Shown: positions 1-64,000 of the stretch, piece after piece
Layout of the letters: the number at the start of each line of letters is the position of its first letter
Numbering within the stretch: position 1 is the stretch's first letter
NCBI GenBank assembly: GCA_964425745.1
Contig: CAYRNW010000006.1
Location: 1,499-65,498 of the forward strand
Source of the DNA: an uncultured Eubacteriales bacterium
GTDB taxonomy: Bacteria; Bacillota; JAAYKD01
Direction: 5' to 3'
DNA length: 64,000 nucleotides
The notes under the pieces: model-generated
What the model saw: the letters and a program-made list of their open reading frames with translations, nothing else
What the model was told of the DNA's origin: nothing
Database searches by the model: none
Position numbers and translations under genes: made by a program

Positions 1-1137
1 TTAAACCATGTCCAGCAGAAGCGGGATGGATGAGTGCAACAGACACTTCGATCTTGTTCCATTTCTTGATGCTATCGTTGGAATCCAATTTAACAAAGGA
101 CACACCTAATTTCACTAATCTCTGAGTGATTCGAGATAGATCATGCTTGAACCAATAAGCGACCAGCACCGGATTCCCTCCAGCGGCCTCGATCATATCC
201 TCTAAGGCATCCAACTTACGCTCATGGATAGGGGAGACTTGGCCATCATCGCTATAGATCGCACCATTAGCCATCTGGCAAAGCTTCCCGGTGAGCGCTG
301 CAGCGTTTGCTGCTGTAATGTCACAACTCGGTAGTTTCAAAATCAAATCGTTCTTAAGCTCCTCATATCGCTGTTTCTCACTTTCTGAAAGATAAACCGC
401 ATATTCGCTGCTTACGAGTTCCGGCATTTTGAGATGGTTCGAAGATTTCATGGAGATGGTGATATCGGCTATCTTGTTATAGATTCTTTCCTCAGCTCCA
501 GGTAGAGGCTTGTAGTTGAAAATAACGTGGCCATTTCGTTTATCTGGCTGAAAGTAATCCAGTCGGTAGTGACCGATGAATCGTCCAAGTCGCTGACCCA
601 TATCTAATAATCGAAACTCAGCCCATAAGTCCATGAGACCATTGGTCGATGGTGTTCCTGTTAAGCCAATGACGCGTTTTACTCTTGGCCTAACTTTCAT
701 CAGTGCTCGAAAGCGTTTTGATTGATAATTCTTAAAAGAGGAGAGCTCATCGACGACGAGAGTGTCAAAGTTGAAAGGGAGTTTGCTTTCTTCGATCAGC
801 CACTGAACATTCTCGCGATTGATGATATATATATCGGCTTGTTGAATCAAAGCGCTACGGCGTTCTGTTTCAGTGCCTACTGCAACGGAGCAGATGAGGT
901 TCTGAAGGTGATTCCACTTATCTGCTTCAGCGGGCCATGTGTCCCGAGCCACTCTCAACGGTGCAATCACCAAAACACGATGCACCTCGAATCGGTCAAA
1001 AAGCAGGTTATTCAGAGCCGTCAATGTTATTACGCTCTTACTCAACCGAGGCCCATATCTAGGAGTATGGCAGATACTTGATGGTCTTCGATATAGTTGA
1101 TGGCGTAATTCTGATACTCATGCGGTATGAACTTCAT
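1..1137 (-). CDS. SNF2-family DEAD/DEAH-box helicase (phage replication). The N-terminal 31 codons end in a TGA inside the Walker-A (DMGLG|KS), and the rest continues in another frame past the window edge, so this is a possible pseudogene or sequencing error.
   Basis: Strong SD AAGGAGGTGA 6 nt before ATG at 1137. Translation gives MKFIPHEYQNYAINYIEDHQVSAILLDMGLG*. The second frame reads ..KSVITLTALNNLLFDRFEVHRVLVIAPLRVARDTWPAEADKW.. and is SNF2 N-terminal-like. It lies next to VRR-NUC, as in many phages. Confidence 0.55.
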
Positions 1138-1151
1138 TTGGCATCACCTCC

Positions 1152-1433
1152 TTAGATCTTATTGATTTCATCAAGAACCCCTCCAATCTGCTTCTCGTCA
1201 TCTAGGACAAACACTTGGAATCCAAGTCGCAGGAGCAACTTATGCCTTGCTAGCTGCAAGGGGAGAGGCTTTCTACCGGGTGCTTTGACTTCCACAAAGC
1301 CAATATGACCTCCCGGTAAAAGTACGAGTCGGTCAGGCATTCCGTCAAAACCCGGGCACACAAGCTTTGGTGCAATACCTCCCATCGCTTTAACCGACAT
1401 CGTTAGTTTTTGTTCGATTTGTTTTTCTCTCAT
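1152..1433 (-). CDS. VRR-NUC domain nuclease (phage)
   Basis: 93 aa with EVK catalytic-like motif (GFVEVKAPG). GGAGGG SD 6 nt before ATG. Classic partner of the SNF2 helicase in phage replication modules. Confidence 0.8.
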   Translation of the reverse strand: MREKQIEQKLTMSVKAMGGIAPKLVCPGFDGMPDRLVLLPGGHIGFVEVKAPGRKPLPLQLARHKLLLRLGFQVFVLDDEKQIGGVLDEINKI

Positions 1434-1660
1434 CGCTTTCCCTCCACGGACAAGTGGTCCAGATTTTCTCTACGCGCGTATATGCGCTCGGACAGAGCTC
1501 CTTTTTATATAATATTTCTATTTTTTTGTACTATATAGAAATCGTTGTCCATTTGTCCAAATCTGCCATTTTTACCCCTTTTCACAGGGAATTGGCTCTG
1601 GACAGTCTCTAGGACAGGGACAAGCTGTGCGTGTTGTTCTGAGAGGCTGTCCAGAGATGC

Positions 1661-3994
1661 CTAGATACGCTTATACAACCGTTGCCTACCATAGATGGGT
1701 AGTATCTTGCGTTCGTCAACTTTTTGCCAACCTGGGATGCGAAGCATGATGGCTGCTATCGCATAAGAGTCGGAGGGCTTGATGTCCTCTTTCCTTTTAC
1801 CAAAGCATTCACACCAGATCTCCAAATTGCTGACGCTGCTGCGGAGAATCGTACCTTTCGGTTGGGTAGGACTGTCTGGATCACGGATGTATTCCTGCCT
1901 TGTATAAATATCCATCTCATCCCATTTCTCCGGCAGTAGAAGATTGAGGTAGGAGATAACTAGACCTTCACGATCATCCTGTTCCATAGCTTCAGACTGC
2001 TCGATTTGAGATAGTTTTTCCAAATACGGGTCGAGATAGATATCTTCACCGCGCTCTACGAGCACAAGCACTTCAGCCCATATCTGGTTGACATCCTCTT
2101 GGGTGAGTTGCCACGGCTTCATCTTACTTGTACCGGGAGTTTTGACCGTCCAGAATCTGCGATTGCCTGTAATGTCACGGAGGTATCCGTTTTGAGAATT
2201 GGTCGTGCCAAAGAAGATACATTGCCTCGGATGTGGTGTGACTCGGCGACCAAAGGAGGCCCGATACTTATCGTCCTGACGAGAGATGAACGCTTTGACT
2301 TTATCAAGGTCGGCTTTCTTCATACCGGCCAATTCGCCAATCTCGATGATCCAATAACCCTGCAGTTTTTCTGCAGCGGTCTTGTCGTTCATATCTGTGA
2401 GGTTCACACTATCGGAATACCATTCACCACCAAGTTTAGCGATGAGGGTGGATTTACCAATACCCTGATCACCATTGAGCACGAGAATATAGTCGAATTT
2501 GATGCCGGGATGCTGCACTCTTGCCACTGCAGCGCAGAGCGTTTTTCGGGTTACAGCACGAGTATAGGCATTGTCTTCTGCTCCGAGATAATCGATGAGA
2601 AGGCTTTCGACACGCGTGATACCGTCCCAAGGTGGAAGCGAGTTCAGATACTCACGAATAGGATGGTAGGAACGGTCGTCAACTACCTTGGTAACAGCAA
2701 CCTGATAGTTTCGGGCGGAGAAGGACCCATAGTTCGCATCGACATAACAGATGAGTTGTGCATCGTCAGCATCGCGCCAGAACCGTGCTGGATGCTTCCA
2801 TGGCACGGAACCCGTAATCTCCATGCCATCGGCGAGCTGGTTGAAACAGATCGATTTCAGGTTTTCATCGTTATGAAGGATCAGCGTGAGATTATACAGG
2901 TTATTCTTAAGAGTGGTCGATCGAGGTTCATATTGCAGCTTTTTCTGCCACTCGGTATCCCCATCACCAGCTGAGAAATCATGGGTTGCCTGTGCTTGTC
3001 GTTCGGAGATTAATAACAATTTGACGTTTTCATCCTGTAAGGCAAATTCCGTCATGGCCTGATATGACTTTTTCTCATCGTCACCTCCGAATTTATGGAT
3101 GCGAACGAGATCAAAGGCATTAAGCAGTTTTCCGCAAGTAGGGTCTGTCGCATGGTGGCTATAGGCAAACTTATCGTCGTAAATAACGACGCCAGCTGTG
3201 CTTTTTCCAGAGATGTAGTCGTAGCGGCCTTCCATGACTGATGGGGCATAAGTGTCTGAAAGAAACTTTTCGATGGCTACCGTGATGGAATAGGTGCGAC
3301 AGAAGGCTCCAACGACACCGGACTTTGATAGGGGGTCTTCCTGCTGTTTTTGACTTGGTTTATGTACTTTGCTTTCACGCGATGTGGTTGGTAGCAGCGA
3401 GCAGTCTTGCCAATCCGGATGCGCTGCTAGAATCTTATCCGGGTCGAGTAATTCACCATCCACGAATTCGATAAGGTAGTCACCATTGGCTGGACAGGTC
3501 GGCCAATACATCAGTTGGTTGGGGATAAACGAGCACTCATCGAACATATCCATGCCAAGCTCCGCAGCCACATAGCGCGATACTGCTACGAATTCATCTG
3601 CGGAGATATCTCTGGTGAAGGGTGCGACGATACGGAGACGAGGAGCTACCGGTGTATGGCTGTGTGTTGAGTAAACCGCACATTTGAAATGTAGCTTATT
3701 CGGCAGCAATGCAACGAACTCGGGGGTAGCATTATCGAGGTCTGGTGTCCAAAGAGAGCGGCAGGACACATTGCCTGCTTTACGGAGATTGTCACGCAAA
3801 TGACCACCGACGAAGCCACCCTTGTCTTTGATTTCATCGCGCTTAGGCTTAGGCATCTTTGTATACTCCTCTACCGTTTCCGTGGTGCGAATCGGTGTTT
3901 TCAGTCGCTCGCAGATCGCTTCAAAGGTTAGGGTCTTGTTCGACCAGAATTTAGCCTGTCGGGAATTACCGAGGGCAATCTTCAATTCACGCAT
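1661..3994 (-). CDS. Phage/plasmid DNA primase, VirE (virulence-associated E) family with N-terminal primase-polymerase-like region
   Basis: Walker A DYILVLNGDQGIGKST in a VirE-like C-terminal domain. Start refined to ATG at 3994 (MRELKIAL), with GGAGGAG SD 8 nt upstream. The ORF-track start at 4126 lacks an SD. Confidence 0.8.
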   Translation of the reverse strand: MRELKIALGNSRQAKFWSNKTLTFEAICERLKTPIRTTETVEEYTKMPKPKRDEIKDKGGFVGGHLRDNLRKAGNVSCRSLWTPDLDNATPEFVALLPNKLHFKCAVYSTHSHTPVAPRLRIVAPFTRDISADEFVAVSRYVAAELGMDMFDECSFIPNQLMYWPTCPANGDYLIEFVDGELLDPDKILAAHPDWQDCSLLPTTSRESKVHKPSQKQQEDPLSKSGVVGAFCRTYSITVAIEKFLSDTYAPSVMEGRYDYISGKSTAGVVIYDDKFAYSHHATDPTCGKLLNAFDLVRIHKFGGDDEKKSYQAMTEFALQDENVKLLLISERQAQATHDFSAGDGDTEWQKKLQYEPRSTTLKNNLYNLTLILHNDENLKSICFNQLADGMEITGSVPWKHPARFWRDADDAQLICYVDANYGSFSARNYQVAVTKVVDDRSYHPIREYLNSLPPWDGITRVESLLIDYLGAEDNAYTRAVTRKTLCAAVARVQHPGIKFDYILVLNGDQGIGKSTLIAKLGGEWYSDSVNLTDMNDKTAAEKLQGYWIIEIGELAGMKKADLDKVKAFISRQDDKYRASFGRRVTPHPRQCIFFGTTNSQNGYLRDITGNRRFWTVKTPGTSKMKPWQLTQEDVNQIWAEVLVLVERGEDIYLDPYLEKLSQIEQSEAMEQDDREGLVISYLNLLLPEKWDEMDIYTRQEYIRDPDSPTQPKGTILRSSVSNLEIWCECFGKRKEDIKPSDSYAIAAIMLRIPGWQKVDERKILPIYGRQRLYKRI

Positions 3995-4604
3995 AATAAG
4001 TGCTCCTCCATGTTCCTGGCTGTTCGCCGTGTTCAAATCGTGCTTGCCTTGCCAGCTTAAAGGCATGCAAGGTAGCTTGGTCGTCCCGATCAGAGGTGTA
4101 ACTGCTGTCATCACCAAAAAGTTCAAATTGACCTTTCTTGTTGATACCGGGATGGGCTACGAAGTAATCTCCGTCTATGGTCACAAAGTTAAAGGGATAT
4201 ATACTAGCCTTGATTTCTGGAAAACCTCTATAACCCATTTCCTGACAGAAATTATCAATATCATCGATACAATCACCGTCAGGAATCCCAGCAACGACAA
4301 GAATAGGATTCACAATTTCACAAATCTCAAAGTATTTTAGGCCGCTGAATTGAAGTATCTTCTCGGCGTCAGCTTCGGTCATTTTCCCTTTGACTTCAAC
4401 ATACAGATCACTTGGACTCCTCCCAGCACAGCCGTGAAGTAAGAAGTCAGGAAGATATAGTTGACCATTAGGGAGCTTAAAACCCTCAGGCTCGTATTCC
4501 CATTTTACTTCGCACGCGTCGAAGAACACTGCCCATCGTGCCTCAAGCCTTGACCGGAAGCGATAGCCCTTATATTCAGTCGGTATAGCTGTATATGTAT
4601 TCAT
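3987..4604 (-). CDS. PD-(D/E)xK-type nuclease-like phage protein
   Basis: 205 aa with N-terminal YRFRSRLEARWAVFFD followed by D..EVK (LPDFLL..DLYVEVKGK), a PD-(D/E)xK signature. GGAGG SD. Overlaps neighbours by 4-8 nt. Confidence 0.55.
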   Translation of the reverse strand: MNTYTAIPTEYKGYRFRSRLEARWAVFFDACEVKWEYEPEGFKLPNGQLYLPDFLLHGCAGRSPSDLYVEVKGKMTEADAEKILQFSGLKYFEICEIVNPILVVAGIPDGDCIDDIDNFCQEMGYRGFPEIKASIYPFNFVTIDGDYFVAHPGINKKGQFELFGDDSSYTSDRDDQATLHAFKLARQARFEHGEQPGTWRSTYYA

Positions 4605-5026
4605 TTCTGTACCTCCTCGCAGTTTTCAGTGAAGTAGCGCAAAGGAAAATGCTTCCATTTAGCCCGTTTGATCTCTTCTTGCATTCCATGAGAAATGGTG
4701 CTACCAAACACCCAGACTTCTGCACATTTTGTCATGAGCGCATTGGCGAAGAATAGGCCAAGCTGTCGCTCATTGGGATTGTCATCGTCAAGAAACTGGG
4801 GAAAGAGTAGGTGGGGTGCAAGGGGGATATATCCTTGATCCACAGCAAAGCGACAGTAACCTTGGGTCGCTATTACGTTTTTCTCTACATTTCCGGAATA
4901 CGGTGAACAGATATAGATGATGGGACGAAATGATCGGATTGCCCGTTCTCGTTTCTCGATTTCTGTTAATGCTTCATAGGGAGTGGGATCATAGTATCCT
5001 TCTTTGTTGTATTTATCGATGTTCAT
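4601..5026 (-). CDS. DUF4406-like protein (nucleoside 2-deoxyribosyltransferase-like fold), phage replication module
   Basis: 141 aa with IYICSPYSG motif. GGAGG SD. Confidence 0.5.
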   Translation of the reverse strand: MNIDKYNKEGYYDPTPYEALTEIEKRERAIRSFRPIIYICSPYSGNVEKNVIATQGYCRFAVDQGYIPLAPHLLFPQFLDDDNPNERQLGLFFANALMTKCAEVWVFGSTISHGMQEEIKRAKWKHFPLRYFTENCEEVQK

Positions 5027-5055
5027 GAAACCTCCAATCTGGGCAGTATACAGCC

Positions 5056-5096
5056 CTTACTATGTAATGGAGTTAAGGTTGTGAATTGAACGAAAA
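5056..5096. repeat. Copy 1 of conserved ~41-nt intergenic motif CTTACTAnnnAATGGAG(G/T)T(G/A)A-N9-TTGAACGAAAA
   Basis: See the finding. Located between polA and DUF4406. Confidence 0.6.
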
Positions 5097-5099
5097 GAC

Positions 5100-7040
5100 T
5101 CAGTCTTTTTTATAAAAGTTTGTCTCATAACCATCTGCTCTTAAGACGAGACCGGCTGCCCAGGTGGGGGTCTGGCTCATCCGCTCACAGATATCTTGTA
5201 GAGAGGTTTGTGGCTTAGCTTCAATGACAATTTCATCATGGACATGCATCACAATGGGAAATTGACTTAGATTCTGCATGGCATAGCATAATAGATCTCG
5301 GGCTGTGGCTTGAACGATGTTTTCTACGAATTTCGGGCCGTAGGAGTTTAGCCGCTCCCATTTTTTTGTACCACCAACGCCTTCGTAGGTTATGCACTGA
5401 CCACCGAACTGGTTTTCTCCGATACGGGGTTTCACATAAGCGAGTTGTCTACCGGATGGGAGCACAATGAACAGCATGGCGCTTTGATAGTAGAACTTGA
5501 TTCCGTGCGTGATACGGCTGCTTTTCTCCCGAACAGCCTCCATAGCAGCGCGATCTACATCCCACCAAAACTGGACGATATTGGGATTGGATTGCCTCCA
5601 CGATGTGACCAAAGGCTGTAGCTCCTCTTCGGTCAAGCCCATATCCAGAGCACCCATTGCCTTTAAGGCACCAAATGAGCCGCCATAACCAAGCGCCAGT
5701 TCGGCTATTTTCCCTTTTTGTCGAAGGTGACTGTTAATGCCATGCTTCTCGACTGGCACGTTGAACATCTGCGATGCGGAGGCACAGTAGATATCTTCAC
5801 CTTTCGCAAACACCTCTTGTCGCCATTTTTCCCTGGCAAGCCAGGCGATGACACGGGCCTCGATTGCACTGAAGTCGGCCACGATGAACTTTGAATTGGA
5901 TTTAGGAACGAAGGCTGTTCGTATGACCTGAGAGAGGGTATCGGGAACATCTTCGTAGAGCATTTCTAGCGCTTCATAATCGCCACAGCGAACGAGTGAG
6001 CGAGCTTCAACCAAATCCGGAAGATGGTTCTGGGGCAGGTTTTGTAATTGTATAAGTCGTCCTGCCCAGCGACCGGTTCGGTTTGCACCATAGAATTGAA
6101 ACATCCCACGTGCACGACCGTCTTCACAAACACAATTTTGCATGGCTTGATACTTCTTTATCGAGGATTTTGCGAGTTGTTGCCGAAGGGATAGAACTCT
6201 GGATAATTCGGGTGGTGCTGTCTTAAGCAAATCAGCAACGACCTTTTTACCAAGAGTGTCTGTCTCAAGTCCATTCTCTGAAAGCCATTCTTTCATCTGC
6301 AGCACAGAGTTTGGATTCTCAATATCGGTTAAGGTTTGCACGGCATTCATTAGCTCTGAACGTGAGCGATTATCTAGCTGGACAGCTGATGCAACAAAGG
6401 CCAAGTCCAGAGCCACACCTCTGTCGTTAATCTCTTCGGAAAGATGGTATTCGGACCAGAAACTGTCTGGCACAGGAAATCTAGTCAGCTTTTCCTGAAT
6501 GGACATCTCCACTTCAACATCTCTAGCATTGTAACTTTTAAAAGCTGCCCATTTATCTGGTGCATGCGTTGGAGTATTTCTGGTTCTTTGGCCGTTTGTT
6601 TGAGTCGGCGAACAGGGAAGACAGAAGTAACGGATGAGTTCTTTCCCTTCCGATAGTTTCTGTTTTTCTAGGTTAAGAACTGAGCCGACTCCCTCTAGTG
6701 ATAGCGGTAATCCCAAGGATGCTGCCCATACCATGGAGCATTTCCAGGAAGAAGGACTTAAGTATTGACCTTGTGGTAACCCTAGAAAACGCGAAAGGCA
6801 TATACGTTCAAAGTTGGCATTGTAAGCCCATTTCTTAACAGATTCATCTTTGAGTGCAGCGATGATTTCGCTTGGCAACTTCTCACCGCAGATGAGATCT
6901 ACAATCTGTACCGGCTCATTATCCTTGCTATAACCAAACAACAGAATCTCAAAATCAGGAGATTCCACATACCGATAAACTCCTGATTTGACAAGATTGA
7001 CACTGGAGAACGTTTCGATATCTATGCTAAGTGTTTTCAT
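5100..7040 (-). CDS. Family A DNA polymerase (PolA-like, with 3'-5' exonuclease domain), phage-encoded
   Basis: DIETFS exo motif at N-terminus. Motif B RQKGKIAELALGYGGS and motif C VMHVHDEIV are present. GTGAGGT SD 8 nt before ATG at 7040. Confidence 0.9.
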   Translation of the reverse strand: MKTLSIDIETFSSVNLVKSGVYRYVESPDFEILLFGYSKDNEPVQIVDLICGEKLPSEIIAALKDESVKKWAYNANFERICLSRFLGLPQGQYLSPSSWKCSMVWAASLGLPLSLEGVGSVLNLEKQKLSEGKELIRYFCLPCSPTQTNGQRTRNTPTHAPDKWAAFKSYNARDVEVEMSIQEKLTRFPVPDSFWSEYHLSEEINDRGVALDLAFVASAVQLDNRSRSELMNAVQTLTDIENPNSVLQMKEWLSENGLETDTLGKKVVADLLKTAPPELSRVLSLRQQLAKSSIKKYQAMQNCVCEDGRARGMFQFYGANRTGRWAGRLIQLQNLPQNHLPDLVEARSLVRCGDYEALEMLYEDVPDTLSQVIRTAFVPKSNSKFIVADFSAIEARVIAWLAREKWRQEVFAKGEDIYCASASQMFNVPVEKHGINSHLRQKGKIAELALGYGGSFGALKAMGALDMGLTEEELQPLVTSWRQSNPNIVQFWWDVDRAAMEAVREKSSRITHGIKFYYQSAMLFIVLPSGRQLAYVKPRIGENQFGGQCITYEGVGGTKKWERLNSYGPKFVENIVQATARDLLCYAMQNLSQFPIVMHVHDEIVIEAKPQTSLQDICERMSQTPTWAAGLVLRADGYETNFYKKD

Positions 7041-7104
7041 ATATAGTTACCTCACACATAAGGTAGGGTGGCAGAGAAATCCGCCACCCTTTTTGCCGTA
7101 CCTA

Positions 7105-7677
7105 TTACACCAAGAAATCATCATCTTCTTCAGTGGTGAAATCTGATTCGGCGCTTGCTTTGCCACCTAAGGGTTCACCATCTCGGATTTTTTGCAGATT
7201 GTTAAGACCGCAGGCTATTCCGCGATTCCCATTGCTATTAAAGGAAAATAGGGTAATGCTGGCTCTGCCAAACACCCCTGAGTAAATCTCCGAGCGAATA
7301 AGGATAGGATTGCGATCAGCATCGACGATTCCCGGAGCAGTAGCAGAATTGGCATTAATAAAATAGGAGTTCGCATAGGCAGGATCATCTGGTCGCTCCA
7401 AGTCACCATCTCGAAGAGGGGTTTTTAAGGTGGCTAGGGGAGGAGTAGATTTACCGTTCCCTTTGAGCTTGGCTTCGCCTTCGTGATATGCTGCTTCTAT
7501 GGCTGATTTGATTTTGGCGACGGTCTTGGTATCGCTTTTAGGAATGATGAGGGAGACAGAGTATTTCGGGGTTCCACCATTGATGCTTTTTGGTTCCCAG
7601 ACATTGGCATAGCTCCATCGGGTGTTTGGCCCTGTGATAACTTTCATCGATTGATTGGCGTTGTTATTCATTTTCAT
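7105..7677 (-). CDS. DUF2815 family phage ssDNA-binding-like protein
   Basis: Acidic SSB-like C-terminal tail EEDDDFLV. Sits next to PolA as in DUF2800/DUF2815/PolA phage cassettes. Start placed at the ATG after the GGAGG SD (MKMNNNAN). Confidence 0.6.
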   Translation of the reverse strand: MKMNNNANQSMKVITGPNTRWSYANVWEPKSINGGTPKYSVSLIIPKSDTKTVAKIKSAIEAAYHEGEAKLKGNGKSTPPLATLKTPLRDGDLERPDDPAYANSYFINANSATAPGIVDADRNPILIRSEIYSGVFGRASITLFSFNSNGNRGIACGLNNLQKIRDGEPLGGKASAESDFTTEEDDDFLV

Positions 7678-8803
7678 ATACCTCCATAAAATCATTTTTG
7701 ACTGTATTCATAACCGGACGCTTATCGCTTTCCGGAACAAGAGTGGGTTTGCCTAAGGGTTTTTCAATATAAGCCGAGAGTAATTCATCGAAGCGAGTTT
7801 TGCCTAGCAGCTTCTGCATCGCGGTAACACCGAGGACCTTATGTTCGAAAGGATCGAAACCTGCTTCCTGGACGGTGCCTGCAACTGCATTCTCATTCGT
7901 ATAACGTCGATTGGAACGACCCTCGACCAGCTTCCATCCGTGCCAATCTTTACCACGTAGTGCTTGTTGAAGTGCATATTCCTTGATATCTGATGCCCAA
8001 GTGATAAAGTCATCTAAGCGAGAAAGGATTTCTTCGATTTCTTCGTCTGTGAGCAGGGGAGGAAGTTCAAATTCGGTTCGAGCCAGTTCAAGATTCGCTT
8101 CTGCTCGAGCTCGGCAAGTGTTCTTGACTTTGCAAAAGGTGCACCAGCTTCCGCTTTTGAATTCACCCGCACCTGCATATGCTAGAGTTGCTGTGGGTTT
8201 GAGAACTTCAATTGCCCACTGATAGAGGTCCTCTTTGGAAACTTCAGAAACGCTGATGTTGTTTAATCTTGGCTGGTAAATACCCACGCGAACCGTCTCA
8301 ATATCAAAGATGCCATCGAAGAGCTCTAATGCGCCTAGTGCATAGCACTTCAACTGGGGATTATCTTCTGCTGAGATCTCAATGCCTCTACCATATTTGA
8401 GATCGTAGATTTGCAATAACCCATTTGACACAAGGATGCAATCAGCCGTCCCATAGCCCGATTCAACCCACTTGGAGAAATCGACACGTTGTTCAATCAG
8501 GACAATAGGGGTTGAATCCGTCTGTTTTGTGACTTCTAGTTGCTCGAGGATGAAGGAAACATACTCGGCGGCATAATCGTTCATCTCTTCGTTATACCAA
8601 TTAAGATGTTCTGTTGGGTCACTGGTCTCCATGCCTAAGGCTTCTTGCAATCTGTGCTCGAAGAGCATATGGGCATCTGTGCCTTCAGCTGCATAGTCGC
8701 TGGTTACTTCAACTTGATTATCATTAAGTCGTGCTGAGGGTGGACAAGACAACCAACGTTCTGAACTCGATGCTGATAGTAAGGCATGTCCTTTAGGTGG
8801 CAT
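7664..8803 (-). CDS. DUF2800 family PD-(D/E)xK (Cas4/RecB-like) nuclease with C-terminal Cys cluster
   Basis: N-terminal SASSSERWLSCP, DLKYG..E..K core, and C-terminal CTFCKVKNTCRAR. GGAGGAA SD before ATG 8803. Confidence 0.7.
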   Translation of the reverse strand: MPPKGHALLSASSSERWLSCPPSARLNDNQVEVTSDYAAEGTDAHMLFEHRLQEALGMETSDPTEHLNWYNEEMNDYAAEYVSFILEQLEVTKQTDSTPIVLIEQRVDFSKWVESGYGTADCILVSNGLLQIYDLKYGRGIEISAEDNPQLKCYALGALELFDGIFDIETVRVGIYQPRLNNISVSEVSKEDLYQWAIEVLKPTATLAYAGAGEFKSGSWCTFCKVKNTCRARAEANLELARTEFELPPLLTDEEIEEILSRLDDFITWASDIKEYALQQALRGKDWHGWKLVEGRSNRRYTNENAVAGTVQEAGFDPFEHKVLGVTAMQKLLGKTRFDELLSAYIEKPLGKPTLVPESDKRPVMNTVKNDFMEVYENE

Positions 8804-9095
8804 GGGTTAGTTCCTCCGCATCGGCAAGAAGCGCTTTGTAATTGGCTGGATCAACACCAGATAACCGATCCGAACCATACTTCTGAAGCAAAGCTCGTAT
8901 TTGAGAAGTAAATCCGGCTCGAGACTTGTTAGCAAGGATTCCTCTTACTTCCTCTAGTGTGAGAGTGGGCTCAACTACCTTTGTGTTTTCCATTGTTGAA
9001 TGAGAACCAAACTGCTCTTCTATGGTGTTCGCGATTTGGTTAATTGTCATAGCGACGCTGCGTAAATTTTCGACGATTGTGGCTAATTCGCTCAT
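8793..9095 (-). CDS. Hypothetical phage protein
   Basis: 100 aa ORF with GGAAGGAGTGA SD 6 nt before ATG. Overlaps the downstream gene by 11 nt. Confidence 0.5.
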   Translation of the reverse strand: MSELATIVENLRSVAMTINQIANTIEEQFGSHSTMENTKVVEPTLTLEEVRGILANKSRAGFTSQIRALLQKYGSDRLSGVDPANYKALLADAEELTHAT

Positions 9096-9280
9096 CTTTT
9101 TTCACTCCTTCCAAGGATTGTCGTTGTCTAGTTAATAGCGTCAACTTTCTTGCTAAACGCATGGAGACCACACTAATTGCAGTGAGAACATCCAAAAGCT
9201 CATCTTCAGTTGTGCGATCTCGTGGGTGGTATTTGTTCAAGGGCTTCACCTCCTTGGAAGGAGAATATTGTTTATCCCTT

Positions 9281-9320
9281 CCACTACTCAATGGAGGTGA
9301 GTGAATGGATTGAACGAAAA
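9281..9320. repeat. Copy 3 of conserved ~41-nt intergenic motif
   Basis: Sequence ccactactcaatggaggtgagtgaatggattgaacgaaaac, downstream of the sigma-like gene. Confidence 0.6.
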
Positions 9321-9339
9321 CGTTGAAAAAATATTTTGC

Positions 9340-9867
9340 TTAAACCCAATCTTTCAGGATTTCCTTTAATTGGGATAAGGCTTGTCTCCGTTGATAATTC
9401 AGCGTGCTTTGTGATTTGATTCCGAGCGCTTTCGCGATATCTCTTTCAGATGACCCATTGGCCCAAAGCCAACAGATCTTTGCATAATGTGGATTGATTT
9501 GTTCTAGAGCATCGAAAAGACGATTCAAAAGTTCTTGATCTTCAATAATAGACTCTACAGTGGGAGATAAGTCAGAGAGAAAATCTTGGTGTTCAACTTC
9601 ATTTCCTTCGCCGTCGTCAAAGGTGTCATTAAGAGAAGACGTGTCTCCAGATGTTAGATAGGAACATGTCCAGCAATCCATGTTGCAGAGATATCGTTTG
9701 CTTGCTGGGCATTCACAACGGCCATGTTTTTGTTGCCTACGGCGGTAAGTGTTGATTTCGCGGTAGTAGTTGTCATAGAATTCTTTGGTTACTGGTACCC
9801 ACTCGTGAAGTTCTCTGATGTAGATTTTTCGTTCATCGGTTTGACCATGGTTGTCTTGGTTTAACAT
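9340..9867 (-). CDS. Sigma-70 region-4-like phage transcription regulator with Cys-rich zinc-finger-like insert
   Basis: C-terminal HTH ERDIAKALGIKSQSTLNYQRRQALSQLKE is sigma-70 region 4 type. CECPASKRYLCNMDCWTC forms a cysteine cluster. Start refined to ATG 9867 (GGAAAGGA SD), whereas the ORF-track start is at 9981. Confidence 0.6.
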   Translation of the reverse strand: MLNQDNHGQTDERKIYIRELHEWVPVTKEFYDNYYREINTYRRRQQKHGRCECPASKRYLCNMDCWTCSYLTSGDTSSLNDTFDDGEGNEVEHQDFLSDLSPTVESIIEDQELLNRLFDALEQINPHYAKICWLWANGSSERDIAKALGIKSQSTLNYQRRQALSQLKEILKDWV

Positions 9868-10119
9868 AAAATGTCCTTTCCGCCTGTGTGAATTGAGCGG
9901 CAAGGACACATAATGAAGCTGCTTCGATGAAGAGCTACCGAGAATGCCTAAAACGGGCATAGCAAGGCACGGTGGGTACATCTGAGGCTCCGAACACGGT
10001 TTTTACCGTGCTTGGAACTTCCTATGTATCCCGCCGCCTTAATGCGCATCTCAGGCTTTGAGAATTATTTATTGATGTTGAGAACGTCTACACGAATCGC
10101 TTTAAGTGGTTTAATAACT

Positions 10120-10200
10120 TTTTTACACATTTTTGTGTAAATGCATTGATTTTTGACTTGTTTTGCAGTACAATAAAAATGTTATATTTTACCTTAGGGC
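10120..10200. promoter_or_regulatory. Divergent intergenic region with a palindromic operator-like site TTTACACA-ttttt-TGTGTAAA and TTGACT -35-like box
   Basis: 8-bp inverted repeat around 10125-10145. TTGACT at about 10157. Lies between divergently transcribed sigma-like gene and the Nbr1-FW gene. Confidence 0.3.
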
Positions 10201-10311
10201 AATTTTGATATCCGTTCCCTCCATCTGAGATAAGGATATCAAGACACGAAGGTACAAGAAATTACTCTGGGACGGTACATCTGGTACAAAATCCGGTACA
10301 ACAAAAGCGAG

Positions 10312-11157
10312 GTGATTCGTATAAACGCATCTGAGTTCTTTAAGAAGGTATATCCCTACTTAAACAATCAAAAAAATCAAGGCGTGTTTGTTACGAATTG
10401 CTTCATTGCAGCTGGTAGCACAGTGTTTACGCTACCAAAGCTCAAGACAAAGCAAACAAGCGACAACCTTGAATATCAACGAATGATTTATAAAGGCAAA
10501 CGGCAAATAACAGCCGACATGAAGGCGAGCTTTCCGGACCCGTTTCCGTTGGACTCTTTATCAAAGTTCTTTGCTGACAATATAAAAGAGGATAGAATTC
10601 GCGATGTCATGACAGCTTTTTCAATGCCCCCTTCTGCGGAACCGGAAAAGTTCTTGCTATCAAAATCACTGGCGTTGCAGTTTCAGCTACTTATTCAGAG
10701 CGAAAGCAATGATGTTGATGATATTGTCGCAACCAAATACCAACAACTGCTGTTAGAACCTGCCACGCAGCCAGTAAAGAGGTTATCTCCGCTCTATCCG
10801 GGAGATAGCGCTTGGGTTCTTGAATGTAAGCCGCAACGCTCATATTCGGTTCATTGTTACGATAAATTCCAACATACGTGGGTAATTCGAAATAACGGAA
10901 GTCAGACATGGCGTGGTCGCAAACTGGTTTTTATAAACAGCAATGAAGTGCGACCAAGAGCAGATGCAAACAACATTGAAATACCGGATACGCCACCAGG
11001 TAAGGATATAAAAATAACCACAGGCTTTGACGCCCGTGGTTTTGAGGGGAAGTATGAGTGTATATGGCAAATGCAGGATAGCAGTGGTAATGATTGCTTT
11101 CCCAATAATGAAAAACAGTTTTGCATATTATTTGATATAAAATTCCAATCAAAATAG
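10312..11157 (+). CDS. Hypothetical protein with C-terminal Nbr1-FW (four-tryptophan) domain
   Basis: C-terminus HTWVIRNNGSQTWRGRKLVFINSNEV..GKYECIWQMQDSSGNDCF matches the Nbr1 FW pattern W..N.G...W...W. The first in-frame start is GTG 10312, embedded in AGCGAGG, so the start is uncertain. Confidence 0.5.
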   Translation: MIRINASEFFKKVYPYLNNQKNQGVFVTNCFIAAGSTVFTLPKLKTKQTSDNLEYQRMIYKGKRQITADMKASFPDPFPLDSLSKFFADNIKEDRIRDVMTAFSMPPSAEPEKFLLSKSLALQFQLLIQSESNDVDDIVATKYQQLLLEPATQPVKRLSPLYPGDSAWVLECKPQRSYSVHCYDKFQHTWVIRNNGSQTWRGRKLVFINSNEVRPRADANNIEIPDTPPGKDIKITTGFDARGFEGKYECIWQMQDSSGNDCFPNNEKQFCILFDIKFQSK

Positions 11158-11182
11158 TGCTGGATATTTGGAGGATATAAAC

Positions 11183-11383
11183 GTGAGCGATAAAAGCATT
11201 GAAAAATGGTCTACATTAAAAGAAGTACAAGAATATCTCGGTGTCGGCCGCGAGACCATTCTGCAATGGATCGCAAAAAGAAATATGCCCGCCTATAAGG
11301 TAGGCAGGCTCTGGAAATTCAAACTGTCCGAGGTTGACGACTGGATTCGTTCGGGCGGCGCTGACGACAGGAATGCAGAATAA
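11183..11383 (+). CDS. Excisionase/AlpA-like MerR-type HTH DNA-binding protein
   Basis: 66 aa with LKEVQEYLGVGRETILQWIAKRNMPAYKVGRLWKF. GGAGGA SD 7 nt before GTG 11183 (the ORF-track TTG at 11168 lies in the SD). Confidence 0.6.
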   Translation: MSDKSIEKWSTLKEVQEYLGVGRETILQWIAKRNMPAYKVGRLWKFKLSEVDDWIRSGGADDRNAE

Positions 11384-11478
11384 GTCCGTTTTATGGGACA
11401 GGCCAAAATTTAGAATTAGCGTGTGGCATTATAGCCAAAATCGCAAATATAAAAGCGAAAAGGATAGGGTGAAATACT

Positions 11479-13488
11479 ATGGACAATCAAGTGCACAATT
11501 CAATAGTTAGCTTTATATGGGGTATTGCAGACGACTGCCTCCGTGATATATATGTACGCGGCAAATACCGCGATGTTATTCTGCCAATGACGGTTATCCG
11601 CCGTCTTGACGCAATGCTTGAGGATACCAAGCAAGCGGTGCTGGATATGAAAAAAACATTGGATGCCGCCGGTATTACCAACCAATGGCCCGCGCTTTGC
11701 AACGCTGCGGGACAGGCATTCTGCAATGCTTCGCCATTCCGTCTGCGCGACCTCACCAGCCGCGCGAAGAAGCAGACTTTGAAGACCGATTTTGAGGCCT
11801 ATCTCGACGGTTTTTCGCCAAACGTGCAGGAAATCCTCGAAAAATTCAAGTTCCGCAATCAGATTGATACTATGATCGACGCCGACATTCTCGGCGCGGT
11901 TATTGAAAAGTTTATTTCTCCAACCATTAACTTGAGTCCGAAGCCGGTTTACAAGGACGATACCAAAGAGGAAATCCGCCTGCCTGCGCTGGATAACCAT
12001 GGCATGGGTACTGTCTTTGAGGAGCTTATCCGCAAGTTCAACGAGGAAAACAACGAGGAAGCCGGAGAACACTGGACTCCTCGTGATGTTGTCGAGCTTA
12101 TGGCCGACCTTGTTTTTGCGCCGATTGCCGACAAGATAATGGACGCCACCTATTCCTGTTATGATGGTGCTTGTGGTACCGGCGGCATGCTGACTGTTGC
12201 ACAGGAACGGCTGATGACGCTTGCAGAACAGTCCGGCAAACAAGTATCAATTCACCTTTTCGGGCAGGAGATCAACCCCGAAACTTACGCAATCGCAAAG
12301 GCGGATATGCTGCTGAAAGGCGACGGGGATCAAGCCGAGCATATCGGCTTTGGCTCCACGCTATCAAATGACCACAACGCAACCCGCCAATTTGACTTCA
12401 TGCTTTCCAATCCGCCTTACGGGAAGAGCTGGAAAACCGACGCCGAGAAGATGGGCGGTAAAAAAGATATACTGGATACAAGGTTTAACATATACCTCGA
12501 AAACGGCGAGCAGCTCGCCATGATTCCGCGCACAAGCGACGGCCAGCTCCTGTTTCTGCTGAACAATGCGGCAAAGATGAAAAAAGACACGCCGCTCGGC
12601 AGCCGTATTGCCGAGGTACATAACGGTTCCTCGCTCTTTACGGGCGATGCGGGGAGCGGTGAGAGCAATGCGCGCAGATATCTTATTGAAAGCGACCTTG
12701 TCGAGGCGATCATCGCCTTGCCGGAAAATATGTTTTACAACACAGGCATCGGTACATATATTTGGGTTTTGTCCAACAAAAAAGAAGACCGCCGCAAGGG
12801 GAAAATTCAATTGATCGATGCCACGGCCATGAAATCCCCGCTTCGCAAAAACATGGGTAAAAAGAACTGCGAATTTACGGAGGAAATCCGCGCGGAGATT
12901 CTGCGCATTTTCATGGAGATGGAAGAGAGCGAAGTAAGCCGCATCTTCAATAACGAGGAGTTTGGCTACTGGGCTATTACAGTGGAAAGGCCGCTTCGCT
13001 TGAGAGTATTCCCGGAAAGGCATATTCCTGATTCTGTTTTCAAGAATGCGGATGAACGCGCCGATTACGAACGGGCTATTAGTAGATTGCCGAAAAATAC
13101 TCCTTTGGATAATTGGGAGGCGTTTGCCAAAGCGGCAAAATTGAAGGCGGCGCTGCTTAAAAAGGTGCGCCCCTATATCACCGAAAAAGACCCGTCCGCG
13201 CAGCCGGTTGAGGGAGAGTCCGATACCGACCTTCGCGACACGGAAATTGTTCCGTTTGCCTATGACGGCGGCATCGAAGCCTTCATGAAAAACGAAGTGC
13301 TTCCGTATGCGCCAGACGCGTGGGTGGATGAGAAAAAAACACAGATTGGCTATGAGATCAGCTTTACGAAATATTTCTACAAGCCGGTTGAGCTGCGTTC
13401 TTTAAAGGATATTCTTTCTGACCTCAAAACTCTTGAAAAAGAGACGGACGGCATGATGGCGGAAATCATCGGGGGGCTTGAGGAATGA
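11479..13488 (+). CDS. hsdM: Type I restriction-modification system, DNA methyltransferase subunit M
   Basis: N6-adenine MTase motif LSNPPYG and HsdM N-terminal domain. GC-rich relative to surroundings. Confidence 0.95.
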   Translation: MDNQVHNSIVSFIWGIADDCLRDIYVRGKYRDVILPMTVIRRLDAMLEDTKQAVLDMKKTLDAAGITNQWPALCNAAGQAFCNASPFRLRDLTSRAKKQTLKTDFEAYLDGFSPNVQEILEKFKFRNQIDTMIDADILGAVIEKFISPTINLSPKPVYKDDTKEEIRLPALDNHGMGTVFEELIRKFNEENNEEAGEHWTPRDVVELMADLVFAPIADKIMDATYSCYDGACGTGGMLTVAQERLMTLAEQSGKQVSIHLFGQEINPETYAIAKADMLLKGDGDQAEHIGFGSTLSNDHNATRQFDFMLSNPPYGKSWKTDAEKMGGKKDILDTRFNIYLENGEQLAMIPRTSDGQLLFLLNNAAKMKKDTPLGSRIAEVHNGSSLFTGDAGSGESNARRYLIESDLVEAIIALPENMFYNTGIGTYIWVLSNKKEDRRKGKIQLIDATAMKSPLRKNMGKKNCEFTEEIRAEILRIFMEMEESEVSRIFNNEEFGYWAITVERPLRLRVFPERHIPDSVFKNADERADYERAISRLPKNTPLDNWEAFAKAAKLKAALLKKVRPYITEKDPSAQPVEGESDTDLRDTEIVPFAYDGGIEAFMKNEVLPYAPDAWVDEKKTQIGYEISFTKYFYKPVELRSLKDILSDLKTLEKETDGMMAEIIGGLEE

Positions 13489-14834
13489 GAGCATATAGTG
13501 AATATTGCCGTGTTGATGCTGAGTGGCTTGGCTCTCTCCCTTCACATTGGGATTGCAAAAAGATTGGAGCTTTGTTTTCACAACGAAAAGAAAAAGTCTC
13601 CGATAAAGACTTTGCACCACTTTCTGTTACGAAAAATGGTATTTTGCCACAACTATCAAATGCGGCAAAATCAAATGATGGAGACAACCGAAAACTTGTA
13701 CGCGCGGGAGATTTTGTAATTAACAGTCGCTCCGACCGAAAAGGTTCTTGTGGAGTGTCGTTTCTTGATGGCTCTGTTTCTCTCATAAACATTGTGCTGA
13801 CACCACGACAAGATTGGAATAGCAGGTATGTACATTATCTTCTTCGTAGTCATCTTTTTTCCGAAGAATACTATCATTACGGGAGAGGCATAGTTGCTGA
13901 TCTTTGGACAACAAGATACAGCGAAATGAAAAACATATATCTTCCCGTACCACCATGTGCCGAACAAGACCAGATTGTACGCTATTTGGATTGGCAGGTT
14001 TCAAAAATAAACAAGCTTATAAAAGCAAAGAAAAAGCAAATTACTTTACTTGATGATCTGAAGCGCTCGGTTGTGAACGATGCTATTACTCATGGCCTTA
14101 ATCCGAATGTAGAAATGAAGTCTAGTGGTGTTGTATGGCTTGGAGATATTCCTGCCCACTGGACAACCATAAAACTTAGACAAATACTAACACCTGTAAG
14201 TATTAAGAACCACCCAGAACTACCTCTTTTATCTGTTGTCCGTGAGAAAGGTGTGATTATTAGGGATGTTGAGGATAAAGACAGCAACCATAATTACATA
14301 CCAGATGACTTGAGTGGCTACAAAATGGTAAAAAAAGACCAATTTGCTATGAATAAAATGAAGGCATGGCAAGGGTCATATGGTATATCTAATTATACAG
14401 GTATTGTAAGTCCAGCATATTACATCTTCAACGTAGCTTTTGATAATCTTAAGTATTTCCATTATGCTATCAGAAGCAAAGTTTATGTAAATTTCTTTGC
14501 ACAGGCATCCGATGGTATTCGAGTAGGTCAGTGGGATTTATCTATTCCCAAAATGAAGGAAATTCCATTCATCGTTCCACCAGAGGATGAACAGAAAGCT
14601 ATTGTCGAGTATATACCTAAAGCTTGCGCTAAATATGATGCAGGAATAACGCGATTGACAGAGGAAGTTGCACTTTTGGAAGAATATAGAGCAAAGCTTA
14701 TTTCCGATGTTGTCACCGGTCAGATTGATGTTCGTGGCATTGAAATCCCGGAATATGAGTATGTAGAAGAATCCGATGAAGAGTCCGACGAGATGGACGG
14801 TGCGGACGAAGAAGCGGAAGAACAGGAGGAATGA
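13485..14834 (+). CDS. hsdS: Type I restriction-modification specificity subunit S (two target-recognition domains), unusual acidic C-terminal tail
   Basis: ATGA overlap with hsdM. Two TRD/conserved-repeat architecture. Tail EESDEESDEMDGADEEAEEQEE. Confidence 0.9.
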   Translation: MRAYSEYCRVDAEWLGSLPSHWDCKKIGALFSQRKEKVSDKDFAPLSVTKNGILPQLSNAAKSNDGDNRKLVRAGDFVINSRSDRKGSCGVSFLDGSVSLINIVLTPRQDWNSRYVHYLLRSHLFSEEYYHYGRGIVADLWTTRYSEMKNIYLPVPPCAEQDQIVRYLDWQVSKINKLIKAKKKQITLLDDLKRSVVNDAITHGLNPNVEMKSSGVVWLGDIPAHWTTIKLRQILTPVSIKNHPELPLLSVVREKGVIIRDVEDKDSNHNYIPDDLSGYKMVKKDQFAMNKMKAWQGSYGISNYTGIVSPAYYIFNVAFDNLKYFHYAIRSKVYVNFFAQASDGIRVGQWDLSIPKMKEIPFIVPPEDEQKAIVEYIPKACAKYDAGITRLTEEVALLEEYRAKLISDVVTGQIDVRGIEIPEYEYVEESDEESDEMDGADEEAEEQEE

Positions 14835-14837
14835 GTA

Positions 14838-17804
14838 ATGGCTTTTACCAACACAAAGGAAAGCGGTCTTGAGGCCTTAATTGTTGATTGGCTTGTTAAT
14901 CATAACGGCTACGAGCAGGGCACAAATACGGATTTTAACCGTGAATATGCGATTGATGAAATGCGCCTGTTTCGCTTCCTGCAGGACACGCAGCCGGACG
15001 CCATGGAAAAGCTGGGTGTATTTAAGGCTGACCTTAAAAAGAAGCAGTTTTTGAACCGACTGCAGGGCGAGCTTGCCAAGCGCGGCATTATTGACGTGCT
15101 GCGCAACGGTATCAAGATATACCCGGTTGACCTCATCATGTTCTATCTGACGCCGACGGAAAATAACGCCAAGGCCAGACTGATGCATGAGAAGAACATA
15201 TTCAGCGTTACCAGACAATTGCAGTATTCTATGGACGCAACGCGGCTGGCGCTGGATTTGTGCGTCTTTATCAACGGCTTGCCGGTTATCACCTTTGAAC
15301 TAAAGAACCAGCTGACAAAGCAGACGGTGGACGACGCAGTAGAGCAATATAAAAACGACCGCGACCCGCGCGAGCTGCTGTTCCAGTTCAAGCGCTGCAT
15401 GGTTCATTTTGCCGTGGACGATGCCCGCGTGAAATTTTGCACAAAACTGGACGGAAAAAGCAGCTGGTTCCTGCCTTTTGACAAAGGCTATAACGACGGA
15501 GCGGGCAACCCGCCTAACCACGATGGCATTATGACTGACTATTTGTGGAAGGATATCCTCTCAAAAAAGAAGCTCTGCCGTATAATTGAAAACTATGCTC
15601 AGGTGGTTGAAGAGATAGATCCGGAAACAAAGAAAAAATCCGTAAAACAGATATTCCCACGCTACCATCAGCTTGATGTGGTTGAAAGCCTTTTTGCCGA
15701 CGTAAAACGCAATGGCATCGGTAAACGCTATCTTATCCAGCACAGCGCGGGCAGCGGCAAGTCCAATTCCATCGCATGGTTGGCGCATCAGTTGATTGGG
15801 CTTGAAAAAGATGGCCATCCGATGCTCGATTCCGTTCTTGTAGTTACAGACCGCCGCATTCTGGATAAGCAGATCCGCGACACCATTAAGCAGTTTATGC
15901 AGGTACAGAACACAGTGGCATGGGCTGAACGTTCTGGGGATCTCCGTAAAGCTATACAGGATGGCAAACGAATCATAGTTACTACTATTGAGAAGTTTCC
16001 ATATATTGTTTCTGATATTGGTACTGAACATAAAGACAGGCGTTTTGCTGTTATTATTGATGAAGCCCATTCCGGACAAAGCGGACGAAACTCCGCGCAG
16101 ATGAACCTTGCTCTCTCTGGCCTTGCCTCAGACGATGAGATGGACAATGAAGATAAAATCAATGCGATGATGGAAGGCCGCAAGCTGCTGCAGAATGCCA
16201 GTTATTTTGCCTTTACTGCTACGCCGAAGAATAAGACGCTTGAGACATTCGGTATCCCATATCAAGATGGGGATAAAATTAAACATCGGCCGTTCCATGT
16301 ATATACTATGAAGCAGGCAATTCAGGAAGGCTTTATCCTTGATGTTCTTAAATATTACACACCGATCGACAGTTATTACCGACTGATGAAAACTGTCGAG
16401 GATGACCCGATGTTTGATAAAAAGCGTGCTCAAAAGAAGCTACGTTCGTTTGTCGAGAGTGATAGCTATACCATTTCGCAGAAAGCACAAATGATGGTTG
16501 ACCATTTCCACGAACAGGTTATTGCCAAAGGCAAAATCGGCGGACAAGCCCGTGCCATGGTGGTTACAGCCAGTATTCCGCGCTGCATTGAATACTATTA
16601 TGCGATTAACAAGTGCTTAGCTGCGCGCCACAGCCCATACAAGTCGATTATTGCATTCTCCGGGGAACATAAGTATCAAAACCAGGAACCTGCGCTGACT
16701 TCAGCGGCGATGAATGGTTTCCCGGATGCCTCAATTCCGAAGACATTCAAAAAAGACCCGTATCGCCTTCTGATTGTGGCGGATATGTTCCAGACCGGTT
16801 TTGACGAGCCGTTGCTCCATACGATGTATGTGGACAAGATGCTTTATGATATAAAGGCGGTGCAGACCCTTTCACGGCTCAACCGTGCTTGCCCTAAAAA
16901 ATACGATACTTTTGTATTGGACTTTGCGAACAAAACATCAATCATTGAAGAAGCGTTTTCACGCTACTACCGTACGACCATTCTATCCGGCGAGACCGAT
17001 CCCAATAAGCTGTATGACATTATTGCGCTTATGGAGGGATATCAGGTTTATTCTGCGGAACACGTTGAAAAGCTGGTTGATTTGTATTTGAGCGGAGCCG
17101 AGCGTGACAGGATCGACCCGATTCTGGACGCTTGCGCTGCGGTTTATAAGGAACTCCAAACAGACGATCAGATCAAGTTCAAGAGCGCTGCAAAATCCTT
17201 TGTGCGTACATATGGATTCCTTGGAGCCATTTTGCCATACGGCAATGCCGATTGGGAGAAGCTGTCTATCTTCTTGAATCTGCTGATTCCGAAGCTGCCC
17301 GCGCCGCGAGAAGACGATCTTTCACAGGGTATTCTTGATGCCATCGATTTGGATAGTTACCGCCTGGAAGCGCGTGAGGTGATGTCAATCAAGTTGGAGG
17401 ACGAGGACGCAGAGGTTGCCCCGGTTCCTACCGGTAAAATCGGACATATTGTCGACCCCGAGATGGATTTGCTTTCCTCTATACTTTCGGCTTTCAACGA
17501 TATGTTCGGGAACATTGACTGGAAGGACGCCGACAACGTCCGAAGACAGATTCTCGAAATACCTGCAATGGTATCCAAGGACAAGAGATATCAGAACGCC
17601 ATGAAGAACTCCGACAAACAGGAAGCGCGCACTGAGAGTGAGCGGGCGCTACAGCAGGTTATTTTCTCAATTATGTCCGATAATATGGAGCTTTTCAAAC
17701 AGTTCCAAGACAACCCATCGTTCAAGAAATGGCTCTCTGATATGGTATTTAACCTTACTTACAATCCGGATGGGAAACCGTATCAGATGCTAAAAAAAGA
17801 GTAG
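14838..17804 (+). CDS. hsdR: Type I restriction enzyme, R subunit (helicase/endonuclease)
   Basis: Walker A QHSAGSGKSNS. DEAH box VIIDEAHSGQ. About 990 aa, immediately after hsdS. Confidence 0.95.
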   Translation: MAFTNTKESGLEALIVDWLVNHNGYEQGTNTDFNREYAIDEMRLFRFLQDTQPDAMEKLGVFKADLKKKQFLNRLQGELAKRGIIDVLRNGIKIYPVDLIMFYLTPTENNAKARLMHEKNIFSVTRQLQYSMDATRLALDLCVFINGLPVITFELKNQLTKQTVDDAVEQYKNDRDPRELLFQFKRCMVHFAVDDARVKFCTKLDGKSSWFLPFDKGYNDGAGNPPNHDGIMTDYLWKDILSKKKLCRIIENYAQVVEEIDPETKKKSVKQIFPRYHQLDVVESLFADVKRNGIGKRYLIQHSAGSGKSNSIAWLAHQLIGLEKDGHPMLDSVLVVTDRRILDKQIRDTIKQFMQVQNTVAWAERSGDLRKAIQDGKRIIVTTIEKFPYIVSDIGTEHKDRRFAVIIDEAHSGQSGRNSAQMNLALSGLASDDEMDNEDKINAMMEGRKLLQNASYFAFTATPKNKTLETFGIPYQDGDKIKHRPFHVYTMKQAIQEGFILDVLKYYTPIDSYYRLMKTVEDDPMFDKKRAQKKLRSFVESDSYTISQKAQMMVDHFHEQVIAKGKIGGQARAMVVTASIPRCIEYYYAINKCLAARHSPYKSIIAFSGEHKYQNQEPALTSAAMNGFPDASIPKTFKKDPYRLLIVADMFQTGFDEPLLHTMYVDKMLYDIKAVQTLSRLNRACPKKYDTFVLDFANKTSIIEEAFSRYYRTTILSGETDPNKLYDIIALMEGYQVYSAEHVEKLVDLYLSGAERDRIDPILDACAAVYKELQTDDQIKFKSAAKSFVRTYGFLGAILPYGNADWEKLSIFLNLLIPKLPAPREDDLSQGILDAIDLDSYRLEAREVMSIKLEDEDAEVAPVPTGKIGHIVDPEMDLLSSILSAFNDMFGNIDWKDADNVRRQILEIPAMVSKDKRYQNAMKNSDKQEARTESERALQQVIFSIMSDNMELFKQFQDNPSFKKWLSDMVFNLTYNPDGKPYQMLKKE

Positions 17805-17826
17805 CGACTTGTACGGGAGGAAAAAC

Positions 17827-18753
17827 ATGAGTGGAGTGTTGGCTAAAACATTAAAAAAGAAAAGCACAGACGGCATTTTTGTTGAGGTTCATCATACCGA
17901 GAGCCTTGGCTTGTGCATGCCTGAACAACTGCGCCTTTTCCATTTGGCCCTGCGCAACAACAGGTTTTATTCCGGCGATTTAGAAACCATGCTGTATCGT
18001 AATATTGGTCGCTACGTCTTTTCCCGTGCAAAACTTGAAGATTTTAAGCTTGAAGACGACCTCGATTCCGTCACTGCACAAGCCTTGAGGATTATGCGCG
18101 AAAACGGAGCCGCAGATACAAAGGGCTGTGGCAACGAACTCGGCGAAATGCTTGTTTATACTTTCTTGGAGGACATGCTCGGTGCCCCAAAACTAATGAG
18201 TAGAGTGGAATTATCGACTGAATTATCACAGTTCGGCAGCGAATGTGAAAGCATTCATCTATTTACTCCGGGTTTAGAGCAGCGTTGCCAGATGGTGTTC
18301 GGCGCGTCCAATGTCGTCGGTGAAATTAAGGATGCTATTGACCGTTCATTTGAAACTATTCTCCGTATTGAAAAGCATGAAGCTCGCGAGATCAAAATGG
18401 TCGAGAAAACAATTCTTGACCGCGCATTTGACCCGGGTGAAATCGAACTTATCAAAGATATTATTTTGCCGTCTCCAGGAAAAACTCCAAGCTATAACAC
18501 TGCGTATGGCGTTTTCCTTGGATACTCTATCGGTCTGTCTTCCGAGGGACGCACATCAGAAGAATACGAGAACTTAGTAATGCAAAAAATGGCATACGAT
18601 ATAAAGCAGCACGCTAAGTACATAGCCGAGAAGATTCACGCGAACCACCTTGACTCACACTCGTTTTATTTTTACATCCTGCCCTTTGACGATGCAGAAG
18701 CCGAGAAAAAGGCCATTATGGAGAATGTAATGAAGGGGGATGTTATGTTATGA
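17827..18753 (+). CDS. hamA: Hachiman-like HamA (DUF1837-like) protein
   Basis: About 308 aa with no other recognisable domain. Its stop overlaps (ATGA) the start of a large DExH helicase, the canonical HamA-HamB arrangement. GGGAGG SD before ATG 17827. Confidence 0.55.
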   Translation: MSGVLAKTLKKKSTDGIFVEVHHTESLGLCMPEQLRLFHLALRNNRFYSGDLETMLYRNIGRYVFSRAKLEDFKLEDDLDSVTAQALRIMRENGAADTKGCGNELGEMLVYTFLEDMLGAPKLMSRVELSTELSQFGSECESIHLFTPGLEQRCQMVFGASNVVGEIKDAIDRSFETILRIEKHEAREIKMVEKTILDRAFDPGEIELIKDIILPSPGKTPSYNTAYGVFLGYSIGLSSEGRTSEEYENLVMQKMAYDIKQHAKYIAEKIHANHLDSHSFYFYILPFDDAEAEKKAIMENVMKGDVML

Positions 18754-21413
18754 GTGCTTCAGCAAAGATAAATCTTGGTGATGCCATCTTTAATGGTATT
18801 GAGGAGAATCCATTTCTGAATGAACTCTATGATAACATACTCTATAATTATGCGCTGAAAAAATTCGAACTGACATCCAGCAGGCAGTCCAGAGAGGTTG
18901 ATATTGCTTCAGCCCTTAGGTTTGCCGATTTGCTTTCTAAATCAACGTGTCCCCAAAATAAAGACAAACACAAAATGTGGGCGCAGGAAATAGTAGTACT
19001 CTTGCATGAGCTTTACCCGGAAAATGAAGACGTGAGTATGGTTGCCGGATCTGTCCTTTCATACACCGGGAATTATCAAGGACAAAAAATTATCAAGAGC
19101 AACTATCAAGCCCCTTCTGCACTTGAAAGAGTATTTACAGAATTTCAGAGTCATTATCTTACAATACCCGCTGAACCGGACTTGCGTTTTTTTGGCGCGC
19201 AGAAGAATGTATATGATCACTTGGACGACCCCTATTTCAGCTATTCTGGTCCGACTTCTATGGGTAAATCTTTTATTATGCGGATGTTCATGAAGGAGCA
19301 GGTCAAGCAAGGCGCAACTAAAAACTTTGCATTGATTGTTCCTACAAAAGCGTTGATAAATGAAAATAGAAGCCAAATTATTAATGATTTGAAAGAATAC
19401 CTGCAGCAGCGTAATTATCGTGTGATTACTGCTGCTGGCGATTTGGCTCTTGAGGGGCGACACAACTTTATTCTTGTGCTTACACCGGAAAGATTGTTGT
19501 ATCTTCTTATCAGCAAGCCGGATTTGCAGATCGATTATGTATTTATCGATGAAGCGCATAAACTATCCGGTAAAAACAGCAGAGGTCCTTTCTACTATAA
19601 AGTTGTTGATATGCTGATTAAGCGACAACATAAGCCGCATATTATTTTTGCATCACCTAATATTCCTAATCCTGAGGTGTATCTGAGGCTTCTTTCAGAA
19701 AAGACAAATGCTAATAATAGGTTGCGGTCGACATTTTCACCGGTTGCGCAAATCAAGTTTTTAATTGACCTAAATACCCATACTATCAGCGCATACAACG
19801 ATTACGCCGAGGAACTGATGCACCTTGCAACCATTCAGAAATCAGATGCTACGCTGATTGATTTTCTCAGAATGTTCGAAGTGGTTAATATAAAGCAAAT
19901 ACCGGAAAATCGCCAGCAGACTATTGTGTACTGTAATGGAAAAAGCAAAGCAATTGAATTGGCGCGTGAGTTTTCAAAATTTCTTCCAGAAAGCGGAGAT
20001 AAAGAGCTTGATGATTTATCACGGGATATCCGCAACGAGGTTCACGGGGAGTACTATTTAACAGAAGTAATAAAAAAGGGTGTTGCCTACCACATAGGGT
20101 ATTTACCTTCAGCTATTCGTATGCGAATCGAGGACATGTTCCGCAAGGGCAAGATAACCATCATGTTTTGTACAAGCACCCTTTTAGAAGGCGTTAACCT
20201 TCCTGCAGATAATCTATTCATCACCGATTTCAAGATAAATCGGTCAATCATGACGCCCGTTGACTTCAGAAATCTGATCGGCCGTGTTGGACGCATACGG
20301 TTCAACTTATATGGAAATGTGTTCTTTGTTGCTCAAGGCGACAAAATTACAGAGAAGGATTATGTTGAACTGTTGCAGGCTCCAATCCCGGATCAAAAGC
20401 TGTCAATTGAATCCGGAAAAACGGGCCTGCAGGAAGCCGAGAAAAAATACATAGTATCCAAGCTGCTTGCCGGTGATATTGAAATTGAAAAGCGTAATAC
20501 CAGCCAATCGGAAGAAGCACATACAATGATGCGGAAATTTGCGCTTATATTACTTCGTGATATTTTAGAAAACAGAAACAGCTTGGTAAGACGTGAATTT
20601 TCTGCTTTATTAACTACAGCGGATGAGAATAAAATTAGAGAGAATTTCCAAGAATCCGCTTCCCTGCTCGATGATGATATAAATATATCTGTGGACCAGG
20701 CACAAAACCTGTCCGCGGCTATTGAATTCGGTCTTAAGTACCCGGAACGTGTGGACGGGCATTTCGTTTATGATGATGTGCTTGCCTTCCTTGAGAAGCT
20801 GTGCAGAATTTTTAAATGGAAAAAGTATGAGTATACGTCTCTTGGAAAAGTTAGTGAAAATGGCCAGTTTGCATTGCTTCGCTGGTATGCAGTAATCCTT
20901 ATTCAGTGGATGGAAGGTACCGGTTTGAGCAGTATCATGAAAAAGGCCATTGAATACCGAGAGACACATCCTGATAATTTCTGGATCAACAAGTACCAGA
21001 AAACCCGATATAACGGTACAACAGAACATAAGAATATCGTCTTTGCAGATACCTTGGAGGTAATTGAGAATACGATCCTTTTTAGTATTTCCAATTATTT
21101 CCTTCGCTTTTCAAATGAGTATAAGCGTATACACCAACTCACGGAGTTTGAAAACAATTGGTACGAATTTGTTGAGTATGGCACGACAAACCCGCTAACA
21201 ATCCTGCTGCAACGAAACGGTTTTTCTCGCGAGGTTTCAACTTATATTAAGTCACATCAGGCTGATTTTGTCGTAACCATACCATCCGGTGAATTACGGC
21301 TAAGCCGAGCATTGCTATCATGCAGTAATATCAATGCCTGTAATGAGGCACGGGATATACAATATAATATGCCCGAATTATTTGTCGCAGATGGCTGCGA
21401 TATAGAAATATAG
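18750..21413 (+). CDS. hamB: Hachiman-like HamB DExH-box helicase
   Basis: Helicase motifs GPTSMGKSF (I), FIDEAHKL (II), and GRVGRIR (VI), with a long C-terminal extension. Translationally coupled to the upstream DUF1837-like gene. Confidence 0.65.
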   Translation: MSASAKINLGDAIFNGIEENPFLNELYDNILYNYALKKFELTSSRQSREVDIASALRFADLLSKSTCPQNKDKHKMWAQEIVVLLHELYPENEDVSMVAGSVLSYTGNYQGQKIIKSNYQAPSALERVFTEFQSHYLTIPAEPDLRFFGAQKNVYDHLDDPYFSYSGPTSMGKSFIMRMFMKEQVKQGATKNFALIVPTKALINENRSQIINDLKEYLQQRNYRVITAAGDLALEGRHNFILVLTPERLLYLLISKPDLQIDYVFIDEAHKLSGKNSRGPFYYKVVDMLIKRQHKPHIIFASPNIPNPEVYLRLLSEKTNANNRLRSTFSPVAQIKFLIDLNTHTISAYNDYAEELMHLATIQKSDATLIDFLRMFEVVNIKQIPENRQQTIVYCNGKSKAIELAREFSKFLPESGDKELDDLSRDIRNEVHGEYYLTEVIKKGVAYHIGYLPSAIRMRIEDMFRKGKITIMFCTSTLLEGVNLPADNLFITDFKINRSIMTPVDFRNLIGRVGRIRFNLYGNVFFVAQGDKITEKDYVELLQAPIPDQKLSIESGKTGLQEAEKKYIVSKLLAGDIEIEKRNTSQSEEAHTMMRKFALILLRDILENRNSLVRREFSALLTTADENKIRENFQESASLLDDDINISVDQAQNLSAAIEFGLKYPERVDGHFVYDDVLAFLEKLCRIFKWKKYEYTSLGKVSENGQFALLRWYAVILIQWMEGTGLSSIMKKAIEYRETHPDNFWINKYQKTRYNGTTEHKNIVFADTLEVIENTILFSISNYFLRFSNEYKRIHQLTEFENNWYEFVEYGTTNPLTILLQRNGFSREVSTYIKSHQADFVVTIPSGELRLSRALLSCSNINACNEARDIQYNMPELFVADGCDIEI

Positions 21414-21430
21414 CAGGAGGATAAACTAAA

Positions 21431-24013
21431 ATGGATAAAGCATATCAATGGGTGCCATTTTATGAGGCACTCGCCGATAAATTGCTTACATACAGCGATA
21501 AACGGGATGAACTCTTTGCTTTAATGAAAAAGCTTTCATCGGAGCAGCCGCTGATGAAATATCTCCACTTCGAGCGTGAAGACTGGTGGGAACCCCGCCA
21601 TCATCAAATCGATCCGTTTTCTGTGATTGGAGTTATGAATCGCGGAACAACAGATGCAAACCGTATTGTCTTAGCCAAGGTACTCGCAAACGCATTTGAC
21701 ATACAGATTCCTTCGCCTACGCAGTTTGCGGGTATACCTGTACTCAATAACATGAACTCATTTTTTAATGGAACAAATGAATTATGGGAGCTGTTTTGCC
21801 TTGCAATAAAATCCGCTGAAACCGGTGAGTTTTCAGACAAATTTAAAAAAGCATTCGATGACGCCATTGCAGTATCTGGAAATGGACTGGCTTATATTAC
21901 GATGGGCTTGTATTGGATTCGGCCACATGTTTTTATGCCTCTTGATGGCAATTCGCGTGCTTATATTTCTACACATTTCGGTGTATCTGCACCAAGCGGA
22001 AACTGTAGTGGTGAAGAATACGTAACTTTTTTGAATACACTCAAAACGAAAATCCATGAGCAGGCGCCTGACCTGACATTACCTGAAATTTCGTATACTG
22101 CTTGGACGAAGAAGGATGCCAATTCGCTCGACGGTACAAGCACAACTACCGCAGTCGTTGATGAGAAACGGCAGCGGGCGGCATTTATACAATGGTATAC
22201 GAATAATGTTGGTTCGTCTAATTCTGCTAATACCATCGCGGTTGCTATCGGTAAAGCACGGCTTAAAAGCGGACGAGCAGTGTTTGCTATTGCTGATTTT
22301 AATGAACTTGATTCTGCGATCAAGAGCAGCGGCCTTGAAGGGTATTTTCAAGCCAGCGGTGGCGATTACTCAAAGATGGATATAGTTTTTGACATTGATC
22401 CAACTACCCAACGTGATGACTTGAAAAGTGGAATCAAGCACTATCTCAGTTTTCTTAAAAGCATAGGAGAATTAAGTTCATCAAGCGGAACAATTGTCCC
22501 GCCGAATATAGCATCACGGCAGACTGGCGGGGCAAAAATGGCAAAAAACATAATTCTCTATGGTACTCCTGGAACAGGAAAAACCTATAGTACAGTGCAG
22601 TATGCTGTTGCCATTATTGAGGAGAAGTCGATCGCGGAGGTAAAATCTGAAGATTACGGAGAAGTATTCAATCGTTACTTAAAATATAAAGATGACGGAC
22701 TGGTCGCTTTTACCACATTTCACCAATCGTTTGGCTACGAAGAATTTATTGAGGGTATACGCCCGGTCGTGTCTTCGGAGGAAAAAGCAGAATCGGTACG
22801 CGAAATTGAATACGAAGTACATGATGGAATTTTCAAGGCATTTTGCGATAAAGCTGGAACACCTATTGGCGGCGGAACAAGTGTAGACTTAGGAATTGGT
22901 AAAAGCCCTACCGTCTGGAAGGTTTCACTTGAAGGTACAGGTGACAATCCTACAAGAGCCGAATGTATGGAGAATAATCATATCCGCATCGGATGGGACA
23001 GCTATGGCGAAACCATATCTGATGCTACAGATTACAGCAAGGATGGAGGCAGAACCGTTCTCAACGCATTTTACAACAGGATGCAAATCGGCGATATTGT
23101 TATGTCTTGTTATTCCAGCAAAACAATAGACGCGATTGGTGTTATTACTGGCGAACCAGAATGGCACGATGAGTATCAGAACTACAAACGGTTGCGTAAT
23201 GTGAAATGGCTTGTAAAGGGTATTAACGAAGATATCGTCGATTTCAATGCCGGAAAAGCTATGACGCTTTCATCTGTATACAAGTTATCAGTTTCAGTGT
23301 CAGATGCATTGCAAATACTTAGGAAAGTGAAGCCAAGCCTATTCACACAAAAGGTAAAAATTCCAAACCGTGTATTTATCATTGATGAGATCAATCGAGG
23401 GAATATCTCAAAAATATTTGGTGAATTAATTACCCTAATCGAGCCGTCAAAGCGCATAGGAGCAAGCGAACAGCTACGCGCTCTTTTGCCATACTCGGGC
23501 CAAAATTTTGGTGTGCCCGATAACGTCTACATCATTGGCACCATGAACACCGCCGACCGCTCTATCGCGATGATAGACACCGCGTTGCGCCGTAGATTTG
23601 AATTTATCGAGATGCAACCTGATTCTGCTACGCTTAAAGATGTTCTTGTTGACGGTATAGATATTGCTGAGATGCTCGACACCATCAACAAGCGTATAAC
23701 CGTATTGCTCGACCGTGAGCACACCATAGGACATTCCTATTTACTGCCGCTTAAAACAGACCCGACGATTGAAAATCTTGCGGCGATTTTTGAAAACAGA
23801 ATAATCCCGCTTTTGCAAGAGTACTTCTACGACGATTACGAGAAGATTCAGCTTGTATTGGGTGACAATCAGAAGCCGGATGATAGCACTCGCTTTATCG
23901 TGAAAAAGACAGATGCTGTTAAGCTGTTTGGAAACGCGGACGTTGATTTCCCGGAGTATTATGAGGTTAACAGCGAAGCTTTCATGAGGATTGATGCCTA
24001 TGCGTTCCTGTAA
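21431..24013 (+). CDS. mcrB: McrB-family GTPase (type IV restriction) with long N-terminal extension including a PUA/EVE-like modified-base reader domain
   Basis: AAA+/GTPase motifs NIILYGTPGTGKTY, VFIIDEINRGNISKIFGE and IIGTMNTADRSIAMIDTALRRRFEF. The upstream segment VWKVSL..IRIGW..FYNRMQIGDIVMSCYS..IDAIGVITGEP is EVE-like. Confidence 0.85.
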   Translation: MDKAYQWVPFYEALADKLLTYSDKRDELFALMKKLSSEQPLMKYLHFEREDWWEPRHHQIDPFSVIGVMNRGTTDANRIVLAKVLANAFDIQIPSPTQFAGIPVLNNMNSFFNGTNELWELFCLAIKSAETGEFSDKFKKAFDDAIAVSGNGLAYITMGLYWIRPHVFMPLDGNSRAYISTHFGVSAPSGNCSGEEYVTFLNTLKTKIHEQAPDLTLPEISYTAWTKKDANSLDGTSTTTAVVDEKRQRAAFIQWYTNNVGSSNSANTIAVAIGKARLKSGRAVFAIADFNELDSAIKSSGLEGYFQASGGDYSKMDIVFDIDPTTQRDDLKSGIKHYLSFLKSIGELSSSSGTIVPPNIASRQTGGAKMAKNIILYGTPGTGKTYSTVQYAVAIIEEKSIAEVKSEDYGEVFNRYLKYKDDGLVAFTTFHQSFGYEEFIEGIRPVVSSEEKAESVREIEYEVHDGIFKAFCDKAGTPIGGGTSVDLGIGKSPTVWKVSLEGTGDNPTRAECMENNHIRIGWDSYGETISDATDYSKDGGRTVLNAFYNRMQIGDIVMSCYSSKTIDAIGVITGEPEWHDEYQNYKRLRNVKWLVKGINEDIVDFNAGKAMTLSSVYKLSVSVSDALQILRKVKPSLFTQKVKIPNRVFIIDEINRGNISKIFGELITLIEPSKRIGASEQLRALLPYSGQNFGVPDNVYIIGTMNTADRSIAMIDTALRRRFEFIEMQPDSATLKDVLVDGIDIAEMLDTINKRITVLLDREHTIGHSYLLPLKTDPTIENLAAIFENRIIPLLQEYFYDDYEKIQLVLGDNQKPDDSTRFIVKKTDAVKLFGNADVDFPEYYEVNSEAFMRIDAYAFL

Positions 24014-25277
24014 TAAAACCTTCACTATAACAGAATACGGTGGGTTTACGCGCGGCATAGCGTCTTACGGTTATCAGGCATTGCCGGAAAAAACATTTGA
24101 TGCGCTTGAAGCTTTTATCCTCGCCAACAATACTGATACGGGAACCGAGGCAGTCGAGCTGCTGTCTCTTTCTGTTCGCCGAGGCATTGGCAAGATTATC
24201 ACCGCCAGAAATTACGTCGGGCTGATAACGATGGCTGACGGTACTGTCATAGAGATTCTCCCTAAAGTTATGGGCGGCGATATTACCGAGGAAGAGACGA
24301 AGCGAATTTTTCTCGAGATGCTAAAAACGCTAAAGGACGTGACATTTAAAGACTTCAATGTTTCAAATCTTCATGCTGACAACCTGAGCCTTCTCGATAT
24401 TTTTATAAAAATGTTTCTCGACGAGGTCACTATTCTAACAAAGCAAGGAATAAAAGCGGCATATACACCCGTCGAAGCAAATGAACGGTTCTATAAAGGG
24501 AAGCTGCTGGCTTCACAGAATATTAAATATAATCTGGTTAACAAGGAACGATTTTTTGTTCGCTACGACGATTTCAATATAAACAGACCGGAGAACCGTC
24601 TGATCAAGTCCACACTACGTTTCCTGCGCAATACTTCAAATGACGGGCGTAACCGACAGAACGCAACCCGATTAATAAATTTCTTTGATGGTGTGGAATA
24701 TTCCAAAAACTATGATTTGGACTTTTCAAAGTGTATTGTCGACCGCAGCATGAGCCACTACGACAAGGCTCTTTCGTGGTGTCGCGTTTTCTTGCGAGGA
24801 AATAGCTTCACCGCCTTTGCAGGAAGCGAGGTTGCTCTTGCTCTTCTTTTTCCAATGGAAAAGGTGTTCGAGAGTTTTGTTGCTGCGAAGTTTCGCAAGC
24901 ACATTGGTAGTGGTGTTACCTTGCGGACACAGGATGCCAGATACAGTCTGTTTGATAGTCCGGCCCGAGCTTTTTCCCTTCGTCCTGACATTGTGTTAGA
25001 ATTTGACGGCCGTACAGTAGTTCTGGATACCAAATGGAAGCTGCTCTCAGACAATGCCAGAAACAGCGGTATTTCACAAACTGATATGTACCAGATGTAT
25101 GCTTACGGCAAAAAGTATGAAGCAGACAAAATTGTCTTGCTGTATCCCTATTCCGATGCTGTGCGCAAAACTGATATCAGGTATGCCTCAGATGACAATG
25201 TAAAGGTCGATGTTACCTTCATTGACCTTAAGAATGCGGATAACAGTATTTCGAAACTATTAGGGGAGGTGTGCTAA
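24000..25277 (+). CDS. mcrC: McrC-family nuclease subunit (PD-(D/E)xK)
   Basis: RPDIVLEFDGRTVVLDTKWK catalytic motif. Overlaps the mcrB 3' end. Start chosen at the ATG 9 nt after GAGGA (alternatives 23991 and 23994). Confidence 0.8.
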   Translation: MRSCNKTFTITEYGGFTRGIASYGYQALPEKTFDALEAFILANNTDTGTEAVELLSLSVRRGIGKIITARNYVGLITMADGTVIEILPKVMGGDITEEETKRIFLEMLKTLKDVTFKDFNVSNLHADNLSLLDIFIKMFLDEVTILTKQGIKAAYTPVEANERFYKGKLLASQNIKYNLVNKERFFVRYDDFNINRPENRLIKSTLRFLRNTSNDGRNRQNATRLINFFDGVEYSKNYDLDFSKCIVDRSMSHYDKALSWCRVFLRGNSFTAFAGSEVALALLFPMEKVFESFVAAKFRKHIGSGVTLRTQDARYSLFDSPARAFSLRPDIVLEFDGRTVVLDTKWKLLSDNARNSGISQTDMYQMYAYGKKYEADKIVLLYPYSDAVRKTDIRYASDDNVKVDVTFIDLKNADNSISKLLGEVC

Positions 25278-26308
25278 TGCCATTTACCATCGTCCGTCAG
25301 GACATAACAAAAATGAAAGTTGACGCTATAGTCAACGCTGCCAACACCGACCTGCAAATGGGCGGTGGGGTTTGTGGAGCTATCTTCAAAGCGGCGGGAG
25401 CGGCACAGCTTCAAGCTGCCTGTGATAAACTCTCCCCGATTAAAACGGGTGAGGCGGTTATTACATCAGGATTCGACCTGCCCGCTAAGTTTGTTATTCA
25501 CGCGGCAGGCCCCGTTTATAGATATCAGAATACCGAGCAGAGTGAAAAACTACTACGTTCCGCATACATGGAGTCGCTCCGGCTTGCCATCGAAAACAAC
25601 TGTGAAAGTATTGCGTTCCCATTGATTTCAAGCGGGATTTACGGATACCCAAAAGACGAAGCCCTTCAAGTGGCTACTGCTGCAATTCAAGATTTTCTCA
25701 TCAACAACGATATTGATATAACACTTGTAGTGTTTGATAAATCGGCATTTACTGTAAGCCGCGAGCTGCTCGGTGAAGTCGAAAGCTACATAGATGAGCA
25801 TTACGTTGATATACACCAAATAAAGCGTCGGAAGCTGCTTGATGTAGAACGCCAAGCCATATCCGAAGCTGATGAGCGTGCTAGTATACTCAACGAGCCT
25901 ATTCTTGAAGATATGCTCGCTCCTATTGGCGCTCCTGCCCCGCTTGATGATTTAGTTGGCAATCTTGATGAGCCATTCTCTCAGATGCTCCTGCGTCTGA
26001 TTGATGCCAAAGGAATGACGGATGTTGAAGTATACAAACGTGCCAACCTTGACCGAAAATTATTCTCTAAGATCAGAAGCAACAAAGGATATATGCCAAG
26101 CAAGCGCACAGCTATTGCTCTTGCTGTAGCGCTGAAGTTATCTCTCGACGAAACCGACGACCTCTTGGAACGAGCGGGCTATGCACTATCTCACGCCGTC
26201 AAATTCGATGTTATTGTGGAGTACTTCATCGCAAACGGTAAGTACGATGTTTTTGCGATCAATGAAGTGCTGTTTGAATACGACCAGCCGCTGTTGGGAG
26301 GGTGCTGA
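25277..26308 (+). CDS. Macro-domain (ADP-ribose binding/processing) protein fused to C-terminal XRE-like HTH domain
   Basis: Macro signature AIVNAANTDLQMGGGVCGAIF and ISSGIYGYP. C-terminal MTDVEVYKRANLDRKLFSKIRSN..SKRTAIALAVALKLSLDETDDLLERAGYAL is HTH_XRE-like. TAATG overlap with the mcrC stop. Confidence 0.75.
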   Translation: MPFTIVRQDITKMKVDAIVNAANTDLQMGGGVCGAIFKAAGAAQLQAACDKLSPIKTGEAVITSGFDLPAKFVIHAAGPVYRYQNTEQSEKLLRSAYMESLRLAIENNCESIAFPLISSGIYGYPKDEALQVATAAIQDFLINNDIDITLVVFDKSAFTVSRELLGEVESYIDEHYVDIHQIKRRKLLDVERQAISEADERASILNEPILEDMLAPIGAPAPLDDLVGNLDEPFSQMLLRLIDAKGMTDVEVYKRANLDRKLFSKIRSNKGYMPSKRTAIALAVALKLSLDETDDLLERAGYALSHAVKFDVIVEYFIANGKYDVFAINEVLFEYDQPLLGGC

Positions 26309-26310
26309 TT

Positions 26311-26766
26311 ATGGATTATGTTTATGAAATAGATTCACTAATTCAAAAAGCTACATTAGCAATTGGTAAACCAATTTTTAAGGACAAGTATGAAATCGTT
26401 GATAGAGGTTTACCGCATATTCCACCTACTCGATTGCCTGATGGGAAGATGGCAATCTACATGTTTTTGCTCGGTGACGAATTTCTAAAAATCGGAAAAG
26501 CTAATTATAGAAGTAATGCAAGATTCTGCAGTCAACATTATGGTTTGAATGCACCATCAACACTTGCAAAATCACTGCTTTCGGATAGTGAGATGCGCAG
26601 CTTAAACATTACTTCTTCAAATATAAAAAATTGGATTAAAACGAATTGCCGACGAATCGACATAATTATTGATGCAGACTTAGGTGTTTTTGCTTTGGAA
26701 TTGATTGAGGGGATAATGCATTATAAATATGAACCCAGATATGAGGGTTTTGCATCTCAAAGGTAA
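26311..26766 (+). CDS. Small GIY-YIG superfamily (T5orf172/MUG113-like) protein
   Basis: AIYMF-(10)-LKIGKA-NYRSNARF..QHYG resembles GIY..YIG..R of the T5orf172 domain. GGGAGGG SD 8 nt before ATG 26311. Begins 3 nt after the macro-HTH stop. Confidence 0.5.
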   Translation: MDYVYEIDSLIQKATLAIGKPIFKDKYEIVDRGLPHIPPTRLPDGKMAIYMFLLGDEFLKIGKANYRSNARFCSQHYGLNAPSTLAKSLLSDSEMRSLNITSSNIKNWIKTNCRRIDIIIDADLGVFALELIEGIMHYKYEPRYEGFASQR

Positions 26767-26769
26767 TTT

Positions 26770-26786
26770 GTCGCTTCTGAAGCGAC
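26770..26786 (+). promoter_or_regulatory. Perfect hairpin GTCGCTTC-t-GAAGCGAC between GIY-YIG gene and vWA gene (weak terminator/processing site, no U-tract)
   Basis: 8-bp inverted repeat read directly. No T-run follows. Confidence 0.3.
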
Positions 26787-26845
26787 CGCCGGTCTCAAGT
26801 AAAGTAGTATTCTAAGATTACAATAAATCTTAGGAGGCTACCAAA

Positions 26846-27499
26846 ATGAAAAAGGGATTAACTGAACTGGTATTCATACTCGACAAAAGTGGCTCAATGA
26901 GCGGACTGGAAGCTGACACTATTGGTGGTTACAATTCAATGCTCGCAAAGCAGAAGGCAGTAGATGGTGAGTGCTACATTACAACGGTGTTGTTTGATAA
27001 CAACTATGAGCTACTCCATGACCGTATTGACATTAAAGCAGTCAGCCCGATTACTGACAAAGAATATCAGGTTGGCGGATCGACAGCACTTCTTGATGCA
27101 ATCGGCAGAACGATTCACAAAATTGGTAACGCTCAAAAGCACACTGCCGAAGATTACCGCGCCGAAAAGGTAATGTTTGTAATTATCACAGATGGCGAGG
27201 AAAACTCTAGTCGTGAATATACTGCCGAAAAGATCAAAGCACAGATTGAGCGGCAAAAAGAAAAGTATGGTTGGGAGTTTATCTTCCTTGGGGCTAATAT
27301 CGATGCGGTTCAGACCGCCGGGAGGTATGGAATTGCTCCTGACAGGGCAATTGACTATCTAGCTGATAGCGAAGGTACGGAACTGAACTTTAAGGTAATG
27401 GCAAGTGCTGTGGCGACATTTCGCGAGTCGGGAACGGTTGACGAGACTTGCTTTGAGGAAATCCGCAAGGATGTGAAGCGTCGAGGAGGTCGTAAATAA
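26846..27499 (+). CDS. von Willebrand factor type A (vWA) domain protein
   Basis: MIDAS motif VFILDKSGSMSG at the N-terminus. 217 aa. TAGGAGG SD. Confidence 0.8.
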   Translation: MKKGLTELVFILDKSGSMSGLEADTIGGYNSMLAKQKAVDGECYITTVLFDNNYELLHDRIDIKAVSPITDKEYQVGGSTALLDAIGRTIHKIGNAQKHTAEDYRAEKVMFVIITDGEENSSREYTAEKIKAQIERQKEKYGWEFIFLGANIDAVQTAGRYGIAPDRAIDYLADSEGTELNFKVMASAVATFRESGTVDETCFEEIRKDVKRRGGRK

Positions 27500-28350
27500 T
27501 GCTCGGAGCGATTATAGGAGATATCGTAGGCTCGGTCTACGAATGGCATAACATTAAAACAAAAGACTTCCCGCTGTTCCGCGACGACTGCTTTTTCACG
27601 GATGACACCGTGATGACCATTGCTACAGCAGACGCTCTAATGAGCGGCGTTAAAGCCGACGATTTCATTAATGCCTATAAAAAGTGGGGGCGATTCTACC
27701 CAGATGCCGGGTACGGTGGTCGCTTCGGCAGTTGGATACATTCTAATGACCGTAAACCCTACAACTCTTGGGGTAATGGTTCGGCGATGAGAGTATCACC
27801 TTGCGCTTGGGTGATGAATTGCGGATTCTATGGGCGTACAGGTTGTTGGCCATCAAACGGTTGGGAATGTGTAACAAAATCTGCTGAGGTGACGCATAAC
27901 CACCCTGAAGGAGTCAAAGGCGCACAAGCTACCGCAGTAGCGATATTTTTGAGCCGGTTCTACGCCGGAGGTCACGCCTTCGATTATTGCCAGCCGTGGT
28001 CGGTTGAAGAATTGAAAGATGAAATAAAAAAACTGATAGAATCTAATTTTGGATATGATCTATCCCGGACGCTTGACGAAATTCGTCCAATTTACCGCTT
28101 CAATGAAAGCTGTCAGGATACGGTACCACAGGCGATTATTGCTTTCCTTGAAAGTATGGACTTTGAGGATGCAATCCGAAATGCTATCTCCCTCGGAGGT
28201 GACAGCGACACGCTTGCTGCTATTACCGGTAGCATTGCAGAAGCCGCCTATGGTGTGCCAGATTGGATAAGGGACAAGGCTTTGAGTTATCTGGACGCAC
28301 CGTTGAGAGATGTCTATAATCGGTGGACATCATACATAGAGAACAATTAA
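27499..28350 (+). CDS. ADP-ribosylglycohydrolase (ARH/DraG family)
   Basis: N-terminal GAIIGDIVGSVYEW, GNGSAMRVSP, and C-terminal GGDSDTLAAITGSIAEAAYG, all ARH family hallmarks. TAATG overlap with the vWA gene. Confidence 0.85.
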   Translation: MLGAIIGDIVGSVYEWHNIKTKDFPLFRDDCFFTDDTVMTIATADALMSGVKADDFINAYKKWGRFYPDAGYGGRFGSWIHSNDRKPYNSWGNGSAMRVSPCAWVMNCGFYGRTGCWPSNGWECVTKSAEVTHNHPEGVKGAQATAVAIFLSRFYAGGHAFDYCQPWSVEELKDEIKKLIESNFGYDLSRTLDEIRPIYRFNESCQDTVPQAIIAFLESMDFEDAIRNAISLGGDSDTLAAITGSIAEAAYGVPDWIRDKALSYLDAPLRDVYNRWTSYIENN

Positions 28351-28420
28351 AATTATGGGAGTGAAATAGGGAGCAATTTATAGCGATTTTCTTTGACGTT
28401 TAAGAGCTAAAACAATAATG

Positions 28421-28514
28421 TTGACATATTCCCGCGAACGAGCAAAAAACGTTGACCTGTTTCCGCGAACAGATAATACCCATAAAAACCATGCTCGACC
28501 TATTCCCGCGAACG
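28421..28514. repeat. Three direct repeats of a 20-bp unit TTGAC(A/C)TNTTYCCGCGAAC(G/A)
   Basis: Copies at 28421-28440, 28452-28471 and 28495-28514, spaced 31 and 43 bp. Confidence 0.7.
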
Positions 28515-28722
28515 TGCAAAATGAAAAATACAGACCAGACATCGGGATGAGCCTATCGTTCCATGTTGAGACGGTAGTCTGGATGTCAAGGGTGGTGAAG
28601 TAGAGCAAAAAGGTGCTGATAATCGCTGAAAAAGAACCATTTTGAGTGGAAATTCATGAAAAATATTGCATGGTTTCCGAGTAAGTGGGAACACATCCAA
28701 TTTAGTGATTTTTGTTTGACAG

Positions 28723-28820
28723 ATCAAGATAGATGTTTTGCATTTTTGAGGGTTCACGAGTAGTCAAGTTAGATATTTAATGGTTTTTAGCGGGCGCGAG
28801 AGGTCAAGTTAGATGTGAAC
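28723..28820. repeat. Three direct repeats (RTCAAGWTAGATRT ... TTTTTG) with about 40-bp periodicity, iteron-like
   Basis: Copies beginning 28723, 28764 and 28803. Each is followed by a T-run 8-12 nt downstream. Confidence 0.7.
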
Positions 28821-28873
28821 CGTTTTTGTGAGAAGAATGTTATACAAAAAAGGTCTGATTGAGGGGTTATAGC

Positions 28874-29944
28874 ATGATTGATGAACAGAATATCCTTTTT
28901 AGCAAAGAAAACACGATTGAAAAACTAATGTCGAACAATCGCAAGGGGAATGAGGACTTTAATGAAACGATGTTATCCACACTACTTCTAATGGGGTGGG
29001 TGCTAATTTTACTGCCGTTGTTGGCGGTTCCCTTTAGCAACACGAAGGAGGGTGTTATCCCTGCATATCTGCTAGCATTCGCAGCATTTCTTGCTTTGTT
29101 TCTATTATATAAAGTTCCAAGCATGAAAAAGTATACTCTAGTGGGATTGTATCTCGGCTTCTCGGTTTTGTTCCTTTTAGGGATTTACCTTAGCGTTATT
29201 CACTCACCCAATATGCGTGCGACCGTTTTACTTGGTGGTTTCATTCTCATGCCACTTAGTTTTATTGACCGACTACATCGGAAAATACTGTTTCTAGCTC
29301 TCTGGTTAGGGGTTCATACCTTATTGGCTTACTATCTGAAACCATTATTGGTACTTGATGATACGATTAATTGCCTTATGGCAGCTATTCTAGGATGTTT
29401 TCTCGGCAACACATTGATGCGGGTGCGGTTGGAAAGCCTTGAGGCAAGACGCTTACTCATTATAGAAAAAGGAACCGATGAGTTAACAGGGTTACCTAAT
29501 CGACGCAAACTATATGAGACTCTGACGATGTTGGAGGGTTCTGATGTTGAAAAGCCTACTGGAATCATGATGCTCGATATTGATCACTTTAAAGACTTCA
29601 ACGATCAATACGGACATGTTCCTGGTGATAGATACTTGAGGTTCTTTGCCGAAGTATTAACCAATTTCACAAAGGTTTTTCGTTGGCATTTTTATCGTTT
29701 TGGCGGTGAGGAATTCGTCGCAATAGCTTATGGTTATGATAAAGATGAGTTATACTCCATAGCTGAAAGTCTTCGTGTGGCTGTTCAAAGAGCAGACATG
29801 GAAGGGTATAGCACTACCGTTAGTATCGGTGTTGCATACTGCGGCGAAGAGCAAGTTGCAAATTACGAAAAGGTAATAGAGCGAGCGGACAATGCCGCGT
29901 ATACAGCAAAACGCTCGGGGCGGAACATTGTGTGCATGGAGTAA
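28874..29944 (+). CDS. Membrane-anchored GGDEF-domain diguanylate cyclase
   Basis: 5-6 N-terminal TM helices. GGEEF active site (RFGGEEFV). GAGGGG SD 7 nt before ATG 28874. Confidence 0.85.
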   Translation: MIDEQNILFSKENTIEKLMSNNRKGNEDFNETMLSTLLLMGWVLILLPLLAVPFSNTKEGVIPAYLLAFAAFLALFLLYKVPSMKKYTLVGLYLGFSVLFLLGIYLSVIHSPNMRATVLLGGFILMPLSFIDRLHRKILFLALWLGVHTLLAYYLKPLLVLDDTINCLMAAILGCFLGNTLMRVRLESLEARRLLIIEKGTDELTGLPNRRKLYETLTMLEGSDVEKPTGIMMLDIDHFKDFNDQYGHVPGDRYLRFFAEVLTNFTKVFRWHFYRFGGEEFVAIAYGYDKDELYSIAESLRVAVQRADMEGYSTTVSIGVAYCGEEQVANYEKVIERADNAAYTAKRSGRNIVCME

Positions 29945-30036
29945 ATTCGATAGGAGATAAGGAAGCGAAAATCGTCTTCCAACATATTCACAATGTTGAT
30001 TATTTGTATTAAAAGAGGTATAGAAAGAGGTAAAAT

Positions 30037-30696
30037 ATGTCAATTGTTACTGTAGATTTCGATGGAACTTTATATAAGCATAATTCTGTAAAGGCGATGC
30101 TTAAAGCCGGAAAGAAAGTATTTACTTTAAAGCAATGGAGTTTAATAGCCATAAATTTTCTTTCCGGTTGTGTAAATAGAGATAAAGGAGATAAAATAGA
30201 CCTTCGAGTTATTTTACTAAAATCGTTTTTTTACCAAATGAAAGGAAAAAGCGTTGAAGAAATGCATGCGTTTTTTGGGGCCATACTCAATACGGATCGT
30301 CAGAATATTAATTATAACTTGGTGTTAAGAATAAAGAATCATTTGGAAATGGGAGATCGCGTGATCATTTTATCGGGAGCCTTGCAACCTTTTCTTGAAG
30401 AAGTTATACGGCAGCTGGGAATTCGGGCAGATGCAATTGGGACCTCTTTACTTTATGATGAGAGTGGAATCTGTACAGGTGAAATCGGTAGAATAAACCG
30501 TGGAACTGATAAAGTAGAAAAATTGAAGCTTTGGATAGAGGAAAATGATGCCAGCGGAGAACCGCTTTGGGCATATGCAGATAGCGAATCAGATATTCCT
30601 CTACTGGAATTTGCAGATAAGGCAGTTGTTGTTAACCCGACAGAAACAATGAAAAAAATTGCTGAATCAAAGGGATGGGAAATTTTTATTAACTAG
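30037..30696 (+). CDS. HAD-superfamily hydrolase (HAD-IB/phosphoserine phosphatase-like)
   Basis: Motif I VDFDGTL at the N-terminus. 219 aa. Confidence 0.7.
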   Translation: MSIVTVDFDGTLYKHNSVKAMLKAGKKVFTLKQWSLIAINFLSGCVNRDKGDKIDLRVILLKSFFYQMKGKSVEEMHAFFGAILNTDRQNINYNLVLRIKNHLEMGDRVIILSGALQPFLEEVIRQLGIRADAIGTSLLYDESGICTGEIGRINRGTDKVEKLKLWIEENDASGEPLWAYADSESDIPLLEFADKAVVVNPTETMKKIAESKGWEIFIN

Positions 30697-30728
30697 GCAC
30701 AAAACTCTTGACAGACCCGACAGACTCT

Positions 30729-32420
30729 TTATGCTCGTTTTGATCTAAAAGTCGCAATAATCAATGCCACTAAAGTAATTGCTGCCAGGACTAGGCTGAT
30801 GCTTAGTGTTATGCTTCCGACAGTTATAAAATCAGTTTTTTCCAGACCAGTTAAACTCAATCCAACGAATGTTCCTGCAATTACAATACTTAAAGATAGT
30901 AAAATTAGGCTGATTGTTAACCGCGTAAAAGCCCTGTCAAATTTCAGCACATACCGTTCTGCCTCTTCCATTTTAAATTGTAATGTAAAGTTATCCTGTT
31001 CTATCTTCCCAAGAAAATTTAGCAAAACAGACGGGAGCTTTCTAACTAGATTACCATAATCCATTGCCCCACTCAAGATTTCCTTGCTGATTTTCTCGGG
31101 GGAAATTAAATTGAAAATTAATTTACCTGCGATTGGTTCAGCAATTTCCAGAATATTTAGATCTGGATCAAGTTTCTCAACTAACCCTTCCAAAGTAATA
31201 AGGGATTTAGCAAGCATAGTAAATTCCCCTGGGATTTTAATATTGTAAGTATATGCTAAATCGAAGATATCGTTGAAAATTTCACCGATATTTATTTCAC
31301 TCAATGGGAGAGACAAGACTTGATCTCTTAATCGGTCAATATCTTTTTCTAGTTTCCTCATATTGATACTTTCTGATGTTGCATCAAGTTCAATAATTGC
31401 TTGTATGATTAGTTTACTATTTTTTAAAGTTATTCCGACCAGCATTTTCAGGAATTGGTTTTTTCCATGAGGGCTTAATTGCCCTACCATACCTAAATCT
31501 AAAAAAGCTATGGTATTATTCTCAAGCACCATTATATTACCGGGATGAGGGTCCCCGTGAAAGAAACCATCTCTCAATATCTGATATAAAATAGAGTTAG
31601 CTAAGTTTTTTGCTATTATTGTCCTATTTAACCCTAATTGATCTAACGCTTCAAAATTCTTTAACGAGGTTCCTTTGATTTCTTCCATTGTTAGAACACG
31701 ACTCGTAGTATGAATCCAGCTAATGTTCGGAACAATTACATTAGCATCATCCTTAAAATTCACTTTAAACTTCTCAGCATTTTCTCCTTCCAATCTGAAG
31801 TCTAATTCATTTGTTATGGTGGTCTCAAACTCTTCCGCCATTTTGCTGAAGCTATATAGTTTTCCAAACCTAGTTCGATTATCGACAAAATCAGCTAAAT
31901 CTTTTAGTATCCCCAAATCAAGTTCGATATTTTTCTCTATATTTGGCCTTTGAACTTTTACTACCACATCTTTCCCCGATAATAATTTAGCACGATGAAC
32001 TTGCCCAATTGAAGCTGCAGCTATAGGCTCCGCAATAAATTCTCTAAATATGTTTTCAAGTTTATCTCCCAATTCATATTCTATTACTTTCTTTACATCA
32101 CTAATTGGAAATGGGGCGACCGCATCTTGTAGTTTTTCCATCTCGTGTACAATTTCGCGAGGTAATAAATCCGGTCTAGTGCTCATAATTTGTCCGATTT
32201 TTATAAATGTCGGTCCCAACTCTTCGAAGGATAATCTAAGTCTTTCACCTACTGATGATTTTATAAGTTCCCTTTCATTATATTCTTTGGGTTCCTCCTC
32301 AATTTTAAGATGTTTTAAGATACCCAATTTATCCATTAAAGCGCTAAATCCATGGTTTGCAAAAGTCCTAACAATCTGCTTCGACCTCTTAAGCTTTCTA
32401 TATCTGCTAACCGCCATCAT
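30729..32420 (-). CDS. ABC1/UbiB family atypical protein kinase with C-terminal TM helices
   Basis: AASIGQVHRAKL and FFHGDPHPGNIMV kinase-like motifs. 563 aa. Confidence 0.85.
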   Translation of the reverse strand: MMAVSRYRKLKRSKQIVRTFANHGFSALMDKLGILKHLKIEEEPKEYNERELIKSSVGERLRLSFEELGPTFIKIGQIMSTRPDLLPREIVHEMEKLQDAVAPFPISDVKKVIEYELGDKLENIFREFIAEPIAAASIGQVHRAKLLSGKDVVVKVQRPNIEKNIELDLGILKDLADFVDNRTRFGKLYSFSKMAEEFETTITNELDFRLEGENAEKFKVNFKDDANVIVPNISWIHTTSRVLTMEEIKGTSLKNFEALDQLGLNRTIIAKNLANSILYQILRDGFFHGDPHPGNIMVLENNTIAFLDLGMVGQLSPHGKNQFLKMLVGITLKNSKLIIQAIIELDATSESINMRKLEKDIDRLRDQVLSLPLSEINIGEIFNDIFDLAYTYNIKIPGEFTMLAKSLITLEGLVEKLDPDLNILEIAEPIAGKLIFNLISPEKISKEILSGAMDYGNLVRKLPSVLLNFLGKIEQDNFTLQFKMEEAERYVLKFDRAFTRLTISLILLSLSIVIAGTFVGLSLTGLEKTDFITVGSITLSISLVLAAITLVALIIATFRSKRA

Positions 32421-32453
32421 TAATCACCACACAATCTAATCTCATTCTCTGTT

Positions 32454-32500
32454 AAAAAAAGCAGATATAGATTGATAGAAGATCTTTCATCTATATCTGC
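32454..32500 (-). terminator. Rho-independent terminator downstream of degV (12-bp stem GCAGATATAGAT/ATCTATATCTGC followed by U7 on minus strand)
   Basis: Inverted repeat 32461-32472 / 32489-32500, with A7 at 32454-32460 on the plus strand. Confidence 0.7.
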
Positions 32501-32557
32501 TTCAGCGTTTTAAAGCTAAATAATCCTATTGAAATTTCAGTGAACCAGACAGCAGAG

Positions 32558-33424
32558 TTACCTTTCTTTTCCTAGAAAAAACAAACCCACTAGTCCCGGC
32601 CCGGTATGGGTTCCAATAATTGGCCCCAGAATATTTATAACTACGTCATGGGGTGTTGTCTCGCTTAGAATCAGTGATTTTAGATACTCCGCATCTTCTA
32701 GGCAATCTCCATGGGCAATAAATATCCGCTGTTCTTCTGGGTTAACTGCCCGAGTTTTATATTCATCAAATAAAGCTCTAATTGACTTCTTTCTACCTCT
32801 GATTTTTTTTGCAACGATTAGACTCCCATCATTAGAAACAATTAAAACCGGTTTAACTTCTAACAACCCCCCTATAGCTGCGCTGGCTGTTGAAATGCGC
32901 CCCCCTCTCTTTAGATGCTCCAGGTTATCTATAGTAAACCAATGATTTACTTTTAGTTTGTTAAACTCAATCCAGTCTACGATTTCTTGTTTAGATTTTC
33001 CTTGTTTTAACATTTCGCATGCATAAGATACCAATAAGCCCTGACCAATCGAAGCGCTTTTCGAATCGATTACAGTTATATCCGCTTCTGGATTCATTTC
33101 CATAAGCTCATTTCTAGCCAGAACCGAACCATTAAAGGTTTCACTTAGAGCAGATGAAAAACCTATATAGATAATTGAATCTCCTTTTGAAACAAACCTA
33201 CTAAATTCATTAACAAAGGTAAAAGCAGTAATTTGTGCAGTTACCGGCATACCGCCCTTTCGAATTTTATCGTAAAAATCTTTATGGCTTAAGGATTTTC
33301 CAAAATCATCTGTGTAGTTAATCCCATTTAGTTCAAAGGTAAATGGGATAATATGTATATTGTTTTGGTAGATATATTCGACGGGTAAATCACAATTCGA
33401 ATCAGTAACTATAACTATTCCCAT
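32558..33424 (-). CDS. DegV family fatty-acid-binding protein
   Basis: N-terminal GIVIVTDSNCDLP, a DegV hallmark. AGGAG SD 8 nt before ATG 33424. Confidence 0.85.
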   Translation of the reverse strand: MGIVIVTDSNCDLPVEYIYQNNIHIIPFTFELNGINYTDDFGKSLSHKDFYDKIRKGGMPVTAQITAFTFVNEFSRFVSKGDSIIYIGFSSALSETFNGSVLARNELMEMNPEADITVIDSKSASIGQGLLVSYACEMLKQGKSKQEIVDWIEFNKLKVNHWFTIDNLEHLKRGGRISTASAAIGGLLEVKPVLIVSNDGSLIVAKKIRGRKKSIRALFDEYKTRAVNPEEQRIFIAHGDCLEDAEYLKSLILSETTPHDVVINILGPIIGTHTGPGLVGLFFLGKER

Positions 33425-33470
33425 TTCAACCACTCCTAAAATAAGGGATTTTAACTAACCAATCAAATGT

Positions 33471-33821
33471 CTATTTTCTGAGCTCACTAATATCCTTTTT
33501 TGTCGCTATTTCTTTCTCTTTTAAAACATCGGTTAAAACTTCTCTTATAATCCTTTTTAAGTCCTCTTTCTCTATAATATCCTCTTTGCGAGCAATATCT
33601 TTTGCTTCCAGTGCTTCTAAAATTTCATCCTTGACCATTTTCTTAAAATCTTCTTGTTGCTCTTCGCCTTTTTTGACTAAGTCATTAACCAGGTCTTTAG
33701 CGTCTTTCCTAGCGACTTCCCCTTTATTCACCAATTCGTCAACTATATCTTCGATTTTTTCTCTTGAGTAAGAGAATAACCCTAACCCTAAATTGAGCGA
33801 CTTTTCGATTAATCCGGACAT
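33471..33821 (-). CDS. Phasin-like protein (PHA granule-associated family)
   Basis: GLIEKSLNLGLGLFSYSREKIEDIVDELVNKGE matches the phasin family pattern. GTGAGGT SD before ATG 33821. Confidence 0.5.
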   Translation of the reverse strand: MSGLIEKSLNLGLGLFSYSREKIEDIVDELVNKGEVARKDAKDLVNDLVKKGEEQQEDFKKMVKDEILEALEAKDIARKEDIIEKEDLKRIIREVLTDVLKEKEIATKKDISELRK

Positions 33822-33846
33822 AATAAAATACCTCACTTTCATATAT

Positions 33847-34422
33847 TTAATCAAATAGAATTAGCATAGCGTTTAAAGCTTCTGGTAATTTTTTATCTTG
33901 GTCAAGTAAAACCTGAATACCCGTTCCAAACATCGACCCCAAAATCAAACGAGACAAATCCTTAGTAGCATAGCCTTTTAATTCCTTTAATTGAAGGTCA
34001 TTAAAAATATACGTTTCAATCATGTTCGATAAATCTTTAAACAATTCACTCAGTAGACTACTGAATACTGGAGACCAAATGGCTAAACCAGTAAAATCAT
34101 AGAGCAATCTGAAAAGCTCTGGATTATTCTGCAGCATGTTTTCGAAGTAATTAATCAAGCCAATTACTCTTTTTCTAGGCGAGATTTCCTGCTTTAATGA
34201 CGCTTCAATCTCTTTTAAATATCTTGATGTCATCATCCCTACAACCTCTTTAAACAAACCCTCCTTATTTTTAAAATAATAATTCAATTGACTTAAAACT
34301 ACTCCTGCCTCATCGGCAATATCTCTCATTGAAACATTTGCATAACCTCTAGTTGATATACAGGCATAAGCTGCTAGTAATATTTTCTCTGATTGAGTTC
34401 TTACATTTGTTCCAATAATCAC
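33847..34422 (-). CDS. TetR/AcrR family transcriptional regulator
   Basis: N-terminal HTH ILLAAYACISTRGYANVSMRDIADEAGVVLSQLNYYF. GTG start with GAGGTGA SD. Confidence 0.85.
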   Translation of the reverse strand: MIIGTNVRTQSEKILLAAYACISTRGYANVSMRDIADEAGVVLSQLNYYFKNKEGLFKEVVGMMTSRYLKEIEASLKQEISPRKRVIGLINYFENMLQNNPELFRLLYDFTGLAIWSPVFSSLLSELFKDLSNMIETYIFNDLQLKELKGYATKDLSRLILGSMFGTGIQVLLDQDKKLPEALNAMLILFD

Positions 34423-34696
34423 TATAACTTCACCTCACAATTCGGTCATTCGTCCGATTTAATTTTATTGTATTTTGATGATTTTGTCAATAACAAAAAT
34501 TATGATTTCTAGTTCAGATTGCTGTAATCGTATCACCTATTATAATTGTCAGCGAAAGCGAATATTGGCGCCGTTGTAGTTGCAAATATCAGTTCAGTTG
34601 TGAACTTGATACTGGTATTTTTTAGTGTAGCATAATCTCGCGTTTCAGACTCTACTTTTAAGGAGCACTCCAAGATTGCTGTTCTAGTTGAGCCAA

Positions 34697-34733
34697 TAAA
34701 AACCCCTCGAGCAAGAACTCGAGGGGTTTTTAT
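34697..34733. terminator. Bidirectional rho-independent terminator (CCCCTCGAG-loop-CTCGAGGGG flanked by A5/T5)
   Basis: Read directly. Lies immediately 3' of the minus-strand hsp20 gene. Confidence 0.8.
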
Positions 34734-34754
34734 TACCTTATCTAACAATCTACC

Positions 34755-35207
34755 TTATTCAATTTCAATTTTGCGGTTGGAAACAGTTTGGGTTTCTTTG
34801 GGAACCGAGATGAAGAGTACACCTTCTTCCAATTTGGCTTTAATGTCGCTGGTCTTGACATTGGCTAAACGGATACTGCGGCTCATAGAACCATAGCGGC
34901 GTTCGCGGTGGATAAAGTTCTTTTCGTCTTTATTCACTTCTTCGTTCCGGCGGACAACAATGCAGAGGCTGTCGTTTTCCATACCTACTTCAATTTCTTC
35001 TTTTTTCACACCCGGTAACTCTGCCTCAATGCGGTACTCGGAATCGGTCTCTTCAATGTCAATTTTGAAGGTATCACTTACCAAGCTTCGGCCTGACAGC
35101 AGATTATCGCTGAAAAAGTCGTCAAGCATGTTGTAAAAATCATCAAAACTTGAACTTGAGCGTGCGAGACCGGTGTTCCTTCTGTTAAAGGGAATCAGTC
35201 CTGACAT
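34755..35207 (-). CDS. Hsp20/alpha-crystallin family small heat-shock protein
   Basis: Alpha-crystallin domain FKIDIEETDSEYRIEAELPGVKKEEIEV..GVLFISVPK. AAGGAG SD 9 nt before ATG 35207 (the ORF-track start at 35342 has no SD). Confidence 0.85.
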   Translation of the reverse strand: MSGLIPFNRRNTGLARSSSSFDDFYNMLDDFFSDNLLSGRSLVSDTFKIDIEETDSEYRIEAELPGVKKEEIEVGMENDSLCIVVRRNEEVNKDEKNFIHRERRYGSMSRSIRLANVKTSDIKAKLEEGVLFISVPKETQTVSNRKIEIE

Positions 35208-35360
35208 GATCAACAACTCCTTTTTGTGTTTTTTTGTTAGCACTCTCTCTTGACGAGTGCTAACTATTTTATACCACTGGATGGCTTTCTTGTCAAGAGA
35301 GTTCACAAAAACTTCAAAATTTGCCATTCGGCAAAATCTCAACCAATTGGGCCTTCCATT

Positions 35361-36908
35361 TTATTCTATAATCACACCGGACTTGAATTCCACAGTATAT
35401 TTGTCCTCATAAACAATAACCTTCTCAATTAAATGCCGGACGATCCCATCGTCATAGTTAATCAAGAAAGAAGTTTGTTGCTGCATAAAATTACTCATAT
35501 CGGAAATGCGTTTCTTCAAATCTTCTTGCCTCATATTATTTAGCTCTGCCTTTTGCTTTTCTTCCTTCAGCCTTGCAATCTCATCAGCAACATCATCATA
35601 ATCTGCTTTGGAGTTCACCCGTTTCACGAGCTTAGCCTGAAGAATCTCTAATTGATTAGCAACTTCTGTTAGATCGGGGCTTTGCTCTTCTTGTAAGGCT
35701 TTCTGTATATTTTCCTGCAAGATCTTAAGATAGTCATTCTTCTCGCACAACACCTTGTTAATCGCTTTCACTAGAGTCTCCTCAAGATTTGGTTCACTCA
35801 CTGTTCTTGCATCGCAGAATACCCCGGTATTTTCAAGCCGACTTACACATCGCCAGACAACTGACTTTTTGCCATGGTTGTTCCAATGAACGCGTCTAAA
35901 GACCTCGCCACAATTTCCACAAATGATCTTGTTCGCTAAGGTGTGATTGCTGCTGAATTTACGATTCTGGCCATTAGGACTGGTGTGAATGATCCGACGC
36001 CTAATCAATTCCTCTTGTACTCGCATGAAGATTTCACGCGGGATAATGGCTTCATGGCTATTTTCTACATAATACTGAGGAACGATACCGTGGTTTTTCA
36101 CTCTAGTTTTATTTAAAAAATCTGTGGTATAAGTCTTTTGCAAAAGGGCATCACCGATATACTTCTCATTTCTTAAGATCTGATTAATGTTACCTGTATG
36201 CCACTTGGTACGACCCGAACCGTTCTTGATGCCATCCGCCATCAGACCTCGAGCGATTTTAAGAAGACTATTACCTTCGAGGTATTCTCTATAGATGCGC
36301 TTTACGGTTTCTGCTTCTTCTGGAACAATCACTAAGCGCTTGTTCTCATCTTTGGTGTAACCGAGAAACCACTTGCAGTTCACCTGAATCTCACCTTGCT
36401 GGTAGCGATATTGCAAACCCATTTTCACATTCTGACTTAAGGATTGACTTTCTTGCTGGGCCAGGGAAGCCATAATGGTAAGCATGACTTCACCTTTAGA
36501 ATCCATGGAGTTTATGTTCTCTTTCTCAAAGAAAACCGGAATACTTTTTTCTTTCAACTGGCGGATAAACTTTAGACAATCCAATGTGTTTCGGGCAAAT
36601 CGGCTGATTGACTTGGTAATGACCATGTCAATATTCCCAGCCATACACTCGTCAATCATGCGGTTAAACTCTTCACGCTTTTTGGTGTTGGTACCGGAAA
36701 TACCGTCATCAGCGAAGATACCGGCCAATTCCCAATCTGGGTGTCCTGTAATATAAGCTGTATAGTGATCTATTTGGGCTTCATAACTGGTTGCTTGTTC
36801 CTCGCTATCGGTAGAAACTCGGCAATAAGCTGCTACTCTTAGTCTTGGCTTTTCTTCACCTTTGACCTTTCGGGTGTGTTTCCTTGCGGGGATAAGGGTT
36901 ACATTCAT
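35361..36908 (-). CDS. Large serine recombinase (resolvase catalytic domain + recombinase domain + zinc ribbon)
   Basis: [16 protein letters not shown] catalytic Ser region. Recombinase domain. C-terminal C..C...C..C region and coiled coil. AAAGGAAG SD 8 nt before ATG 36908. Confidence 0.85.
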
Positions 36909-36913
36909 TCCCG

Positions 36914-37324
36914 TCACTTCCTTTCGATTAAACTATAAGCATACTCTGCTTGTTGAAATGGGTCGTCAAAATGCTTTAGACCTTCGTTCATTCGGAAGGA
37001 GGTAGGGAAGACGACTTCTTTTTTATTTTTGAGGGACTTAGTTCTACCAAGTTTCAAAGCGCGCCGTTCTCGTTCTTCCTGAACTTTCATGAACAATTCC
37101 TCATCAATAATCGGTGGGTAGAAATCATCACCCAGATATCGTTTGTTCTGAAGAAACAAGCCAACTGCAGAATGAGTTGCATTCATTTCCGCTTTTTTCG
37201 CAGCTGAAGATAAGGAGTCTCCAGATAAGTAGCAAATAAAAAGCATCCGAACCTGTGCGGCAGTGCTCTCTTCAATTACCGCTCTCGCATTCTCAATCTT
37301 ATACCCATAAGGAATGTAACTCAT
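36914..37324 (-). CDS. Recombinase-domain-only fragment or partner (serine recombinase middle domain, lacks catalytic N-terminal domain)
   Basis: [55 protein letters not shown] matches the Recombinase (PF07508-like) domain. TAATG overlap with the upstream recombinase. Confidence 0.55.
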
Positions 37325-38895
37325 TACTCCACCAACCTTTCTCTCAGAGTCAGACCGCACTTTAACTCAAATCCGATTTCGAACCTAGAGTAAACATGAA
37401 TCTTAGCTACGAATTGTTCGAAAAGGTCAGCATCAAAACGCTCTAACATGGATGCTTTAACCGTATATTTGATTAAGGCCAGCAAAGCATTGATGCTTTT
37501 GTGCTCGCTGTTCAGATAGTAAGCGGTTGATTCTTTCTGACGTTCTAATCGGCTGGCTTCCTGTAACAGCTCATTATTGCCTTTATTGAAGGCTGCAGTT
37601 TCTAGATAACCCTTACTTGTAAGAGCAAGCAATGTTTCACGCTGCTTCTTATTTTCATCCAGCTTTTTCTCAAGATCTCGTAAGCTAGCCTTCTCATCTT
37701 TGGAGTTCATACCTCGAAGGCTCAATAGAAGCGGTTTCAGAACAGATGTATAGCCGAAGATGAGCTTATTCATCATGACAATGAAGGTATATTCAATGTG
37801 TGTTTCCGGGATGAATTTTATAGAACATAGATTGGCATTTGTGATGTGCGTAGAACAGCACCAAGCAATCATACCTTCGCCCTTGGTATGAATTCGTCGC
37901 TTGAATTTTGCTCCGCATTCAGCACAGAGGATTTTTCCGGAAAAGGCATATCGATTCGAATATTTGGCCGACTTCATCTCGGAATTTTTCTCTAAACGGT
38001 GCTGGTTTATCAATGATTGTACAGCATCGAAGTCTTCCTGACTGATAATTGCCGGATGATGATCCTCAATCAAAAAGAAATCTCGTTCACCATAGTTGAT
38101 ATGCCGTTTAAAGCGGTCATCGGTATAGGTCTTTTGTAATAACGCTTTTCCCGTATATCGTTCGTTCTTCAGAATTCCTAGAACGGCGGATGCCATCCAT
38201 TCTCCACCTTTTTTACTGGGTATTTCTAGCCGATTAAGCTCTTTCACGATCTTACCCGCTCCCAGTCCAGACAAGCTTTTTGAGAAGATGAAACGCACAA
38301 TTTCTGCTTGGATTTCGTTGATCATCAGCTGGCCATCAACCGAATCGTAGCCCAGAGGTGGACTCGATATTTTATAGGTTCCATTCCGGAATCTGCTCTT
38401 AACCGACCATTTGCTATTTTCAGCGATCGAGACCGACTCGCTTTCGGCCAAACCGGAAAGAATAGATAGCATCAATTCACTATCCAGGGAACCTGTATGA
38501 ATGTTTTCTTTCTCGAAGAGAATATAAACCCCAAGCCCAATGAGCTTTCTCACCAATTCCAAGCAATCCGTGGTATTTCTGGAGAAACGGCTGATAGACT
38601 TTGTAAGAATCAGATCGATTTGTTTGTTCTCACAATCAGTGATCATTCGTAAAAAATCCGGTCGCTTTTCTTTTTTTGTTCCTGTGATCCCTCGATCATA
38701 ATAGATACCAGCGAAAGTCCAATTAGGATTCTGTTGTATGGTTGACTCATAGTGCTTCATCTGAGCATCTAGGCTTTCAAGTTGATCATCTTCATCGGTC
38801 GAAACCCGACAATATGCAGCGACTCTTAGTTTTGTAGGTTCGGTGAGGTTCTCAGCACTCGGTTCGAGCTTAGTTACTTTTCTCAATCTTTTCAC
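37324..38895 (-). CDS. Large serine recombinase
   Basis: [16 protein letters not shown]. Recombinase domain. Zinc ribbon CAECGAKF..WCCSTH. Coiled-coil C-terminus. Start uncertain (GTG 38895 or TTG 38886). Confidence 0.85.
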   Translation of the reverse strand: MKRLRKVTKLEPSAENLTEPTKLRVAAYCRVSTDEDDQLESLDAQMKHYESTIQQNPNWTFAGIYYDRGITGTKKEKRPDFLRMITDCENKQIDLILTKSISRFSRNTTDCLELVRKLIGLGVYILFEKENIHTGSLDSELMLSILSGLAESESVSIAENSKWSVKSRFRNGTYKISSPPLGYDSVDGQLMINEIQAEIVRFIFSKSLSGLGAGKIVKELNRLEIPSKKGGEWMASAVLGILKNERYTGKALLQKTYTDDRFKRHINYGERDFFLIEDHHPAIISQEDFDAVQSLINQHRLEKNSEMKSAKYSNRYAFSGKILCAECGAKFKRRIHTKGEGMIAWCCSTHITNANLCSIKFIPETHIEYTFIVMMNKLIFGYTSVLKPLLLSLRGMNSKDEKASLRDLEKKLDENKKQRETLLALTSKGYLETAAFNKGNNELLQEASRLERQKESTAYYLNSEHKSINALLALIKYTVKASMLERFDADLFEQFVAKIHVYSRFEIGFELKCGLTLRERLVE

Positions 38896-38937
38896 CCCCT
38901 TGTTAGTGTGTCATATTACCTCTAATGCAAAGTTATA

Positions 38938-39159
38938 TCAACTTATATTTGGCATAATTTTGGCCAGAAGGGGAGAGAAAGATTCTCGATTTAGCAGGGT
39001 AATTTTCCAGTATTCATCTTTAGTGATGAGGTCGTTTTTCAGTAATGAATCAAGGAGCTGTTGTGCCCGATGGTAATCTACCTCGTTCTGTAATTGTTCA
39101 TGCGTGATTAGACCAGATTCTTGATGATCGATCGTGTTGATGGGTTGTTTATTCTCCAT
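38938..39159 (-). CDS. Small hypothetical protein upstream of the recombinase array (candidate recombination directionality factor or regulator)
   Basis: 73 aa from the ATG preceded by GGAGGG-7 nt. It follows the conserved 41-nt motif copy on the minus strand. Confidence 0.3.
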   Translation of the reverse strand: MENKQPINTIDHQESGLITHEQLQNEVDYHRAQQLLDSLLKNDLITKDEYWKITLLNRESFSPLLAKIMPNIS

Positions 39160-39184
39160 AGCATTTCCCTCCATCGAAATAGTC

Positions 39185-39228
39185 TCTCTTACTAATCAAT
39201 GGAGGTGAAACATCGTTTTGAACGAAAA
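39185..39228. repeat. Copy 2 of conserved ~41-nt intergenic motif
   Basis: Sequence cttactaatcaatggaggtgaaacatcgttttgaacgaaaaa, between endolysin terminator and recombinase array. Confidence 0.6.
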
Positions 39229-39268
39229 AAAGAGACCCATCAAGCAAAAATAATTGCCGGATGGGTTT
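39225..39268 (-). terminator. Rho-independent terminator after endolysin gene
   Basis: Stem ACCCATC/GATGGGT with 18-nt loop, followed on the minus strand by U7 (A7 at 39225-39231 on plus). Confidence 0.6.
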
Positions 39269-39277
39269 CAACATATA

Positions 39278-39970
39278 CTATTCACTTTTTATATAGGCCT
39301 CAGTATAACCGGCTGCTTTTAGCCTAGATAGCATTGTCTCTGCATTCGCTTTATCGCTGAACGCACCCACCTGAACTCGGTATACTTTCTTCGTGTCGGT
39401 AGCATTTACTGCAGAAAGCCTTTTCGAAACATCAGACCGGAATGCATCCATACTCGTACCTTGGATGGCAAACCAATGCTTAGGATCTGCATGATTGCTG
39501 GCTATTCTTTTCATAAAGCCTTCATAGTGACCAAGGATATCCTTTTCAGTTAAGCCATACATCTTGCAAAGATACACACAAAGTTCTAATGCTTCAGTAT
39601 AGATTTTATTGAAATAGTCAGAATCCATCATTCCGTCTTCGCAAATCTCAACCCCGATGTGAGAGTCATTGGCTTTACCACCGGCATGCCAGCCTTTTTG
39701 ATTCCAAGGAAGTGTCTGATAGGTTGCTACACTTCCATTTTTCAGCTTGCCAATGAAAGCATGCGCACAAACTTCTATTCCTCCTGGTTTGGCTTGATTC
39801 CAGTGATTACCATAAAGATTCTGTCCTAGCAAGCCGTCATCCGGAGCGATGTAGCGATTCAAACATGGATTATTTGCTCCGGTCGAATGGATCATAATGC
39901 CCTTCACGGTAATCTTCTGACCAGCCTTATAACAATCATTCTCTGTCAAAAAGTACTGCTTGAGGTTCAT
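39278..39970 (-). CDS. Endolysin: N-acetylmuramoyl-L-alanine amidase (Amidase_2/PGRP) with C-terminal SPOR domain
   Basis: Amidase_2 region HSTGANNP..HAGG.. and a C-terminal SPOR-like KVYRVQVGAFSDKANAETMLSRLKAAGY. Confidence 0.85.
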   Translation of the reverse strand: MNLKQYFLTENDCYKAGQKITVKGIMIHSTGANNPCLNRYIAPDDGLLGQNLYGNHWNQAKPGGIEVCAHAFIGKLKNGSVATYQTLPWNQKGWHAGGKANDSHIGVEICEDGMMDSDYFNKIYTEALELCVYLCKMYGLTEKDILGHYEGFMKRIASNHADPKHWFAIQGTSMDAFRSDVSKRLSAVNATDTKKVYRVQVGAFSDKANAETMLSRLKAAGYTEAYIKSE

Positions 39971-40206
39971 ACTTTATCCACCTTTGTTATAGTGGATTCG
40001 TTTCCGGCAGAAGCACGAGCCGCGTCCACCATCCCTTCTCCAATGATATAAGCAATTAGGACTGACAAGGCAGATACTAATCCTATAATCTGCTCAATCG
40101 TTAAATTGTCCACCTCAAAAATGGTAAGGAGAGCTGTCAGAAAGCCTGTTACAGCTGCCCAGAATTTACGGGATGAAAGCTTTGTTACCCAATCAATTTT
40201 ATCCAT
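39967..40206 (-). CDS. Phage holin
   Basis: 79 aa with two TM segments (FWAAVTGFLTALLTIF; IIGLVSALSVLIAYII), directly upstream of the amidase with an ATGA overlap. Confidence 0.75.
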   Translation of the reverse strand: MDKIDWVTKLSSRKFWAAVTGFLTALLTIFEVDNLTIEQIIGLVSALSVLIAYIIGEGMVDAARASAGNESTITKVDKV

Positions 40207-40408
40207 CTTGAGACTCCTTTCGTACTTTAGCCTTTTTTATCGTAGCCAACAGCCAGAGCTCCCCAGTGGTAAAAGCAAACCAGCAACCGATTAAGGTTAC
40301 TGGTTCGGAGGATGTCTTATAGAAAATCACCAATACAGAAGCTGAGAATAAGATATTGATGCACACCACTAAAGCTACAATCGCTTTTGAGAAAAGTCCC
40401 TTACTCAC
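40199..40408 (-). CDS. Small membrane protein of lysis cassette
   Basis: Two hydrophobic helices. Start placed at the GTG after GAAGGTGA SD. The ORF-track TTG at 40453 would overlap the upstream gene by 50 nt. Confidence 0.35.
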   Translation of the reverse strand: MSKGLFSKAIVALVVCINILFSASVLVIFYKTSSEPVTLIGCWFAFTTGELWLLATIKKAKVRKESQDG

Positions 40409-40718
40409 TGAATTCACCTTCTCTGTTGGAACGATTCTTCTCCAGAGTGTCAATCCTTGTATGCGCTTGCTTTGCTATTTCTTCAATGCGGATGATCTTC
40501 TCTCGGTCCTCTTTAATATCTGCTTTCACCCCGGACATCTCTGCTTTAATCTCATTGATACCCGCACTGATGTGCTCGAGCTTCACTATCACGGTCGTTA
40601 GCTGAGATGCAGCATTACGGTCATCCGCACTTTGGTTTCTCCGCATATTGGCTAGTCCAGAGTAGACCGCAAATGCTAATCCCAAAGCAGATATGAGAAG
40701 TGTTACTTCAATGGTCAT
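40401..40718 (-). CDS. Membrane-anchored coiled-coil protein (XhlA-like lysis accessory?)
   Basis: N-terminal TM (TLLISALGLAFAVYSGL), then a coiled coil. Start at the ATG after the GAGG SD (MTIEV). Confidence 0.4.
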   Translation of the reverse strand: MTIEVTLLISALGLAFAVYSGLANMRRNQSADDRNAASQLTTVIVKLEHISAGINEIKAEMSGVKADIKEDREKIIRIEEIAKQAHTRIDTLEKNRSNREGEFSE

Positions 40719-40734
40719 ATTCCGCCTCGCTTTC

Positions 40735-41649
40735 TTATTGCTTAGAAATCGTGACTGAACCATGACCTGTCCCGATTCCTTCTGTTAATATGATATTTGC
40801 ACCGGTTGCATACGAGCCTCCACCTGCCCCTGCGTATGCAGAGCAGCTTCCACCCGCCCCGTTCGCACCATATGAGTTGTATAAAGCACCACCTGAGTAA
40901 CCTCCACCATGACCGGCTCCCCCCCAGTAAATACCGTCGCCACAGCTACCTCCACCAAAACCTCCCGCACCCGCATCTCCACTTGGAGAATTGCATCCAA
41001 TCAAGCCAGATGGATAGCCACCAGCACCAACACCGTTATATTGACTATTCATACCGTTGCCACTAAACCCACCCGCTCCAGGACACCCTCTTACATCGGG
41101 ATAGTTGGAATATGGCTTAGCATTGATGTTAATAGAAGCATCGCTATTGGCAGTACGATAGTTTTGATTTTGTCTCGCTCCGCCACCTCCACCCGCGATC
41201 ACCAAAGGAGCCCCGTTGCTCACTCGGACTACAAACGTGCCACCTCCACCACCTCCAAAATAAGGTGCGGAGACACCTGCTTGTCCAACCACGAGGATGA
41301 TGAATTCCCCCAGTGTTAGAAGGATATCTGCTTGTGCCTGAACGCCTCTGCCATAATATGAAGGAGGATAAGCAAGACTAGCACCTCCAGCTGCTCCTAG
41401 AACTGTGATGCGGTAAACCCCAGTTTCCGGCACGGTCCATTTCTGGTACCCTTGATACGCTCCTTGACTCAAGAATGCTGTATTCTGTGCCCAAGCAACA
41501 CCAGTATAGGCGGCTTGCATTTGAGCTAAGGTGGGGCCTGTTCTCCCTGACACACCACAATTCGTGAAGACATGACTTGTAAAAGGATACAGCCCTGAGC
41601 TGGGAGGAGTGAAACGTCTCGCTCCATTGAAGCTAGATAGCAAGCTCAT
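40735..41649 (-). CDS. Glycine-rich phage tail-fibre-like protein
   Basis: About 40% Gly in the C-terminal two thirds (GGGGGTF.., GAGGFGGGSCGDGIYWGGAGHGGGYSGG). AAAGGAG SD 7 nt before ATG 41649. Confidence 0.6.
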   Translation of the reverse strand: MSLLSSFNGARRFTPPSSGLYPFTSHVFTNCGVSGRTGPTLAQMQAAYTGVAWAQNTAFLSQGAYQGYQKWTVPETGVYRITVLGAAGGASLAYPPSYYGRGVQAQADILLTLGEFIILVVGQAGVSAPYFGGGGGGTFVVRVSNGAPLVIAGGGGGARQNQNYRTANSDASININAKPYSNYPDVRGCPGAGGFSGNGMNSQYNGVGAGGYPSGLIGCNSPSGDAGAGGFGGGSCGDGIYWGGAGHGGGYSGGALYNSYGANGAGGSCSAYAGAGGGSYATGANIILTEGIGTGHGSVTISKQ

Positions 41650-41663
41650 GTGCTCACTCCTTT

Positions 41664-42116
41664 TTAAGCAAATTTTGTCATCGTACCAAGCACTGTGTAA
41701 GTAGACGCCGCTGTCTTGATAATCGAGAAAGTAAAAATGTTCAATGCGTTTTGGGCTAGGGTTGGAGCCGAACCGCCTGCCCATTTCACCGTTTGAGACA
41801 CTCCATTGATTCGAAAAGCAGCAAAGTTATAGGGAGAGGCACCTAGAGTAATGATAGCGGTAATCGTCTTGATTTCACCGATCGCTAATAGATCATCGAT
41901 AGGTCCATACACCATATTAGGGGAGATATCGAAATGAGCATTCGCGGCTGCTGTTTTGTAATAGACCGTTCCTGCTCCCGTATCACAGGGGATTACGATG
42001 TTGGATGAAAAGGCCGAGGAATCAATGTTGATTTTTTCATTGACCGCTGACAAAGTAAGCATTTGTTCAGCGGTCAATCTTTTACTAATCATTCCAGGAG
42101 ATAGATCTTTTGGCAT
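41664..42116 (-). CDS. Hypothetical phage tail protein
   Basis: GGAGGG SD 5 nt before ATG 42116. Lies between the tail fibre and the glycine-rich protein. Confidence 0.5.
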   Translation of the reverse strand: MPKDLSPGMISKRLTAEQMLTLSAVNEKINIDSSAFSSNIVIPCDTGAGTVYYKTAAANAHFDISPNMVYGPIDDLLAIGEIKTITAIITLGASPYNFAAFRINGVSQTVKWAGGSAPTLAQNALNIFTFSIIKTAASTYTVLGTMTKFA

Positions 42117-42126
42117 GTCATCCCTC

Positions 42127-44340
42127 CTAACCAACAACCGTAATTGTATATTGGTTCGTTGAAGGAGGTGTAGCAAACTTTAGCGTAATCGAGTTTACGG
42201 TATCAAATTCCATATCACACATGACAACAGCATAGGGAGAAGCTGTCTCGCGTAAGGTGACAGTTAAATCCCGCGTGTTTAAGTTATGGGTCAGAACGTA
42301 CGTGCTCATACTCCCATTCCCAAATGCCAAACTATATTTACGGGTATAAGAACCAATATGATCATGTGTGGCTGTTGCAAAGGAAGCAGGACTATAGGAG
42401 CTGTTTTGAAGCAGTTTTCCAGATGTACCGTTAAACAGAGGGATGTTTCCAGAAGTCGAGGAGGCTGGTCCGATGACTGCCCCATCGAGATTGGTTTGAA
42501 CCACAATCCAGTCCGTATCAACCCCACCACTAGCTCGGTCTACTGTGGCGATGAGTAAATCTCCAATCTCACAAACTTTGCCCTTAATGGTTCCATTATT
42601 TGTAACTTTAAAACTCCAACCGGCATTATAGACGACTAGGGAGTTAAAGGCTGCGATTTCGTAGGTTCCACCCGTACCTACGGTTCCTTTGAACACCATA
42701 GCATCCGAAGCACTCAAAAGACCGTCAACATAGGTTTTTACTGCATCTGCTCTGGGAATGGCTGTGCTTGCTCCGCTGAGTGTGGTCTCCACAGAATATC
42801 CTGCAGCTAATGCATCTCCTGTCGTTCCATTCCAAGTCGGAATATTGCCGCTGGTCGAAGACGCGAGCTTTTTCACTTGAGCGTCGTTGGTTACATTGCC
42901 TAAGCCGACATCCCCTTTGACCAGCGTGACTGCTCCGGTTTTCCCGGCAACACTGGTTACTGTGTTTACTTGAGCTCCATCGGCAACGTTTAACAGGGTC
43001 AAGACATCTGCTTTGGATAAGACTTCAGGAACCCCAGTCGCTGCAGTTTTACGGCCTAAAATACTGGCTGTAGCCATATCTGCCATCTTGGCAAGCGTCA
43101 CGGATTTCGCGGCAATCAACGTAGCACCGTCACCGGTAGAAGTTACGTCACCGGTGTGGTTGGGATGGCTATAGTTGTTCGCTCCATCGGCCACGTTGAG
43201 GATAGTGCGGACATTTGCCGCCGTAAGGTCCTCAGGATCGCCTGTGCCGGTCGTGCTTCTACCCTTTAGGGTGTTCACCGCCATATCGGCTAATTTAGCA
43301 TTACTGACGGCATTTTCTGAAATGGCAGTTGCTCCATCTCCTGTAGATGTTACATCACCGGAATGGTTTGGATGGATATAATTGTTTGCGCTGGTGGCTA
43401 TTCCATCTAGCTTGGTTTTATCGGCAGAAGCCATGAAACCATTCACTGATCCTGTAGCCACACCATGAGCGGTTCCGGTTGCGCCTACGTGAGCAATGGG
43501 AGCTGCATCGTTGGCAATCTCCGCATTAACAAATGAGGTAGTTGCAATTGCGCTGGTGTTATTACCCACCGACTTGGTTTCTGCAAGAGTGGGAAACGGA
43601 TTCAGTAAGGCAACGTGAGCAGTGGGGGTTGGGATATAGGCAAAAAGATAAGTTCCAGGACTGGGTGCTTCCCCATTCGCAATCGAAGTATACCCATTGG
43701 AGGAAGTGAGAATGGGATAGTCCATGGAGTTGATTCGTAATGCCGATCCACCCGGAATACCACCCGCTTCGAATTTTACAGCAAAAACTGAACCTGAGTT
43801 TAAGGTAATGGGGTTCACTGCGAAAGAAACCACTTTTGGATTGGTTCCATAGGATGTAGAGCAAATTCCCTCGATAATCCCCAAGCTGGCCATTAATGCG
43901 CCTACACTGGTAACTCCGGTTCCGCCTCTAGCTACGGGTAAAGTCCCTGCATTGATGGCAGAAGCATCATGGTTATGAGTTATGGCAGCATAGAGAGTAT
44001 CAAAGTAAGCTTTCGCTGTAGCCTTTAGGTTGGCCCAGGAAAGCTTTTTGAGTAGATTGGAAGCTGCACTATCCACTAAGGGAATCAGATCCGCATCCAC
44101 TGGGGTAGTCTTGGCATCTGCTCCATTGATGATCGTTCCTAAAGTTGTTGGTGTCTCGCTAGGCGCATCTACCGCATCCATTGCCACCCAAGCTGTGCCA
44201 TTGTAAGCATAAGCACGATTATCTGTGGTATTAAAATACATCTGCCCCTTGACCGGAGTTGCCGGTGCAGCGGTCAATTTCTGCAGAGCAGCATTCTGTA
44301 GTTCGTTTTTATTGAGATCAATATTGGTTTCATATCTCAT
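42127..44340 (-). CDS. Phage tail fibre/receptor-binding protein with internal tandem repeats
   Basis: Two ~69-aa tandem repeats (HPNHSGDVTSTGDGAT..LNVADGA). Start at the ATG (MRYETN), since the first ORF-track codon GTG lies inside the SD. Confidence 0.7.
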   Translation of the reverse strand: MRYETNIDLNKNELQNAALQKLTAAPATPVKGQMYFNTTDNRAYAYNGTAWVAMDAVDAPSETPTTLGTIINGADAKTTPVDADLIPLVDSAASNLLKKLSWANLKATAKAYFDTLYAAITHNHDASAINAGTLPVARGGTGVTSVGALMASLGIIEGICSTSYGTNPKVVSFAVNPITLNSGSVFAVKFEAGGIPGGSALRINSMDYPILTSSNGYTSIANGEAPSPGTYLFAYIPTPTAHVALLNPFPTLAETKSVGNNTSAIATTSFVNAEIANDAAPIAHVGATGTAHGVATGSVNGFMASADKTKLDGIATSANNYIHPNHSGDVTSTGDGATAISENAVSNAKLADMAVNTLKGRSTTGTGDPEDLTAANVRTILNVADGANNYSHPNHTGDVTSTGDGATLIAAKSVTLAKMADMATASILGRKTAATGVPEVLSKADVLTLLNVADGAQVNTVTSVAGKTGAVTLVKGDVGLGNVTNDAQVKKLASSTSGNIPTWNGTTGDALAAGYSVETTLSGASTAIPRADAVKTYVDGLLSASDAMVFKGTVGTGGTYEIAAFNSLVVYNAGWSFKVTNNGTIKGKVCEIGDLLIATVDRASGGVDTDWIVVQTNLDGAVIGPASSTSGNIPLFNGTSGKLLQNSSYSPASFATATHDHIGSYTRKYSLAFGNGSMSTYVLTHNLNTRDLTVTLRETASPYAVVMCDMEFDTVNSITLKFATPPSTNQYTITVVG
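42975..43389 (-). repeat. Intragenic tandem duplication (2 x ~207 nt) within tail fibre gene
   Basis: Near-identical nucleotide blocks, e.g. gttacatcaccggaatggtttggatgg versus gttacgtcaccggtgtggttgggatgg. Confidence 0.7.
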
Positions 44341-44358
44341 GGGTTCACACACTCCCTT

Positions 44359-44757
44359 TTAGCTTAAGTAAGCTTTGCCAGAAAACTCTGCAGCAAAGCG
44401 GAGAATCAGGCTGTTCTTACTGATATACTCAATCTCACCGATGACCAGCGTACCTGCTGAATCTAAGATGGTTACGTTGGGGTATTTATTTAAATTGTGC
44501 ATAACAATCCAAACTGCACTAGAGGATAACTGATCATGCACATAGGACTCAGTAAAATTTAAGAGCGCAGTCTTTTCTTGATTGCTCAAGAAGACGCGCT
44601 CTTCGGATTCCATGATCATAGCAGCAGGATGGGTATCTGGATGAATATAGGTTTCACCCGGTGGACCTTGTGGCCCCCTAGGACCTGTTCCTTGTACTTC
44701 TACTTGGATTTCCAATGTCTTGGACTCAATAATTCCGATAATGTTTACCTCACTCAT
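44359..44757 (-). CDS. Hypothetical phage tail-associated protein with short collagen-like G-P-x stretch
   Basis: GTGPRGPQGPPGETY motif. 132 aa. Overlaps neighbours. Confidence 0.5.
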   Translation of the reverse strand: MSEVNIIGIIESKTLEIQVEVQGTGPRGPQGPPGETYIHPDTHPAAMIMESEERVFLSNQEKTALLNFTESYVHDQLSSSAVWIVMHNLNKYPNVTILDSAGTLVIGEIEYISKNSLILRFAAEFSGKAYLS

Positions 44758-45094
44758 AGGTCACCTCTTTGCTCAAGCTAAAGCGACTGGGAGGGATGAT
44801 GGTTGTCACCGATTGATCCACACCTCGATTGACTTGAATATCATAGACATAATCCCCGGTTGCTAAACCCTTGGTATCGTCATGGAGAAGATAGATTTCA
44901 GCATTCCCATCCACAAATTCTGTTATTACTTTCTGTAAGACTTTCTCAATCGTATCGGTGGATTTCTTAACGGTAAAATAAACAACATCCCCAAGTTGAA
45001 AGGGGATTTGATTACCATCCGGGTCTCTCATTTTAACAATCAAGGAAGCCGTATCTCCGCGTGTCAGGGAGATGTTATAATAATGAATGATCAT
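44750..45094 (-). CDS. Hypothetical phage protein
   Basis: AAGGGGGA SD 6 nt before ATG 45094. Confidence 0.5.
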   Translation of the reverse strand: MIIHYYNISLTRGDTASLIVKMRDPDGNQIPFQLGDVVYFTVKKSTDTIEKVLQKVITEFVDGNAEIYLLHDDTKGLATGDYVYDIQVNRGVDQSVTTIIPPSRFSLSKEVTYE

Positions 45095-45111
45095 GGAATA
45101 TCCCCCTTACA

Positions 45112-46716
45112 CTAAGAATGATACTGGCTGACATGAGCAGCAATGGCATTGGCGATGGCGGTATTCACTTGAGTGGCGTTCAGCATATTGCCGACATTGA
45201 GGATGCTGTTCCCACCTAAATCCATGGTGCTGTCGATATAGACCTTAAAACCGGTACCATAAGCACCGATGGACATATTCGCGCCCGTCGACTCAATTTT
45301 AATCTTTTGACCATTGTTGGTATAGAACTTCAAGTAGCCATTCTCCAATCGTATCGTGCCAACCACGATTCCGGTTGTATCATAGAATTGGATGCGATTA
45401 TAGCTGTCCACTTCAATTCGCTCACCGCTGGATGAAGTGCGCACTAACGCTCCAGTGACGATTCCCCCATTGATTAGTTTACCCGTTATGGTGCTGCCTG
45501 TAAGGTTCTCTGCTGCAACCGAACCCGCTGTGACCTGAAGGGCATTGACATATCCAGTAGTGATCGTGTTACGGGTGATTTGAGTAATGTAGGCATCATC
45601 CGGATAGATCGGTGTGTCGGTTAATTGGTTAAAGGAAATGTTGCCATTGGTGCCACCAATCAGGAGCTGACTTGCTTTAACCGTTCCACCGAAGGTGGAG
45701 TCTCCCGCGATATCTAAGGCTTTGGCAATGATACGGCCATTGGTATCGACATAGAACTGGCGTTCTAATCCCGGCCCGTCGTCGCTGTAGATACTGATAC
45801 CCTCTGTCGCATTCATCACGGTACGAGCTTTGCCATCGCTGCGTTCTACGACAAATCCTTCTGAAGGGCCAATGCGGGTTCCGTTATATACTTTTTCCTT
45901 GGTGACGGTCTGGGTCTCAATCCGATAAAGGTCGTTCTCTAATCTTGCTGCCAAGTTTCCCACTTCTATGGAGAGATTGGCAGGATTGTAAGGATCATAA
46001 CTCAGACTAACAACTCGCAAAATGGATTGAATCTTCAAAGCAGGATAATCTAAATCCACAGCATCCCCTAAGGACAAGCTTGATCCTTGATACACGCCAC
46101 AATCGATGGAAACAAGCGGATTTCCTAAATCATCTCTCTGACGTTTGTCGATGCTTTGAGAAATGACGGTGATGTCTTTACCGACTCTGAGAGTTTTGGG
46201 AGTTGTTGAACCTCGCTGTTTAACAAGGTTGATTTGAAACCCTTGAAAAACCAGTTCGGCTTGCAAATATTCGGCAAACAATCTCAAAGCAGCTCTTCTG
46301 GAACTGGCTTCTTGTAGGGAGAAAGTAACCACAGTGCTAAACTCTACCGATCCAACTGAGAATCCTGTTCCGGTTAAGAGTGCTGTCAGAATGGCTTGTG
46401 GCGTATTTGACATGGTAAAATATTGTAAGTTGAATTCAGGATTGTTTAGTCGATAACTCACCTGTTCACATTCCGCTGAGATTTGCATCCAACCATTGTT
46501 CAACTGCTCCCGACGTAAGAAAACGACATCGAAGTAATCTCCATCTAAAGAGACTACTGTGTTTTCGTTTAGAATTTCAACGGCAGAATCTCTTGCTGGA
46601 CAAACAAAATCTAGGGTGTTTTCTCCATTCAACCGCTCTGTGCGCTTGGCTGAAATCGCTGCTCGTAAGGTGGCTAATGGTGTAAGAGAAGCATCACAAA
46701 AAATCAGTTTACTCAT
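45112..46716 (-). CDS. Phage minor structural/tail protein (anti-receptor N-terminal region; prophage-tail-endopeptidase-like)
   Basis: 534 aa immediately after the tape measure gene (overlap). GGGGGTG SD. Confidence 0.6.
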   Translation of the reverse strand: MSKLIFCDASLTPLATLRAAISAKRTERLNGENTLDFVCPARDSAVEILNENTVVSLDGDYFDVVFLRREQLNNGWMQISAECEQVSYRLNNPEFNLQYFTMSNTPQAILTALLTGTGFSVGSVEFSTVVTFSLQEASSRRAALRLFAEYLQAELVFQGFQINLVKQRGSTTPKTLRVGKDITVISQSIDKRQRDDLGNPLVSIDCGVYQGSSLSLGDAVDLDYPALKIQSILRVVSLSYDPYNPANLSIEVGNLAARLENDLYRIETQTVTKEKVYNGTRIGPSEGFVVERSDGKARTVMNATEGISIYSDDGPGLERQFYVDTNGRIIAKALDIAGDSTFGGTVKASQLLIGGTNGNISFNQLTDTPIYPDDAYITQITRNTITTGYVNALQVTAGSVAAENLTGSTITGKLINGGIVTGALVRTSSSGERIEVDSYNRIQFYDTTGIVVGTIRLENGYLKFYTNNGQKIKIESTGANMSIGAYGTGFKVYIDSTMDLGGNSILNVGNMLNATQVNTAIANAIAAHVSQYHS

Positions 46717-48593
46717 ACTGGTAACACCCCCAAAGCCCTAGCATAGGATTGATTGCGACCAAACTGCACTTTGCCGGTGCTGCTGGTCAGGAGTTTTCCA
46801 TCTAAGGTTAAGGGTACATTGACCATAATCATGGGTTCACTGAGAGTATCTGTTCTTTCCGATTGAGTAGTATTCCAATTCAAGTCTCTGTTGCTTTGTG
46901 GGATGGCATTTTGCAATTGCTTCTTGACTTGCTTCATCTGTTCACTAAACCCTACGCCTAAACCGGATGCCATGTTTTCACCGATTCCGGCAAAGACTTT
47001 GGACGGAGAGCGGATACCTAGGAGACCTTTAATACCACCAACAATCCCCGTAAAGAAATCGTTCATCTTTTCTTTCAGCCAAGCCCCTAATCCTAAAATA
47101 CCTTGCCAAATCCCTCTCACGATTTCTTTGCCAATTTCCTTAAACTCGGGAGCTGCCGCTTTCATGGCTTCCACAATGGCTGTCACTACGGCAGGTAGTT
47201 GCTTTGTAATCTCTGGGATCGCCTGTAAAATACCGCCTATCAGCTTCAATAGAATCTCAGTTCCTGTTTTTAGGATCTCTGGTAAATTCTCAACGATGAA
47301 ACTTACAATGGCTTGAACAATCTCTGGTATGACTTCAGCAGCAACATCGATAATCGTTAAGAGCACCTCTTTGATTTGTGGGAGAACTTCTCGTACGGAA
47401 TCAATCGTTTCAGCTACCCCTGTCTTGATTTTTTCTCTGGCGTTCTCGCCACCGGTCAATAAACCAATTAAGCCTTCGACCACCAAATTGAACCCAGGCA
47501 GCAGGTCTCCCATAATGCTGTTCTTGACTCCTGCAAAAGCAGACTTCAAATCATCCAAGGAATCTCCAAAGACCACAGCGGCACTAACCGCTTCATCGCT
47601 CATCACAAAACCTAAACGACTGGCTCGATCGAGCAGTTGTTGGGTTGCTTCAGCAGTTGTATTTAACAATGGCAGCATTTCTTGGCCGCTTCTACCAAAC
47701 AGGTCATTGGCTAAAGCTGCCCGTTCGGTTTCACTGCTCATATTCTGCAAAGCCCGAATTGACATTTCAAAAATTTCTTCTTGGCTTTTCCCCTGAATAT
47801 CGTTAAGAGAGTAACCCAATCTGGTAAACATCTCCGTAGCGGTTTTACTACCTTTGGAAGCGTCATCCAGGAGATTTGTGAGATTCTTCATTCCGGCTCG
47901 CGTGGAATTGATGTCAATTCCAGATTGCTTCATGGCATAATTCCATTTTTGGTAACCCTCGCGGGATAAGCCTAAGCGCTGGCTCATCTTATCGACTTCA
48001 TCTCCGGCTTGAGTGGTTTCCATGGCCATGTCGAAGATGGCTTTCCCGGCAGCCACCGCTACTGTGGTTATCGCTGTTGAAGTTGCAGCGAGGGTTGCAC
48101 TTACAGCCTTCAAGGTTCCACCTAACTTGTTCCATTTCGAGTCACTATCTGAAGCTGCTTCTGCAACCGATGCGAGGGAGGACTTAAAGCGATTCATGAG
48201 GCTGCTCGTTTCCGAGGTTTGGTTTCCTAGTTCATTTAAGGTAGATTCGTTTTGTTTGACTTCTCGTTCCATGCCATTCAGCACAGCTTGCGCATTGTTC
48301 AGCTTAATGGTCCAGTTCTGGGTGCGGATATCGTTTTCGCCAAAGGAGGTTGCTGAGTTTTGTAGTGCATCTTTAAGTAGCTTCAATCGTTCCTTTTGGG
48401 CATCGATCTCTTTATTGAGGACTTGGTTTCTGGCGGTAAGCGCAGCCATGGACTGATCGTTTTTCTCAAACTGAGATTGGGTCAATTTCATTTCAGAACT
48501 GAGGACTTTGAAATTGGCATCGATTTCCCGCAGAGCAGACTTAAATTCTTTCTCGCCTTCAATACCGATTTTTAGCCCGAATTGATCACTCAT
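46713..48593 (-). CDS. Tail tape measure protein
   Basis: 626 aa, coiled-coil rich with Ala/Gly-rich TM-like core. GGAGGTGAAGGG SD. Sits downstream of the G/GT chaperone frameshift region. Confidence 0.8.
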   Translation of the reverse strand: MSDQFGLKIGIEGEKEFKSALREIDANFKVLSSEMKLTQSQFEKNDQSMAALTARNQVLNKEIDAQKERLKLLKDALQNSATSFGENDIRTQNWTIKLNNAQAVLNGMEREVKQNESTLNELGNQTSETSSLMNRFKSSLASVAEAASDSDSKWNKLGGTLKAVSATLAATSTAITTVAVAAGKAIFDMAMETTQAGDEVDKMSQRLGLSREGYQKWNYAMKQSGIDINSTRAGMKNLTNLLDDASKGSKTATEMFTRLGYSLNDIQGKSQEEIFEMSIRALQNMSSETERAALANDLFGRSGQEMLPLLNTTAEATQQLLDRASRLGFVMSDEAVSAAVVFGDSLDDLKSAFAGVKNSIMGDLLPGFNLVVEGLIGLLTGGENAREKIKTGVAETIDSVREVLPQIKEVLLTIIDVAAEVIPEIVQAIVSFIVENLPEILKTGTEILLKLIGGILQAIPEITKQLPAVVTAIVEAMKAAAPEFKEIGKEIVRGIWQGILGLGAWLKEKMNDFFTGIVGGIKGLLGIRSPSKVFAGIGENMASGLGVGFSEQMKQVKKQLQNAIPQSNRDLNWNTTQSERTDTLSEPMIMVNVPLTLDGKLLTSSTGKVQFGRNQSYARALGVLPV

Positions 48594-48605
48594 CCCTTCA
48601 CCTCC

Positions 48606-48803
48606 TTACAACACGTCATGTAAGATACTATCGATATAGAGTTCCTGTTTTGGTTTCTTCCACCCCTGGAGCTGCTCAAAAATCTCACGCTGATCCAGTA
48701 AATGTCCTAAGGGCATAAGCCATACTCCCTGTTCCGGACGTAGCAATTGAGTTACCCCACAAAAGATGAGCCGAGCAAACGATTCTTGATCGCTTACTCG
48801 GCT
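48606..48803 (-). other. Predicted -1 frameshift extension (gpT-like) of tail assembly chaperone. Open in the -1 frame from slippery site to TAA just before tape-measure RBS.
   Basis: 65 sense codons in the -1 frame with no stop (KKRVSRVSDQESFARLIF....DSILHDVL*). Confidence 0.6.
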
Positions 48804-49177
48804 TACACGTTTTTTGATTCATCTTCACTTTGCACGTGCTGCTTTTGACCCGCTTGTAATGCAGCTAAAATCGCTTCCCGGTAACTGGTGATTTCATATG
48901 GGTCCATCTTTAGTTCCAGTTCGCCTGGGGTTATCAACGGTTTGTTGGCTTTGTTCTCCAAGTTCTCAATGAGGATGCATTGATTAGCCAGGATAGCAAT
49001 CAGCCAGACAATCTCATCGATCATGCCAGCCCAATCCATGCTTTCCAACATCTTGTTTCCCAGCTCTTCCAAGCCTCCATAGCGTGTAGCAATCTCCCTC
49101 GTGGCTTTTAAGGTCAATAACAGGGGGATTCTTTCTTTCCCTAAAACGAGATAGGTGACTCTTGAATCATCCATCAT
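48803..49177 (-). CDS. Tail assembly chaperone (gpG-like)
   Basis: Acidic 124-aa protein between major tail and tape measure genes. Ends ..ESKNV* with AAAAAAC slippery heptamer just before the stop. Confidence 0.7.
   Translation of the reverse strand: MMDDSRVTYLVLGKERIPLLLTLKATREIATRYGGLEELGNKMLESMDWAGMIDEIVWLIAILANQCILIENLENKANKPLITPGELELKMDPYEITSYREAILAALQAGQKQHVQSEDESKNV
48809..48815 (-). other. Slippery heptamer A_AAA_AAC for programmed -1 ribosomal frameshift (G -> G-T)
   Basis: Minus-strand sequence gaatcAAAAAACgtgtaa. The heptamer precedes the stop by one codon. Confidence 0.6.
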
Positions 49178-49178
49178 C

Positions 49179-50057
49179 TTAATCACCCGTCACAGTCACT
49201 TGAGCCACATTGGAAGTTACTTGTCGAACCCCGGCGGTTAACACACAATAGTAGAAATAGTTGCCTGCAATTAGACTGGTTGGAATCGGAAAGCTCGCTT
49301 GGTTTGCTGATGGGATCGCACTTCCTCCCGAATTGCTGTTAGCGGTATTCACATGCCATTGATAGGTCAAGGCTCCAGCAGTACTGGTAGCAGTTACAGA
49401 CAGGCTTCCACTGATAGAACCTTCGATGAGCTCCGTCAATGCTACAGGTTGGTTCGTGATTTGGATGACAGGTGCTGTGGTATAGTCCGGCTCATATACA
49501 GATGCAAACCATTGACTGAAAACAAGACTTGGAATCGCTGGATTATCTTGATCAGCTTGGGCTCGCCAAGGGTGCTTATTTAAACCATCCAGCTTATTGC
49601 GTCGTAAAATGGCCCCCTCAATCGTGGGTGTTTGGAAGTTTATGGCATTGCCCTTAGTTTCGTACGATTCAGCGGGGATTCCAAACAAGACCCGGTAGAG
49701 CCAAAGATAGAGATACTTGCCGCTGGTTTTCTTGGAGCGAAAACCAATTGCTACTGGCTTCGCTTGCTGATCATTCGTGGAAACCAAGACACCATTGGAA
49801 TCCAAAACGGCTCCAGTTAAGTCTGCAGCGATGCTTGGGCCGATGTCTTTAATGCCAAATGTGATCGTGCCATCACTAAACTCTCTCAAGAGGGTGTCTA
49901 GGACATCGTCTGCATAAAGTTTTCCTTCAATGGTGTTAATTTGTAAATTTGCAGTCAAGGCTTTTGCCAAGGTGATTGGGGTTGCATAGGTTTCATTGCC
50001 GTTTATATCTTCGGTGATCTTGGCATAGAAAAGTTGATCTAAGCCGATTGTGGCCAT
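49179..50057 (-). CDS. Major tail protein with C-terminal Ig-like (Big_2-like) domain
   Basis: GGGAGGT SD. C-terminal VTATSTAGALTYQWHVNTANS..YYCVLTAGVRQVTSNVAQVTVTGD Ig-like fold. Confidence 0.75.
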   Translation of the reverse strand: MATIGLDQLFYAKITEDINGNETYATPITLAKALTANLQINTIEGKLYADDVLDTLLREFSDGTITFGIKDIGPSIAADLTGAVLDSNGVLVSTNDQQAKPVAIGFRSKKTSGKYLYLWLYRVLFGIPAESYETKGNAINFQTPTIEGAILRRNKLDGLNKHPWRAQADQDNPAIPSLVFSQWFASVYEPDYTTAPVIQITNQPVALTELIEGSISGSLSVTATSTAGALTYQWHVNTANSNSGGSAIPSANQASFPIPTSLIAGNYFYYCVLTAGVRQVTSNVAQVTVTGD

Positions 50058-50060
50058 TTG

Positions 50061-50399
50061 TTATACCTCCCATGGATAGTCTTTTGCTACATCGATGACG
50101 AAGTGATGATAACCTGTATCTGCCTCGTAACCAAGGTAGCGTCTGTCGGTGATGGTGATTTCTGCTTGAAGCAGAGTTTGGATGATCTGATTTTTGATAG
50201 TGTTATAGTTCCCCTTATCGAAGAGGGATAACCGCACTTCTTGGATTTCGTGTTGCGGATAGTTGTCCGCATAAAGGTGAAAGCTTTCAACTAAAGGAGT
50301 CAGAACCAGATAACGAGCTGGAGGGGTTTCAGAAAAAGTTCCTGTTTCGATGGGTAACAACGGGGATAGCAGGGTGTGGAGTGTTTCCAATAAACTCAT
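50061..50399 (-). CDS. Tail component protein (tail completion/DUF3168-like)
   Basis: 112 aa. ATGA overlap with the upstream gene. Confidence 0.5.
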   Translation of the reverse strand: MSLLETLHTLLSPLLPIETGTFSETPPARYLVLTPLVESFHLYADNYPQHEIQEVRLSLFDKGNYNTIKNQIIQTLLQAEITITDRRYLGYEADTGYHHFVIDVAKDYPWEV

Positions 50400-50827
50400 A
50401 TCTGCTCCAACTCCTTACTGAATTGCTGCTGCATCGCTGCCAGACATTCTTGCTTGCTGTTCGTTTTGGCTGGCTTCAGAAAAGGCTTAGCGGGTTGATT
50501 GCTCCTGCCATACTCTAAGATGTTGGCAATCTTGGCATTACTCGTACCATCTTTGCGAGGCTCTGAAAATCCAATCTTCACGTTGTAGTTGCCATCCCGA
50601 TCGATTCTTGCCGGAGTTGTACCCAAGGACTCCAAGAGCTCACCGGTAGAACGCGATTCCGTTTTGGTTTGATTTCCTAGGACCCCTTGCAAATTACTGC
50701 GAACTTTTCTCTCGACGACTTCTGCTCCGGCAGCTAGAACGTTGGGGAGGATGCTATCCGTTTTACTTCCTAACCGGGAAAGGCGCTTCAAGAACTCTTC
50801 CGGTAATTTGAAATCGACTCTAGCCAC
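50396..50827 (-). CDS. HK97 gp10-family protein (head-tail joining)
   Basis: Start taken at the GTG after AAGGTGGTG SD (VARVDFKLPEEF..). About 143 aa, typical for this family. Confidence 0.6.
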   Translation of the reverse strand: MARVDFKLPEEFLKRLSRLGSKTDSILPNVLAAGAEVVERKVRSNLQGVLGNQTKTESRSTGELLESLGTTPARIDRDGNYNVKIGFSEPRKDGTSNAKIANILEYGRSNQPAKPFLKPAKTNSKQECLAAMQQQFSKELEQI

Positions 50828-51155
50828 TGGAAGGCACCACCTTTTTTGCGAGTACTTCCCAATACATCCCTCGACCACGCACATTTTCTGCAGAAATGAT
50901 TTCATATCGTTCTTGATCACAGAGAATGGTCATCTCTGTGGTAATCTTTATGCCGGGGATGCTGCGGAAACGAAAGAGTTCGGTGGCTTCACTGAAGGTC
51001 GCTCGATTCGCCCACTTTTCACTACCGTGTCTTCCTTCGCGATATGCTTTAATTGTAGCTATGATCTGATCTACCTGCTTAACAAAGCCTTCTATATCTT
51101 TCACATAGGTGCTTTGAACAATCTCGATGGAGGTTTTCATCTTTCCAAGGCTCAT
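50820..51155 (-). CDS. Head-tail adaptor/head closure protein (SPP1 gp16-like)
   Basis: C-terminal TILCDQERYEIISAENVRGRGMYWEVLAKK pattern. GGGAGGTG SD before ATG 51155. Confidence 0.65.
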   Translation of the reverse strand: MSLGKMKTSIEIVQSTYVKDIEGFVKQVDQIIATIKAYREGRHGSEKWANRATFSEATELFRFRSIPGIKITTEMTILCDQERYEIISAENVRGRGMYWEVLAKKVVPSSG

Positions 51156-51156
51156 G

Positions 51157-51468
51157 CTACACCTCCCAATCTCGGTCAAGCCGGAGCAGCAAGTTTACCG
51201 TATTCCACACTTGCTGCCCAGCTTGTACATTGTCTGCAAAGAATCCAGCCGTGCTCCCATCTCTACTTTCATAAAAGTGGCTGGCTAACATAATCACAGC
51301 TTGTTCAGTAGTCGGTGGCATTAGTGCTCCGGCATAGTGCCCCGCTAGCTTGTGCTGATAGCTCTCCGCGTAAGAAACTGCTGCAGAGATATAGCTCTCC
51401 AGTAATGCATCATCCTCAGAGTGTTGCAGTACTAAGTTCGCTTTGACTTTTTCTAACAAGATACTCAC
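51157..51468 (-). CDS. gp6-like head-tail connector protein
   Basis: LLEKVKANLVLQHSEDDALLESYISAAVSYAE, typical connector N-terminus. The ORF-track GTG lies inside the SD, so the start is set at the next GTG. Confidence 0.65.
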   Translation of the reverse strand: MSILLEKVKANLVLQHSEDDALLESYISAAVSYAESYQHKLAGHYAGALMPPTTEQAVIMLASHFYESRDGSTAGFFADNVQAGQQVWNTVNLLLRLDRDWEV

Positions 51469-51490
51469 TATTGCCACCTCCTATCTTGTC

Positions 51491-51853
51491 TTAAGGTTGA
51501 TCTGCTGCCATGAATCCACTCGTTTTCAGCTTGAGCAACAATGCATTGAAATCTGCTACGAGTGCAGCAATCTCTGTAGCTTCGCTATTGGCTTGGTTGG
51601 CCATAACGGGAGCTTCCGGAATACTCGGATAGGTTGGCACATACAAAAGGCCTGTTTCGTCGATCTTGACCGGAACAGTATCGGCTTCAGATTTGCTAGC
51701 TGCAAGGATACCACCTAGAACCGTTTCTGTGGCGACTTGAAGAATAGGAGTAGGGAGCCCCGTAACAGAGGCCCCCTCTTTGATTTCCAAGGCACCACCG
51801 ATTACAGTTTTCTCTCCACCTTGTTCGGTATAGTTTTTGGTGTTATAGCTCAT
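51491..51853 (-). CDS. Hypothetical phage head protein (decoration/scaffold-like)
   Basis: GGGGGTGA SD 6 nt before ATG. Lies between the capsid and connector genes. Confidence 0.5.
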   Translation of the reverse strand: MSYNTKNYTEQGGEKTVIGGALEIKEGASVTGLPTPILQVATETVLGGILAASKSEADTVPVKIDETGLLYVPTYPSIPEAPVMANQANSEATEIAALVADFNALLLKLKTSGFMAADQP

Positions 51854-51866
51854 GAGTATTCACCCC

Positions 51867-53075
51867 CTAAGCTTTCTGTTGTAAGATCTTGACCGCTTCC
51901 GGAAGGATCAGCTTACCATCCACCCGTTGCGTGGCAACAAAGCCAACCTGACCGGTGACAGCGAACAATTCATTGAGTCGCTTGAAGACACGTCCCTGGC
52001 GGTCGGCAACCCAGTAATACCCTAGGTCACCGAAGATGATACTTTTAGCTGCTGAGGCGATGGTCGGCAAATAGGCTGAAGTGTAGATGGGTCGATTCAA
52101 GATGGTATCCGGAGTCCCTGCTTGTAGGGAAGGCTGCCATAAATACTGACCTTGACCGTCTTTCAGCTTGCGAATCGCTTTCACCGTTGAATCGTTCATG
52201 ATGAAAACTGCTTTCTTACGATAGGGTGCTTTCAATGCATAGAACAAGTCGAGGACTTCATCTACGGTAATGGCGGTAGCGCTAGCAGCGGTCACCCCCA
52301 GTTGAGCACCACCGGTGGCTGCCAACAGACCAGTAGGCTTACCGGAACCATCTCCGATAAAGAATGCTTCTTCCTCTTTGTTACCAATACGGCGTCCGAA
52401 TTCTTTCGCGATATAGGCTTCTAAGTTGAAGACACTGTCGTTAAGAAGCTCTTCTGAGACTTTGATCATGGTGGCGAGTTTGTAAGCCCCAATGGAAACT
52501 TGGTTAAAGGCATCATCCGTATCAGTGATGGTTCCTTCCTCGTCAATCCAAGCGGCGGTACCTTTAGAAGCCACCACAGGGATTTTGCGATCTCCGGAAG
52601 AGGTCGTGATGACTTTGGCTAGACTGCGGAAGATGTTTTCTTCCGTCAATGCTTCAATCAAGGTCCGTTCGAACTCATCCGGCACTAAGTAACCACCTTC
52701 GGTATCCGTTCCGACTTGCAGTGCATTACGAATGGTCGGATCTAGCCCTTCACCGGCGCGGGTGCGCATGGCATTCCAGAAAGCACTTTTATATTCGTTG
52801 GATGCACGTCCGGTTTTATTTTCGGCTCCTTGAGTAAAAGGTCGATTGGTCAGGGGAGTATTGAGCGGTTTGGCTAATTCCCGGTCCATGGTTTCCTGCT
52901 TTTCTAATCGCTCGATTTCTTTGCCCAGCGCAACCACTTCGTTTTCCATCTTTTCGTAGGTTGCAACATCTTCGGCAAGCAGCAAGCCATCTGTGCCGCG
53001 TTTCCCTTCCAAAAATGCTTTCGCAGCTTCCCAGGTCTTGGTGCGTTTTTCGCGTAACGTCAAAATTTGATTCAT
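51867..53075 (-). CDS. Major capsid protein, HK97 family
   Basis: N-terminal coiled-coil delta domain, then HK97-fold region. GGAGGG SD. Follows the ClpP protease. Confidence 0.85.
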   Translation of the reverse strand: MNQILTLREKRTKTWEAAKAFLEGKRGTDGLLLAEDVATYEKMENEVVALGKEIERLEKQETMDRELAKPLNTPLTNRPFTQGAENKTGRASNEYKSAFWNAMRTRAGEGLDPTIRNALQVGTDTEGGYLVPDEFERTLIEALTEENIFRSLAKVITTSSGDRKIPVVASKGTAAWIDEEGTITDTDDAFNQVSIGAYKLATMIKVSEELLNDSVFNLEAYIAKEFGRRIGNKEEEAFFIGDGSGKPTGLLAATGGAQLGVTAASATAITVDEVLDLFYALKAPYRKKAVFIMNDSTVKAIRKLKDGQGQYLWQPSLQAGTPDTILNRPIYTSAYLPTIASAAKSIIFGDLGYYWVADRQGRVFKRLNELFAVTGQVGFVATQRVDGKLILPEAVKILQQKA

Positions 53076-53095
53076 GTTTTTGTCCCTCCAAATAT

Positions 53096-53782
53096 TTAGT
53101 GTGGCAATAAAAAAAGCCGCTTCTCAAGCGACTCAGTTGGGATACTATTATGTTTTGGTTTCAGTTTCATATAGAGTGAGTTGGTGACAGCTCTACGACT
53201 AAAGGCATACGTAAAATCTTCAAGGTTGACTCGTTTTTTCTCGTCTTCCATGATCTGATCTGCAAAACCCAATTCAATGGCCTTATTAGCATTTAACCAG
53301 GTTTCAGCATCCATCATATGGGAGAGTTTGGTTCGGGATTGACCGGTCTTGATTTCATAGGCATTGATGATACTTTCTTTGACTTCGGATAACATAGAGA
53401 TGGCTTTCTGCATTTCTTCACTGTCCCCAATGGCTACGGTTAAAGGGTTGTGAATCATCATTAAGGCGGTCGGAGCCATTTGCACATTCGTTCCGGCCAT
53501 GGCGATAACCGATGCGGCCGAAGCTGCGATGCCATCAATCTTGACGGTGATCTTACCTTTGTAGTCCATGAGCATAGCATAGATCTGACTGGCTGCAATA
53601 CAATCCCCTCCCGGTGAGTTTAACCAGATGGTGATGTCTCCTTCTCCCGAGTGTAACTCGGCTTTGAAAGCGCGTGGAGTGATATCATCATCGAACCAGG
53701 ATTCTTCTGCGATGACTCCATCCAAATATAGGGTTCTTTCTTGAGTATTCTCATTTTTGATCCAGTTCCAGAATTTCTTCAT
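53096..53782 (-). CDS. ClpP-family prohead protease
   Basis: ClpP catalytic region LNSPGGDCIAASQIYAML..IDGIAASAASVIAMAG..MIHNP. GGAGGAAAA SD. Confidence 0.85.
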   Translation of the reverse strand: MKKFWNWIKNENTQERTLYLDGVIAEESWFDDDITPRAFKAELHSGEGDITIWLNSPGGDCIAASQIYAMLMDYKGKITVKIDGIAASAASVIAMAGTNVQMAPTALMMIHNPLTVAIGDSEEMQKAISMLSEVKESIINAYEIKTGQSRTKLSHMMDAETWLNANKAIELGFADQIMEDEKKRVNLEDFTYAFSRRAVTNSLYMKLKPKHNSIPTESLEKRLFLLPH

Positions 53783-55035
53783 TTGTTTTCCTCCGTTTCA
53801 TTTGGTTTAGCAAAAGCACCGGCATCTTGTAGCTTGGTCATGGCTCCGTTGATCAGGTATAAATCTCCTCCAAGTTCGGCCGGGATGCGATCGAGGTTTT
53901 CTAATTCACGAATATCATTAGCACTCATCCAGCCATTTTGTCGAGCTGTTGCATATCCACTCATACGACTGACGTAGTCCCCTCGAAGCAGTCCGTCTAC
54001 GTTGAATTTAATGAAAATCTTTGACTTTTCACTTTCCGATAATAGAGATCGGCACATGGCTTGTTCCCAGCGAACTACCCAAGGGTCTAGAGTGTATTTC
54101 ACAAACTCCAAGGACTGCTGCTCGATGTTGGAAAAAGAGGACTTCTCCAAATCGGCAAGCATGTGGGGCGGCACTCGGAAGATGCGTGCAATTTCATTGA
54201 TCTGGAATTTCCTCGTTTCTAGAAACTGAGCTTGTTCCGGTGAGATACCGATGGGCTGGTATTTCATCCCTTCTTCCAAGACAGCTACCTTGTGGGAATT
54301 CCCGCTTCCCTGATAGACCGTATTCCAACTGTCTTTGACCTTCTGTGGATCTTTGATCACTCCTGGATGCTCCAGTACACCACCCGGTGCTGCACCATTG
54401 GCAAAGAACTTGGCTCCGTATTCTTCTGTAGCAATGGCTAACCCCACTGCATTCTTCGCCATAGCAATGGGGGAGTAGCCAACTAGACCATCAAAGCCTA
54501 ACCCAGGGATGTGCAAAACATCTGAGGGTTGGAGATAGACTTCACTTTGGTTTCTTTTGGACGAAAAGTCCTCTGGGTTTCTGCAATACAAATAGAAAAG
54601 TCGACCGCTTGAATCGCGATCAACTGTCATTTTGTTAGGCATTAATGGGTAGAGAGCAATGACTTCGCCTCTGGCATTTCGGATGATTTGTGCATAGGCA
54701 TTACCCCAGAGTAGAAGATGGCTCATGAGGGTTTCTCGAAAAGCAAAAGAAGTCATTTCTGAGTTAGGCTCATCATGGAGGAGTCGGTAGAGGGAATGCT
54801 GCCAGTATTTTTCTTTTCCGCCGTTATCGGTATAACGATAAACATGTAACGGAAGACCGGCTACGGTTTCTGCAAGGATTCTAACACAGGAATAGACAGC
54901 GGTCATTTGCATGGCGGATTGCTCATTGACGGGTTTTCCAGAGCTGGTATTGCCATAAAAGAAGCTGTATCTGCTACCACCTAGGGCATTTTGAGGTTTA
55001 TCTCTTGAACGAAATAGGTCTTGCAAGATTCCCAT
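53779..55035 (-). CDS. Portal protein (HK97 family)
   Basis: About 420 aa portal-like protein upstream of the protease. Start at the ATG 9 nt after AAGGAG (ORF-track GTG 55044 abuts the SD). Confidence 0.8.
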   Translation of the reverse strand: MGILQDLFRSRDKPQNALGGSRYSFFYGNTSSGKPVNEQSAMQMTAVYSCVRILAETVAGLPLHVYRYTDNGGKEKYWQHSLYRLLHDEPNSEMTSFAFRETLMSHLLLWGNAYAQIIRNARGEVIALYPLMPNKMTVDRDSSGRLFYLYCRNPEDFSSKRNQSEVYLQPSDVLHIPGLGFDGLVGYSPIAMAKNAVGLAIATEEYGAKFFANGAAPGGVLEHPGVIKDPQKVKDSWNTVYQGSGNSHKVAVLEEGMKYQPIGISPEQAQFLETRKFQINEIARIFRVPPHMLADLEKSSFSNIEQQSLEFVKYTLDPWVVRWEQAMCRSLLSESEKSKIFIKFNVDGLLRGDYVSRMSGYATARQNGWMSANDIRELENLDRIPAELGGDLYLINGAMTKLQDAGAFAKPNETEENK

Positions 55036-55153
55036 GGGCATCACTCCTTGTTATAACTGAAGAAAAGTAGCGGAGCAAGATCGTTGAACAAACAGTTCAA
55101 ATAAGTGGATAGTTTAGGAGTTTATAAATAGAATTTGTATCTACTATTGCATT

Positions 55154-55205
55154 CCAATATTCGTTGATGTATCATCTACAATAGTTGACACATCAACGAA
55201 TATTG
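55154..55205. promoter_or_regulatory. Perfect 17-bp inverted repeat CCAATATTCGTTGATGT-N18-ACATCAACGAATATTGG overlapping promoter/RBS of marR-like gene (candidate MarR operator)
   Basis: Arms at 55154-55170 and 55189-55205. The spacer contains TTGACA. Confidence 0.65.
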
Positions 55206-55216
55206 GAGGGAACACT

Positions 55217-55690
55217 TTGGACATTACTCAAAGGAAAATCACAAAGATTGCTCGAGAAGTTAGTAAGTTTACTACACGGACTTTGAGGGCGGAAGGAATT
55301 GGGACTTCTGAATTCGACTTTATCCATGCTGTTCGTAAGAATCCAGGCATTACTCAAGCAGAAATCTGCAAAAAACTCGGAATCGATAAAAGTGCAGTGG
55401 CACGTCAAACAGCGAGCCTCGAAGCAAAAGGGTATCTCATCAGAAAGATCAATCCGGCCGATGGTCGGAGCCAACTCTTATATGCTACGCTGAAATCCGA
55501 AAGTCTAAAAACATCAAAAGCACATGTTGAAGCTCAATTTTATGAATGGCTGTTAGCTGGATTAGGCCGGAATGAACAAGAGGAATTTGTAAAGTTACTT
55601 GATATTCTATATCAACGGTGTAAAAGTGAGAGCAAAGCAGATTTTGTGACGATTAGCGCGCTTGTGATGGAGGCGAATCAAAATGAATAA
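55217..55690 (+). CDS. MarR family transcriptional regulator
   Basis: Winged HTH ITQAEICKKLGIDKSAVARQTASLEAKGYLIRKINPADGR. TTG start 6 nt after GGAGGG. Confidence 0.8.
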   Translation: MDITQRKITKIAREVSKFTTRTLRAEGIGTSEFDFIHAVRKNPGITQAEICKKLGIDKSAVARQTASLEAKGYLIRKINPADGRSQLLYATLKSESLKTSKAHVEAQFYEWLLAGLGRNEQEEFVKLLDILYQRCKSESKADFVTISALVMEANQNE

Positions 55691-56930
55691 TACCAAGAAT
55701 AGGCCAAGGCTTTCACAAGCGATGATGTTTATTATCTTGTTTGGTATCGTTAGTCTTTTTTCTGATATGACACATGAAGGTGCTTCAAGCATTCGGGGTT
55801 CCTATCTATCACTACTAGGGGCTTCCGCTGGAACCATCGGCTTCATTTCAGGGCTTGGTGAGCTGATAGGGTATTCTATGCGATATGTTTTCGGTAGAAT
55901 CACCGATAAGACAAAGAAATACTGGCCTATGACGATTGCGGGCTACTTATTAGATATCCTCGCTGTTCCGGCACTTGCACTTGTAGGTGAAAACGGATGG
56001 GTAATGGCAGCGATGCTTCTTGTAATTCAGCGAATGGGAAAAGCAATTAAAAAGCCGGCAAAAGATACCATCATGTCCTTTGCTGCTTCACAAGAAGGCG
56101 TAGGGAAAAGCTTCGGAATACAAGAAATGCTGGACCAAATTGGTGCTTTCCTCGGACCGGTTCTACTCTACATTGTAATGTTATTCAAAACCGAAGGAAC
56201 CACCTTTCAGATTTACTCTACTTGCTTTGCCTTCCTAGCAATTCCAGGAGCTATAACGATTATTCTTTTGTTTGTCACGAAACACAAATTCCCTAATCCG
56301 GAACATTTTGAGCCTGAGCCAAAAGAATACATTCCATTCAAATTGAAGAAAGAATTTGTTCTCTATATTTCGGGGATAAGCTTGTTTGCTTTTGGTTTCA
56401 TAGATTATTCTCTTATAATTATGCATATTGCCAGAACATTTACTGGAATTGCTTCCGGATTGGCCGAAACATCTTCAATCGTTAATAGTGGTACTCTTCC
56501 GCTTCTCTATGCAGGGGCCATGCTTATCGATGCCGTGTCGGCACTCTACTTTGGCTATATGTATGACAGAAAAGGGGTCAAAGCACTTGTGCTTTCTACA
56601 CTCATATCTGCACCATTTGCCTTTTTCATTTTTTCTTCTAATTCATTACCGATGGTTCTTTTTGGAATCGGCTTATGGGGCATTGGGATGGGGGCCCAGG
56701 AATCAATTTTGAAAGCAGCTGTTTCGACAATGGTTCCTAAAATGAGCCGAGCTACGGGATATGGAATTTTTGAATTCGCATTCGGTATCTTTTGGTTCCT
56801 TGGAAGTTGGCTCCTTGGTGTATTATATGATTTTAGCTTGACTACGATGATCATTGTTTCCGTTGGTACGCAATTAGCCGCAATTCCTCTATATTTCTAT
56901 TCAAACAAACTACACAATGCACATGGATAG
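55683..56930 (+). CDS. MFS transporter
   Basis: 415 aa with about 12 predicted TM helices. Overlaps the marR stop. Confidence 0.8.
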   Translation: MNNTKNRPRLSQAMMFIILFGIVSLFSDMTHEGASSIRGSYLSLLGASAGTIGFISGLGELIGYSMRYVFGRITDKTKKYWPMTIAGYLLDILAVPALALVGENGWVMAAMLLVIQRMGKAIKKPAKDTIMSFAASQEGVGKSFGIQEMLDQIGAFLGPVLLYIVMLFKTEGTTFQIYSTCFAFLAIPGAITIILLFVTKHKFPNPEHFEPEPKEYIPFKLKKEFVLYISGISLFAFGFIDYSLIIMHIARTFTGIASGLAETSSIVNSGTLPLLYAGAMLIDAVSALYFGYMYDRKGVKALVLSTLISAPFAFFIFSSNSLPMVLFGIGLWGIGMGAQESILKAAVSTMVPKMSRATGYGIFEFAFGIFWFLGSWLLGVLYDFSLTTMIIVSVGTQLAAIPLYFYSNKLHNAHG

Positions 56931-57031
56931 AGTTGGTTTGCAATCGAAATGTCGATGGCTTTTGGTTTTAAGAAGTGTGATGGATTGCGCAAAATATCAT
57001 ATGCCCTAGGTAGCTGTTGCCGCTCCGATTA

Positions 57032-58642
57032 CTAAAGTAGCAATAATCCCCTTGTGTCATATACACTTCTATATAGGGAATTATCACACCGTATCGCTCT
57101 ATCCAAAGCCATAATGGTAGCTACAGCTCCATCGATCTTCTCAGAAGATTTCTCCTTATCCGCTTTTATGTTGCCTGCGGGATCTGTTCGAACGAAGATG
57201 TTATCCATCATCCAACGTAGAATCGGGTGACCACCATGCGCAATCTTCTGCTCATATGTCAGCTTCATTAGCTCCTTTGTGGGGGGAGACATATCTTTAA
57301 AACCTTGACCGAACGGAACTACCGTGAAGCCAAGGTTTTCTAAGTTTTGGGTCATCTGCACCGCTCCCCAACGGTCGAAAGCAATCTCCCGAATGTTATA
57401 CTTTGTCCCTAACTCTTCAATAAAGGCTTCTATAAAGCCGTAGTGAACAACATTTCCTTCGGTGGTCAAAAGATAGCCTTGCTTCTTCCAAACATCATAG
57501 TTCACATGATCCCGCTTAACACGTAGATCAATGTTATCTTCCGGCATCCAAAAGTATGGCAAGATATGATATTTATCCCCCTCATCTATGGGAGGAAACA
57601 CCAAAACAAATGCGGTGATATCTGTGCTACTTGAGAGGTCCAATCCTCCATAGCAAACCCTGCCTTGCAATGCATCTGAATCGACGGTAAATGCACAAGC
57701 ATCCCATTTCTCCATAGGCATCCAACGCACTGCTTGCTTAACCCATTGATTCAATCTCAGCTGTCTGAAACTATTCTCCTCAGCTGGGTTCTGCCTGGCC
57801 GATTCAAATGCTGCTTTCACCTTGTCGATTGTCACTGTAATCCCAAGAGAAGGGTTTGCTTTCTTCCATACCTTCTGGTCGGTCCAATCATCCTCCATGG
57901 CAGCGCCATAGATTACCGGATAGAAGGTAGGGTCACTCTTTCTACCATTGATAATGTCCACTGCCTTTTGGTGAACTTCCCAACAAATGCTGTTTTGGTT
58001 ATCTCCCGCGGTAGTAATCAAAAAATACAAAGGTTGCATTCGTGCATCCCCGGAACCTTTGGTCATCACATCAAAGAGCTTTCGATTAGGTTGAGTATGA
58101 AGTTCGTCAAAAACTACACCATGTGTATTGAAACCATGCTTGTTACTGACATCGGCTGATAGCACCTGATAGATACTCCCTGTTGGCTGATAGATCAATC
58201 GCTTCATAGAGTCGAGAATTTTCACTCGTTTAGAAAGAGCAGGAGACATGCGTACCATGTCTGCAGCCACGTTGAACACGATGGAAGCTTGGTTGCGGTC
58301 CGCTGCACATCCATAGACCTCGGCCCGTTCTTCGTTGTCCCCACAGGTGAGCAGCAAAGCTACTGCTGCGGCTAGCTCAGACTTACCCATTTTTTTTGGA
58401 ATTTCCACATAGGCTGTATTGAATTGACGGTAACCATTCGGCTTTAAGGTTCCAAACACATCTCGAATGATCTGCTCCTGCCAATCGATCAGCTCAAATG
58501 GCTTTCCGGCCCAGGTTCCCTTGGTGTGCGACAATGCTTGAACAAAGGAGACAGCATAATCTGCAGCAGACTTATTATAGACTGAGTCCGCTGCTTTAAA
58601 GCGGGTCGGCTTATATCTTTTCAGCTTACGTATTGCCGTCAA
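57032..58642 (-). CDS. Terminase large subunit
   Basis: Terminase_1-like ATPase region (..VEIPKKMGKSELAAAVALLL..) and nuclease domain. TTG start abuts AAAGGAG. Confidence 0.85.
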   Translation of the reverse strand: MTAIRKLKRYKPTRFKAADSVYNKSAADYAVSFVQALSHTKGTWAGKPFELIDWQEQIIRDVFGTLKPNGYRQFNTAYVEIPKKMGKSELAAAVALLLTCGDNEERAEVYGCAADRNQASIVFNVAADMVRMSPALSKRVKILDSMKRLIYQPTGSIYQVLSADVSNKHGFNTHGVVFDELHTQPNRKLFDVMTKGSGDARMQPLYFLITTAGDNQNSICWEVHQKAVDIINGRKSDPTFYPVIYGAAMEDDWTDQKVWKKANPSLGITVTIDKVKAAFESARQNPAEENSFRQLRLNQWVKQAVRWMPMEKWDACAFTVDSDALQGRVCYGGLDLSSSTDITAFVLVFPPIDEGDKYHILPYFWMPEDNIDLRVKRDHVNYDVWKKQGYLLTTEGNVVHYGFIEAFIEELGTKYNIREIAFDRWGAVQMTQNLENLGFTVVPFGQGFKDMSPPTKELMKLTYEQKIAHGGHPILRWMMDNIFVRTDPAGNIKADKEKSSEKIDGAVATIMALDRAIRCDNSLYRSVYDTRGLLLL

Positions 58643-58770
58643 CTCCTTTCAAGCCGAGAGAACCAATCATATTAATGTGAAATTCAGAGTTTATGTTGTT
58701 TTATTTTCTCATGACTCAAGCAGGAAATATTTTACATCTATCGAAATAAACTTAAAAAAGGAGGTGTATT

Positions 58771-59622
58771 ATGCAGATTGCAACATTTGTCGGACATGAT
58801 AGTCTTACTTCACAAGTTGAAGTTTTGACAGATTCAATAATTCGAAGTGGATTGAATTGTACTTTAACTGTCTTAACACCAAAAGATTGCAGCTTTGAAA
58901 TTGAAATTCCATCCGTTATAATTGAAAAAATACCAATCCTCGTTGAGCATCGATTATTTCCATTTTATGATAAATTACAAGCTGCAGCATTTTTTGAACG
59001 AACAAGAAAGGCTCCCTTTCTTTGGGTTGACATCGATAGCCTTTTTCTTGAACAAGTCGATTTCACACAAAAAGATATCGGGTTAAGGGTCAATCCGGTG
59101 GATCATCGTAATGTTGGAGTACCTGTTGGATATGAGCTCACCCCGATGTGGTATAGGCTTATGGAGTTAACCGATTTATGCGAAGAGAATTATAAACGTT
59201 ATACGGTCTACACATCAGTTTCGGAAGAAAAGATCTATGCATATTTCAATATGGGTATGGTATATGTGAATACCGAAAGGAAACTATTTCAAAAAGCTAC
59301 TGATTACATGACCAAGGTGTTGAATGATGTAGAGATTCAAAAACACCTGAGCCAAGCCTATGTAAACCGCATATTTTTGCATCAAATGATATTTAGCATT
59401 TGTGTGTGTCAGATCTTTACAGAGCAAGAACGTTCTATATTACCACAAGGATGCAACTTGCCTTTGCATCTTTTAGCGGGACATGTTGAAGAAAAAAAGC
59501 TGATGCATGCAAAGAGTATTCGCTATGATAATTTTTTTGCTAAAAATAAAGTACCTGAGTTTATGAAAGAATGGTTGGGAGAAGAACGGCCCGACTTAGC
59601 TTTGAGGTGGTTTTATGAATAA
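58771..59622 (+). CDS. Hypothetical protein (moron, partner of flavin reductase)
   Basis: 283 aa with no recognisable motif. Coupled (8-nt overlap) to the downstream flavin reductase-like gene. Confidence 0.5.
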   Translation: MQIATFVGHDSLTSQVEVLTDSIIRSGLNCTLTVLTPKDCSFEIEIPSVIIEKIPILVEHRLFPFYDKLQAAAFFERTRKAPFLWVDIDSLFLEQVDFTQKDIGLRVNPVDHRNVGVPVGYELTPMWYRLMELTDLCEENYKRYTVYTSVSEEKIYAYFNMGMVYVNTERKLFQKATDYMTKVLNDVEIQKHLSQAYVNRIFLHQMIFSICVCQIFTEQERSILPQGCNLPLHLLAGHVEEKKLMHAKSIRYDNFFAKNKVPEFMKEWLGEERPDLALRWFYE

Positions 59623-60157
59623 TACTCGTCCGCTCATTCACCCGGTTCCCATTGTTGTTGTTGGAGTTCTAGATGGTATAGAAGGTTCAAGGGTTAATTT
59701 TACAACGATTGGTGATATAGCAATTGCTGGTTTAAATCCTCCATTACTAATGTTAAGTTTGCACGAAAGACATTTATCTAGGCAAATAATCGATGATAAG
59801 AAAAAGCTTACAGTACATATTCCAGAAGTTAAATGGTTAGATCAAATTGATTACTGCGGAGTTCATTCGGGGCATGATATGGATAAATCGAGTGTATTCC
59901 CCTTTCGGGTGTACCGAGGTTTTGTTGTCATTGACGATTTCCCTATCAACTTGCTTTGCAGGGTGAGAGAGAGAATTCAAGTTGACAAACGAGTAATATT
60001 TGTTGTGGAAGTGGATGAGATGCTGTTGAGATCAGATGTCACTATAGAAAATCTTGGTTCGTTAAACACGATACTTTATGGATTAAACAATCGGTATTAT
60101 TCTAGCGGAAAAGAAATAGGGGAAGGCTACTATACAGCAAAAAAAGGAAGCAAATAG
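59615..60157 (+). CDS. Flavin reductase-like FMN-binding domain protein
   Basis: PVPIVVVGVLDGIEGSRVNFTTIGDIAIAGLNPPLLMLSL matches the flavin reductase domain pattern. Confidence 0.6.
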   Translation: MNNTRPLIHPVPIVVVGVLDGIEGSRVNFTTIGDIAIAGLNPPLLMLSLHERHLSRQIIDDKKKLTVHIPEVKWLDQIDYCGVHSGHDMDKSSVFPFRVYRGFVVIDDFPINLLCRVRERIQVDKRVIFVVEVDEMLLRSDVTIENLGSLNTILYGLNNRYYSSGKEIGEGYYTAKKGSK

Positions 60158-60202
60158 ACCCTGCTTATCTAGACTTTTAGGAGCCCAGTAACAGCATATA
60201 AT

Positions 60203-60246
60203 TTTTTAAACGGACTGCACCACCTTGGTTGCAGTCCGTTTTTTTG
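60203..60246. terminator. Strong bidirectional rho-independent terminator (AAACGGACTGCA-loop-TGCAGTCCGTTT flanked by T6/T6)
   Basis: 12-bp perfect stem read directly, between convergent genes. Confidence 0.85.
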
Positions 60247-60257
60247 ATGTTAAGCAT

Positions 60258-60440
60258 TCATAGCTTCTTACTACCAACGAGAATAAATCGAACATAAGCA
60301 TTGGGGTCATGATCGAGGTAGTTTAGTAGCTCATAAAATCCTTTGCGAAGTGCAATCTCCCGAACTCTTGTTAAGTCGAACATGTTGGTTTCACCTGTGT
60401 CGCGAATAGCTAAGATTTGCTCCTTCACTTTATTTTCCAT
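60258..60440 (-). CDS. Small hypothetical phage protein
   Basis: 60 aa. Immediately follows the upstream ORF. Confidence 0.4.
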   Translation of the reverse strand: MENKVKEQILAIRDTGETNMFDLTRVREIALRKGFYELLNYLDHDPNAYVRFILVGSKKL

Positions 60441-60668
60441 TCAAGCTCCAACCTTTCTGCATAAATCCTCTCCATAGACAACATTCAAGGAACTCCCACA
60501 ATCCCACTTCACTAAAATGCTACCAATGTCATCGACTCCCACTACGTTTCCAAGGGAACCTATCGGTGGAGCTTGTACGTCGCCCATTTTCAGAAGCTCC
60601 ACTCTGGTGCCGGGCGGATAGCTCTTTTTCAGATGTTCAACTACTTCTCTTGATGGGAATCTATTCAT
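60441..60668 (-). CDS. Small phage protein (DUF4314-like)
   Basis: VVGVDDIGSILVKWDCGSSLNVVYGEDL motif. 75 aa. Confidence 0.45.
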   Translation of the reverse strand: MNRFPSREVVEHLKKSYPPGTRVELLKMGDVQAPPIGSLGNVVGVDDIGSILVKWDCGSSLNVVYGEDLCRKVGA

Positions 60669-61434
60669 CTTCCTCTACCTCCTGAGATTTATTCTTAAAA
60701 GCTGAATTTCCTGACAATCGTGAAAGCAGAAGCTTTCGTTCTGCTTTGAACTCGTTACCAATGAACCCTAAACGAAGAAGGAAGCAACGAAATGCATATT
60801 TTTTATTTTCTACTGTCTTTTCATTGGCTTTCACCCACTTTTGTGTTTTCGCAAGTTTGCAAAGTCCGAAAATAAAATGGCTATACGCATTGGTAGAAAC
60901 AGCTTCATTTCCAGATTCAAGAGTGAACCAAGGAAAGCTCAAAGTGCTTTCTTTTTGTTCAATGGGTAACTCACTTGTTCCAAGAGCTTTCTTGATAAGT
61001 TGCTCTTTGCTCGAAACTAGCTTTTTGAGGTTGAATAATGACTCGTCGGTAAAACCCTCACTCGGAATTTCAATCGTCAATCGGGTCGGAGTAAGATAGG
61101 CAGGTGGTTCCTTGTAATCGCAATAAGGACTAACCCTACCGCCAAGTTCTGCTTCAAAGGGAATAGAAATATCTTCTGATTTCTGATCGGCTATAATCGC
61201 CGGATCGTCGTATGAAATAGCGATTGCTTCAAAGTCGTGTATTCCACAGAGGTCAGCTACGAGTCCAGGGTTATCTGGTCCCGCAAGAGTACCGTCTTTG
61301 TCAATCCGATACGCACCGATTTCGTAAGCGAAGGAGGGAGCACCTAGATACTTTGGGGTTTGGTTTAATTCAAAACCGATGGATGTAACAAGTGCTTTGC
61401 GTTTAGCGCCAGTTAGATGGTAATCAATCTTCAT
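60661..61434 (-). CDS. Hypothetical phage protein
   Basis: About 257 aa from the ATG after AAAGGTG SD (MKIDYHLTG..). Confidence 0.5.
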   Translation of the reverse strand: MKIDYHLTGAKRKALVTSIGFELNQTPKYLGAPSFAYEIGAYRIDKDGTLAGPDNPGLVADLCGIHDFEAIAISYDDPAIIADQKSEDISIPFEAELGGRVSPYCDYKEPPAYLTPTRLTIEIPSEGFTDESLFNLKKLVSSKEQLIKKALGTSELPIEQKESTLSFPWFTLESGNEAVSTNAYSHFIFGLCKLAKTQKWVKANEKTVENKKYAFRCFLLRLGFIGNEFKAERKLLLSRLSGNSAFKNKSQEVEEDE

Positions 61435-61502
61435 GTTCTTCACACCTTTCATTTTTGATTACTACATCTATCACTCTAAACGCTGTAAATAGCAAGTCCT
61501 AA

Positions 61503-62747
61503 TTACATGATTTCAGCATCCGTTTTCATCATATCGTTGTAACTGTATTCAACGTCATCTCTTCGAAGAAACACATCTACAGAACCTCCCGCTTGCTCGA
61601 TGTATCGCTTGACGATGACGTCACAGTATTTTTCATCCAGCTCTATGGTATAACAGATGCGACCAGTCTGCTCACTGGCAATCAAGGTAGAGCCGCTACC
61701 ACCGAAGGGGTCGAGGACGATACAGTTGGATAAGCTGCTGTTCAGGATAGGGTGAGCAATTAAAGCCACCGGTTTCATGGTGGGGTGATCGATATTCTTC
61801 TTGGGTTTCTCGAACTCCCAGATGGTGGTTTGTTTTCGGTCAGCATACCAGTTGTGCTTTCCGCTTTTCTTCCAACCGAAGAGCACCGGTTCATGTTGCC
61901 ATTGATAGGGAGACCGACCAAGCACTAAGGATTGTTTCTTCCATATGCAGGTTCCGGAAAGGTAGAAACCAGCATCCGAGAACGCTTTTCTAAAATTCAA
62001 TCCTTCGGTATCAGAGTGGAATACATAGATAGAGGCATCCTTTGTCATTACTGATTCCATGTTCTGAAACGATTCCAAAAGAAACTGATAGAAGGCAACG
62101 TTTCCCATGTTGTCATTTTTGATTTTTCCAGCTGTGCCTTCATAGTTGACATTGTAAGGTGGATCGGTTACTACGAGGTTCGCTTGTTTTCCCTCCATCA
62201 GCTTAGTGAACGTTTCTTGTTTCGTGGAATCACCGCATACCAACCGGTGTGGTCCTAGTTTCCAAAGGTCACCCAGTTTCGTGATGGGCGGCTTCTGCAA
62301 CTCTGCATCGACATCAAAGTCGTCATCATGAATGCCGTCTTTAAGGGAGTCTTTGAATAAGTCATCTAACTCGGCTGCATCGAAACCGGTGAGGGTGACA
62401 TCAAAATCGGCTCCTTGCAGCTTGGTTATTAATAATGTCAGTTTCTCTTTATCCCAATCACCATTAATCTTGTTGAGTGCGATGTTGAGTGCTTTTTCTT
62501 TCTCCTCATCCATTTCGATGATTACACATTCGATTTCTTGGAAACCCAAATCGAGTAGGATTTTTAATCTTTGGTGACCCCCCACGATATGAGAGGTGGT
62601 CTTATTCCAGATTATGGGTTCTACATATCCAAATTCATGGATGGATCGTTTTAACTTTTCGTATTCGGCATCTCCCGGCTTTAAGTCTTTTCTGGGATTG
62701 TAATCAGCTGGAATCAGTTGTGTAATTTTGAGTTTCTCAATTAACAT
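61503..62747 (-). CDS. ParB-like nuclease domain fused to DNA methyltransferase (N6-adenine/N4-cytosine, DPPY motif)
   Basis: N-terminal ParB-like IPADYNPRKD..IVGGHQRLKIL. MTase motif IV VVTDPPYNV and SAM-binding LDPFGGSGST. Confidence 0.85.
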   Translation of the reverse strand: MLIEKLKITQLIPADYNPRKDLKPGDAEYEKLKRSIHEFGYVEPIIWNKTTSHIVGGHQRLKILLDLGFQEIECVIIEMDEEKEKALNIALNKINGDWDKEKLTLLITKLQGADFDVTLTGFDAAELDDLFKDSLKDGIHDDDFDVDAELQKPPITKLGDLWKLGPHRLVCGDSTKQETFTKLMEGKQANLVVTDPPYNVNYEGTAGKIKNDNMGNVAFYQFLLESFQNMESVMTKDASIYVFHSDTEGLNFRKAFSDAGFYLSGTCIWKKQSLVLGRSPYQWQHEPVLFGWKKSGKHNWYADRKQTTIWEFEKPKKNIDHPTMKPVALIAHPILNSSLSNCIVLDPFGGSGSTLIASEQTGRICYTIELDEKYCDVIVKRYIEQAGGSVDVFLRRDDVEYSYNDMMKTDAEIM

Positions 62748-63900
62748 AGTTCTTTGCCGCCTTTCTCAACTCGACTTGCATATCGACTTGCTCCCAGGGA
62801 AACAAGATGGAGTTGAAATGACCATAGGTTGCGGTATCCGCATAGAAGGGTGTTCTCAATCGTAGCTTTTCTATCATGGCAGCCGGACGCAGGTTGAACA
62901 CCTCTTTGACAATCTCTGCAAGCTGTTCGTCCGTGAGCATACTCGTCCCAAAAGAAGTTACGTTAACTGCCACCGGGCTGGCTTTACCGATGGCATAAGA
63001 AAGAGCGACCTCGCAACGTTCTGCCAGATCGCTCCCGACGATGTTTTTCGCTATGTATCGAGCCATATAAGCTCCGGATCGGTCAACCTTGGTAGGGTCT
63101 TTGCCGCAGAGTGCTCCTCCCCCATGGGATGCCAAGCCGCCGTAAGTATCTACCATGATCTTTCTACCGGTGAGTCCCGTATCTGCAGCGGGTCCACCCT
63201 CAACGAATCTTCCAGCGGGGTTGATGAAAACTTCTGTATTGTCGTCAAGGGGGAAGTCCTCAAAGCACTGCCACAACACCTGCGTCAAGATATCTGATTT
63301 CAATTCGGGTAGAGTTTTATCTTTATCGTGCTGAATCGAAATGACGATCGTCTTAACTCGCTTTGGTTTGTCATCTTCATATTCAATCGTGACTTGCGAC
63401 TTTCCATCTGGTTGGATTCCCTTGATCAGCTTCCCCTTACGGCAACTGTCGATTCTCTTAACAATCCGATGAGCTAAGACGATTGGGAGAGGTAGATACT
63501 CCTGGGTTTCTTTGCAAGCATAGCCATACACAGTTCCTTGGTCCCCGGCACCCAAAGAGCTATAGGGTTCACTGATACCTTGCCTTACTTCCAATGCTTG
63601 ATTGACTCCAGCAGAGATATCTGCACTTTGCTGATGTATGAAAATTAGAATGTCATATTCACTTGGGTTATTTCCAACATCACGTAAAACGCTTCTCGTA
63701 ATGGATCGGATATCCACTTTTGTGCTACAGGTGATTTCACCCGCTACGATAATTTTACCTTTGGTCGCAAGCACTTCGCATGCCACGCGAGAAGCTCTGT
63801 CTTCGCGTAAACAGGCATCCAGAATACTGTCTGCGACGAAGTCACAAAGTTTATCGGGATGACCCATGCACACACACTCTGCTGTTTTATAAGTTAGCAT
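62737..63900 (-). CDS. metK: S-adenosylmethionine synthetase (MetK), phage-encoded
   Basis: GHPDKLCDFVADSILDACL N-terminus and GGGALCGKDPTKVDRSGAYMAR MetK signatures. Start at the ATG 5 nt after GGAGG (63900). 11-nt overlap with the MTase gene. Confidence 0.9.
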   Translation of the reverse strand: MLTYKTAECVCMGHPDKLCDFVADSILDACLREDRASRVACEVLATKGKIIVAGEITCSTKVDIRSITRSVLRDVGNNPSEYDILIFIHQQSADISAGVNQALEVRQGISEPYSSLGAGDQGTVYGYACKETQEYLPLPIVLAHRIVKRIDSCRKGKLIKGIQPDGKSQVTIEYEDDKPKRVKTIVISIQHDKDKTLPELKSDILTQVLWQCFEDFPLDDNTEVFINPAGRFVEGGPAADTGLTGRKIMVDTYGGLASHGGGALCGKDPTKVDRSGAYMARYIAKNIVGSDLAERCEVALSYAIGKASPVAVNVTSFGTSMLTDEQLAEIVKEVFNLRPAAMIEKLRLRTPFYADTATYGHFNSILFPWEQVDMQVELRKAAKNYVN

Positions 63901-64000
63901 AATTACCTCCATATTGCATAATCTATCCACTTCGAGTATAATATAACTGAGTCAAGGTCTCCTCCTCATTGACTCACCAGACCCAAAGGGCCCGAAAAGG

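Follow-up and report, generated by a model that had tools for sequence, protein, structure and literature searches.

The window examined here is a 64,000-nucleotide stretch of DNA that represents a nearly complete Heliusvirales-like temperate phage. Its accessory arm carries, downstream of Type I R-M, Hachiman, and McrBC, a small cassette that encodes a macro-HTH protein, a stand-alone vWA protein, and an ADP-ribosylhydrolase (ARH), together with a structured leader in front of the vWA gene and an inserted gene, p154 (Table 1). An earlier note on this DNA, made from the letters alone, had assigned the cluster to a defence island; the setting is the accessory arm of a temperate phage genome and not a chromosomal island.

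Table 1. Features of the macro-HTH/vWA/ARH cassette, with positions numbered from the first letter of the window
Feature	Length	Position	Strand	Basis
Macro-HTH protein	345 aa	25277..26308	+	PF01661; AF2 and Foldseek for the HTH
p154, facultative insert between macro-HTH and vWA leader	154 aa	26311..26766	+	present in 6 loci
Leader element 1, palindrome/hairpin GTCGC-N7-GCGAC	17 nt	26770..26786	+	conserved stem
Leader element 2, fold-back hairpin		26804..26841	+	folding, covariation
Putative -10-like box TATTCT (most relatives TATCCT, often after TGn)		26808..26813	+	predicted
Stand-alone vWA protein with complete MIDAS	217 aa	26846-27499	+	AF2, Foldseek, MIDAS conservation
ARH3-like ADP-ribosylhydrolase, facultative third gene	283 aa	27499-28350	+	PF03747, catalytic residues

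Genes and leader of the cassette

In the macro-HTH protein, a MacroD-type macro domain occupies the N-terminal part (residues ~5-170) and is joined through a variable linker to a C-terminal HTH domain with two extra helices. The ORF tool places the start at a GTG (25271); the likely start codon is the ATG at 25277, in TAATG overlap with the stop codon of McrC. The overlap with the McrC stop was counted in favour of co-expression with the defence genes. The macro domain matches PF01661 with 142.8 bits, and its best sequence matches in the PDB are the MacroD-type hydrolases DR_2288, MACROD2, and YmdB. Its NCBIfam equivalog score (168.5) lies under the cut-off of 200, and the domain can therefore be given no specific enzyme name. 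Across 57 orthologues, both the HTH and the motifs for ADP-ribose binding (NAAN, GGG, and G-[IV]-[YF]-G) are conserved, and in the segment GGGVCGAIF a Cys and a Phe replace the MacroD Asp and His that were once proposed as catalytic. The HTH has a weak sequence signal (HTH_3, E=0.0057, below the cut-off), and because a PDB search with a profile of the C-terminal domain returned no match, a fold search was needed. With an AF2 model of the domain (pLDDT 81.5), Foldseek retrieved C.Esp1396I, C.BclI, C.AhdI, DdrO, ClgR, SinR, and CapH at a probability of ~1.0 and E values of 1e-2 to 1e-1, which supports the five-helix Cro/C1-type fold of XRE/C-protein regulators. The macro-HTH protein is a candidate for both an ADP-ribose sensor/regulator and a first eraser, and it probably regulates the vWA/ARH pair.

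Searches of PHROGs, NCBIfam, PADLOC, and Pfam (the last up to E<=10) gave no match for the adjacent p154, for which the ORF tool gives a GTG start at 26302, and the GIY-YIG label once attached to this 154-aa gene finds no support in any of the four. It is an occasional insert only; elsewhere the same place holds unrelated genes, such as an FMN reductase gene in R. cellulolyticum.

The vWA protein scores 21.2 bits with Pfam PF00092 (cut-off 23.8) and 20.4 bits with vWA-TerF-like (cut-off 29.4). Its AlphaFold (AF2) model (pLDDT 94.1, pTM 0.91) is matched by Foldseek to TRAP, the integrin alphaX/alphaM I-domains, ANTXR2, and ArnB at a probability of 1.0 and E ~3e-9, and by these two methods the fold is the Rossmann-like alpha/beta fold of MIDAS-type vWA/I-domains. 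The MIDAS motif (DxSxS...T...D), of which the earlier note had read the DxSxS part from the sequence, is complete, with D13, S15, S17, T80, and D116 invariant in 79 vWA homologues. The protein also matches phrog_7371 (E 2e-57) and belongs to a family of 16,335 representatives at 50% identity and at least 8,000 clusters at 90% identity, with 221 records in virulent phages; relatives carry source names of the 'YegL' COG type. We propose that it is a Mg2+-dependent adaptor that binds a target or a partner.

The third protein, ARH, matches PF03747 over residues 1-253 (120.9 bits against a cut-off of 26.2) and phrog_6572 (E 6e-54). Residues E15, D34-D35-T36, and D234/D236/T237 align with the catalytic and metal residues of ARH3 (2qty) and MJ1187, the reference set in ARH3 numbering being E41, D77/D78, and D314/D316/T317, and they are at least 95% conserved among 18 orthologues, which bears out the family signatures claimed earlier. 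Likewise confirmed are both open reading frames and their TAATG overlap, in which the A at 27499 is both the last base of the vWA stop TAA (27497-27499) and the first of the ARH ATG (27499-27501). Judging from the conserved catalytic set and ADP-ribose-binding motifs, the ARH and macro enzymes look active. Two more specific identities were rejected, that of DraG (TIGR02662, 49.5 bits against a cut-off of 337) and that of a Tri1-type ADP-ribosylarginine hydrolase immunity protein (NF041672, 35.3 bits against 490). A DraG/DraT housekeeping role was likewise set aside, as the scores lie far under the equivalog cut-off and no conserved nif or DraT neighbours were found in 80 loci; the pair lies outside a DraT/nitrogenase-type context.

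Two structured elements make up the vWA leader. The first is the palindrome GTCGCTTC-T-GAAGCGAC, which has no T-run after it and which RNAfold pairs over 7 bp around a 3-nt loop. In 72 sequences, five stem pairs are invariant or nearly so, the sixth pair varies, and the spacing from the palindrome to the TAT box is free of indels. The palindrome occurs once per locus, always upstream of vWA and never upstream of the macro gene; in one locus (L003) both the palindrome and macro-HTH are absent. It is a candidate macro-HTH operator centred ~42 bp upstream of the presumed transcription start, or else a candidate protein-binding RNA hairpin. An intrinsic terminator was rejected for want of a T-run and with a terminator scan that was empty there, and a repeated operator or autoregulatory site was rejected on the single copy per locus and the lack of one before the macro gene. 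The earlier note had described a hairpin without a U-tract that separates the vWA and ARH genes from those upstream; the palindrome and the missing T-run stand, but the element is no separator, being part of the conserved vWA leader.

Downstream of the palindrome, alignment A1 shows T47 and A48 without variation and T52 with at least 90% conservation, which reproduces the T-A-n-n-n-T pattern of a -10 hexamer. These three conserved bases point to a putative internal vWA-ARH promoter that lacks a -35 element. A sigma-70 consensus scan of the leader found no promoter because the leader has no -35 match, and a canonical sigma-70 promoter was accordingly discarded, leaving the -10-like signature.

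The second element carries the vWA Shine-Dalgarno sequence AGGAGG (26832-26837) in its 3′ arm. Its minimum free energy hairpin in the window has 15 bp, and the whole leader folds with z=-3.6 relative to shuffles. Of 72 orthologous leaders, 57 pair at least 4 of 5 Shine-Dalgarno bases, and the mean dG of the leaders is -15.4 kcal/mol, compared with -8.6 when the 5′ arm is shuffled. Compensatory changes affect 8 of the 11 pairs of the main helix, with covariation above that of 500/500 shuffles and all slid controls. The evidence for this hairpin comes from per-sequence folding and a hand-given structure; RNAalifold recovered only hairpin 1, since the MAFFT alignment on which it was run is out of register at hairpin 2. 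Rfam 15 holds no match overlapping the leader elements (26770-26841), and a known riboswitch, such as the NAD+ classes, was rejected on this ground. A chance-level match to snoZ30 at 26838-26904 (19.5 bits against a gathering threshold of 50, E=2.3) touches only the last four leader bases and the beginning of the vWA gene. In the fold-back inhibition of the IS10 transposase, it is only in read-through transcripts that a 5′ arm masks the ribosome-binding site by pairing, and by analogy the vWA ribosome-binding site may be hidden by its own 5′ arm in read-through. The leader is a candidate for a new cis-regulatory element.

Linkage, optional partners and genomic setting

Of 68 genome loci, 61 have macro-HTH upstream of vWA. 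The order is the same in every informative locus that the HTH domain retrieved from IMG/VR, and every HTH-domain homologue found is followed by vWA. The pairwise identities of the two proteins are correlated (r=0.86), which upholds the inclusion of the upstream macro gene in the unit. ARH is coupled to vWA in 18 of 67 genome loci (27%) and in 9 of 10 viral loci; decayed copies of it are frequent. Where it is present, the two genes are always start/stop-coupled, with an overlap of 1 or 4 nt, and this junction recurs across 50-96% divergence, which is beyond chance. The constant core is macro-HTH plus vWA, and ARH is facultative and replaceable by HD_4. In the closest phage relative (PV036457.1), homology breaks off precisely with the stop codon of vWA and the ARH slot holds a gene for an HD_4 hydrolase, so ARH behaves as a swappable cassette.

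Several fusions join vWA to such partners. The ARH-vWA fusion P0400 belongs to the same subfamilies as the window proteins (51% and 48% identity), P0469 is an HD_4-vWA fusion, and further members of the vWA family are fused to a kinase-like domain (P0434) or to an Asp protease. Since ARH-vWA and HD_4-vWA fusions exist elsewhere, the link between vWA and its partner is a functional one. Conserved coupling, correlated divergence (r=0.65 for vWA/ARH), and the same-subfamily fusion support vWA-ARH as a functional pair. The unit proposed in the earlier note thus survives as a pair but not as the core, to which ARH is an optional addition.

A second claim of that note, the lack of a linked writer, agrees with what was found. 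No Pfam match to an ADP-ribosyltransferase (ART), SIR2, or TIR was obtained in the window ORFs scanned, namely those of at least 150 aa except the ORF at 3987-4604 and a doubtful one at 41664-42176, and no writer is a conserved neighbour in ~120 related loci. Besides macro and vWA, no conserved neighbours were found in 80 loci, the flanks being mostly singletons. PADLOC has no system or candidate that matches macro-HTH, p154, vWA, or ARH. Relatives of the cassette at 85-98% protein identity occur in temperate phages of many gut and anaerobic-digester Clostridia.

Relation to known systems

An eraser-only set had seemed unusual in the earlier note, yet in 2022 Iyer, Burroughs, Anand, de Souza, and Aravind (Viruses 14:1977) had already made a computational prediction of systems that are centred on an ADP-ribosylglycohydrolase (ARG), include vWA, Macro, and HD components, and are directed against viral ARTs (PMC9503650, 3.8). 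The cassette is best read as a variant of these systems. Both feature an ADP-ribosylglycohydrolase without a linked ART or sirtuin, a one-component HTH regulator with an ADP-ribose-type sensor domain, a vWA chaperone, an alternative alarmone-type HD phosphatase, an accessory Macro domain, adjacent restriction-type effectors, and variable accretion and loss of modules. [quoted passage not shown] The hosts are Bacillota and temperate phages in place of actinobacteria, planctomycetes, and proteobacteria, and the rhodanese-phosphatase, ARPP, and TY-chaperone partners were not seen. The palindrome and the Shine-Dalgarno-sequestering leader are not described in that study, and the ARG-centric class is itself a computational prediction (PMC9503650).

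DarTG systems also use erasers of ADP-ribosylation as neutralisers, and DarG, an eraser joined to a binder, is similar in build to the ARH-vWA and HD_4-vWA fusions. AdfN is an experimentally established case of an orphan eraser carried by a phage (PMC11825919). In contrast to DarTG, neither the window ORFs scanned nor the related loci yielded a DarT (DUF4433) or other ART, the cassette's macro domain is MacroD-type, and its vWA, regulator, and leader are without a DarTG counterpart. ARH3/ADPRHL2 and the window ARH share the Glu of GD-x-VG-x-x-YE, the DDT motif, the D-x-DT metal site, and the same Pfam family, whereas their similarity is remote (E=6e-9), their lengths differ (~350 and 283 aa), and the window protein is of bacterial/phage origin. 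With TerY-P/YegL proteins, the vWA shares a small stand-alone MIDAS form, the weak vWA-TerF-like match, and the P0434 fusion; a TerY-P triad was rejected, as no PP2C or Ser/Thr kinase flanks vWA and PADLOC has no TerY match.

C proteins, which recognise palindromic C-boxes placed directly before a weak promoter, provide the nearest HTH structures to macro-HTH (C.Esp1396I, C.BclI, and C.AhdI). Unlike in C proteins, the HTH of the cassette is fused to a macro domain, and its operator and promoter are predicted ones. No published account of a macro-vWA or macro-HTH protein or of phage vWA counter-defence was found in the literature, nor one of the cassette in the Heliusvirales paper.

Possible roles of the cassette

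ARTs are commonly encoded by phages, and immunity based on ARTs or NADases is likewise common in bacteria; NADase-type immunity and ART attack alike give rise to ADP-ribose or ADP-ribosyl adducts. To our knowledge, almost nothing is established experimentally about the dedicated reversal of modifications made by an enemy's writer. The reading that we tentatively prefer is that of a mobile, self-regulated ADP-ribose eraser cassette, carried in the accessory arm of a Heliusvirales-like Clostridia phage and directed against foreign ARTs; having no writer of its own, it would therefore act on ADP-ribosylation made by someone else's ART. Macro-HTH would be co-made with the upstream defence genes, its macro domain would bind and possibly hydrolyse ADP-ribose or an ADP-ribosyl adduct, and its XRE/C-protein-like HTH would bind the invariant palindrome upstream of vWA. 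In read-through transcripts the fold-back hairpin would hide the vWA ribosome-binding site and leave vWA-ARH silent; expression would come only from the pair's own -35-less promoter, controlled by the palindrome-bound regulator. The MIDAS metal site of vWA would hold the modified target or the offending toxin, and the co-translated ARH3-like hydrolase would remove ADP-ribose. In relatives, the partner hydrolase of vWA is missing, replaced by an HD_4 pyrophosphohydrolase, or fused to vWA. The observations themselves establish the gene identities, the folds, the catalytic and MIDAS residues, the linkage counts, the fusions, the conserved structure of the leader, and the phage setting; we infer DNA binding at the palindrome, the promoter, and the ADP-ribose signal, and likewise a physical vWA-ARH complex, the substrate, and the beneficiary. 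As to use, we lean towards an inducible shield that serves the phage-host unit in the lysogen when foreign ARTs arrive, with superinfecting phages as one possible source.

Since ARH is missing from ~70% of genome loci and often decayed, de-ADP-ribosylation by ARH cannot be the core activity. It is possible, if doubtful, that macro-HTH is a transcription factor that senses ADP-ribose or its adducts and switches on a vWA effector/eraser operon from an insulated promoter; if true, macro-HTH/vWA would represent a previously unrecognised ADP-ribose-sensing circuit. Against the preferred eraser reading, distant vWA homologues (~33% identity) stand alone in virulent-phage replication modules, with no ADP-ribose enzyme nearby. 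Also weighing against it are the Cys and Phe of the macro domain, which may be a sensor only and not an enzyme, the three-base promoter signature that the consensus scan did not recover, and the chance that hairpin 1 acts as RNA and not as an operator; the same architecture would also fit a counter-defence locus with an Aca-like repressor. The cassette is abundant, compact (2-3 genes plus an 80-nt leader), and mobile between distant Clostridia, and is carried in a prevalent human-gut phage order. As a tractable model it could address whether a transcription factor can use a macro domain to sense its ligand, what role stand-alone MIDAS vWA proteins play in phage-host conflict and why they are repeatedly fused or coupled to ARH and HD_4, and whether the beneficiaries of eraser-only systems are lysogens attacked by viral ARTs or phages that face ART toxins of the host.

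A role as a counter-defence kit is rather unlikely. In such a kit, orphan antitoxin-like erasers would undo host toxins (DarT-type DNA ARTs, other ARTs, and toxSAS pyrophosphokinases), vWA would be the toxin-binding half, like the C-terminal domain of DarG, and the HTH an Aca-like limiter of expression. The small alarmone hydrolases by which toxSAS toxins are neutralised have the HD_4 fold. A kit of this type would suit a cassette that is phage-borne in every IMG/VR locus and in one complete Heliusvirales genome, whose vWA and ARH both fall in phage protein families (PHROGs), whose vWA is common in virulent phages, and whose eraser-binder fusions P0400 and P0469 resemble the architecture of DarG. 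Orphan erasers are, moreover, proven counter-defences: the NADAR protein AdfN counters DarTG1 (PMC11825919), the DarG3 antitoxin is ARH-like (PMC13069673), and chimalliviruses are reported to have a DarG2-like macro protein (PMC13309987). However, a ligand-sensing regulator and an insulated inducible promoter would be odd for genes that are needed immediately on entry, and macro-HTH is coupled to defence genes that protect the lysogen. The macro domain is of MacroD type and not of the TARG1/DarG type that removes thymidine-linked ADP-ribose, and in R. cellulolyticum H10 the cassette sits amid ordinary chromosomal genes.

It is improbable that the macro domain, ARH, and HD_4 hydrolyse small immune messengers and not macromolecular adducts, with Thoeris gcADPR/His-ADPR, free or O-acyl ADP-ribose, or (p)ppApp/(p)ppGpp as the messengers and the vWA MIDAS sequestering or presenting the ligand. 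ARH3-type enzymes do cleave 1''-O-glycosidic ADP-ribose linkages and O-acetyl-ADP-ribose, which favours this idea. Iyer et al. regard phage Macro, NADAR, and Nudix proteins as countering mainly soluble ADP-ribose derivatives (PMC9503650, 3.4, 3.7.4), and HD_4 enzymes act on alarmone nucleotides (PMC9503650); the same authors nonetheless argue that ARG domains prefer macromolecular adducts (PMC9503650). The fusion of vWA to a kinase-like domain and an Asp protease points instead to a protein target, and SLOG, NADAR, and Nudix partners of the cassette were not seen. Nor is it probable that vWA is a hairpin-silenced effector of growth arrest or protein sequestration, switched on by macro-HTH when NADase-type immunity or ART attack raises ADP-ribose, with ARH or HD_4 resetting or tempering the response and abortive infection or a lysis-lysogeny decision as the outcome. 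The constancy of vWA as the downstream gene, the dispensability of ARH, the unusually tight guarding of vWA translation by the leader, and the frequent use of XRE/C-protein-type regulators in phage switches and toxin-containing operons would all be in keeping with a triggered effector. We know of no toxic activity of stand-alone MIDAS vWA domains, though, and the occurrence of vWA in virulent-phage replication modules would be awkward for a suicide effector, while the hydrolase fusions suggest an adaptor and not an effector.

Very improbable, finally, is that there is no system at all, with ARH either a DraG-like regulator of housekeeping or a moron that has no relation to the vWA gene in front of it. 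The end of homology with PV036457.1 at the vWA stop, which marks ARH as exchangeable, lends this some weight, as does a locus (L087) in which a close relative of ARH follows McrBC without macro-vWA. Against it stand the widely missed DraG and Tri1 models and the lack of conserved DraT or nif neighbours. The reading is largely refuted by the linkage and fusion data, that is, by the same junction across 50-96% divergence, the correlated evolution of the two proteins, and the fusion of the same two subfamilies in P0400.

Genes and proteins of the cassette

The cassette encodes macro-HTH (a macro domain followed by a C-terminal HTH domain), the 154-residue product p154, a stand-alone vWA protein and an ARH3-like ADP-ribosylglycohydrolase (ARH). 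The vWA and ARH genes are joined, as the earlier note had described, by a TAATG in which one base is common to the vWA stop and the ARH start. The McrC stop overlaps the most likely macro-HTH start (ATG 25277) in a junction of the same type (TAATG, 25275-25279), and the conserved Shine-Dalgarno (SD) sequence of macro-HTH sits within the 3′-end of McrC, so that macro-HTH appears to be co-translated with whichever defence operon lies upstream.

Features of the window
Feature	Position	Strand	Remark
Primase/VapE, DNA polymerase A, Enc34-type SSB, DUF2800	1661-8803		common to PV036457.1
Type I R-M (hsdM, hsdS, hsdR)	11479-17804	same as cassette	upstream of cassette
Hachiman (HamA/HamB)	17809-21413	same as cassette	upstream of cassette
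McrB-like gene	21431-24013	+
McrC	23991-25277	+
macro-HTH	25271/25277-26308	+	345 aa
p154	26302/26311-26766	+	154 aa
Palindrome GTCGCTTC-T-GAAGCGAC	26770-26786		no T-run 3′ of it
vWA	26846-27499	+	217 aa
ARH	27499-28350	+	283 aa
Two large serine recombinases	35361-38895		common to PV036457.1
Endolysin	39278-39970		common to PV036457.1
Terminase, portal, protease, capsid, tail genes	57032-58642 down to ~45 kb		common to PV036457.1
ParB	61503-62747		common to PV036457.1

The Pfam score of the vWA protein (21.2 bits) is below the threshold of 23.8, and its identity is secured by predicted structure, the AlphaFold model (pLDDT 94) having MIDAS-type vWA/I-domains as its best Foldseek matches. The MIDAS residues D13, S15, S17, T80 and D116 are unchanged across 79 homologues, in agreement with the MIDAS motif noticed earlier. 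The family signatures ascribed to ARH are likewise present: the protein is a clear member of PF03747 (120.9 bits), and E15, D34/D35/T36 and D234/D236/T237 line up with the ARH3 catalytic set and are conserved in 18 orthologues. An insertion of about 20 residues rich in Cys, Trp and Gly (VMNCGFYGRTGCWPSNGWEC; residues ~105-124, 27811-27870) is not kept in the orthologues. PADLOC returned no match for macro-HTH, p154, vWA or ARH, and the GIY-YIG label given to p154, the sole part of the earlier note left without any support, found none in Pfam, PHROG, NCBIfam or PADLOC.

The N-terminal domain of macro-HTH is of the MacroD type, with DR_2288, MACROD2 and YmdB as its best PDB matches and conserved NAAN, GGG and SSGIYGYP motifs; where MacroD enzymes have Asp and His, it has Cys and Phe. 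Over the C-terminal 120 residues the HTH_3 signal is weak, and a PDB sequence search with a profile of this C-terminal domain returned no match. Its AlphaFold model (pLDDT 81.5) has a five-helix XRE fold followed by two long helices, and its structural neighbours are the restriction-modification controllers C.Esp1396I, C.BclI and C.AhdI, along with DdrO, ClgR, SinR and CapH. Homologues have been named 'XRE-family regulator' independently by several metagenome sources. The predicted fold thus suggests that macro-HTH is likely to be a DNA-binding regulator as well.

Conservation of the cassette and its phage setting

A first search with vWA returned at least 8,000 clusters at 90% identity, the best 120 of these matches being 85-98% identical and distributed over many Bacillota families; an exhaustive search (E ≤ 1e-3) gave 16,335 representatives at 50% identity. 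The gene neighbourhoods that the earlier note had proposed to survey were compared, with our own ORF calling and clustering, in 80 loci from GTDB genomes (62-96% identity). A macro gene lies upstream of vWA on the same strand in 61 of the 68 loci with enough upstream DNA, and directly adjacent to it in 44. The coupled ARH does recur but is not constant: where the downstream DNA suffices, an intact gene directly follows vWA in 18 of 67 loci, always with an overlap of 1 or 4 nt, and truncated remnants were counted in three loci and seen by inspection in five. Other flanking genes are nearly all singletons, the recurrent ones including McrBC-like, HsdR, GmrSD, ResIII plus methyltransferase, and serine recombinases. 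In IMG/VR, macro-vWA is upstream of close ARH relatives in nine of ten loci. All 27 matches to the C-terminal domain of macro-HTH are on viral contigs, and vWA follows macro-HTH in every one with enough downstream sequence. Pairwise identities across loci are correlated (r = 0.86 for vWA and macro, r = 0.65 for vWA and ARH), indicating that the three genes are inherited together.

The vWA family also includes fusions. One representative, P0400, unites both proteins in a single chain: its residues 2-268 match the window ARH at 51% identity and its residues 275-487 the window vWA at 48%, an order opposite to that of the operon and therefore no read-through artefact; a second representative, P0469, is a fusion of HD_4 and vWA. 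From linkage, identity correlation and fusions, we conclude that the core of the cassette is macro-HTH plus vWA, that ARH is a genuine yet facultative partner of this core, and that HD_4 is an alternative one. The ADP-ribose cluster of macro, vWA and ARH proposed earlier thus holds as a set of co-inherited genes but not as a fixed trio. The vWA protein seems to serve various enzymes as a general adaptor, to which they are coupled or fused.

Further fusions (P0434, P0455 and P0381) join a kinase-like domain with vWA, vWA with a retropepsin-like aspartyl protease, and a truncated vWA with a methyltransferase. Decay of ARH is visible in L013, L015, L017, L009 and L014, and in L090-L095, L107-L112 and L124-L125, in some loci as N-terminal remnants of 12-14% or as split genes, and roughly residues 150-217 are absent from a variant that recurs in IMG/VR contigs, suggesting that this optional eraser has been repeatedly lost or remodelled.

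The window is collinear over its whole length with PV036457.1, a 64,355-bp Heliusvirales phage from human faeces, and its two ends nearly meet on the map of that phage. The source thus has the appearance of a nearly whole temperate phage genome, circularly permuted or episomal, rather than a chromosomal island, and what had been taken for a defence island is the accessory arm of this genome, transcribed away from the replication module and carrying McrBC, on the same strand, upstream of the cassette. The macro-p154-vWA segment (25262-27498) shares 84% DNA identity with PV036457.1; homology ends exactly at the vWA stop codon, the phage having a 197-aa HD_4 phosphohydrolase in place of ARH, and resumes at 28423-28593.

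This resumed segment is 78% identical in spite of different neighbouring genes, and within it, just 3′ of ARH (28423-28521), are three direct repeats, GAC-n-T-n-TT-y-CCGCGAAC, spaced by 31 and 43 nt, which may mark a promoter region or an array of operators or iterons. The region that separates the accessory arm from the integrases (28859-35342) contains host-like cargo: a GGDEF diguanylate cyclase whose N-terminal part is a membrane region, an HAD hydrolase, an ABC1/UbiB kinase, DegV, a TetR regulator and Hsp20. In L007, L041 and L081, the cassette itself has a GGDEF homologue as neighbour. Between the portal and terminase genes, the opposite strand carries an inserted MarR regulator and MFS transporter (55217-56930). 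The McrB-like protein has 860 residues, with the AAA_5/McrB GTPase match confined to the C-terminal third and, in the region ~1-620, weak PDC-S02 matches at 529-602 only. A full-length S-adenosylmethionine synthetase gene adjoins ParB (62737-63930), in keeping with the report of auxiliary genes for methionine metabolism in Heliusvirales (PMC11283538).

The leader of the vWA gene

The hairpin at 26770-26786 is a palindrome without a T-run, as described earlier, but it is not a separator between gene pairs: it belongs to a conserved leader. About 75 loci (window 26762-26848; L001, L004-L082, L086-L098) share one architecture in the 85 nt 5′ of the vWA start. A palindrome, GTCGC-N7-GCGAC, occurs once per locus, always at this position and with an invariant stem; in L003 both the palindrome and the macro gene are missing. 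A spacer of constant length and variable sequence leads to a box in which T-A is invariant and the T five bases on is 90% conserved (TATCCT; TATTCT at 26808-26813 in the window), often directly preceded by TGn. The SD sequence of vWA forms the 3′ arm of the last element, a long hairpin. Folded individually, 57 of 72 leaders pair at least four of the five SD bases, with a mean ΔG of -15.4 kcal/mol versus -8.6 with a shuffled 5′ arm (z = -3.6 for the window leader). Compensatory changes, many of them via G-U, occur in the alignment at 8 of the 11 main-helix pairs, and this covariation exceeds that of 500/500 shuffles and all slid controls. No Rfam family matches either of the two leader elements. 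The leader stays with vWA where other genes intervene, such as p154 in the window or an FMN reductase gene in R. cellulolyticum H10, and unrelated genes in other loci.

The T-A-n-n-n-T box may be the -10 element of a -35-less promoter, which would centre the palindrome near -42. C-proteins and class II activators act from this position. Transcription would then start 3′ of the 5′ arm of the SD-hiding hairpin, so that read-through transcripts from the macro/defence operon would be silent for vWA-ARH translation and transcripts from the internal promoter active. Alternatively, there may be a single bicistronic mRNA in which both hairpins act as RNA structures. The leader may represent a novel cis-regulatory element that combines an operator with fold-back inhibition, or one that serves as an RNA switch.

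An insertion hot spot lies between the macro stop and the palindrome (window 26308-26770; L097 9204-9920), where 17 loci have unrelated same-strand genes (p154, FMN reductase, 133-587-aa proteins). L006 and L023 keep the p154 3′-end without the gene, and in L006 the left half of the palindrome is present twice, suggesting recombination here.

Possible function

The best-supported reading is that the cassette is an inducible eraser unit against ADP-ribosylation by a foreign writer. Macro-HTH would sense, and perhaps hydrolyse, ADP-ribose or an adduct and control the vWA promoter; the MIDAS site of vWA would hold the modified target or offending enzyme; and the modification would be stripped off by the ARH3-like hydrolase translated along with vWA, or in relatives by HD_4. 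The earlier note had seen no writer in the window, and a Pfam scan that covered, of the ORFs of 150 aa or more, nearly all (the exceptions being 3987-4604 and the doubtful 41664-42176) likewise found no ART, SIR2 or TIR domain. Use of the unit in the lysogen is tentatively favoured, at somewhat below even probability, because macro-HTH is coupled to lysogen-protecting defence genes, because a sensor-regulated, insulated promoter suits an inducible response, and because very similar eraser-only ARG systems, with an HTH sensor regulator, vWA chaperone, HD phosphatase, Macro and REases, have been predicted as host counter-measures to viral ARTs (Iyer et al. 2022, PMC9503650). The weak points of the eraser account are that ARH is missing from most loci, that distant vWA homologues (~33% identity) stand alone in replication modules of virulent or large phages, and that in R. 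cellulolyticum H10 the cassette lies amid ordinary genes of the chromosome.

A counter-defence role for the phage is almost as likely as use in the lysogen, at a somewhat lower probability, well below even. Phages carry the cassette, orphan erasers of the antitoxin-like kind have been proven to serve phages in counter-defence (AdfN, PMC11825919; a DarG2-like macro protein, PMC13309987), an ARH-like DarG3 antitoxin exists (PMC13069673), and the eraser-binder fusions resemble DarG. It is also possible that the cassette degrades soluble ADP-ribose-derived signals, or that vWA is an ADP-ribose-triggered effector. Readings of vWA and ARH as chance neighbours, and of ARH as DraG-like, are largely excluded.

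The eraser-only ARG systems of Iyer et al. (2022) resemble the cassette in their vWA, Macro and HD components, and were published as a prediction; they differ in phyla, in having ARG as the core and in their Nudix or WYL sensors (PMC9503650). The cassette is therefore a variant of a computationally predicted type: not categorically new, yet abundant, compact and directly testable. The putative macro-domain sensor on the regulator, the conserved leader and carriage by Heliusvirales phage appear to be new, and literature searches found no description of the macro-HTH/vWA cassette or its leader.

A single possible NAD-using enzyme was seen beside the cassette, in L034, where a sirtuin-like gene (N-terminus ...FFGGAGVSTESNIPDFRS...; cluster c54, two members) lies tail-to-tail with vWA, with a 9-nt overlap. 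Recognised by eye from a sequence motif alone, it may be a housekeeping CobB.

Follow-up and report, generated by a model that had tools for sequence, protein, structure and literature searches.

The window analysed here is a 64,000-nucleotide stretch of DNA from an uncultured Eubacteriales bacterium (contig CAYRNW010000006.1). Near its middle, between a stop codon at 28350 and a start codon at 28874, no gene is called in any metagenome assembly that carries the stretch, as the original prediction of a gene-free boundary had it. The only open reading frames inside the gap (28351-28873) are mechanical ones, and that at 28418-28603 simply terminates in the tail of rlmD (rumA), the 23S rRNA m5U-methyltransferase gene. 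To the left lies a gene for an ADP-ribosylglycohydrolase (ARH; 27499-28350, plus strand; Pfam PF03747, E=1e-34), which is the last gene called before the gap in all assemblies. It is transcribed toward the attachment site described below, and is the final cargo gene of the left-hand prophage. To the right, a GGDEF diguanylate cyclase gene (28874-29944, plus strand; Pfam PF00990), whose start at 28874 is called in nine assemblies, opens the cargo of the right-hand prophage on its P' side. Its operon has a ribosome-binding site, GAGGGG, at 28861-28866 before the ATG at 28874. Direct reading of the sequence suggests a possible extended -10 element (TGtTATACA, 28838-28846, plus strand), a weak candidate because a consensus scan did not call it. 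A scan of the gap for sigma-70 promoters and terminators found nothing inside it, and no sigma-70-type promoter was called in 28600-28873. An Rfam scan of 27.5-30 kb gave only chance matches below threshold.

The gap was proposed to mark the edge of a defense island, and this holds: GC content drops from 0.40-0.48 to 0.34-0.37 further right, and the comparison of strains places a recombination junction at 28557-28562.

Repeats, core and rlmD tail

Both families of triple direct repeats that had been reported in the gap are real, and no other copy of either was found in the 64-kb window. The first family, F1, matches three times in 64 kb when three or fewer mismatches are allowed, whereas shuffled sequences predict 0.03 matches. 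All three lie on the plus strand of the left (P) arm: F1a (TTGACATATTCCCGCGAAC, 28421-28439), which can be read as the codons V-D-I-F-P-R-T; F1b (TTGACCTGTTTCCGCGAAC, 28452-28470), read as V-D-L-F-P-R-T and forming a quasi-palindrome, CTGTT-N6-AACAG; and F1c (TCGACCTATTCCCGCGAAC, 28495-28513), read as L-D-L-F-P-R-T. A further copy, ATTGGATGTGTTCCC, lies inverted on the minus strand of the P' arm at 28687-28701, so that F1, with the consensus GTTGACATGTTCCCGCGAACGG, is present as three direct copies on the P arm and one inverted copy on the P' arm. The three direct copies stand off from the core by 24-117 nt, measured from its outer edge, and from the junction by 48-141 nt. When the F1-core stretch was folded as single-stranded nucleic acid, z was 0.02, which means no structure, and the identities of F1 and inverted F1 show no co-variation of the kind expected from pairing as an RNA stem. 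Elsewhere in the window, neither the palindrome GTTC-N4-GAAC nor further F1 or F2 copies rise above chance.

The second family, F2, lies on the P' arm and consists of three exact matches to TCAAGWTAGATRT (0.00 expected) at 28724, 28764 and 28804, spaced exactly 40 bp apart; elsewhere in the window, looser matches are no more frequent than chance predicts. Repeat searches and comparison with viral loci delimit the plus-strand units as TCAAGATAGATGT (28724-28736, the full unit spanning approximately 28718-28757), TCAAGTTAGATAT (28764-28776) and TCAAGTTAGATGT (28804-28816), and relatives carry homologous units of the form (A/T)TTAGATGTC. The GATGTC motif within F2 matches the outer motif of the adjacent core half-site, in identical orientation.

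Between the two families lies a 50-bp attachment-site core of the large-serine-recombinase type (28538-28587), recognized from its dyad and from the strain junction. Its outer inverted motifs are GACATC (28538-28543) and GATGTC (28582-28587), and its centre falls at 28562/28563. In relatives the core dyad takes the form GACATCAAT-N32-ATTGATGTC, and 17 of 42 P arms have GAYATY at a distance of exactly 24 nt ahead of the His codon. The right half of the core overlaps a remnant of the 3' end of rlmD (HVETVVWMSRVVK*, 28562-28603, plus strand): 42 nt that comprise the last 13 codons, with the stop codon at 28601-28603. Judging from the aligned sequences, recombination takes place in the 50-bp dyad core where rlmD encodes His-Val-Glu-Thr, a spot that phi-m46.1 and the ICEs that target rumA use as well. 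The crossover can be placed within approximately 28563-28576; single-nucleotide differences at 28564, 28579 and 28581 distinguish the island-free strain from the others and are compatible with more than one crossover position, and one further sequence (L095) departs directly after GTTGAGACAGTT. The dyad, the rlmD remnant and the inverted F1 copy had all gone unnoticed when the repeats were first described.

The tail comes from the phage, since GATGTC occurs at this position in just seven of 75 rlmD genes. For the same reason we dropped the idea that the phage tail is the native tail, such that attL would regenerate a functional attB. In a single lysogen, the phage-borne tail completes the host rlmD gene, replacing its last 13 or so codons.

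F1 is a copy of the host-side half-site, namely the rlmD codons V-D-M-F-P-Q-T that lie 5-21 nt to the left of the crossover. A weight matrix of F1 run on rlmD genes places its top match there in 75 of 75, a result that we use descriptively only because the test is partly circular, any D-x-F-P coding stretch fitting the motif. F1 appears to have evolved from the half-site of the target gene itself, the attachment site being built from its target.

Strain comparison at the junction

The insertion junction was compared with related strains, as had been proposed. The window, L012, L010/L013 and L014 are 99.9% identical from 28557-28562 rightward and unrelated leftward. L012 has no island, whereas L010/L013 and L014 have two other left-hand islands. 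The break in homology between lysogen variants and an empty or differently occupied site falls inside the core. In L012 the junction point lies within the last codons of an intact rlmD gene downstream of pcrA-ligA-murB. The gene ends ...PVDMFPQTTHVETVVLMSRVVK* and encodes an intact 462-aa methyltransferase with TRAM and tRNA_U5-meth_tr domains, the terminus of which (...VDMFPQTTHVETVVLMSRVVK*) is at the junction; the insertion is therefore in the 3' end of rlmD. Scans of metagenomes and genomes with the rlmD protein for the attL of the window's own phage returned only two sister species (L024 and L103) and a contig that ends at the site (L102).

Tandem prophages and a triplet of serine recombinases

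Two related prophages lie head-to-tail in the 3' end of rlmD. The right arm of the left phage carries cargo (type I restriction-modification, Hachiman, McrBC, then Macro through ARH), followed by the three F1 copies. The left arm of the right phage consists of the rlmD tail, inverted F1, the three F2 units, cargo from GGDEF to HSP20, a triplet of serine-recombinase genes, and lysis, tail and head genes, the right half of the window reading terL-portal-capsid-tail-lysis-LSRs. Directly past the right edge of the window come terS-HNH-SNF2-VapE-PolA, which are 80-84% identical to window positions 6-6344. Because the two related prophages, 80-84% identical, stand in tandem, 28351-28873 is a junction equivalent to attP. 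What the original prediction called the boundary of a defense island is thus the end of a prophage, and the defense genes are cargo on both sides of an rlmD attachment site.

All members of the triplet are on the minus strand. LSR_I (35361-36917; Pfam Resolvase, Recombinase and Zn_ribbon_recom), the recombinase copy nearest to the attachment site, is transcribed toward it and is 76% identical to the integrase of PV036457. LSR_E (37324-38895; Pfam domain scan) is 36% identical to LSR_I and 62% identical to its PV036457 homologue. Between the two integrase genes sits one for a 148-aa protein (36914-37360) in which the recombinase (DNA-binding) domain, PF07508, is the only Pfam domain. It is 55% identical to a 143-aa protein in the same position in PV036457, and such a short recombinase-domain protein is present in all triplets of the viral-locus survey (11 loci). 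The order of the triplet is serine recombinase, short recombinase-domain protein, serine recombinase. In those 11 viral loci it faces the site at a distance of 0.65-2 kb, whereas in the window it is 6.8 kb away. A single recombinase gene ending 130-190 nt from the site is found in a minority of other viral loci (L242, L278 and L289); here a triplet takes the place of a single integrase gene with the site inside its own 3' end. No tyrosine integrase (PF00589) was found in the window, in 3 kb to its left, in 9 kb to its right or among the PV036457 proteins scanned with Pfam, and the remaining annotation of PV036457 lists serine recombinases as its only integrases.

PV036457, a Ca. Heliusvirales genome, is the nearest GenBank phage by both attachment-site DNA and large serine recombinases. 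In gene order the window prophages likewise appear to resemble Ca. Heliusvirales, with the markers of that group in sequence (DUF2800 nuclease, ssDNA-binding protein, PolA, VapE primase-helicase, SNF2, HNH, TerS, TerL, portal, protease and capsid) and cargo between TerS and TerL.

Conservation among viral relatives

PV036457.1, a complete genome, has the three F1 copies, the core, inverted F1 and F2-like units in one contiguous stretch, together with the same recombinase triplet, and is 78% identical to the window over F1 and the core. Dozens of viral contigs also contain the attachment-site module, with its parts at set distances from the core, and in the viral sequences the recombinase triplet is usually its neighbour. 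An exact search of viral contigs with the window's own core variant gave no match; a generalised core and a pattern of the rlmD tail did give matches. The anchor is common to 58 viral loci, and 42 left arms that are not rlmD were scored for F1. These 42 arms hold 40 F1 matches, against a background of 0.0058 per 175 nt, with peaks at approximately -140 (the position of F1a), -108 and -65 nt from the His codon, the last of these (the position of F1c) being the commonest. On the other side, F2 cores peak at +170, +200 and +230, and 22 of 53 related loci have a full-length inverted F1 between +125 and +160. F1 is missing from 22 of the 42 P arms at the rlmD target, as well as from the L014 arm and from phi-m46.1, so F1 is not required for recombination at rlmD in general.

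Conservation sets in sharply with F1a. Sequence upstream of it is 0.44 identical, whereas the F1 units reach 0.80-0.88 and the two halves of the core 0.76-0.86. Within the P arm, F1b is conserved best (mean pairwise identity 0.88). Between the window, L197 and PV036457, P-arm identity is 0.75-0.84, compared with 0.35-0.45 at third codon positions of LSR_I, and synonymous sites in the integrase genes of the compared phages are saturated. The P' arm is weakly conserved outside the motif cores (0.55-0.70). Both repeat families are conserved elements of a site of about 400 bp.

The original prediction had allowed that the region might be a simple promoter, should the repeats occur only here and the region be conserved in strains lacking the island. 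Both families recur in dozens of viral contigs, and on the second point they divide: F2 is conserved in the island-free L012, but F1 is absent there and belongs to the right end of the island.

Discussion

We think it probable, on the sequence evidence set out above, that 28351-28873 is an attP-type phage attachment site whose repeats are putative extra recombinase-binding sites. The expected features of a serine-recombinase attP are present, with large serine recombinase genes linked to the site in the same element and an imperfect-dyad core of about 50 bp around a central crossover. Conserved repeat arms surround that core, although about half of the related P arms lack F1. Binding of recombinases at accessory sites is most likely the role of the repeats: LSR_I, LSR_E and/or the short protein with only a DNA-binding domain may bind F1 and F2 as extra sites, and the proteins so bound would help to build or regulate the complex for integration and excision, much as the accessory subsites of small serine resolvases do. 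Of what was first suggested, the location of the repeats at the edge of a mobile island and their probable nature as protein-binding arrays stand, while the iteron, transposon-end and GGDEF-operator proposals do not. A more specific form of our reading, which we put forward tentatively, is a composite site in which the 50-bp core is accompanied by half-site mimics (F1 three times directly and once inverted, and three phage-side outer motifs) to which the paralogous integrases or the DNA-binding-domain-only protein would bind. An attL is not a normal substrate for a serine integrase, and the origin of the tandem prophages thus counts against our main reading.

The repeats could instead be inert relics, with F1 as decayed fragments of the rlmD 3' end left by imprecise excision or serial integrations, F2 as decayed right half-sites, and both persisting through shared descent alone while the core suffices for recombination. 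In keeping with this, F1 reads as V-D-[ILM]-F-P-[RQ]-T with variation largely at third codon positions, L010 has two tandem units of about 125 bp, each with a VDMFPQT fragment and a core-like end, that resemble scars of accretion, phi-m46.1 carries a pair of core remnants, separated by about 110 bp, at its right end, and half of the P arms at the target do without F1. However, the number, order and distances of F1 (approximately -140, -108 and -65) and of F2 (in 30-bp steps) have been kept while the integrases became saturated at synonymous sites, the P arm is far more similar than those sites, and conservation ends abruptly at F1a, where cargo starts. Moreover, F1 has gained a palindrome, CTGTTC-N4-GAACAG, that is absent from the native gene and points to selection for DNA binding rather than to decay. 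We therefore regard relics as unlikely. A regulatory role deserves slightly less credence: F2, possibly with inverted F1, would be an array bound by a phage or host factor at the promoter of the adjacent cargo (here GGDEF-HAD), and the recombination site would be F1 and the core only. The first gene past F2 does read away from the site in all seven loci examined (GGDEF, two CopZ-like, a 423-aa protein, Phd/YefM, an XRE-type and a 138-aa protein), phasing of 30 or 40 bp puts the sites on one face of the helix, roughly half of 29 loci have -10-like elements 50-130 nt past the final F2 unit, and the extended -10-like TGtTATACA follows F2 unit 3 in the window. Yet F2 is constant while the cargo varies, which means that it is not tuned to a particular gene, and the -10-like elements fall outside the conserved block at variable positions. 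The consensus scan called no sigma-70-type promoter on this side of the core, there is no further F2 copy in 64 kb, phage regulatory regions included, and in the basic arrangement the interval from the core to the 3' end of the integrase gene contains F2 and hardly any cargo, if any at all. The narrower suggestion of an operator for the diguanylate cyclase fails in particular, since the same F2 array stands upstream of CopZ-like, Phd/YefM, XRE and 423-aa protein genes and an ORF of acetyltransferase size in other phages and is thus not specific to GGDEF.

We consider it very improbable that the site is a lambda-type attP of a tyrosine integrase, with F1 and F2 as arm-type and Xis sites. Repeats on both arms, direct and inverted (F1 three times direct and once inverted, F2 three times), are a hallmark of such sites, a 66-aa HTH_17 protein of the excisionase family is encoded at 11183-11383, and the 3' end of the target gene is restored by the phage, as in tyrosine-integrase elements. 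Against this stand the absence of a PF00589 protein from the regions and genome scanned, the physical linkage of the serine-recombinase triplet to the site in 11 loci, the use of the same codons as the core of known serine-integrase elements, and the resemblance of F1 to the core-side host half-site rather than to a separate arm motif. We give almost no credence to the readings of the repeats as origin iterons or as transposase-binding sites just inside the end of a transposon, Tn7-like or other; an origin-like iteron set and a transposon end had both been raised at the outset. Regularly spaced direct repeats in threes at the edge of an island would suit either, and Tn7-like elements also insert beside the 3' ends of conserved genes. 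There is, however, no Rep initiator nearby and no transposase in the window; the nearest replication genes, the PolA/VapE phage module at 1-10 kb, are about 18 kb off, and GC skew shows nothing origin-like here beyond a change of gene strand. The repeats recur with the attachment core in all relatives and lie inward of the ends, 24 nt or more beyond the outer edge of the core, the sole inverted copy is about 170 bp away in the same site, a second end with inverted copies is missing from the 64 kb, and the target is cut inside its coding sequence and then repaired by the element.

The closest known parallel to the site we propose is phi-m46.1 of Streptococcus pyogenes, which has an experimentally defined 18-bp core, GCATCACGTGGAGTGTGT, within rum (PMC4288039). 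Like the window prophages, this temperate phage is integrated in the 3' end of the gene for the 23S rRNA m5U methyltransferase and has resistance or defense cargo beside the site, and its core covers the same H-(H)-V-E codons as CATGTTGAGACGG of the window. Unlike them, its ends lack F1 and F2 arrays, its gene order differs, and no triplet adjoins the site. rumA is also the primary site of the single serine integrases of ICEs and CTn5 (Ambroset et al. 2016, PMC4701971), and integration of the streptococcal ICEs exchanges the 3' part of rumA (PMC4701971). In those ICEs the rumA integrase is single with the site within its own 3' end, in contrast to the triplet of the window phage. ICEs also have triplets of paralogous serine integrases, all pointing at the target gene and sometimes with cargo between (PMC4701971), but these target and disrupt mutT, traG or hsdM, while the triplet in the window is linked to rumA and the gene is repaired. 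The middle member of the window triplet is, moreover, reduced to a DNA-binding domain, and repeat arms are not reported for the streptococcal ICEs or CTn5.

Bxb1, phiC31 and A118 have simple attachment sites and are not known to need accessory sites. The window site shares with those of Bxb1, phiC31, A118/LI and TP901-1 a core of about 50 bp, inverted outer motifs equidistant from the crossover and a flanking integrase gene, but those sites suffice by themselves and are not known to have accessory repeats, whereas the window site has about 350 bp of flanking arms, where seven extra half-site-like elements are conserved alongside the core. According to a recent report, large serine integrases studied to date use simple 40-50-bp sites without accessory sites (10.1101/2025.05.02.651858), and the proposed role of the repeats is for that reason without precedent among them. 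Our literature search found nothing on accessory sites of large serine recombinases or on an rlmD site of Heliusvirales, and the Heliusvirales literature searched in full text made no mention of an integrase or attachment site for the lineage. Extra copies of a binding motif do build a regulatory synaptic complex at res sites II and III (Tn3/gamma-delta, Sin) and at IS607-family ends (PMC6188088). These belong to another subfamily with other motifs and geometry, and the likeness we propose is one of function, binding at the window repeats being inferred. With a lambda-type attP the site has in common direct and inverted arm repeats, a length of several hundred bp and the restored 3' end of the target, but it lacks a tyrosine recombinase, and its arm repeats resemble core half-sites instead of a distinct arm motif.

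Large serine integrases are prized for genome engineering because their sites are short and simple, and conserved repeat arms are unusual because these enzymes are thought to need such a site only. A family in nature that combines conserved accessory arrays with an integrase module of three genes would indicate a layer of control that has not been studied. If the composite site is real, it would provide the first accessory "arm" sites that control a large serine integrase, and the arrays might set directionality or permit insertion beside a resident prophage, giving rise to the tandem arrays of this hotspot. The signature of F1 array, GACATC-N38-GATGTC core, rlmD tail and F2 array pinpoints both the integration site and the ends of gut prophages that form a cosmopolitan group. 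The breaks of metagenome contigs at this point are explained as well, with five assemblies (L004, L005, L006, L017 and L102) ending exactly at the junction.

Repeat families and the rlmD junction

The original prediction described two families of triple direct repeats in a gene-free interval at 28351-28873, between an ADP-ribosylglycohydrolase gene (27499-28350) and a GGDEF protein gene (28874-29944), and both parts of this description hold. Family 1 (F1, TTGACMTRTTYCCGCGAAC) occurs at 28421, 28452 and 28495 (three matches versus 0.03 expected), and family 2 (F2, TCAAGWTAGATRT) at 28724, 28764 and 28804, with an exact 40-bp spacing (three exact matches versus 0.00 expected). An inverted copy of F1 lies at 28687-28701. 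No gene was called in the gap in any metagenome assembly containing it.

Same-species comparators were found by looking up both gap-flanking proteins in public assemblies. One locus without the island, L012, has the order pcrA, ligA, murB and a 462-aa TRAM/m5U-methyltransferase of the rlmD/rumA type, with the GGDEF gene immediately after it. L010 and L013 carry a different island (MmeI-like, T5orf172 and another McrBC) and L014 a third, distinct one. From 28557-28562 rightwards, all of these loci are 99.9% identical to the window; leftwards, they are unrelated to it. In L012, where the methyltransferase gene is intact, the junction point falls within its final codons (...PVDMFPQTTHVETVVLMSRVVK, then stop); of this end the window retains just HVETVVWMSRVVK and the stop (28562-28603). 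The contigs of L004, L005, L006, L017 and L102, the last being the species-representative MAG, stop exactly at the junction. These alignments show the gap to be a recombination junction within the terminal part of rlmD, and the same comparison places F2 in DNA common to all strains and F1 in the final 140 bp of the island carried by the window. In the sister-species loci L024 and L103 and in the distant L026, rlmD is followed by the same right arm, and these loci are lysogens viewed from the attL side. The end of the alternative island in L010 (9437-9700) consists of two tandem units of about 125 bp, each of which combines a core-like end with a GACATC box and a fragment coding for VDMFPQT; the pattern resembles attachment-site arms that have accreted or been duplicated.

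Tandem prophages and a three-gene recombinase module

A recombinase triplet lies on the minus strand at 35361-38895: a large serine recombinase (LSR, 523 aa), a 148-aa recombinase-domain protein and a second LSR (518 aa), encoded by overlapping genes. The two full-length LSRs are 36% identical to each other, and the 148-aa protein is conserved and consists of the recombinase DNA-binding domain alone. To the right of the recombinases come amidase, tail, capsid, protease, portal and TerL genes, in that order, and past the right window edge the contig continues with TerS, HNH, SNF2, VapE and PolA. The left 10 kb of the window encodes a DUF2800 nuclease, an ssDNA-binding protein, PolA and VapE, the same replication module in another phage; the two modules (window 6-6344 and just past the right edge) share 80-84% DNA identity. 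The window holds two related prophages, head to tail (window 1-10000 and 39000-64000, and 1-8747 of locus L182), so that in the gap the right arm of one prophage meets the left arm of the other, as in an attP site. Serine integrases do not normally act on attL, which bears on how one phage could come to lie beside a resident one.

The triplet faces the site from a distance of only 0.65-2 kb in 11 viral loci. In the window the two have become separated by 6.8 kb of cargo, including a low-GC block (34-37%, 28874-35342) that encodes GGDEF, HAD hydrolase, ABC1/UbiB kinase, DegV, a 116-aa protein, TetR and HSP20 and separates the attachment site from the integrase genes, an interval of just 0.65-2 kb in most related viral contigs. 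LSR fragments without the catalytic domain were seen near the site in L097 and L024.

Among GenBank phages, PV036457.1 alone shows DNA similarity to the gap; this complete 64-kb genome, assigned to Ca. Heliusvirales, is 78% identical over F1 plus core. It carries, internally and contiguously, three F1 units, a core with an rlmD-like tail (HVETVVLMSRVDK and stop), an inverted F1 and F2-like units; defence cargo flanks this module on both sides, and its recombinases form the same triplet, at 76%, 55% and 62% identity. Pattern searches of viral contigs gave 58 loci with a core anchor. Their 42 non-rlmD left arms hold 40 F1-type matches (background, 0.0058 per 175 nt), which group around -140, -108 and -65 relative to the rlmD His codon, and 17 of these arms have GAYATY at exactly -24. 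For F2 cores the clusters are at +170, +200 and +230, and 22 of 53 loci have a full-length inverted F1 between +125 and +160.

Core, crossover and the origin of F1

The core in relatives reads GACATCAAT-N32-ATTGATGTC, and in the window it spans 50 bp, from GACATC (28538) to GATGTC (28587), which is the anatomy of an LSR attP. The crossover is bounded on the left by the strain comparison, to the right of the first two bases of the His codon, and on the right by the L095 divergence point, after GTTGAGACAGTT. The 18-bp core of phi-m46.1, defined by experiment in the streptococcal rum gene (PMC4288039), occupies this same position, and the single serine integrases of ICEs and CTn5 are known to have rumA as their primary target (PMC4701971). 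The phage supplies the gene tail right of the crossover: just 7 of 75 rlmD genes of other bacteria have GATGTC at that position. The right junction of phi-m46.1 (L191 1890-2060) has two rum core copies about 110 bp apart, CACACGTGGAGTGTGT and CATCACGTCGAGTGCGT, which points to a remnant from an older event at this hotspot.

F1 (consensus GTTGACATGTTCCCGCGAACGG, from 39 distinct sites) is a copy of the host rlmD sequence 5-21 nt left of the crossover (GTTGATATGTTTCCGCAGAC, V-D-M-F-P-Q-T), which is the host-side half-site that a serine integrase needs to recognize. Each F1 unit still reads V/L-D-[ILM]-F-P-[RQ]-T, even though the three units are in different frames. In many phages F1 is palindromic (CTGTTC-N4-GAACAG), whereas the rlmD sequence is not. 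F2 and the outer motif of the adjoining core half-site have GATGTC in common, in the same orientation, a modest likeness. The conserved block starts abruptly at the first F1 unit: mean pairwise identity is 0.44 upstream of it, 0.80-0.88 in F1 units, 0.68-0.78 in spacers and 0.76-0.86 in core halves, and the right arm outside its motifs is less conserved (0.55-0.70). The F1 arm is under constraint or is exchanged as a unit, since its identity among the window, L197 and PV036457 is 0.75-0.84, versus 0.35-0.45 at third codon positions of the LSR gene nearest the site.

What the repeats may do

The gap is very probably an attachment site, and both repeat families belong to it. Sites of this kind for rlmD-targeting serine integrases are known; what is new, in this widespread lineage of gut phages, are the conserved repeat arms and the recombinase module of three genes. 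Of the original interpretation, a mobile-element edge with likely protein-binding arrays stands, and an origin, a transposon end and a GGDEF operator fall away; none of the defining features of iterons or transposon ends is present.

We tentatively propose, as a reading somewhat short of even odds, that the phage's recombinase proteins use the repeats as accessory binding sites. The two paralogous integrases, the 148-aa DNA-binding-domain-only protein, or both, would be candidate binders, and bound repeats could assemble a larger complex setting efficiency or direction, much like the accessory subsites of resolvases or the multi-site ends of IS607. Large serine integrases are described as acting on 40-50-bp sites alone (10.1101/2025.05.02.651858), and an accessory-site role has no known precedent among them. 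F1 is absent from about half of the elements at the rlmD target.

The tandem units of L010 and the double core remnants of phi-m46.1 are what inert relics of target capture or serial integration would leave, but the conserved positions and constrained sequence of the repeats fit poorly with such relics. F2 is possibly a promoter array for the cargo operon, as the first gene past it is always directed away from the site and promoter-like elements often lie downstream; however, F2 is constant whatever the cargo, is not part of any conserved promoter and does not recur elsewhere in the phage. A lambda-type site fails for want of a tyrosine integrase: no tyrosine recombinase was found in PV036457 or in the window together with the 3 kb and 9 kb past its edges.

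Cargo of the two phages

From the replication module to F1, the left phage carries, on the plus strand, HTH_17, type I R-M, Hachiman, McrBC and the genes from Macro to ADP-ribosylglycohydrolase. The McrB-like protein (860 aa; 21431-25277) has an N-terminal DUF8425/DUF8426 and is paired with McrC; at the same island position, L010 has a different McrBC variant with an Mrr_N/nSTAND3 N-terminus. The four-gene cassette at 25271-28350 (Macro-domain protein, 154-aa protein, vWA-like 217-aa protein and ADP-ribosylglycohydrolase), for which PADLOC gave no match, is a candidate ADP-ribose-based defence or counter-defence module. In the same place beside attP, PV036457 has a related cassette of Macro, 151-aa and 217-aa proteins, followed by an HD phosphohydrolase. 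An annotated reverse transcriptase beside the tail genes of PV036457 (49645-51435; L292 31646-33436) is possibly part of a diversity-generating retroelement. The right-hand phage carries host-like genes within its packaging/head region (window 55217-56930 and 58771-60157; 8848-13977 of locus L182). MarR and an MFS transporter separate TerL from portal, and SAM synthetase, ParB-methylase and flavin reductase lie in the TerS-TerL interval, which matches the auxiliary genes reported from that interval in one Heliusvirales subfamily.

What the first reader, a model, noticed from the sequence alone, without database searches (positions are those of the whole stretch)
35361..38895. Tandem array of two full large serine recombinases flanking a recombinase-domain-only ORF
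Two ~520-aa large serine recombinases share 40-50% identity in their catalytic regions, indicating paralogues. Between them, overlapping both, is a 136-aa ORF that matches only the central recombinase domain ([16 protein letters not shown]...RYLGD) and has no catalytic Ser domain or zinc ribbon. This could be a decayed third recombinase, or a trans-acting accessory subunit (cf. multi-recombinase ccr-type systems). The array sits between the phage lysis genes and the cargo, where an att site is expected.
Basis: partly seen in the sequence, partly recalled or inferred. Interest (0 to 1): 0.55.

Follow-up and report, generated by a model that had tools for sequence, protein, structure and literature searches.

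The report
Three-part phage serine integrase module
At the end of a prophage sit two full serine integrases with a small, catalytically dead relative between them; this is a widespread, conserved phage integration cassette whose small member is a working gene of untested function, not debris.

Summary
Three co-oriented minus-strand genes lie at 35361-38895: LSR-A (520 aa), a 136-aa protein with only the recombinase domain, and LSR-B (515 aa).

The middle ORF is neither a frameshift artefact nor a pseudogene.
- It matches phrog_7701 end to end.
- It belongs to a large family of stand-alone ~140-aa proteins: 790 clusters (50 % identity) at E<=1e-10.
- It is under purifying selection (median Ka/Ks 0.15).
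- It occupies the same slot, SHOCT_2 / LSR-A / small / LSR-B, in every complete locus of 147 IMG/VR loci examined, and in annotated phages of Streptococcus, Erysipelothrix, Gardnerella and Terrisporobacter, gut 'Heliusvirales' phages and a Dehalococcoides prophage.

Rare 254-298-aa forms in the same slot keep the zinc ribbon and C-tail. The middle gene is therefore a serine-integrase paralogue that lost its catalytic domain and usually its zinc ribbon. It keeps a DNA-binding-type fold and an almost invariant acidic helix, [15 protein letters not shown].

The three genes share a conserved promoter and abut or overlap. The prophage/host junction is inferred about 35 bp beyond the LSR-B stop, upstream of host hsp20.

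My best reading is a heteromeric integrase with a non-catalytic accessory subunit. This is inferred and untested. I rate it a new variant of a known kind, of moderate interest.

The parts
38938..39159 (-). SHOCT_2-domain small protein (73 aa from the ATG at 39159; the ORF is open to 39174). It is the conserved first gene of the four-gene module and lies upstream of the integrase promoter. Its role is unknown; it is a candidate directionality factor.
   Evidence: Pfam SHOCT_2 at 2.3e-16 and phrog_2996. A homologue is found immediately upstream of LSR-A in nearly all related loci and in annotated phages.
39232..39269 (-). Terminator-like hairpin after the endolysin gene (16-nt arms, 6-nt loop, then a run of T). 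It separates the late/lysis operon from the integration module.
   Evidence: Inverted repeat I1, and the sequence read.
38913..38941 (-). Promoter-like site for the integrase operon: -35 TTGATA, 17-nt spacer, -10 TAATAT. A ribosome-binding site (GGGGGTG) and the TTG start of LSR-A follow.
   Evidence: Consensus scan. The whole ~50-nt gap is nearly invariant across about 60 divergent loci, including the TTG start codon.
37324..38886 (-). LSR-A: a full large serine recombinase of 520 aa. It has the catalytic Ser motif YCRVSTD, a recombinase domain, a Cys4-type zinc ribbon, a coiled-coil region and a C-tail.
   Evidence: Pfam PF00239, PF07508 and PF13408 and phrog_95. The catalytic motifs are conserved in 78 orthologues. 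It is the position-specific orthologue of upstream LSRs elsewhere, scoring 450-784 bits against them versus 243-325 bits for those same proteins against LSR-B.
36914..37324 (-). Middle protein of 136 aa: a stand-alone recombinase domain (residues 1-95), a disordered linker, and a conserved acidic C-terminal helix ([16 protein letters not shown]). It has no catalytic domain, no alpha-E helix and no zinc ribbon.
   Evidence: Pfam PF07508 only. phrog_7701 positions 1-135 of 137, E 1e-52. 389 homologues, with the 120 listed all 134-148 aa long. Alignment A2 shows the invariant motif. AlphaFold model pLDDT 82.5; best PDB match 4KIS recombinase domain, rmsd 2.2 A. Median Ka/Ks 0.15. 790 representative clusters at E<=1e-10.
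35361..36908 (-). LSR-B: a full large serine recombinase of 515 aa from the ATG at 36908. It is the most conserved member of the module and the last gene of the prophage.
   Evidence: Pfam and phrog_95. Catalytic motifs are conserved in 51 orthologues. It is the position-specific orthologue of downstream LSRs (593-1039 bits in complete loci). Its recombinase domain is 84 % identical on average, against 66 % for LSR-A.
35313..35342 (.). Inferred prophage/host junction (attL or attR). It is an imperfect inverted repeat, TTGAGATTTTGCC-GAAT-GGCAAATTTTGAA, centred at 35327/35328, 19 bp after the LSR-B stop. Host DNA begins at about 35322.
   Evidence: Inverted repeat with 13-nt arms, 77 % complementary, 4-nt spacer. 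Similarity to the unoccupied site in a related genome (L105, Hsp20 89 % identical) starts at AAATTTTGAAG. This rests on one empty site; the other junction lies outside the window.

Best explanation
This is the integration/excision cassette of a temperate tailed phage. It has four conserved genes: SHOCT_2, LSR-A, a small non-catalytic paralogue, and LSR-B.

Expression. LSR-A, the small protein and LSR-B are made together from one conserved promoter. LSR-A uses a weak TTG start, and the reading frames abut or overlap.

Proposed mechanism (inferred, not shown).
- The two catalytically competent integrases act together as a heteromeric recombinase. They recombine the phage site with a host site at the 3' end of a PAS-GGDEF-HD-GYP gene, just upstream of hsp20. 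The resulting junction lies about 35 bp beyond the LSR-B stop.
- The small protein cannot cut DNA, because it has no catalytic domain and no alpha-E helix.
- It keeps the helix-turn-helix-like core of the recombinase domain, including the recognition-helix position, so it may bind DNA.
- It also keeps a near-invariant acidic helix descended from the coiled-coil region, so it may contact the integrases.
- I therefore propose that it is a constitutive, non-catalytic accessory subunit that helps assemble or restrain the LSR-A/LSR-B complex on its sites.
- Because it is always co-expressed with the enzymes, it is unlikely to be the switch that turns integration into excision. SHOCT_2, which lies upstream of the promoter, is the better candidate for that switch.

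What is shown: gene structure, domain content, conservation, selection, evolutionary origin, the promoter, and the approximate junction.

What is inferred: heteromer formation, DNA binding, the protein contact, and the roles in directionality.
For: 1. The module SHOCT_2 / LSR-A / small / LSR-B keeps the same order and strand in every complete locus among 80 + 67 IMG/VR loci; the exceptions are contig-truncated or frameshifted assemblies plus one divergent locus. The first scan alone confirmed 444 loci. The module also occurs in a Dehalococcoides prophage and in annotated phages of four genera plus gut 'Heliusvirales'.
2. Orthology is position-specific. In complete loci, upstream LSRs score 450-784 bits to LSR-A against 243-325 to LSR-B. 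Downstream LSRs score 593-1039 bits to LSR-B against 248-288 to LSR-A.
3. Both LSRs keep all three Pfam domains and conserved catalytic motifs across orthologues.
4. The small gene is under purifying selection: median Ka/Ks 0.15 over 591 pairs, with the C-terminal 17 residues changing least. Twenty-six columns are invariant across the 40 aligned homologues, nine of them within the C-terminal motif.
5. Fold: residues 1-95 superpose on the DNA-bound recombinase domain of the A118-type integrase 4KIS (rmsd 2.2 A over 96 columns). The invariant His51 aligns with the recognition-helix Tyr (PMC3783163 describes helix alpha-H contacts by Tyr207/Asn208). The domain's net charge is +1.8, against +0.5 and +0.7 for the LSRs' own domains.
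6. Origin: 254-298-aa catalytic-domain-less forms with a zinc ribbon, the same motif and an LSR C-tail occupy the same slot. They align to LSR-A and LSR-B from the recombinase domain to the C-tail at 99.5-99.6 % probability, with the motif falling in the coiled-coil region.
7. Co-expression: a conserved promoter, ribosome-binding site and TTG start; the TAATG overlap; a conserved terminator after LSR-B in relatives.
8. One 711-aa protein fuses the small protein to LSR-B.
9. Junction: an empty site in a related genome and an imperfect inverted repeat at the breakpoint.
Against: - There is no experiment of any kind. No paper in the searchable library tests this cassette or mentions the small protein's role.
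- Heteromeric action is an analogy with CcrA/CcrB, whose properties I recall from memory; the primary paper was not available.
- The small protein lacks two of the four beta-strands of the recombinase domain and the minor-groove linker, so DNA binding may be weak or lost.
- Distance-matrix correlations do not single out a partner domain.
- The fusion protein is a single case and could be a frameshift artefact.
Confidence: 0.55

Rival explanations
1. The small protein is the recombination directionality factor. Its coiled-coil-derived helix binds an LSR and permits attL x attR excision, as known factors do for single-integrase phages.
For: Its C-terminal helix descends from the coiled-coil region, which controls directionality in serine integrases (PMC3783163). 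That helix is the most conserved part of the protein. Known directionality factors are small and structurally diverse (abstracts listed).
Against: It shares a promoter with both integrases and its frame abuts or overlaps theirs. It would therefore be present during integration as well, which is the opposite of how a switch should be expressed. A separately placed conserved small gene, SHOCT_2, is available for that role.
Confidence: 0.2
2. The small protein is a transcriptional autoregulator. It uses its helix-turn-helix-like core to bind the conserved promoter or leader of the integrase operon and keep integrase levels low in the lysogen.
For: The SHOCT_2 to LSR-A gap is unusually conserved for non-coding DNA, and in most relatives it has a near-palindrome, GTCACACTGAC, at the expected transcription start. 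The small protein's recognition-helix region is fairly conserved. That would suit a conserved DNA target better than variable att sites.
Against: The palindrome is degenerate in this window and its closest relative (GACACACTAAC) and varies in its left half elsewhere. This model does not explain the near-invariant acidic C-terminal helix. Nor does it explain why a regulator would be kept strictly between two integrases across phyla.
Confidence: 0.12
3. The middle ORF is a decaying remnant of a third recombinase, or an artefact of a sequencing frameshift in a neighbouring gene.
For: It derives from a serine recombinase and lacks most of its domains.
Against: The reading frame is intact, 134-148 aa long, in the 120 listed homologues and in every complete IMG/VR locus examined. 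Median Ka/Ks is 0.15. It has an invariant C-terminal motif and its own ATG overlapping the upstream stop. The sequence is identical in many independent assemblies.
Confidence: 0.02
4. It is a DNA invertase used for host-range switching. This is what the PHROG label implies and what the paper on the gut 'Heliusvirales' phages suggests for a common 'DNA invertase' cluster.
For: phrog_7701 is labelled 'DNA invertase'. PMC11283538 suggests host-range switching for a common invertase cluster.
Against: The protein has no Resolvase catalytic domain and no nucleophilic serine motif, so it cannot invert DNA. It always sits between two integrases at the prophage end, not next to tail-fibre genes.
Confidence: 0.01

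Closest known systems
CcrA/CcrB of staphylococcal SCCmec
   Same: Two adjacent, co-transcribed, paralogous large serine recombinases at the end of a mobile element, believed to act together. The window's LSRs have CcrB as their best NCBIfam match. Iannelli et al. drew the same analogy for tandem resolvases of Streptococcus phage phi1207.3 (PMC4260502).
   Different: Scores are far below the Ccr equivalog cut-offs (133-138 bits against 900). The element is a phage, not an SCC. The target is not rlmH. There is a third, non-catalytic paralogue between the two enzymes and a SHOCT_2 gene in front, neither of which I know from ccr complexes.
Triplets of serine integrases in Streptococcus integrative conjugative elements (Ambroset et al. 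2016, PMC4701971)
   Same: Three adjacent, same-strand, serine-recombinase-derived genes at an element's end. The proteins cluster by position (external, middle, internal), which implies an ancestral three-gene module. I find the same position-specific pattern here.
   Different: That paper states that all its serine integrases carry the catalytic Resolvase domain. Here the middle member has none. The carrier is a phage, not a conjugative element. I could not fetch the ICE proteins to test direct homology of the middle members.
Two-recombinase module of Streptococcus phage phi1207.3 (orf55-orf56-orf57)
   Same: Located after the lysis genes at the prophage end. A small SHOCT-like ORF comes first, followed by two overlapping serine recombinases. 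The first recombinase has a TTG start.
   Different: There is no middle gene. orf56 is a short (412 aa) recombinase. Both proteins are only 32-37 % identical to the LSR-A and LSR-B of a Streptococcus phage that carries the full three-gene set, so this is a separate branch.
Single large serine integrases with a separate directionality factor (A118/LI, Bxb1, phiC31, SPbeta)
   Same: The same three-domain enzyme architecture. The small protein's fold matches the recombinase domain seen bound to attP DNA in 4KIS.
   Different: Those systems use one integrase acting as a homotetramer plus an unrelated small cofactor. Here there are two different integrases, and the extra small protein derives from the integrase itself.

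Membership tests
Large serine recombinase (LSR-A and LSR-B) | N-terminal resolvase-type catalytic domain with the nucleophilic serine motif | tested here: met
   PF00239 at 6.5e-31 and 2.7e-34. The motif YCRVSTD is present in both, and its core R-V-S is invariant across the orthologues aligned.
Large serine recombinase (LSR-A and LSR-B) | Recombinase domain followed by a zinc-ribbon domain with four zinc ligands | tested here: met
   PF07508 and PF13408 match in both. Conserved Cys/His positions appear in the orthologue alignments.
Large serine recombinase (LSR-A and LSR-B) | Coiled-coil insertion in the zinc-ribbon domain | not tested
   A poorly conserved stretch of about 85 residues follows the zinc ribbon (56-57 % mean identity), where the coiled coil is expected. 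No structure was predicted for the LSRs.
Large serine recombinase (LSR-A and LSR-B) | Catalyses attP x attB recombination | not testable with these tools
   Needs a recombination assay.
Serine recombinase / DNA invertase (the middle 136-aa protein) | Resolvase catalytic domain with nucleophilic serine | tested here: not met
   Only PF07508 matches. The protein begins at the first strand of the recombinase domain. It should not be filed as a recombinase or invertase.
phrog_7701 / stand-alone ~140-aa recombinase-domain family (the middle protein) | Full-length match to the family profile, including the C-terminal [15 protein letters not shown] motif | tested here: met
   Positions 1-135 of 137, E 9.8e-53. 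The motif is present in the window copy. In the profile search nearly all of the top 150 hits are about 130-145 aa.
CcrA/CcrB (SCCmec cassette chromosome recombinases) | Score above the NCBIfam equivalog cut-off | tested here: not met
   CcrB: 133 and 138 bits against a cut-off of 900. CcrA: 80 and 68 bits against 700.
CcrA/CcrB (SCCmec cassette chromosome recombinases) | Integration at the 3' end of rlmH (orfX) | tested here: not met
   The junction lies between a PAS-GGDEF-HD-GYP gene and hsp20.
Streptococcus ICE 'triplet of serine integrases' | Three adjacent co-oriented serine-recombinase-family genes with position-specific clades | tested here: met
Streptococcus ICE 'triplet of serine integrases' | Each member carries the Resolvase catalytic domain (as stated in PMC4701971) | tested here: not met
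   The middle member lacks it.
Recombination directionality factor | Stimulates attL x attR and inhibits attP x attB by binding the integrase | not testable with these tools
   This is a functional definition only. The expression context argues against the small protein filling this role and leaves SHOCT_2 open.
XisF (fdxN element excision recombinase) | Score above the NCBIfam equivalog cut-off | tested here: not met
   123 and 101 bits against a cut-off of 375.

The most novel reading that the evidence does not exclude
The cassette is a three-protein serine-integrase machine. A catalytically dead paralogue, reduced to a DNA-binding domain plus a coiled-coil-derived peptide, acts as a built-in cofactor. 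It would programme an LSR-A/LSR-B heterotetramer, for example by capping or positioning the coiled coils so that only the correct pair of asymmetric sites synapses. That would be a cofactor class derived from the recombinase itself, distinct from all known directionality factors. It would be used by one of the most widespread temperate phage lineages of anaerobic and gut bacteria.
Probability: 0.25. Interest if true: 0.75.

Novelty: new variant of a known kind. Interest (0 to 1): 0.55.

Why it matters
- Large serine integrases are prized genome-engineering tools because one protein and two short sites suffice. A common natural system that needs two different integrases plus a non-catalytic paralogue would show a different way of specifying sites and direction. 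It could yield orthogonal enzymes that recognise asymmetric sites.
- The cassette is the integration module of many prophages, including resistance-carrying Streptococcus and Erysipelothrix phages and the gut 'Heliusvirales' phages. Its small member is currently labelled 'DNA invertase' or 'hypothetical'. That label has already led to a probably wrong functional suggestion of host-range switching.
- For annotation, the finding gives a clear rule. A ~140-aa recombinase-domain-only gene between two ~520-aa serine recombinases marks a prophage end and is a real gene.

Tried and rejected
1. Frameshift or pseudogene reading of the middle ORF: rejected on conservation and Ka/Ks.
2. A metagenome scan for the host hsp20 promoter, to find an empty site, returned nothing. 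The collection does not even hold the identical JGI contig.
3. Looking up the neighbouring TetR gene gave only occupied sites or truncated contigs.
4. Walking to the other prophage end failed. Look-ups are limited to window proteins, and the reachable DNA stops inside the phage replication genes.
5. Contigs carrying the closest small-protein relative all break inside LSR-B.
6. The conserved inverted repeat after LSR-B in relatives (CAAGGCACTCTACG...CGTAGAGTGCCTTG) was considered as attP. I rejected it because the loop length varies from 8 to about 14 nt, there are G-U-type and compensatory changes, and a T-run follows. It behaves as a terminator.
7. k-mer enrichment downstream of LSR-B recovered only that terminator.
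8. Correlating pairwise distances of the small protein with individual LSR domains gave uniformly high values (0.6-0.9) and no partner signal.
9. phi1207.3 was tested as a possible natural deletion of the small gene. It is a different, distant two-recombinase module, so it says nothing about dispensability.
10. An Rfam scan of the whole window found nothing.
11. The primary CcrA/CcrB paper (PMC3714108) is not held.
Full report
**What is there**

On the minus strand, reading 5' to 3', the window has the following features.
- An endolysin (Amidase_2 + SPOR, 39278-39970) followed by a terminator-like hairpin (39232-39269).
- A 73-aa SHOCT_2 protein (38938-39159).
- A promoter-like site (38941-38913).
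- LSR-A (37324-38886, 520 aa from TTG).
- A 136-aa protein (36914-37324).
- LSR-B (35361-36908, 515 aa).
- About 35 bp further on, host DNA beginning with the promoter of an hsp20 gene.

Both large proteins have the Resolvase, Recombinase and Zn_ribbon_recom domains. The middle one matches the Recombinase domain only. The two large proteins are 36 % identical over 404 aa. The stop of LSR-A and the start of the middle gene share a base (TAATG).

**The middle ORF is a real gene**

- It matches phrog_7701 over its whole length (positions 1-135 of 137, E 1e-52).
- A search of 5.8 billion proteins gave 389 homologues. The 120 listed are all 134-148 aa long.
- A profile search of 1.84 billion cluster representatives gave 790 hits at E<=1e-10. 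The top 150 are almost all about 130-145 aa and matched end to end.
- Across 77 distinct gene sequences the median Ka/Ks is 0.15 over 591 pairs. The last 17 residues change least.
- Forty aligned homologues share 26 invariant columns, nine of them within the C-terminal motif [16 protein letters not shown].
- The same protein, in the same locus, occurs in many independent metagenome assemblies.

Together these results exclude a frameshift artefact or a pseudogene.

**The cassette is a conserved four-gene unit**

- In 80 IMG/VR loci retrieved with the small protein (444 were confirmed in that scan), every complete locus has SHOCT_2, LSR-A, small, LSR-B in that order and strand. The same holds for 67 loci retrieved with the longer variant. 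Exceptions are truncated or frameshifted contigs plus one divergent locus.
- The same order is annotated in Terrisporobacter phage TPDSL_ph1, Erysipelothrix phage phi1605, Gardnerella phage vB_Gva_AB1, Streptococcus phages Javan630 and Javan102, and a gut phage classified in 'Ca. Heliusvirales'. It also occurs in a Dehalococcoides mccartyi prophage.
- Orthology is position-specific. In complete loci, upstream LSRs score 450-784 bits to the window's LSR-A but 243-325 to LSR-B. Downstream LSRs score 593-1039 to LSR-B but 248-288 to LSR-A.
- The duplication is therefore ancient and the module is inherited as a block.
- Both LSRs keep their catalytic motifs across orthologues.
- LSR-B is the more conserved of the two. 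Its recombinase domain averages 84 % identity, against 66 % for LSR-A.

**What the small protein is**

- An AlphaFold model (pLDDT 82.5) has a confident domain at residues 1-95, a disordered linker, and a C-terminal helix at 122-131.
- The domain superposes on the recombinase domain of the A118-type integrase bound to attP DNA (4KIS; rmsd 2.2 A over 96 columns, 26 % identity).
- In the HMM alignment to that integrase, the invariant His51 aligns with the Tyr at the start of the stretch 'YNRYNNWLTN'. I take this stretch to be recognition helix alpha-H. PMC3783163 describes Tyr207 and Asn208 of alpha-H contacting bases.
- Compared with full LSRs, the small protein lacks the catalytic domain, alpha-E, the minor-groove linker, a roughly 29-residue beta-hairpin of the recombinase domain, and the zinc ribbon.
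- The net charge of its domain (+1.8) is no lower than that of the LSRs' own domains (+0.5 and +0.7). The C-terminal helix is acidic (-3.5).

**Where it came from**

- Rare family members of 254-298 aa carry the same N-terminal domain, then a Cys-rich zinc ribbon, then the same [13 protein letters not shown] motif, then an LSR-type C-tail. They have no catalytic domain.
- They occupy the same slot between LSR-A and LSR-B (L189-L196).
- Profile-profile comparison aligns them with LSR-A and LSR-B from the start of the recombinase domain to the C-tail (probability 99.5 % and 99.6 %). The motif falls in the coiled-coil region, most of which is deleted.
- The middle gene is thus a third LSR paralogue that lost its catalytic half. 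In most lineages it also lost its zinc ribbon and tail, and it kept a vestige of the coiled-coil region.
- One 711-aa protein fuses a divergent small protein to an LSR-B. This is a single case and could be an artefact.

**Expression signals**

- The roughly 50-nt gap between SHOCT_2 and LSR-A is almost invariant across about 60 divergent loci. It reads TTGATA, 17 nt, TAATAT, a short leader, AAGGAGGTGA and a TTG start.
- So the three recombinase-family genes form their own operon with a weak start codon. SHOCT_2 lies outside it, after a terminator that closes the lysis operon.
- In most relatives LSR-B is followed by a conserved hairpin with a variable loop, wobble and compensatory changes and a T-run. 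I read this as a terminator, not an att site.

**The junction**

- A related genome (L105, Hsp20 89 % identical) has an unoccupied site. There a PAS-GGDEF-HD-GYP gene ends, and 4 nt later the same hsp20 promoter begins (TTGACA, 17 nt, TATAAA, then the CIRCE operator TTAGCACTC-N9-GAGTGCTAA).
- Similarity between the window and that site starts at window position ~35322.
- An imperfect inverted repeat sits exactly there: 13-nt arms at 35313-35325 and 35330-35342, with a 4-nt spacer.
- I infer that the crossover lies at about 35323-35330.
- The other junction is beyond the window and could not be fetched, so attP and attB are not reconstructed.
- All contigs that carry the identical neighbouring TetR gene and reach the site have the prophage.

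**How it most likely works**

The following is inferred.
- LSR-A and LSR-B act together as a heteromeric integrase.
- The small protein is a constitutive non-catalytic accessory subunit. It may bind DNA through its retained domain and contact the enzymes through its conserved acidic helix.
- The argument against it being the directionality switch is that it is co-expressed with both enzymes.
- SHOCT_2 is separately placed and equally conserved. It is also present in front of the distinct two-recombinase module of phi1207.3. It is the better candidate for the switch.
- Rivals are a directionality factor (0.2), an autoregulator of the conserved promoter (0.12), a remnant or artefact (0.02), and an invertase (0.01).

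**Comparison with the literature**

- Tandem serine recombinases in phi1207.3 were likened to ccrAB and presumed to cooperate, without tests (PMC4260502).
- Streptococcus conjugative elements carry 'triplets of serine integrases' that cluster by position, but all of those are reported to have the catalytic domain (PMC4701971).
- The 'Heliusvirales' paper mentions a common 'DNA invertase' cluster and suggests host-range switching (PMC11283538). For the small protein that label cannot be right.
- I found no paper that discusses a catalytic-domain-less middle member or tests the cassette. The library lacks most subscription journals, so this absence is not proof.

**Verdict**

It is not ordinary in mechanism: it is a new variant of multi-recombinase systems, with a domesticated dead paralogue. 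Interest is moderate (0.55), because function is unproven but directly testable.

Noticed in passing
window 35237-35296 (minus strand): The host hsp20 gene (34755-35207) has a textbook promoter: TTGACA at 35296-35291, a 17-nt spacer, and TATAAA at 35273-35268. A perfect CIRCE operator, TTAGCACTC-N9-GAGTGCTAA, follows at 35263-35237. This implies HrcA control. The layout is conserved upstream of hsp20 in many related Clostridia genomes. The prophage sits only about 25 bp upstream of the -35 box.
   Followed up: partly
window 38886-38950 and loci L002-L091: The non-coding gap before LSR-A is nearly invariant across phages whose proteins are only about 50-65 % identical. The conserved elements include a TTG start codon and, in most, a near-palindrome GTCACACTGAC at the expected transcript start. 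This suggests tight control of integrase level by an unknown factor.
   Followed up: partly
proteins P0153, P0205, P0263 (loci L189-L196) and P0208: There are longer variants of the middle protein (254-298 aa: recombinase domain + zinc ribbon + motif + C-tail, no catalytic domain). There is also one 711-aa fusion of a small-protein homologue to an LSR-B. The variants form an evolutionary series from full recombinase to 137-aa stub.
   Followed up: partly
window 21431-28350 (plus strand): A block of defence-type genes sits next to a GGDEF gene: an McrB-like AAA protein (860 aa), McrC (PF10117), a Macro-domain protein, and an ADP-ribosylglycohydrolase. In other contigs of the same species it is absent or replaced (L093 and L098), so it looks like a strain-variable island.
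   Followed up: no
window 55217-56930 and 58771-60157 (plus strand): Two opposite-strand gene pairs are embedded among the phage packaging genes: MarR + MFS transporter, and an unknown 283-aa protein + flavin reductase. They look like cargo ('moron') genes. The phage also encodes a SAM synthetase and a ParB-N6/N4 methyltransferase fusion (61503-63930, Pfam).
   Followed up: no
locus L256 (Streptococcus phage phi1207.3, AY657002, 48752-51771): This resistance-carrying phage has a different branch of the system. A 53-aa SHOCT-like ORF is followed by a short 412-aa recombinase and a 521-aa recombinase, with no middle gene. Both recombinases are only 32-37 % identical to the LSR-A/LSR-B type.
   Followed up: yes
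loci L012, L021, L002 and others, 10-60 nt after LSR-B: A sequence-conserved terminator hairpin, CAAGGCACTCTACG-loop-CGTAGAGTGCCTTG, follows LSR-B in most relatives but not in this window. It shows compensatory and wobble substitutions. Such sequence conservation is unusual for a terminator stem.
   Followed up: partly
window 40735-41784 (minus strand): A 349-aa protein encoded upstream of the holin/lysin genes has long glycine-rich stretches (GGGGGTF, GAGGFGGG, GGAGHGGGYSGG). It is presumably a tail-fibre or receptor-binding component. I did not examine it.
   Followed up: no
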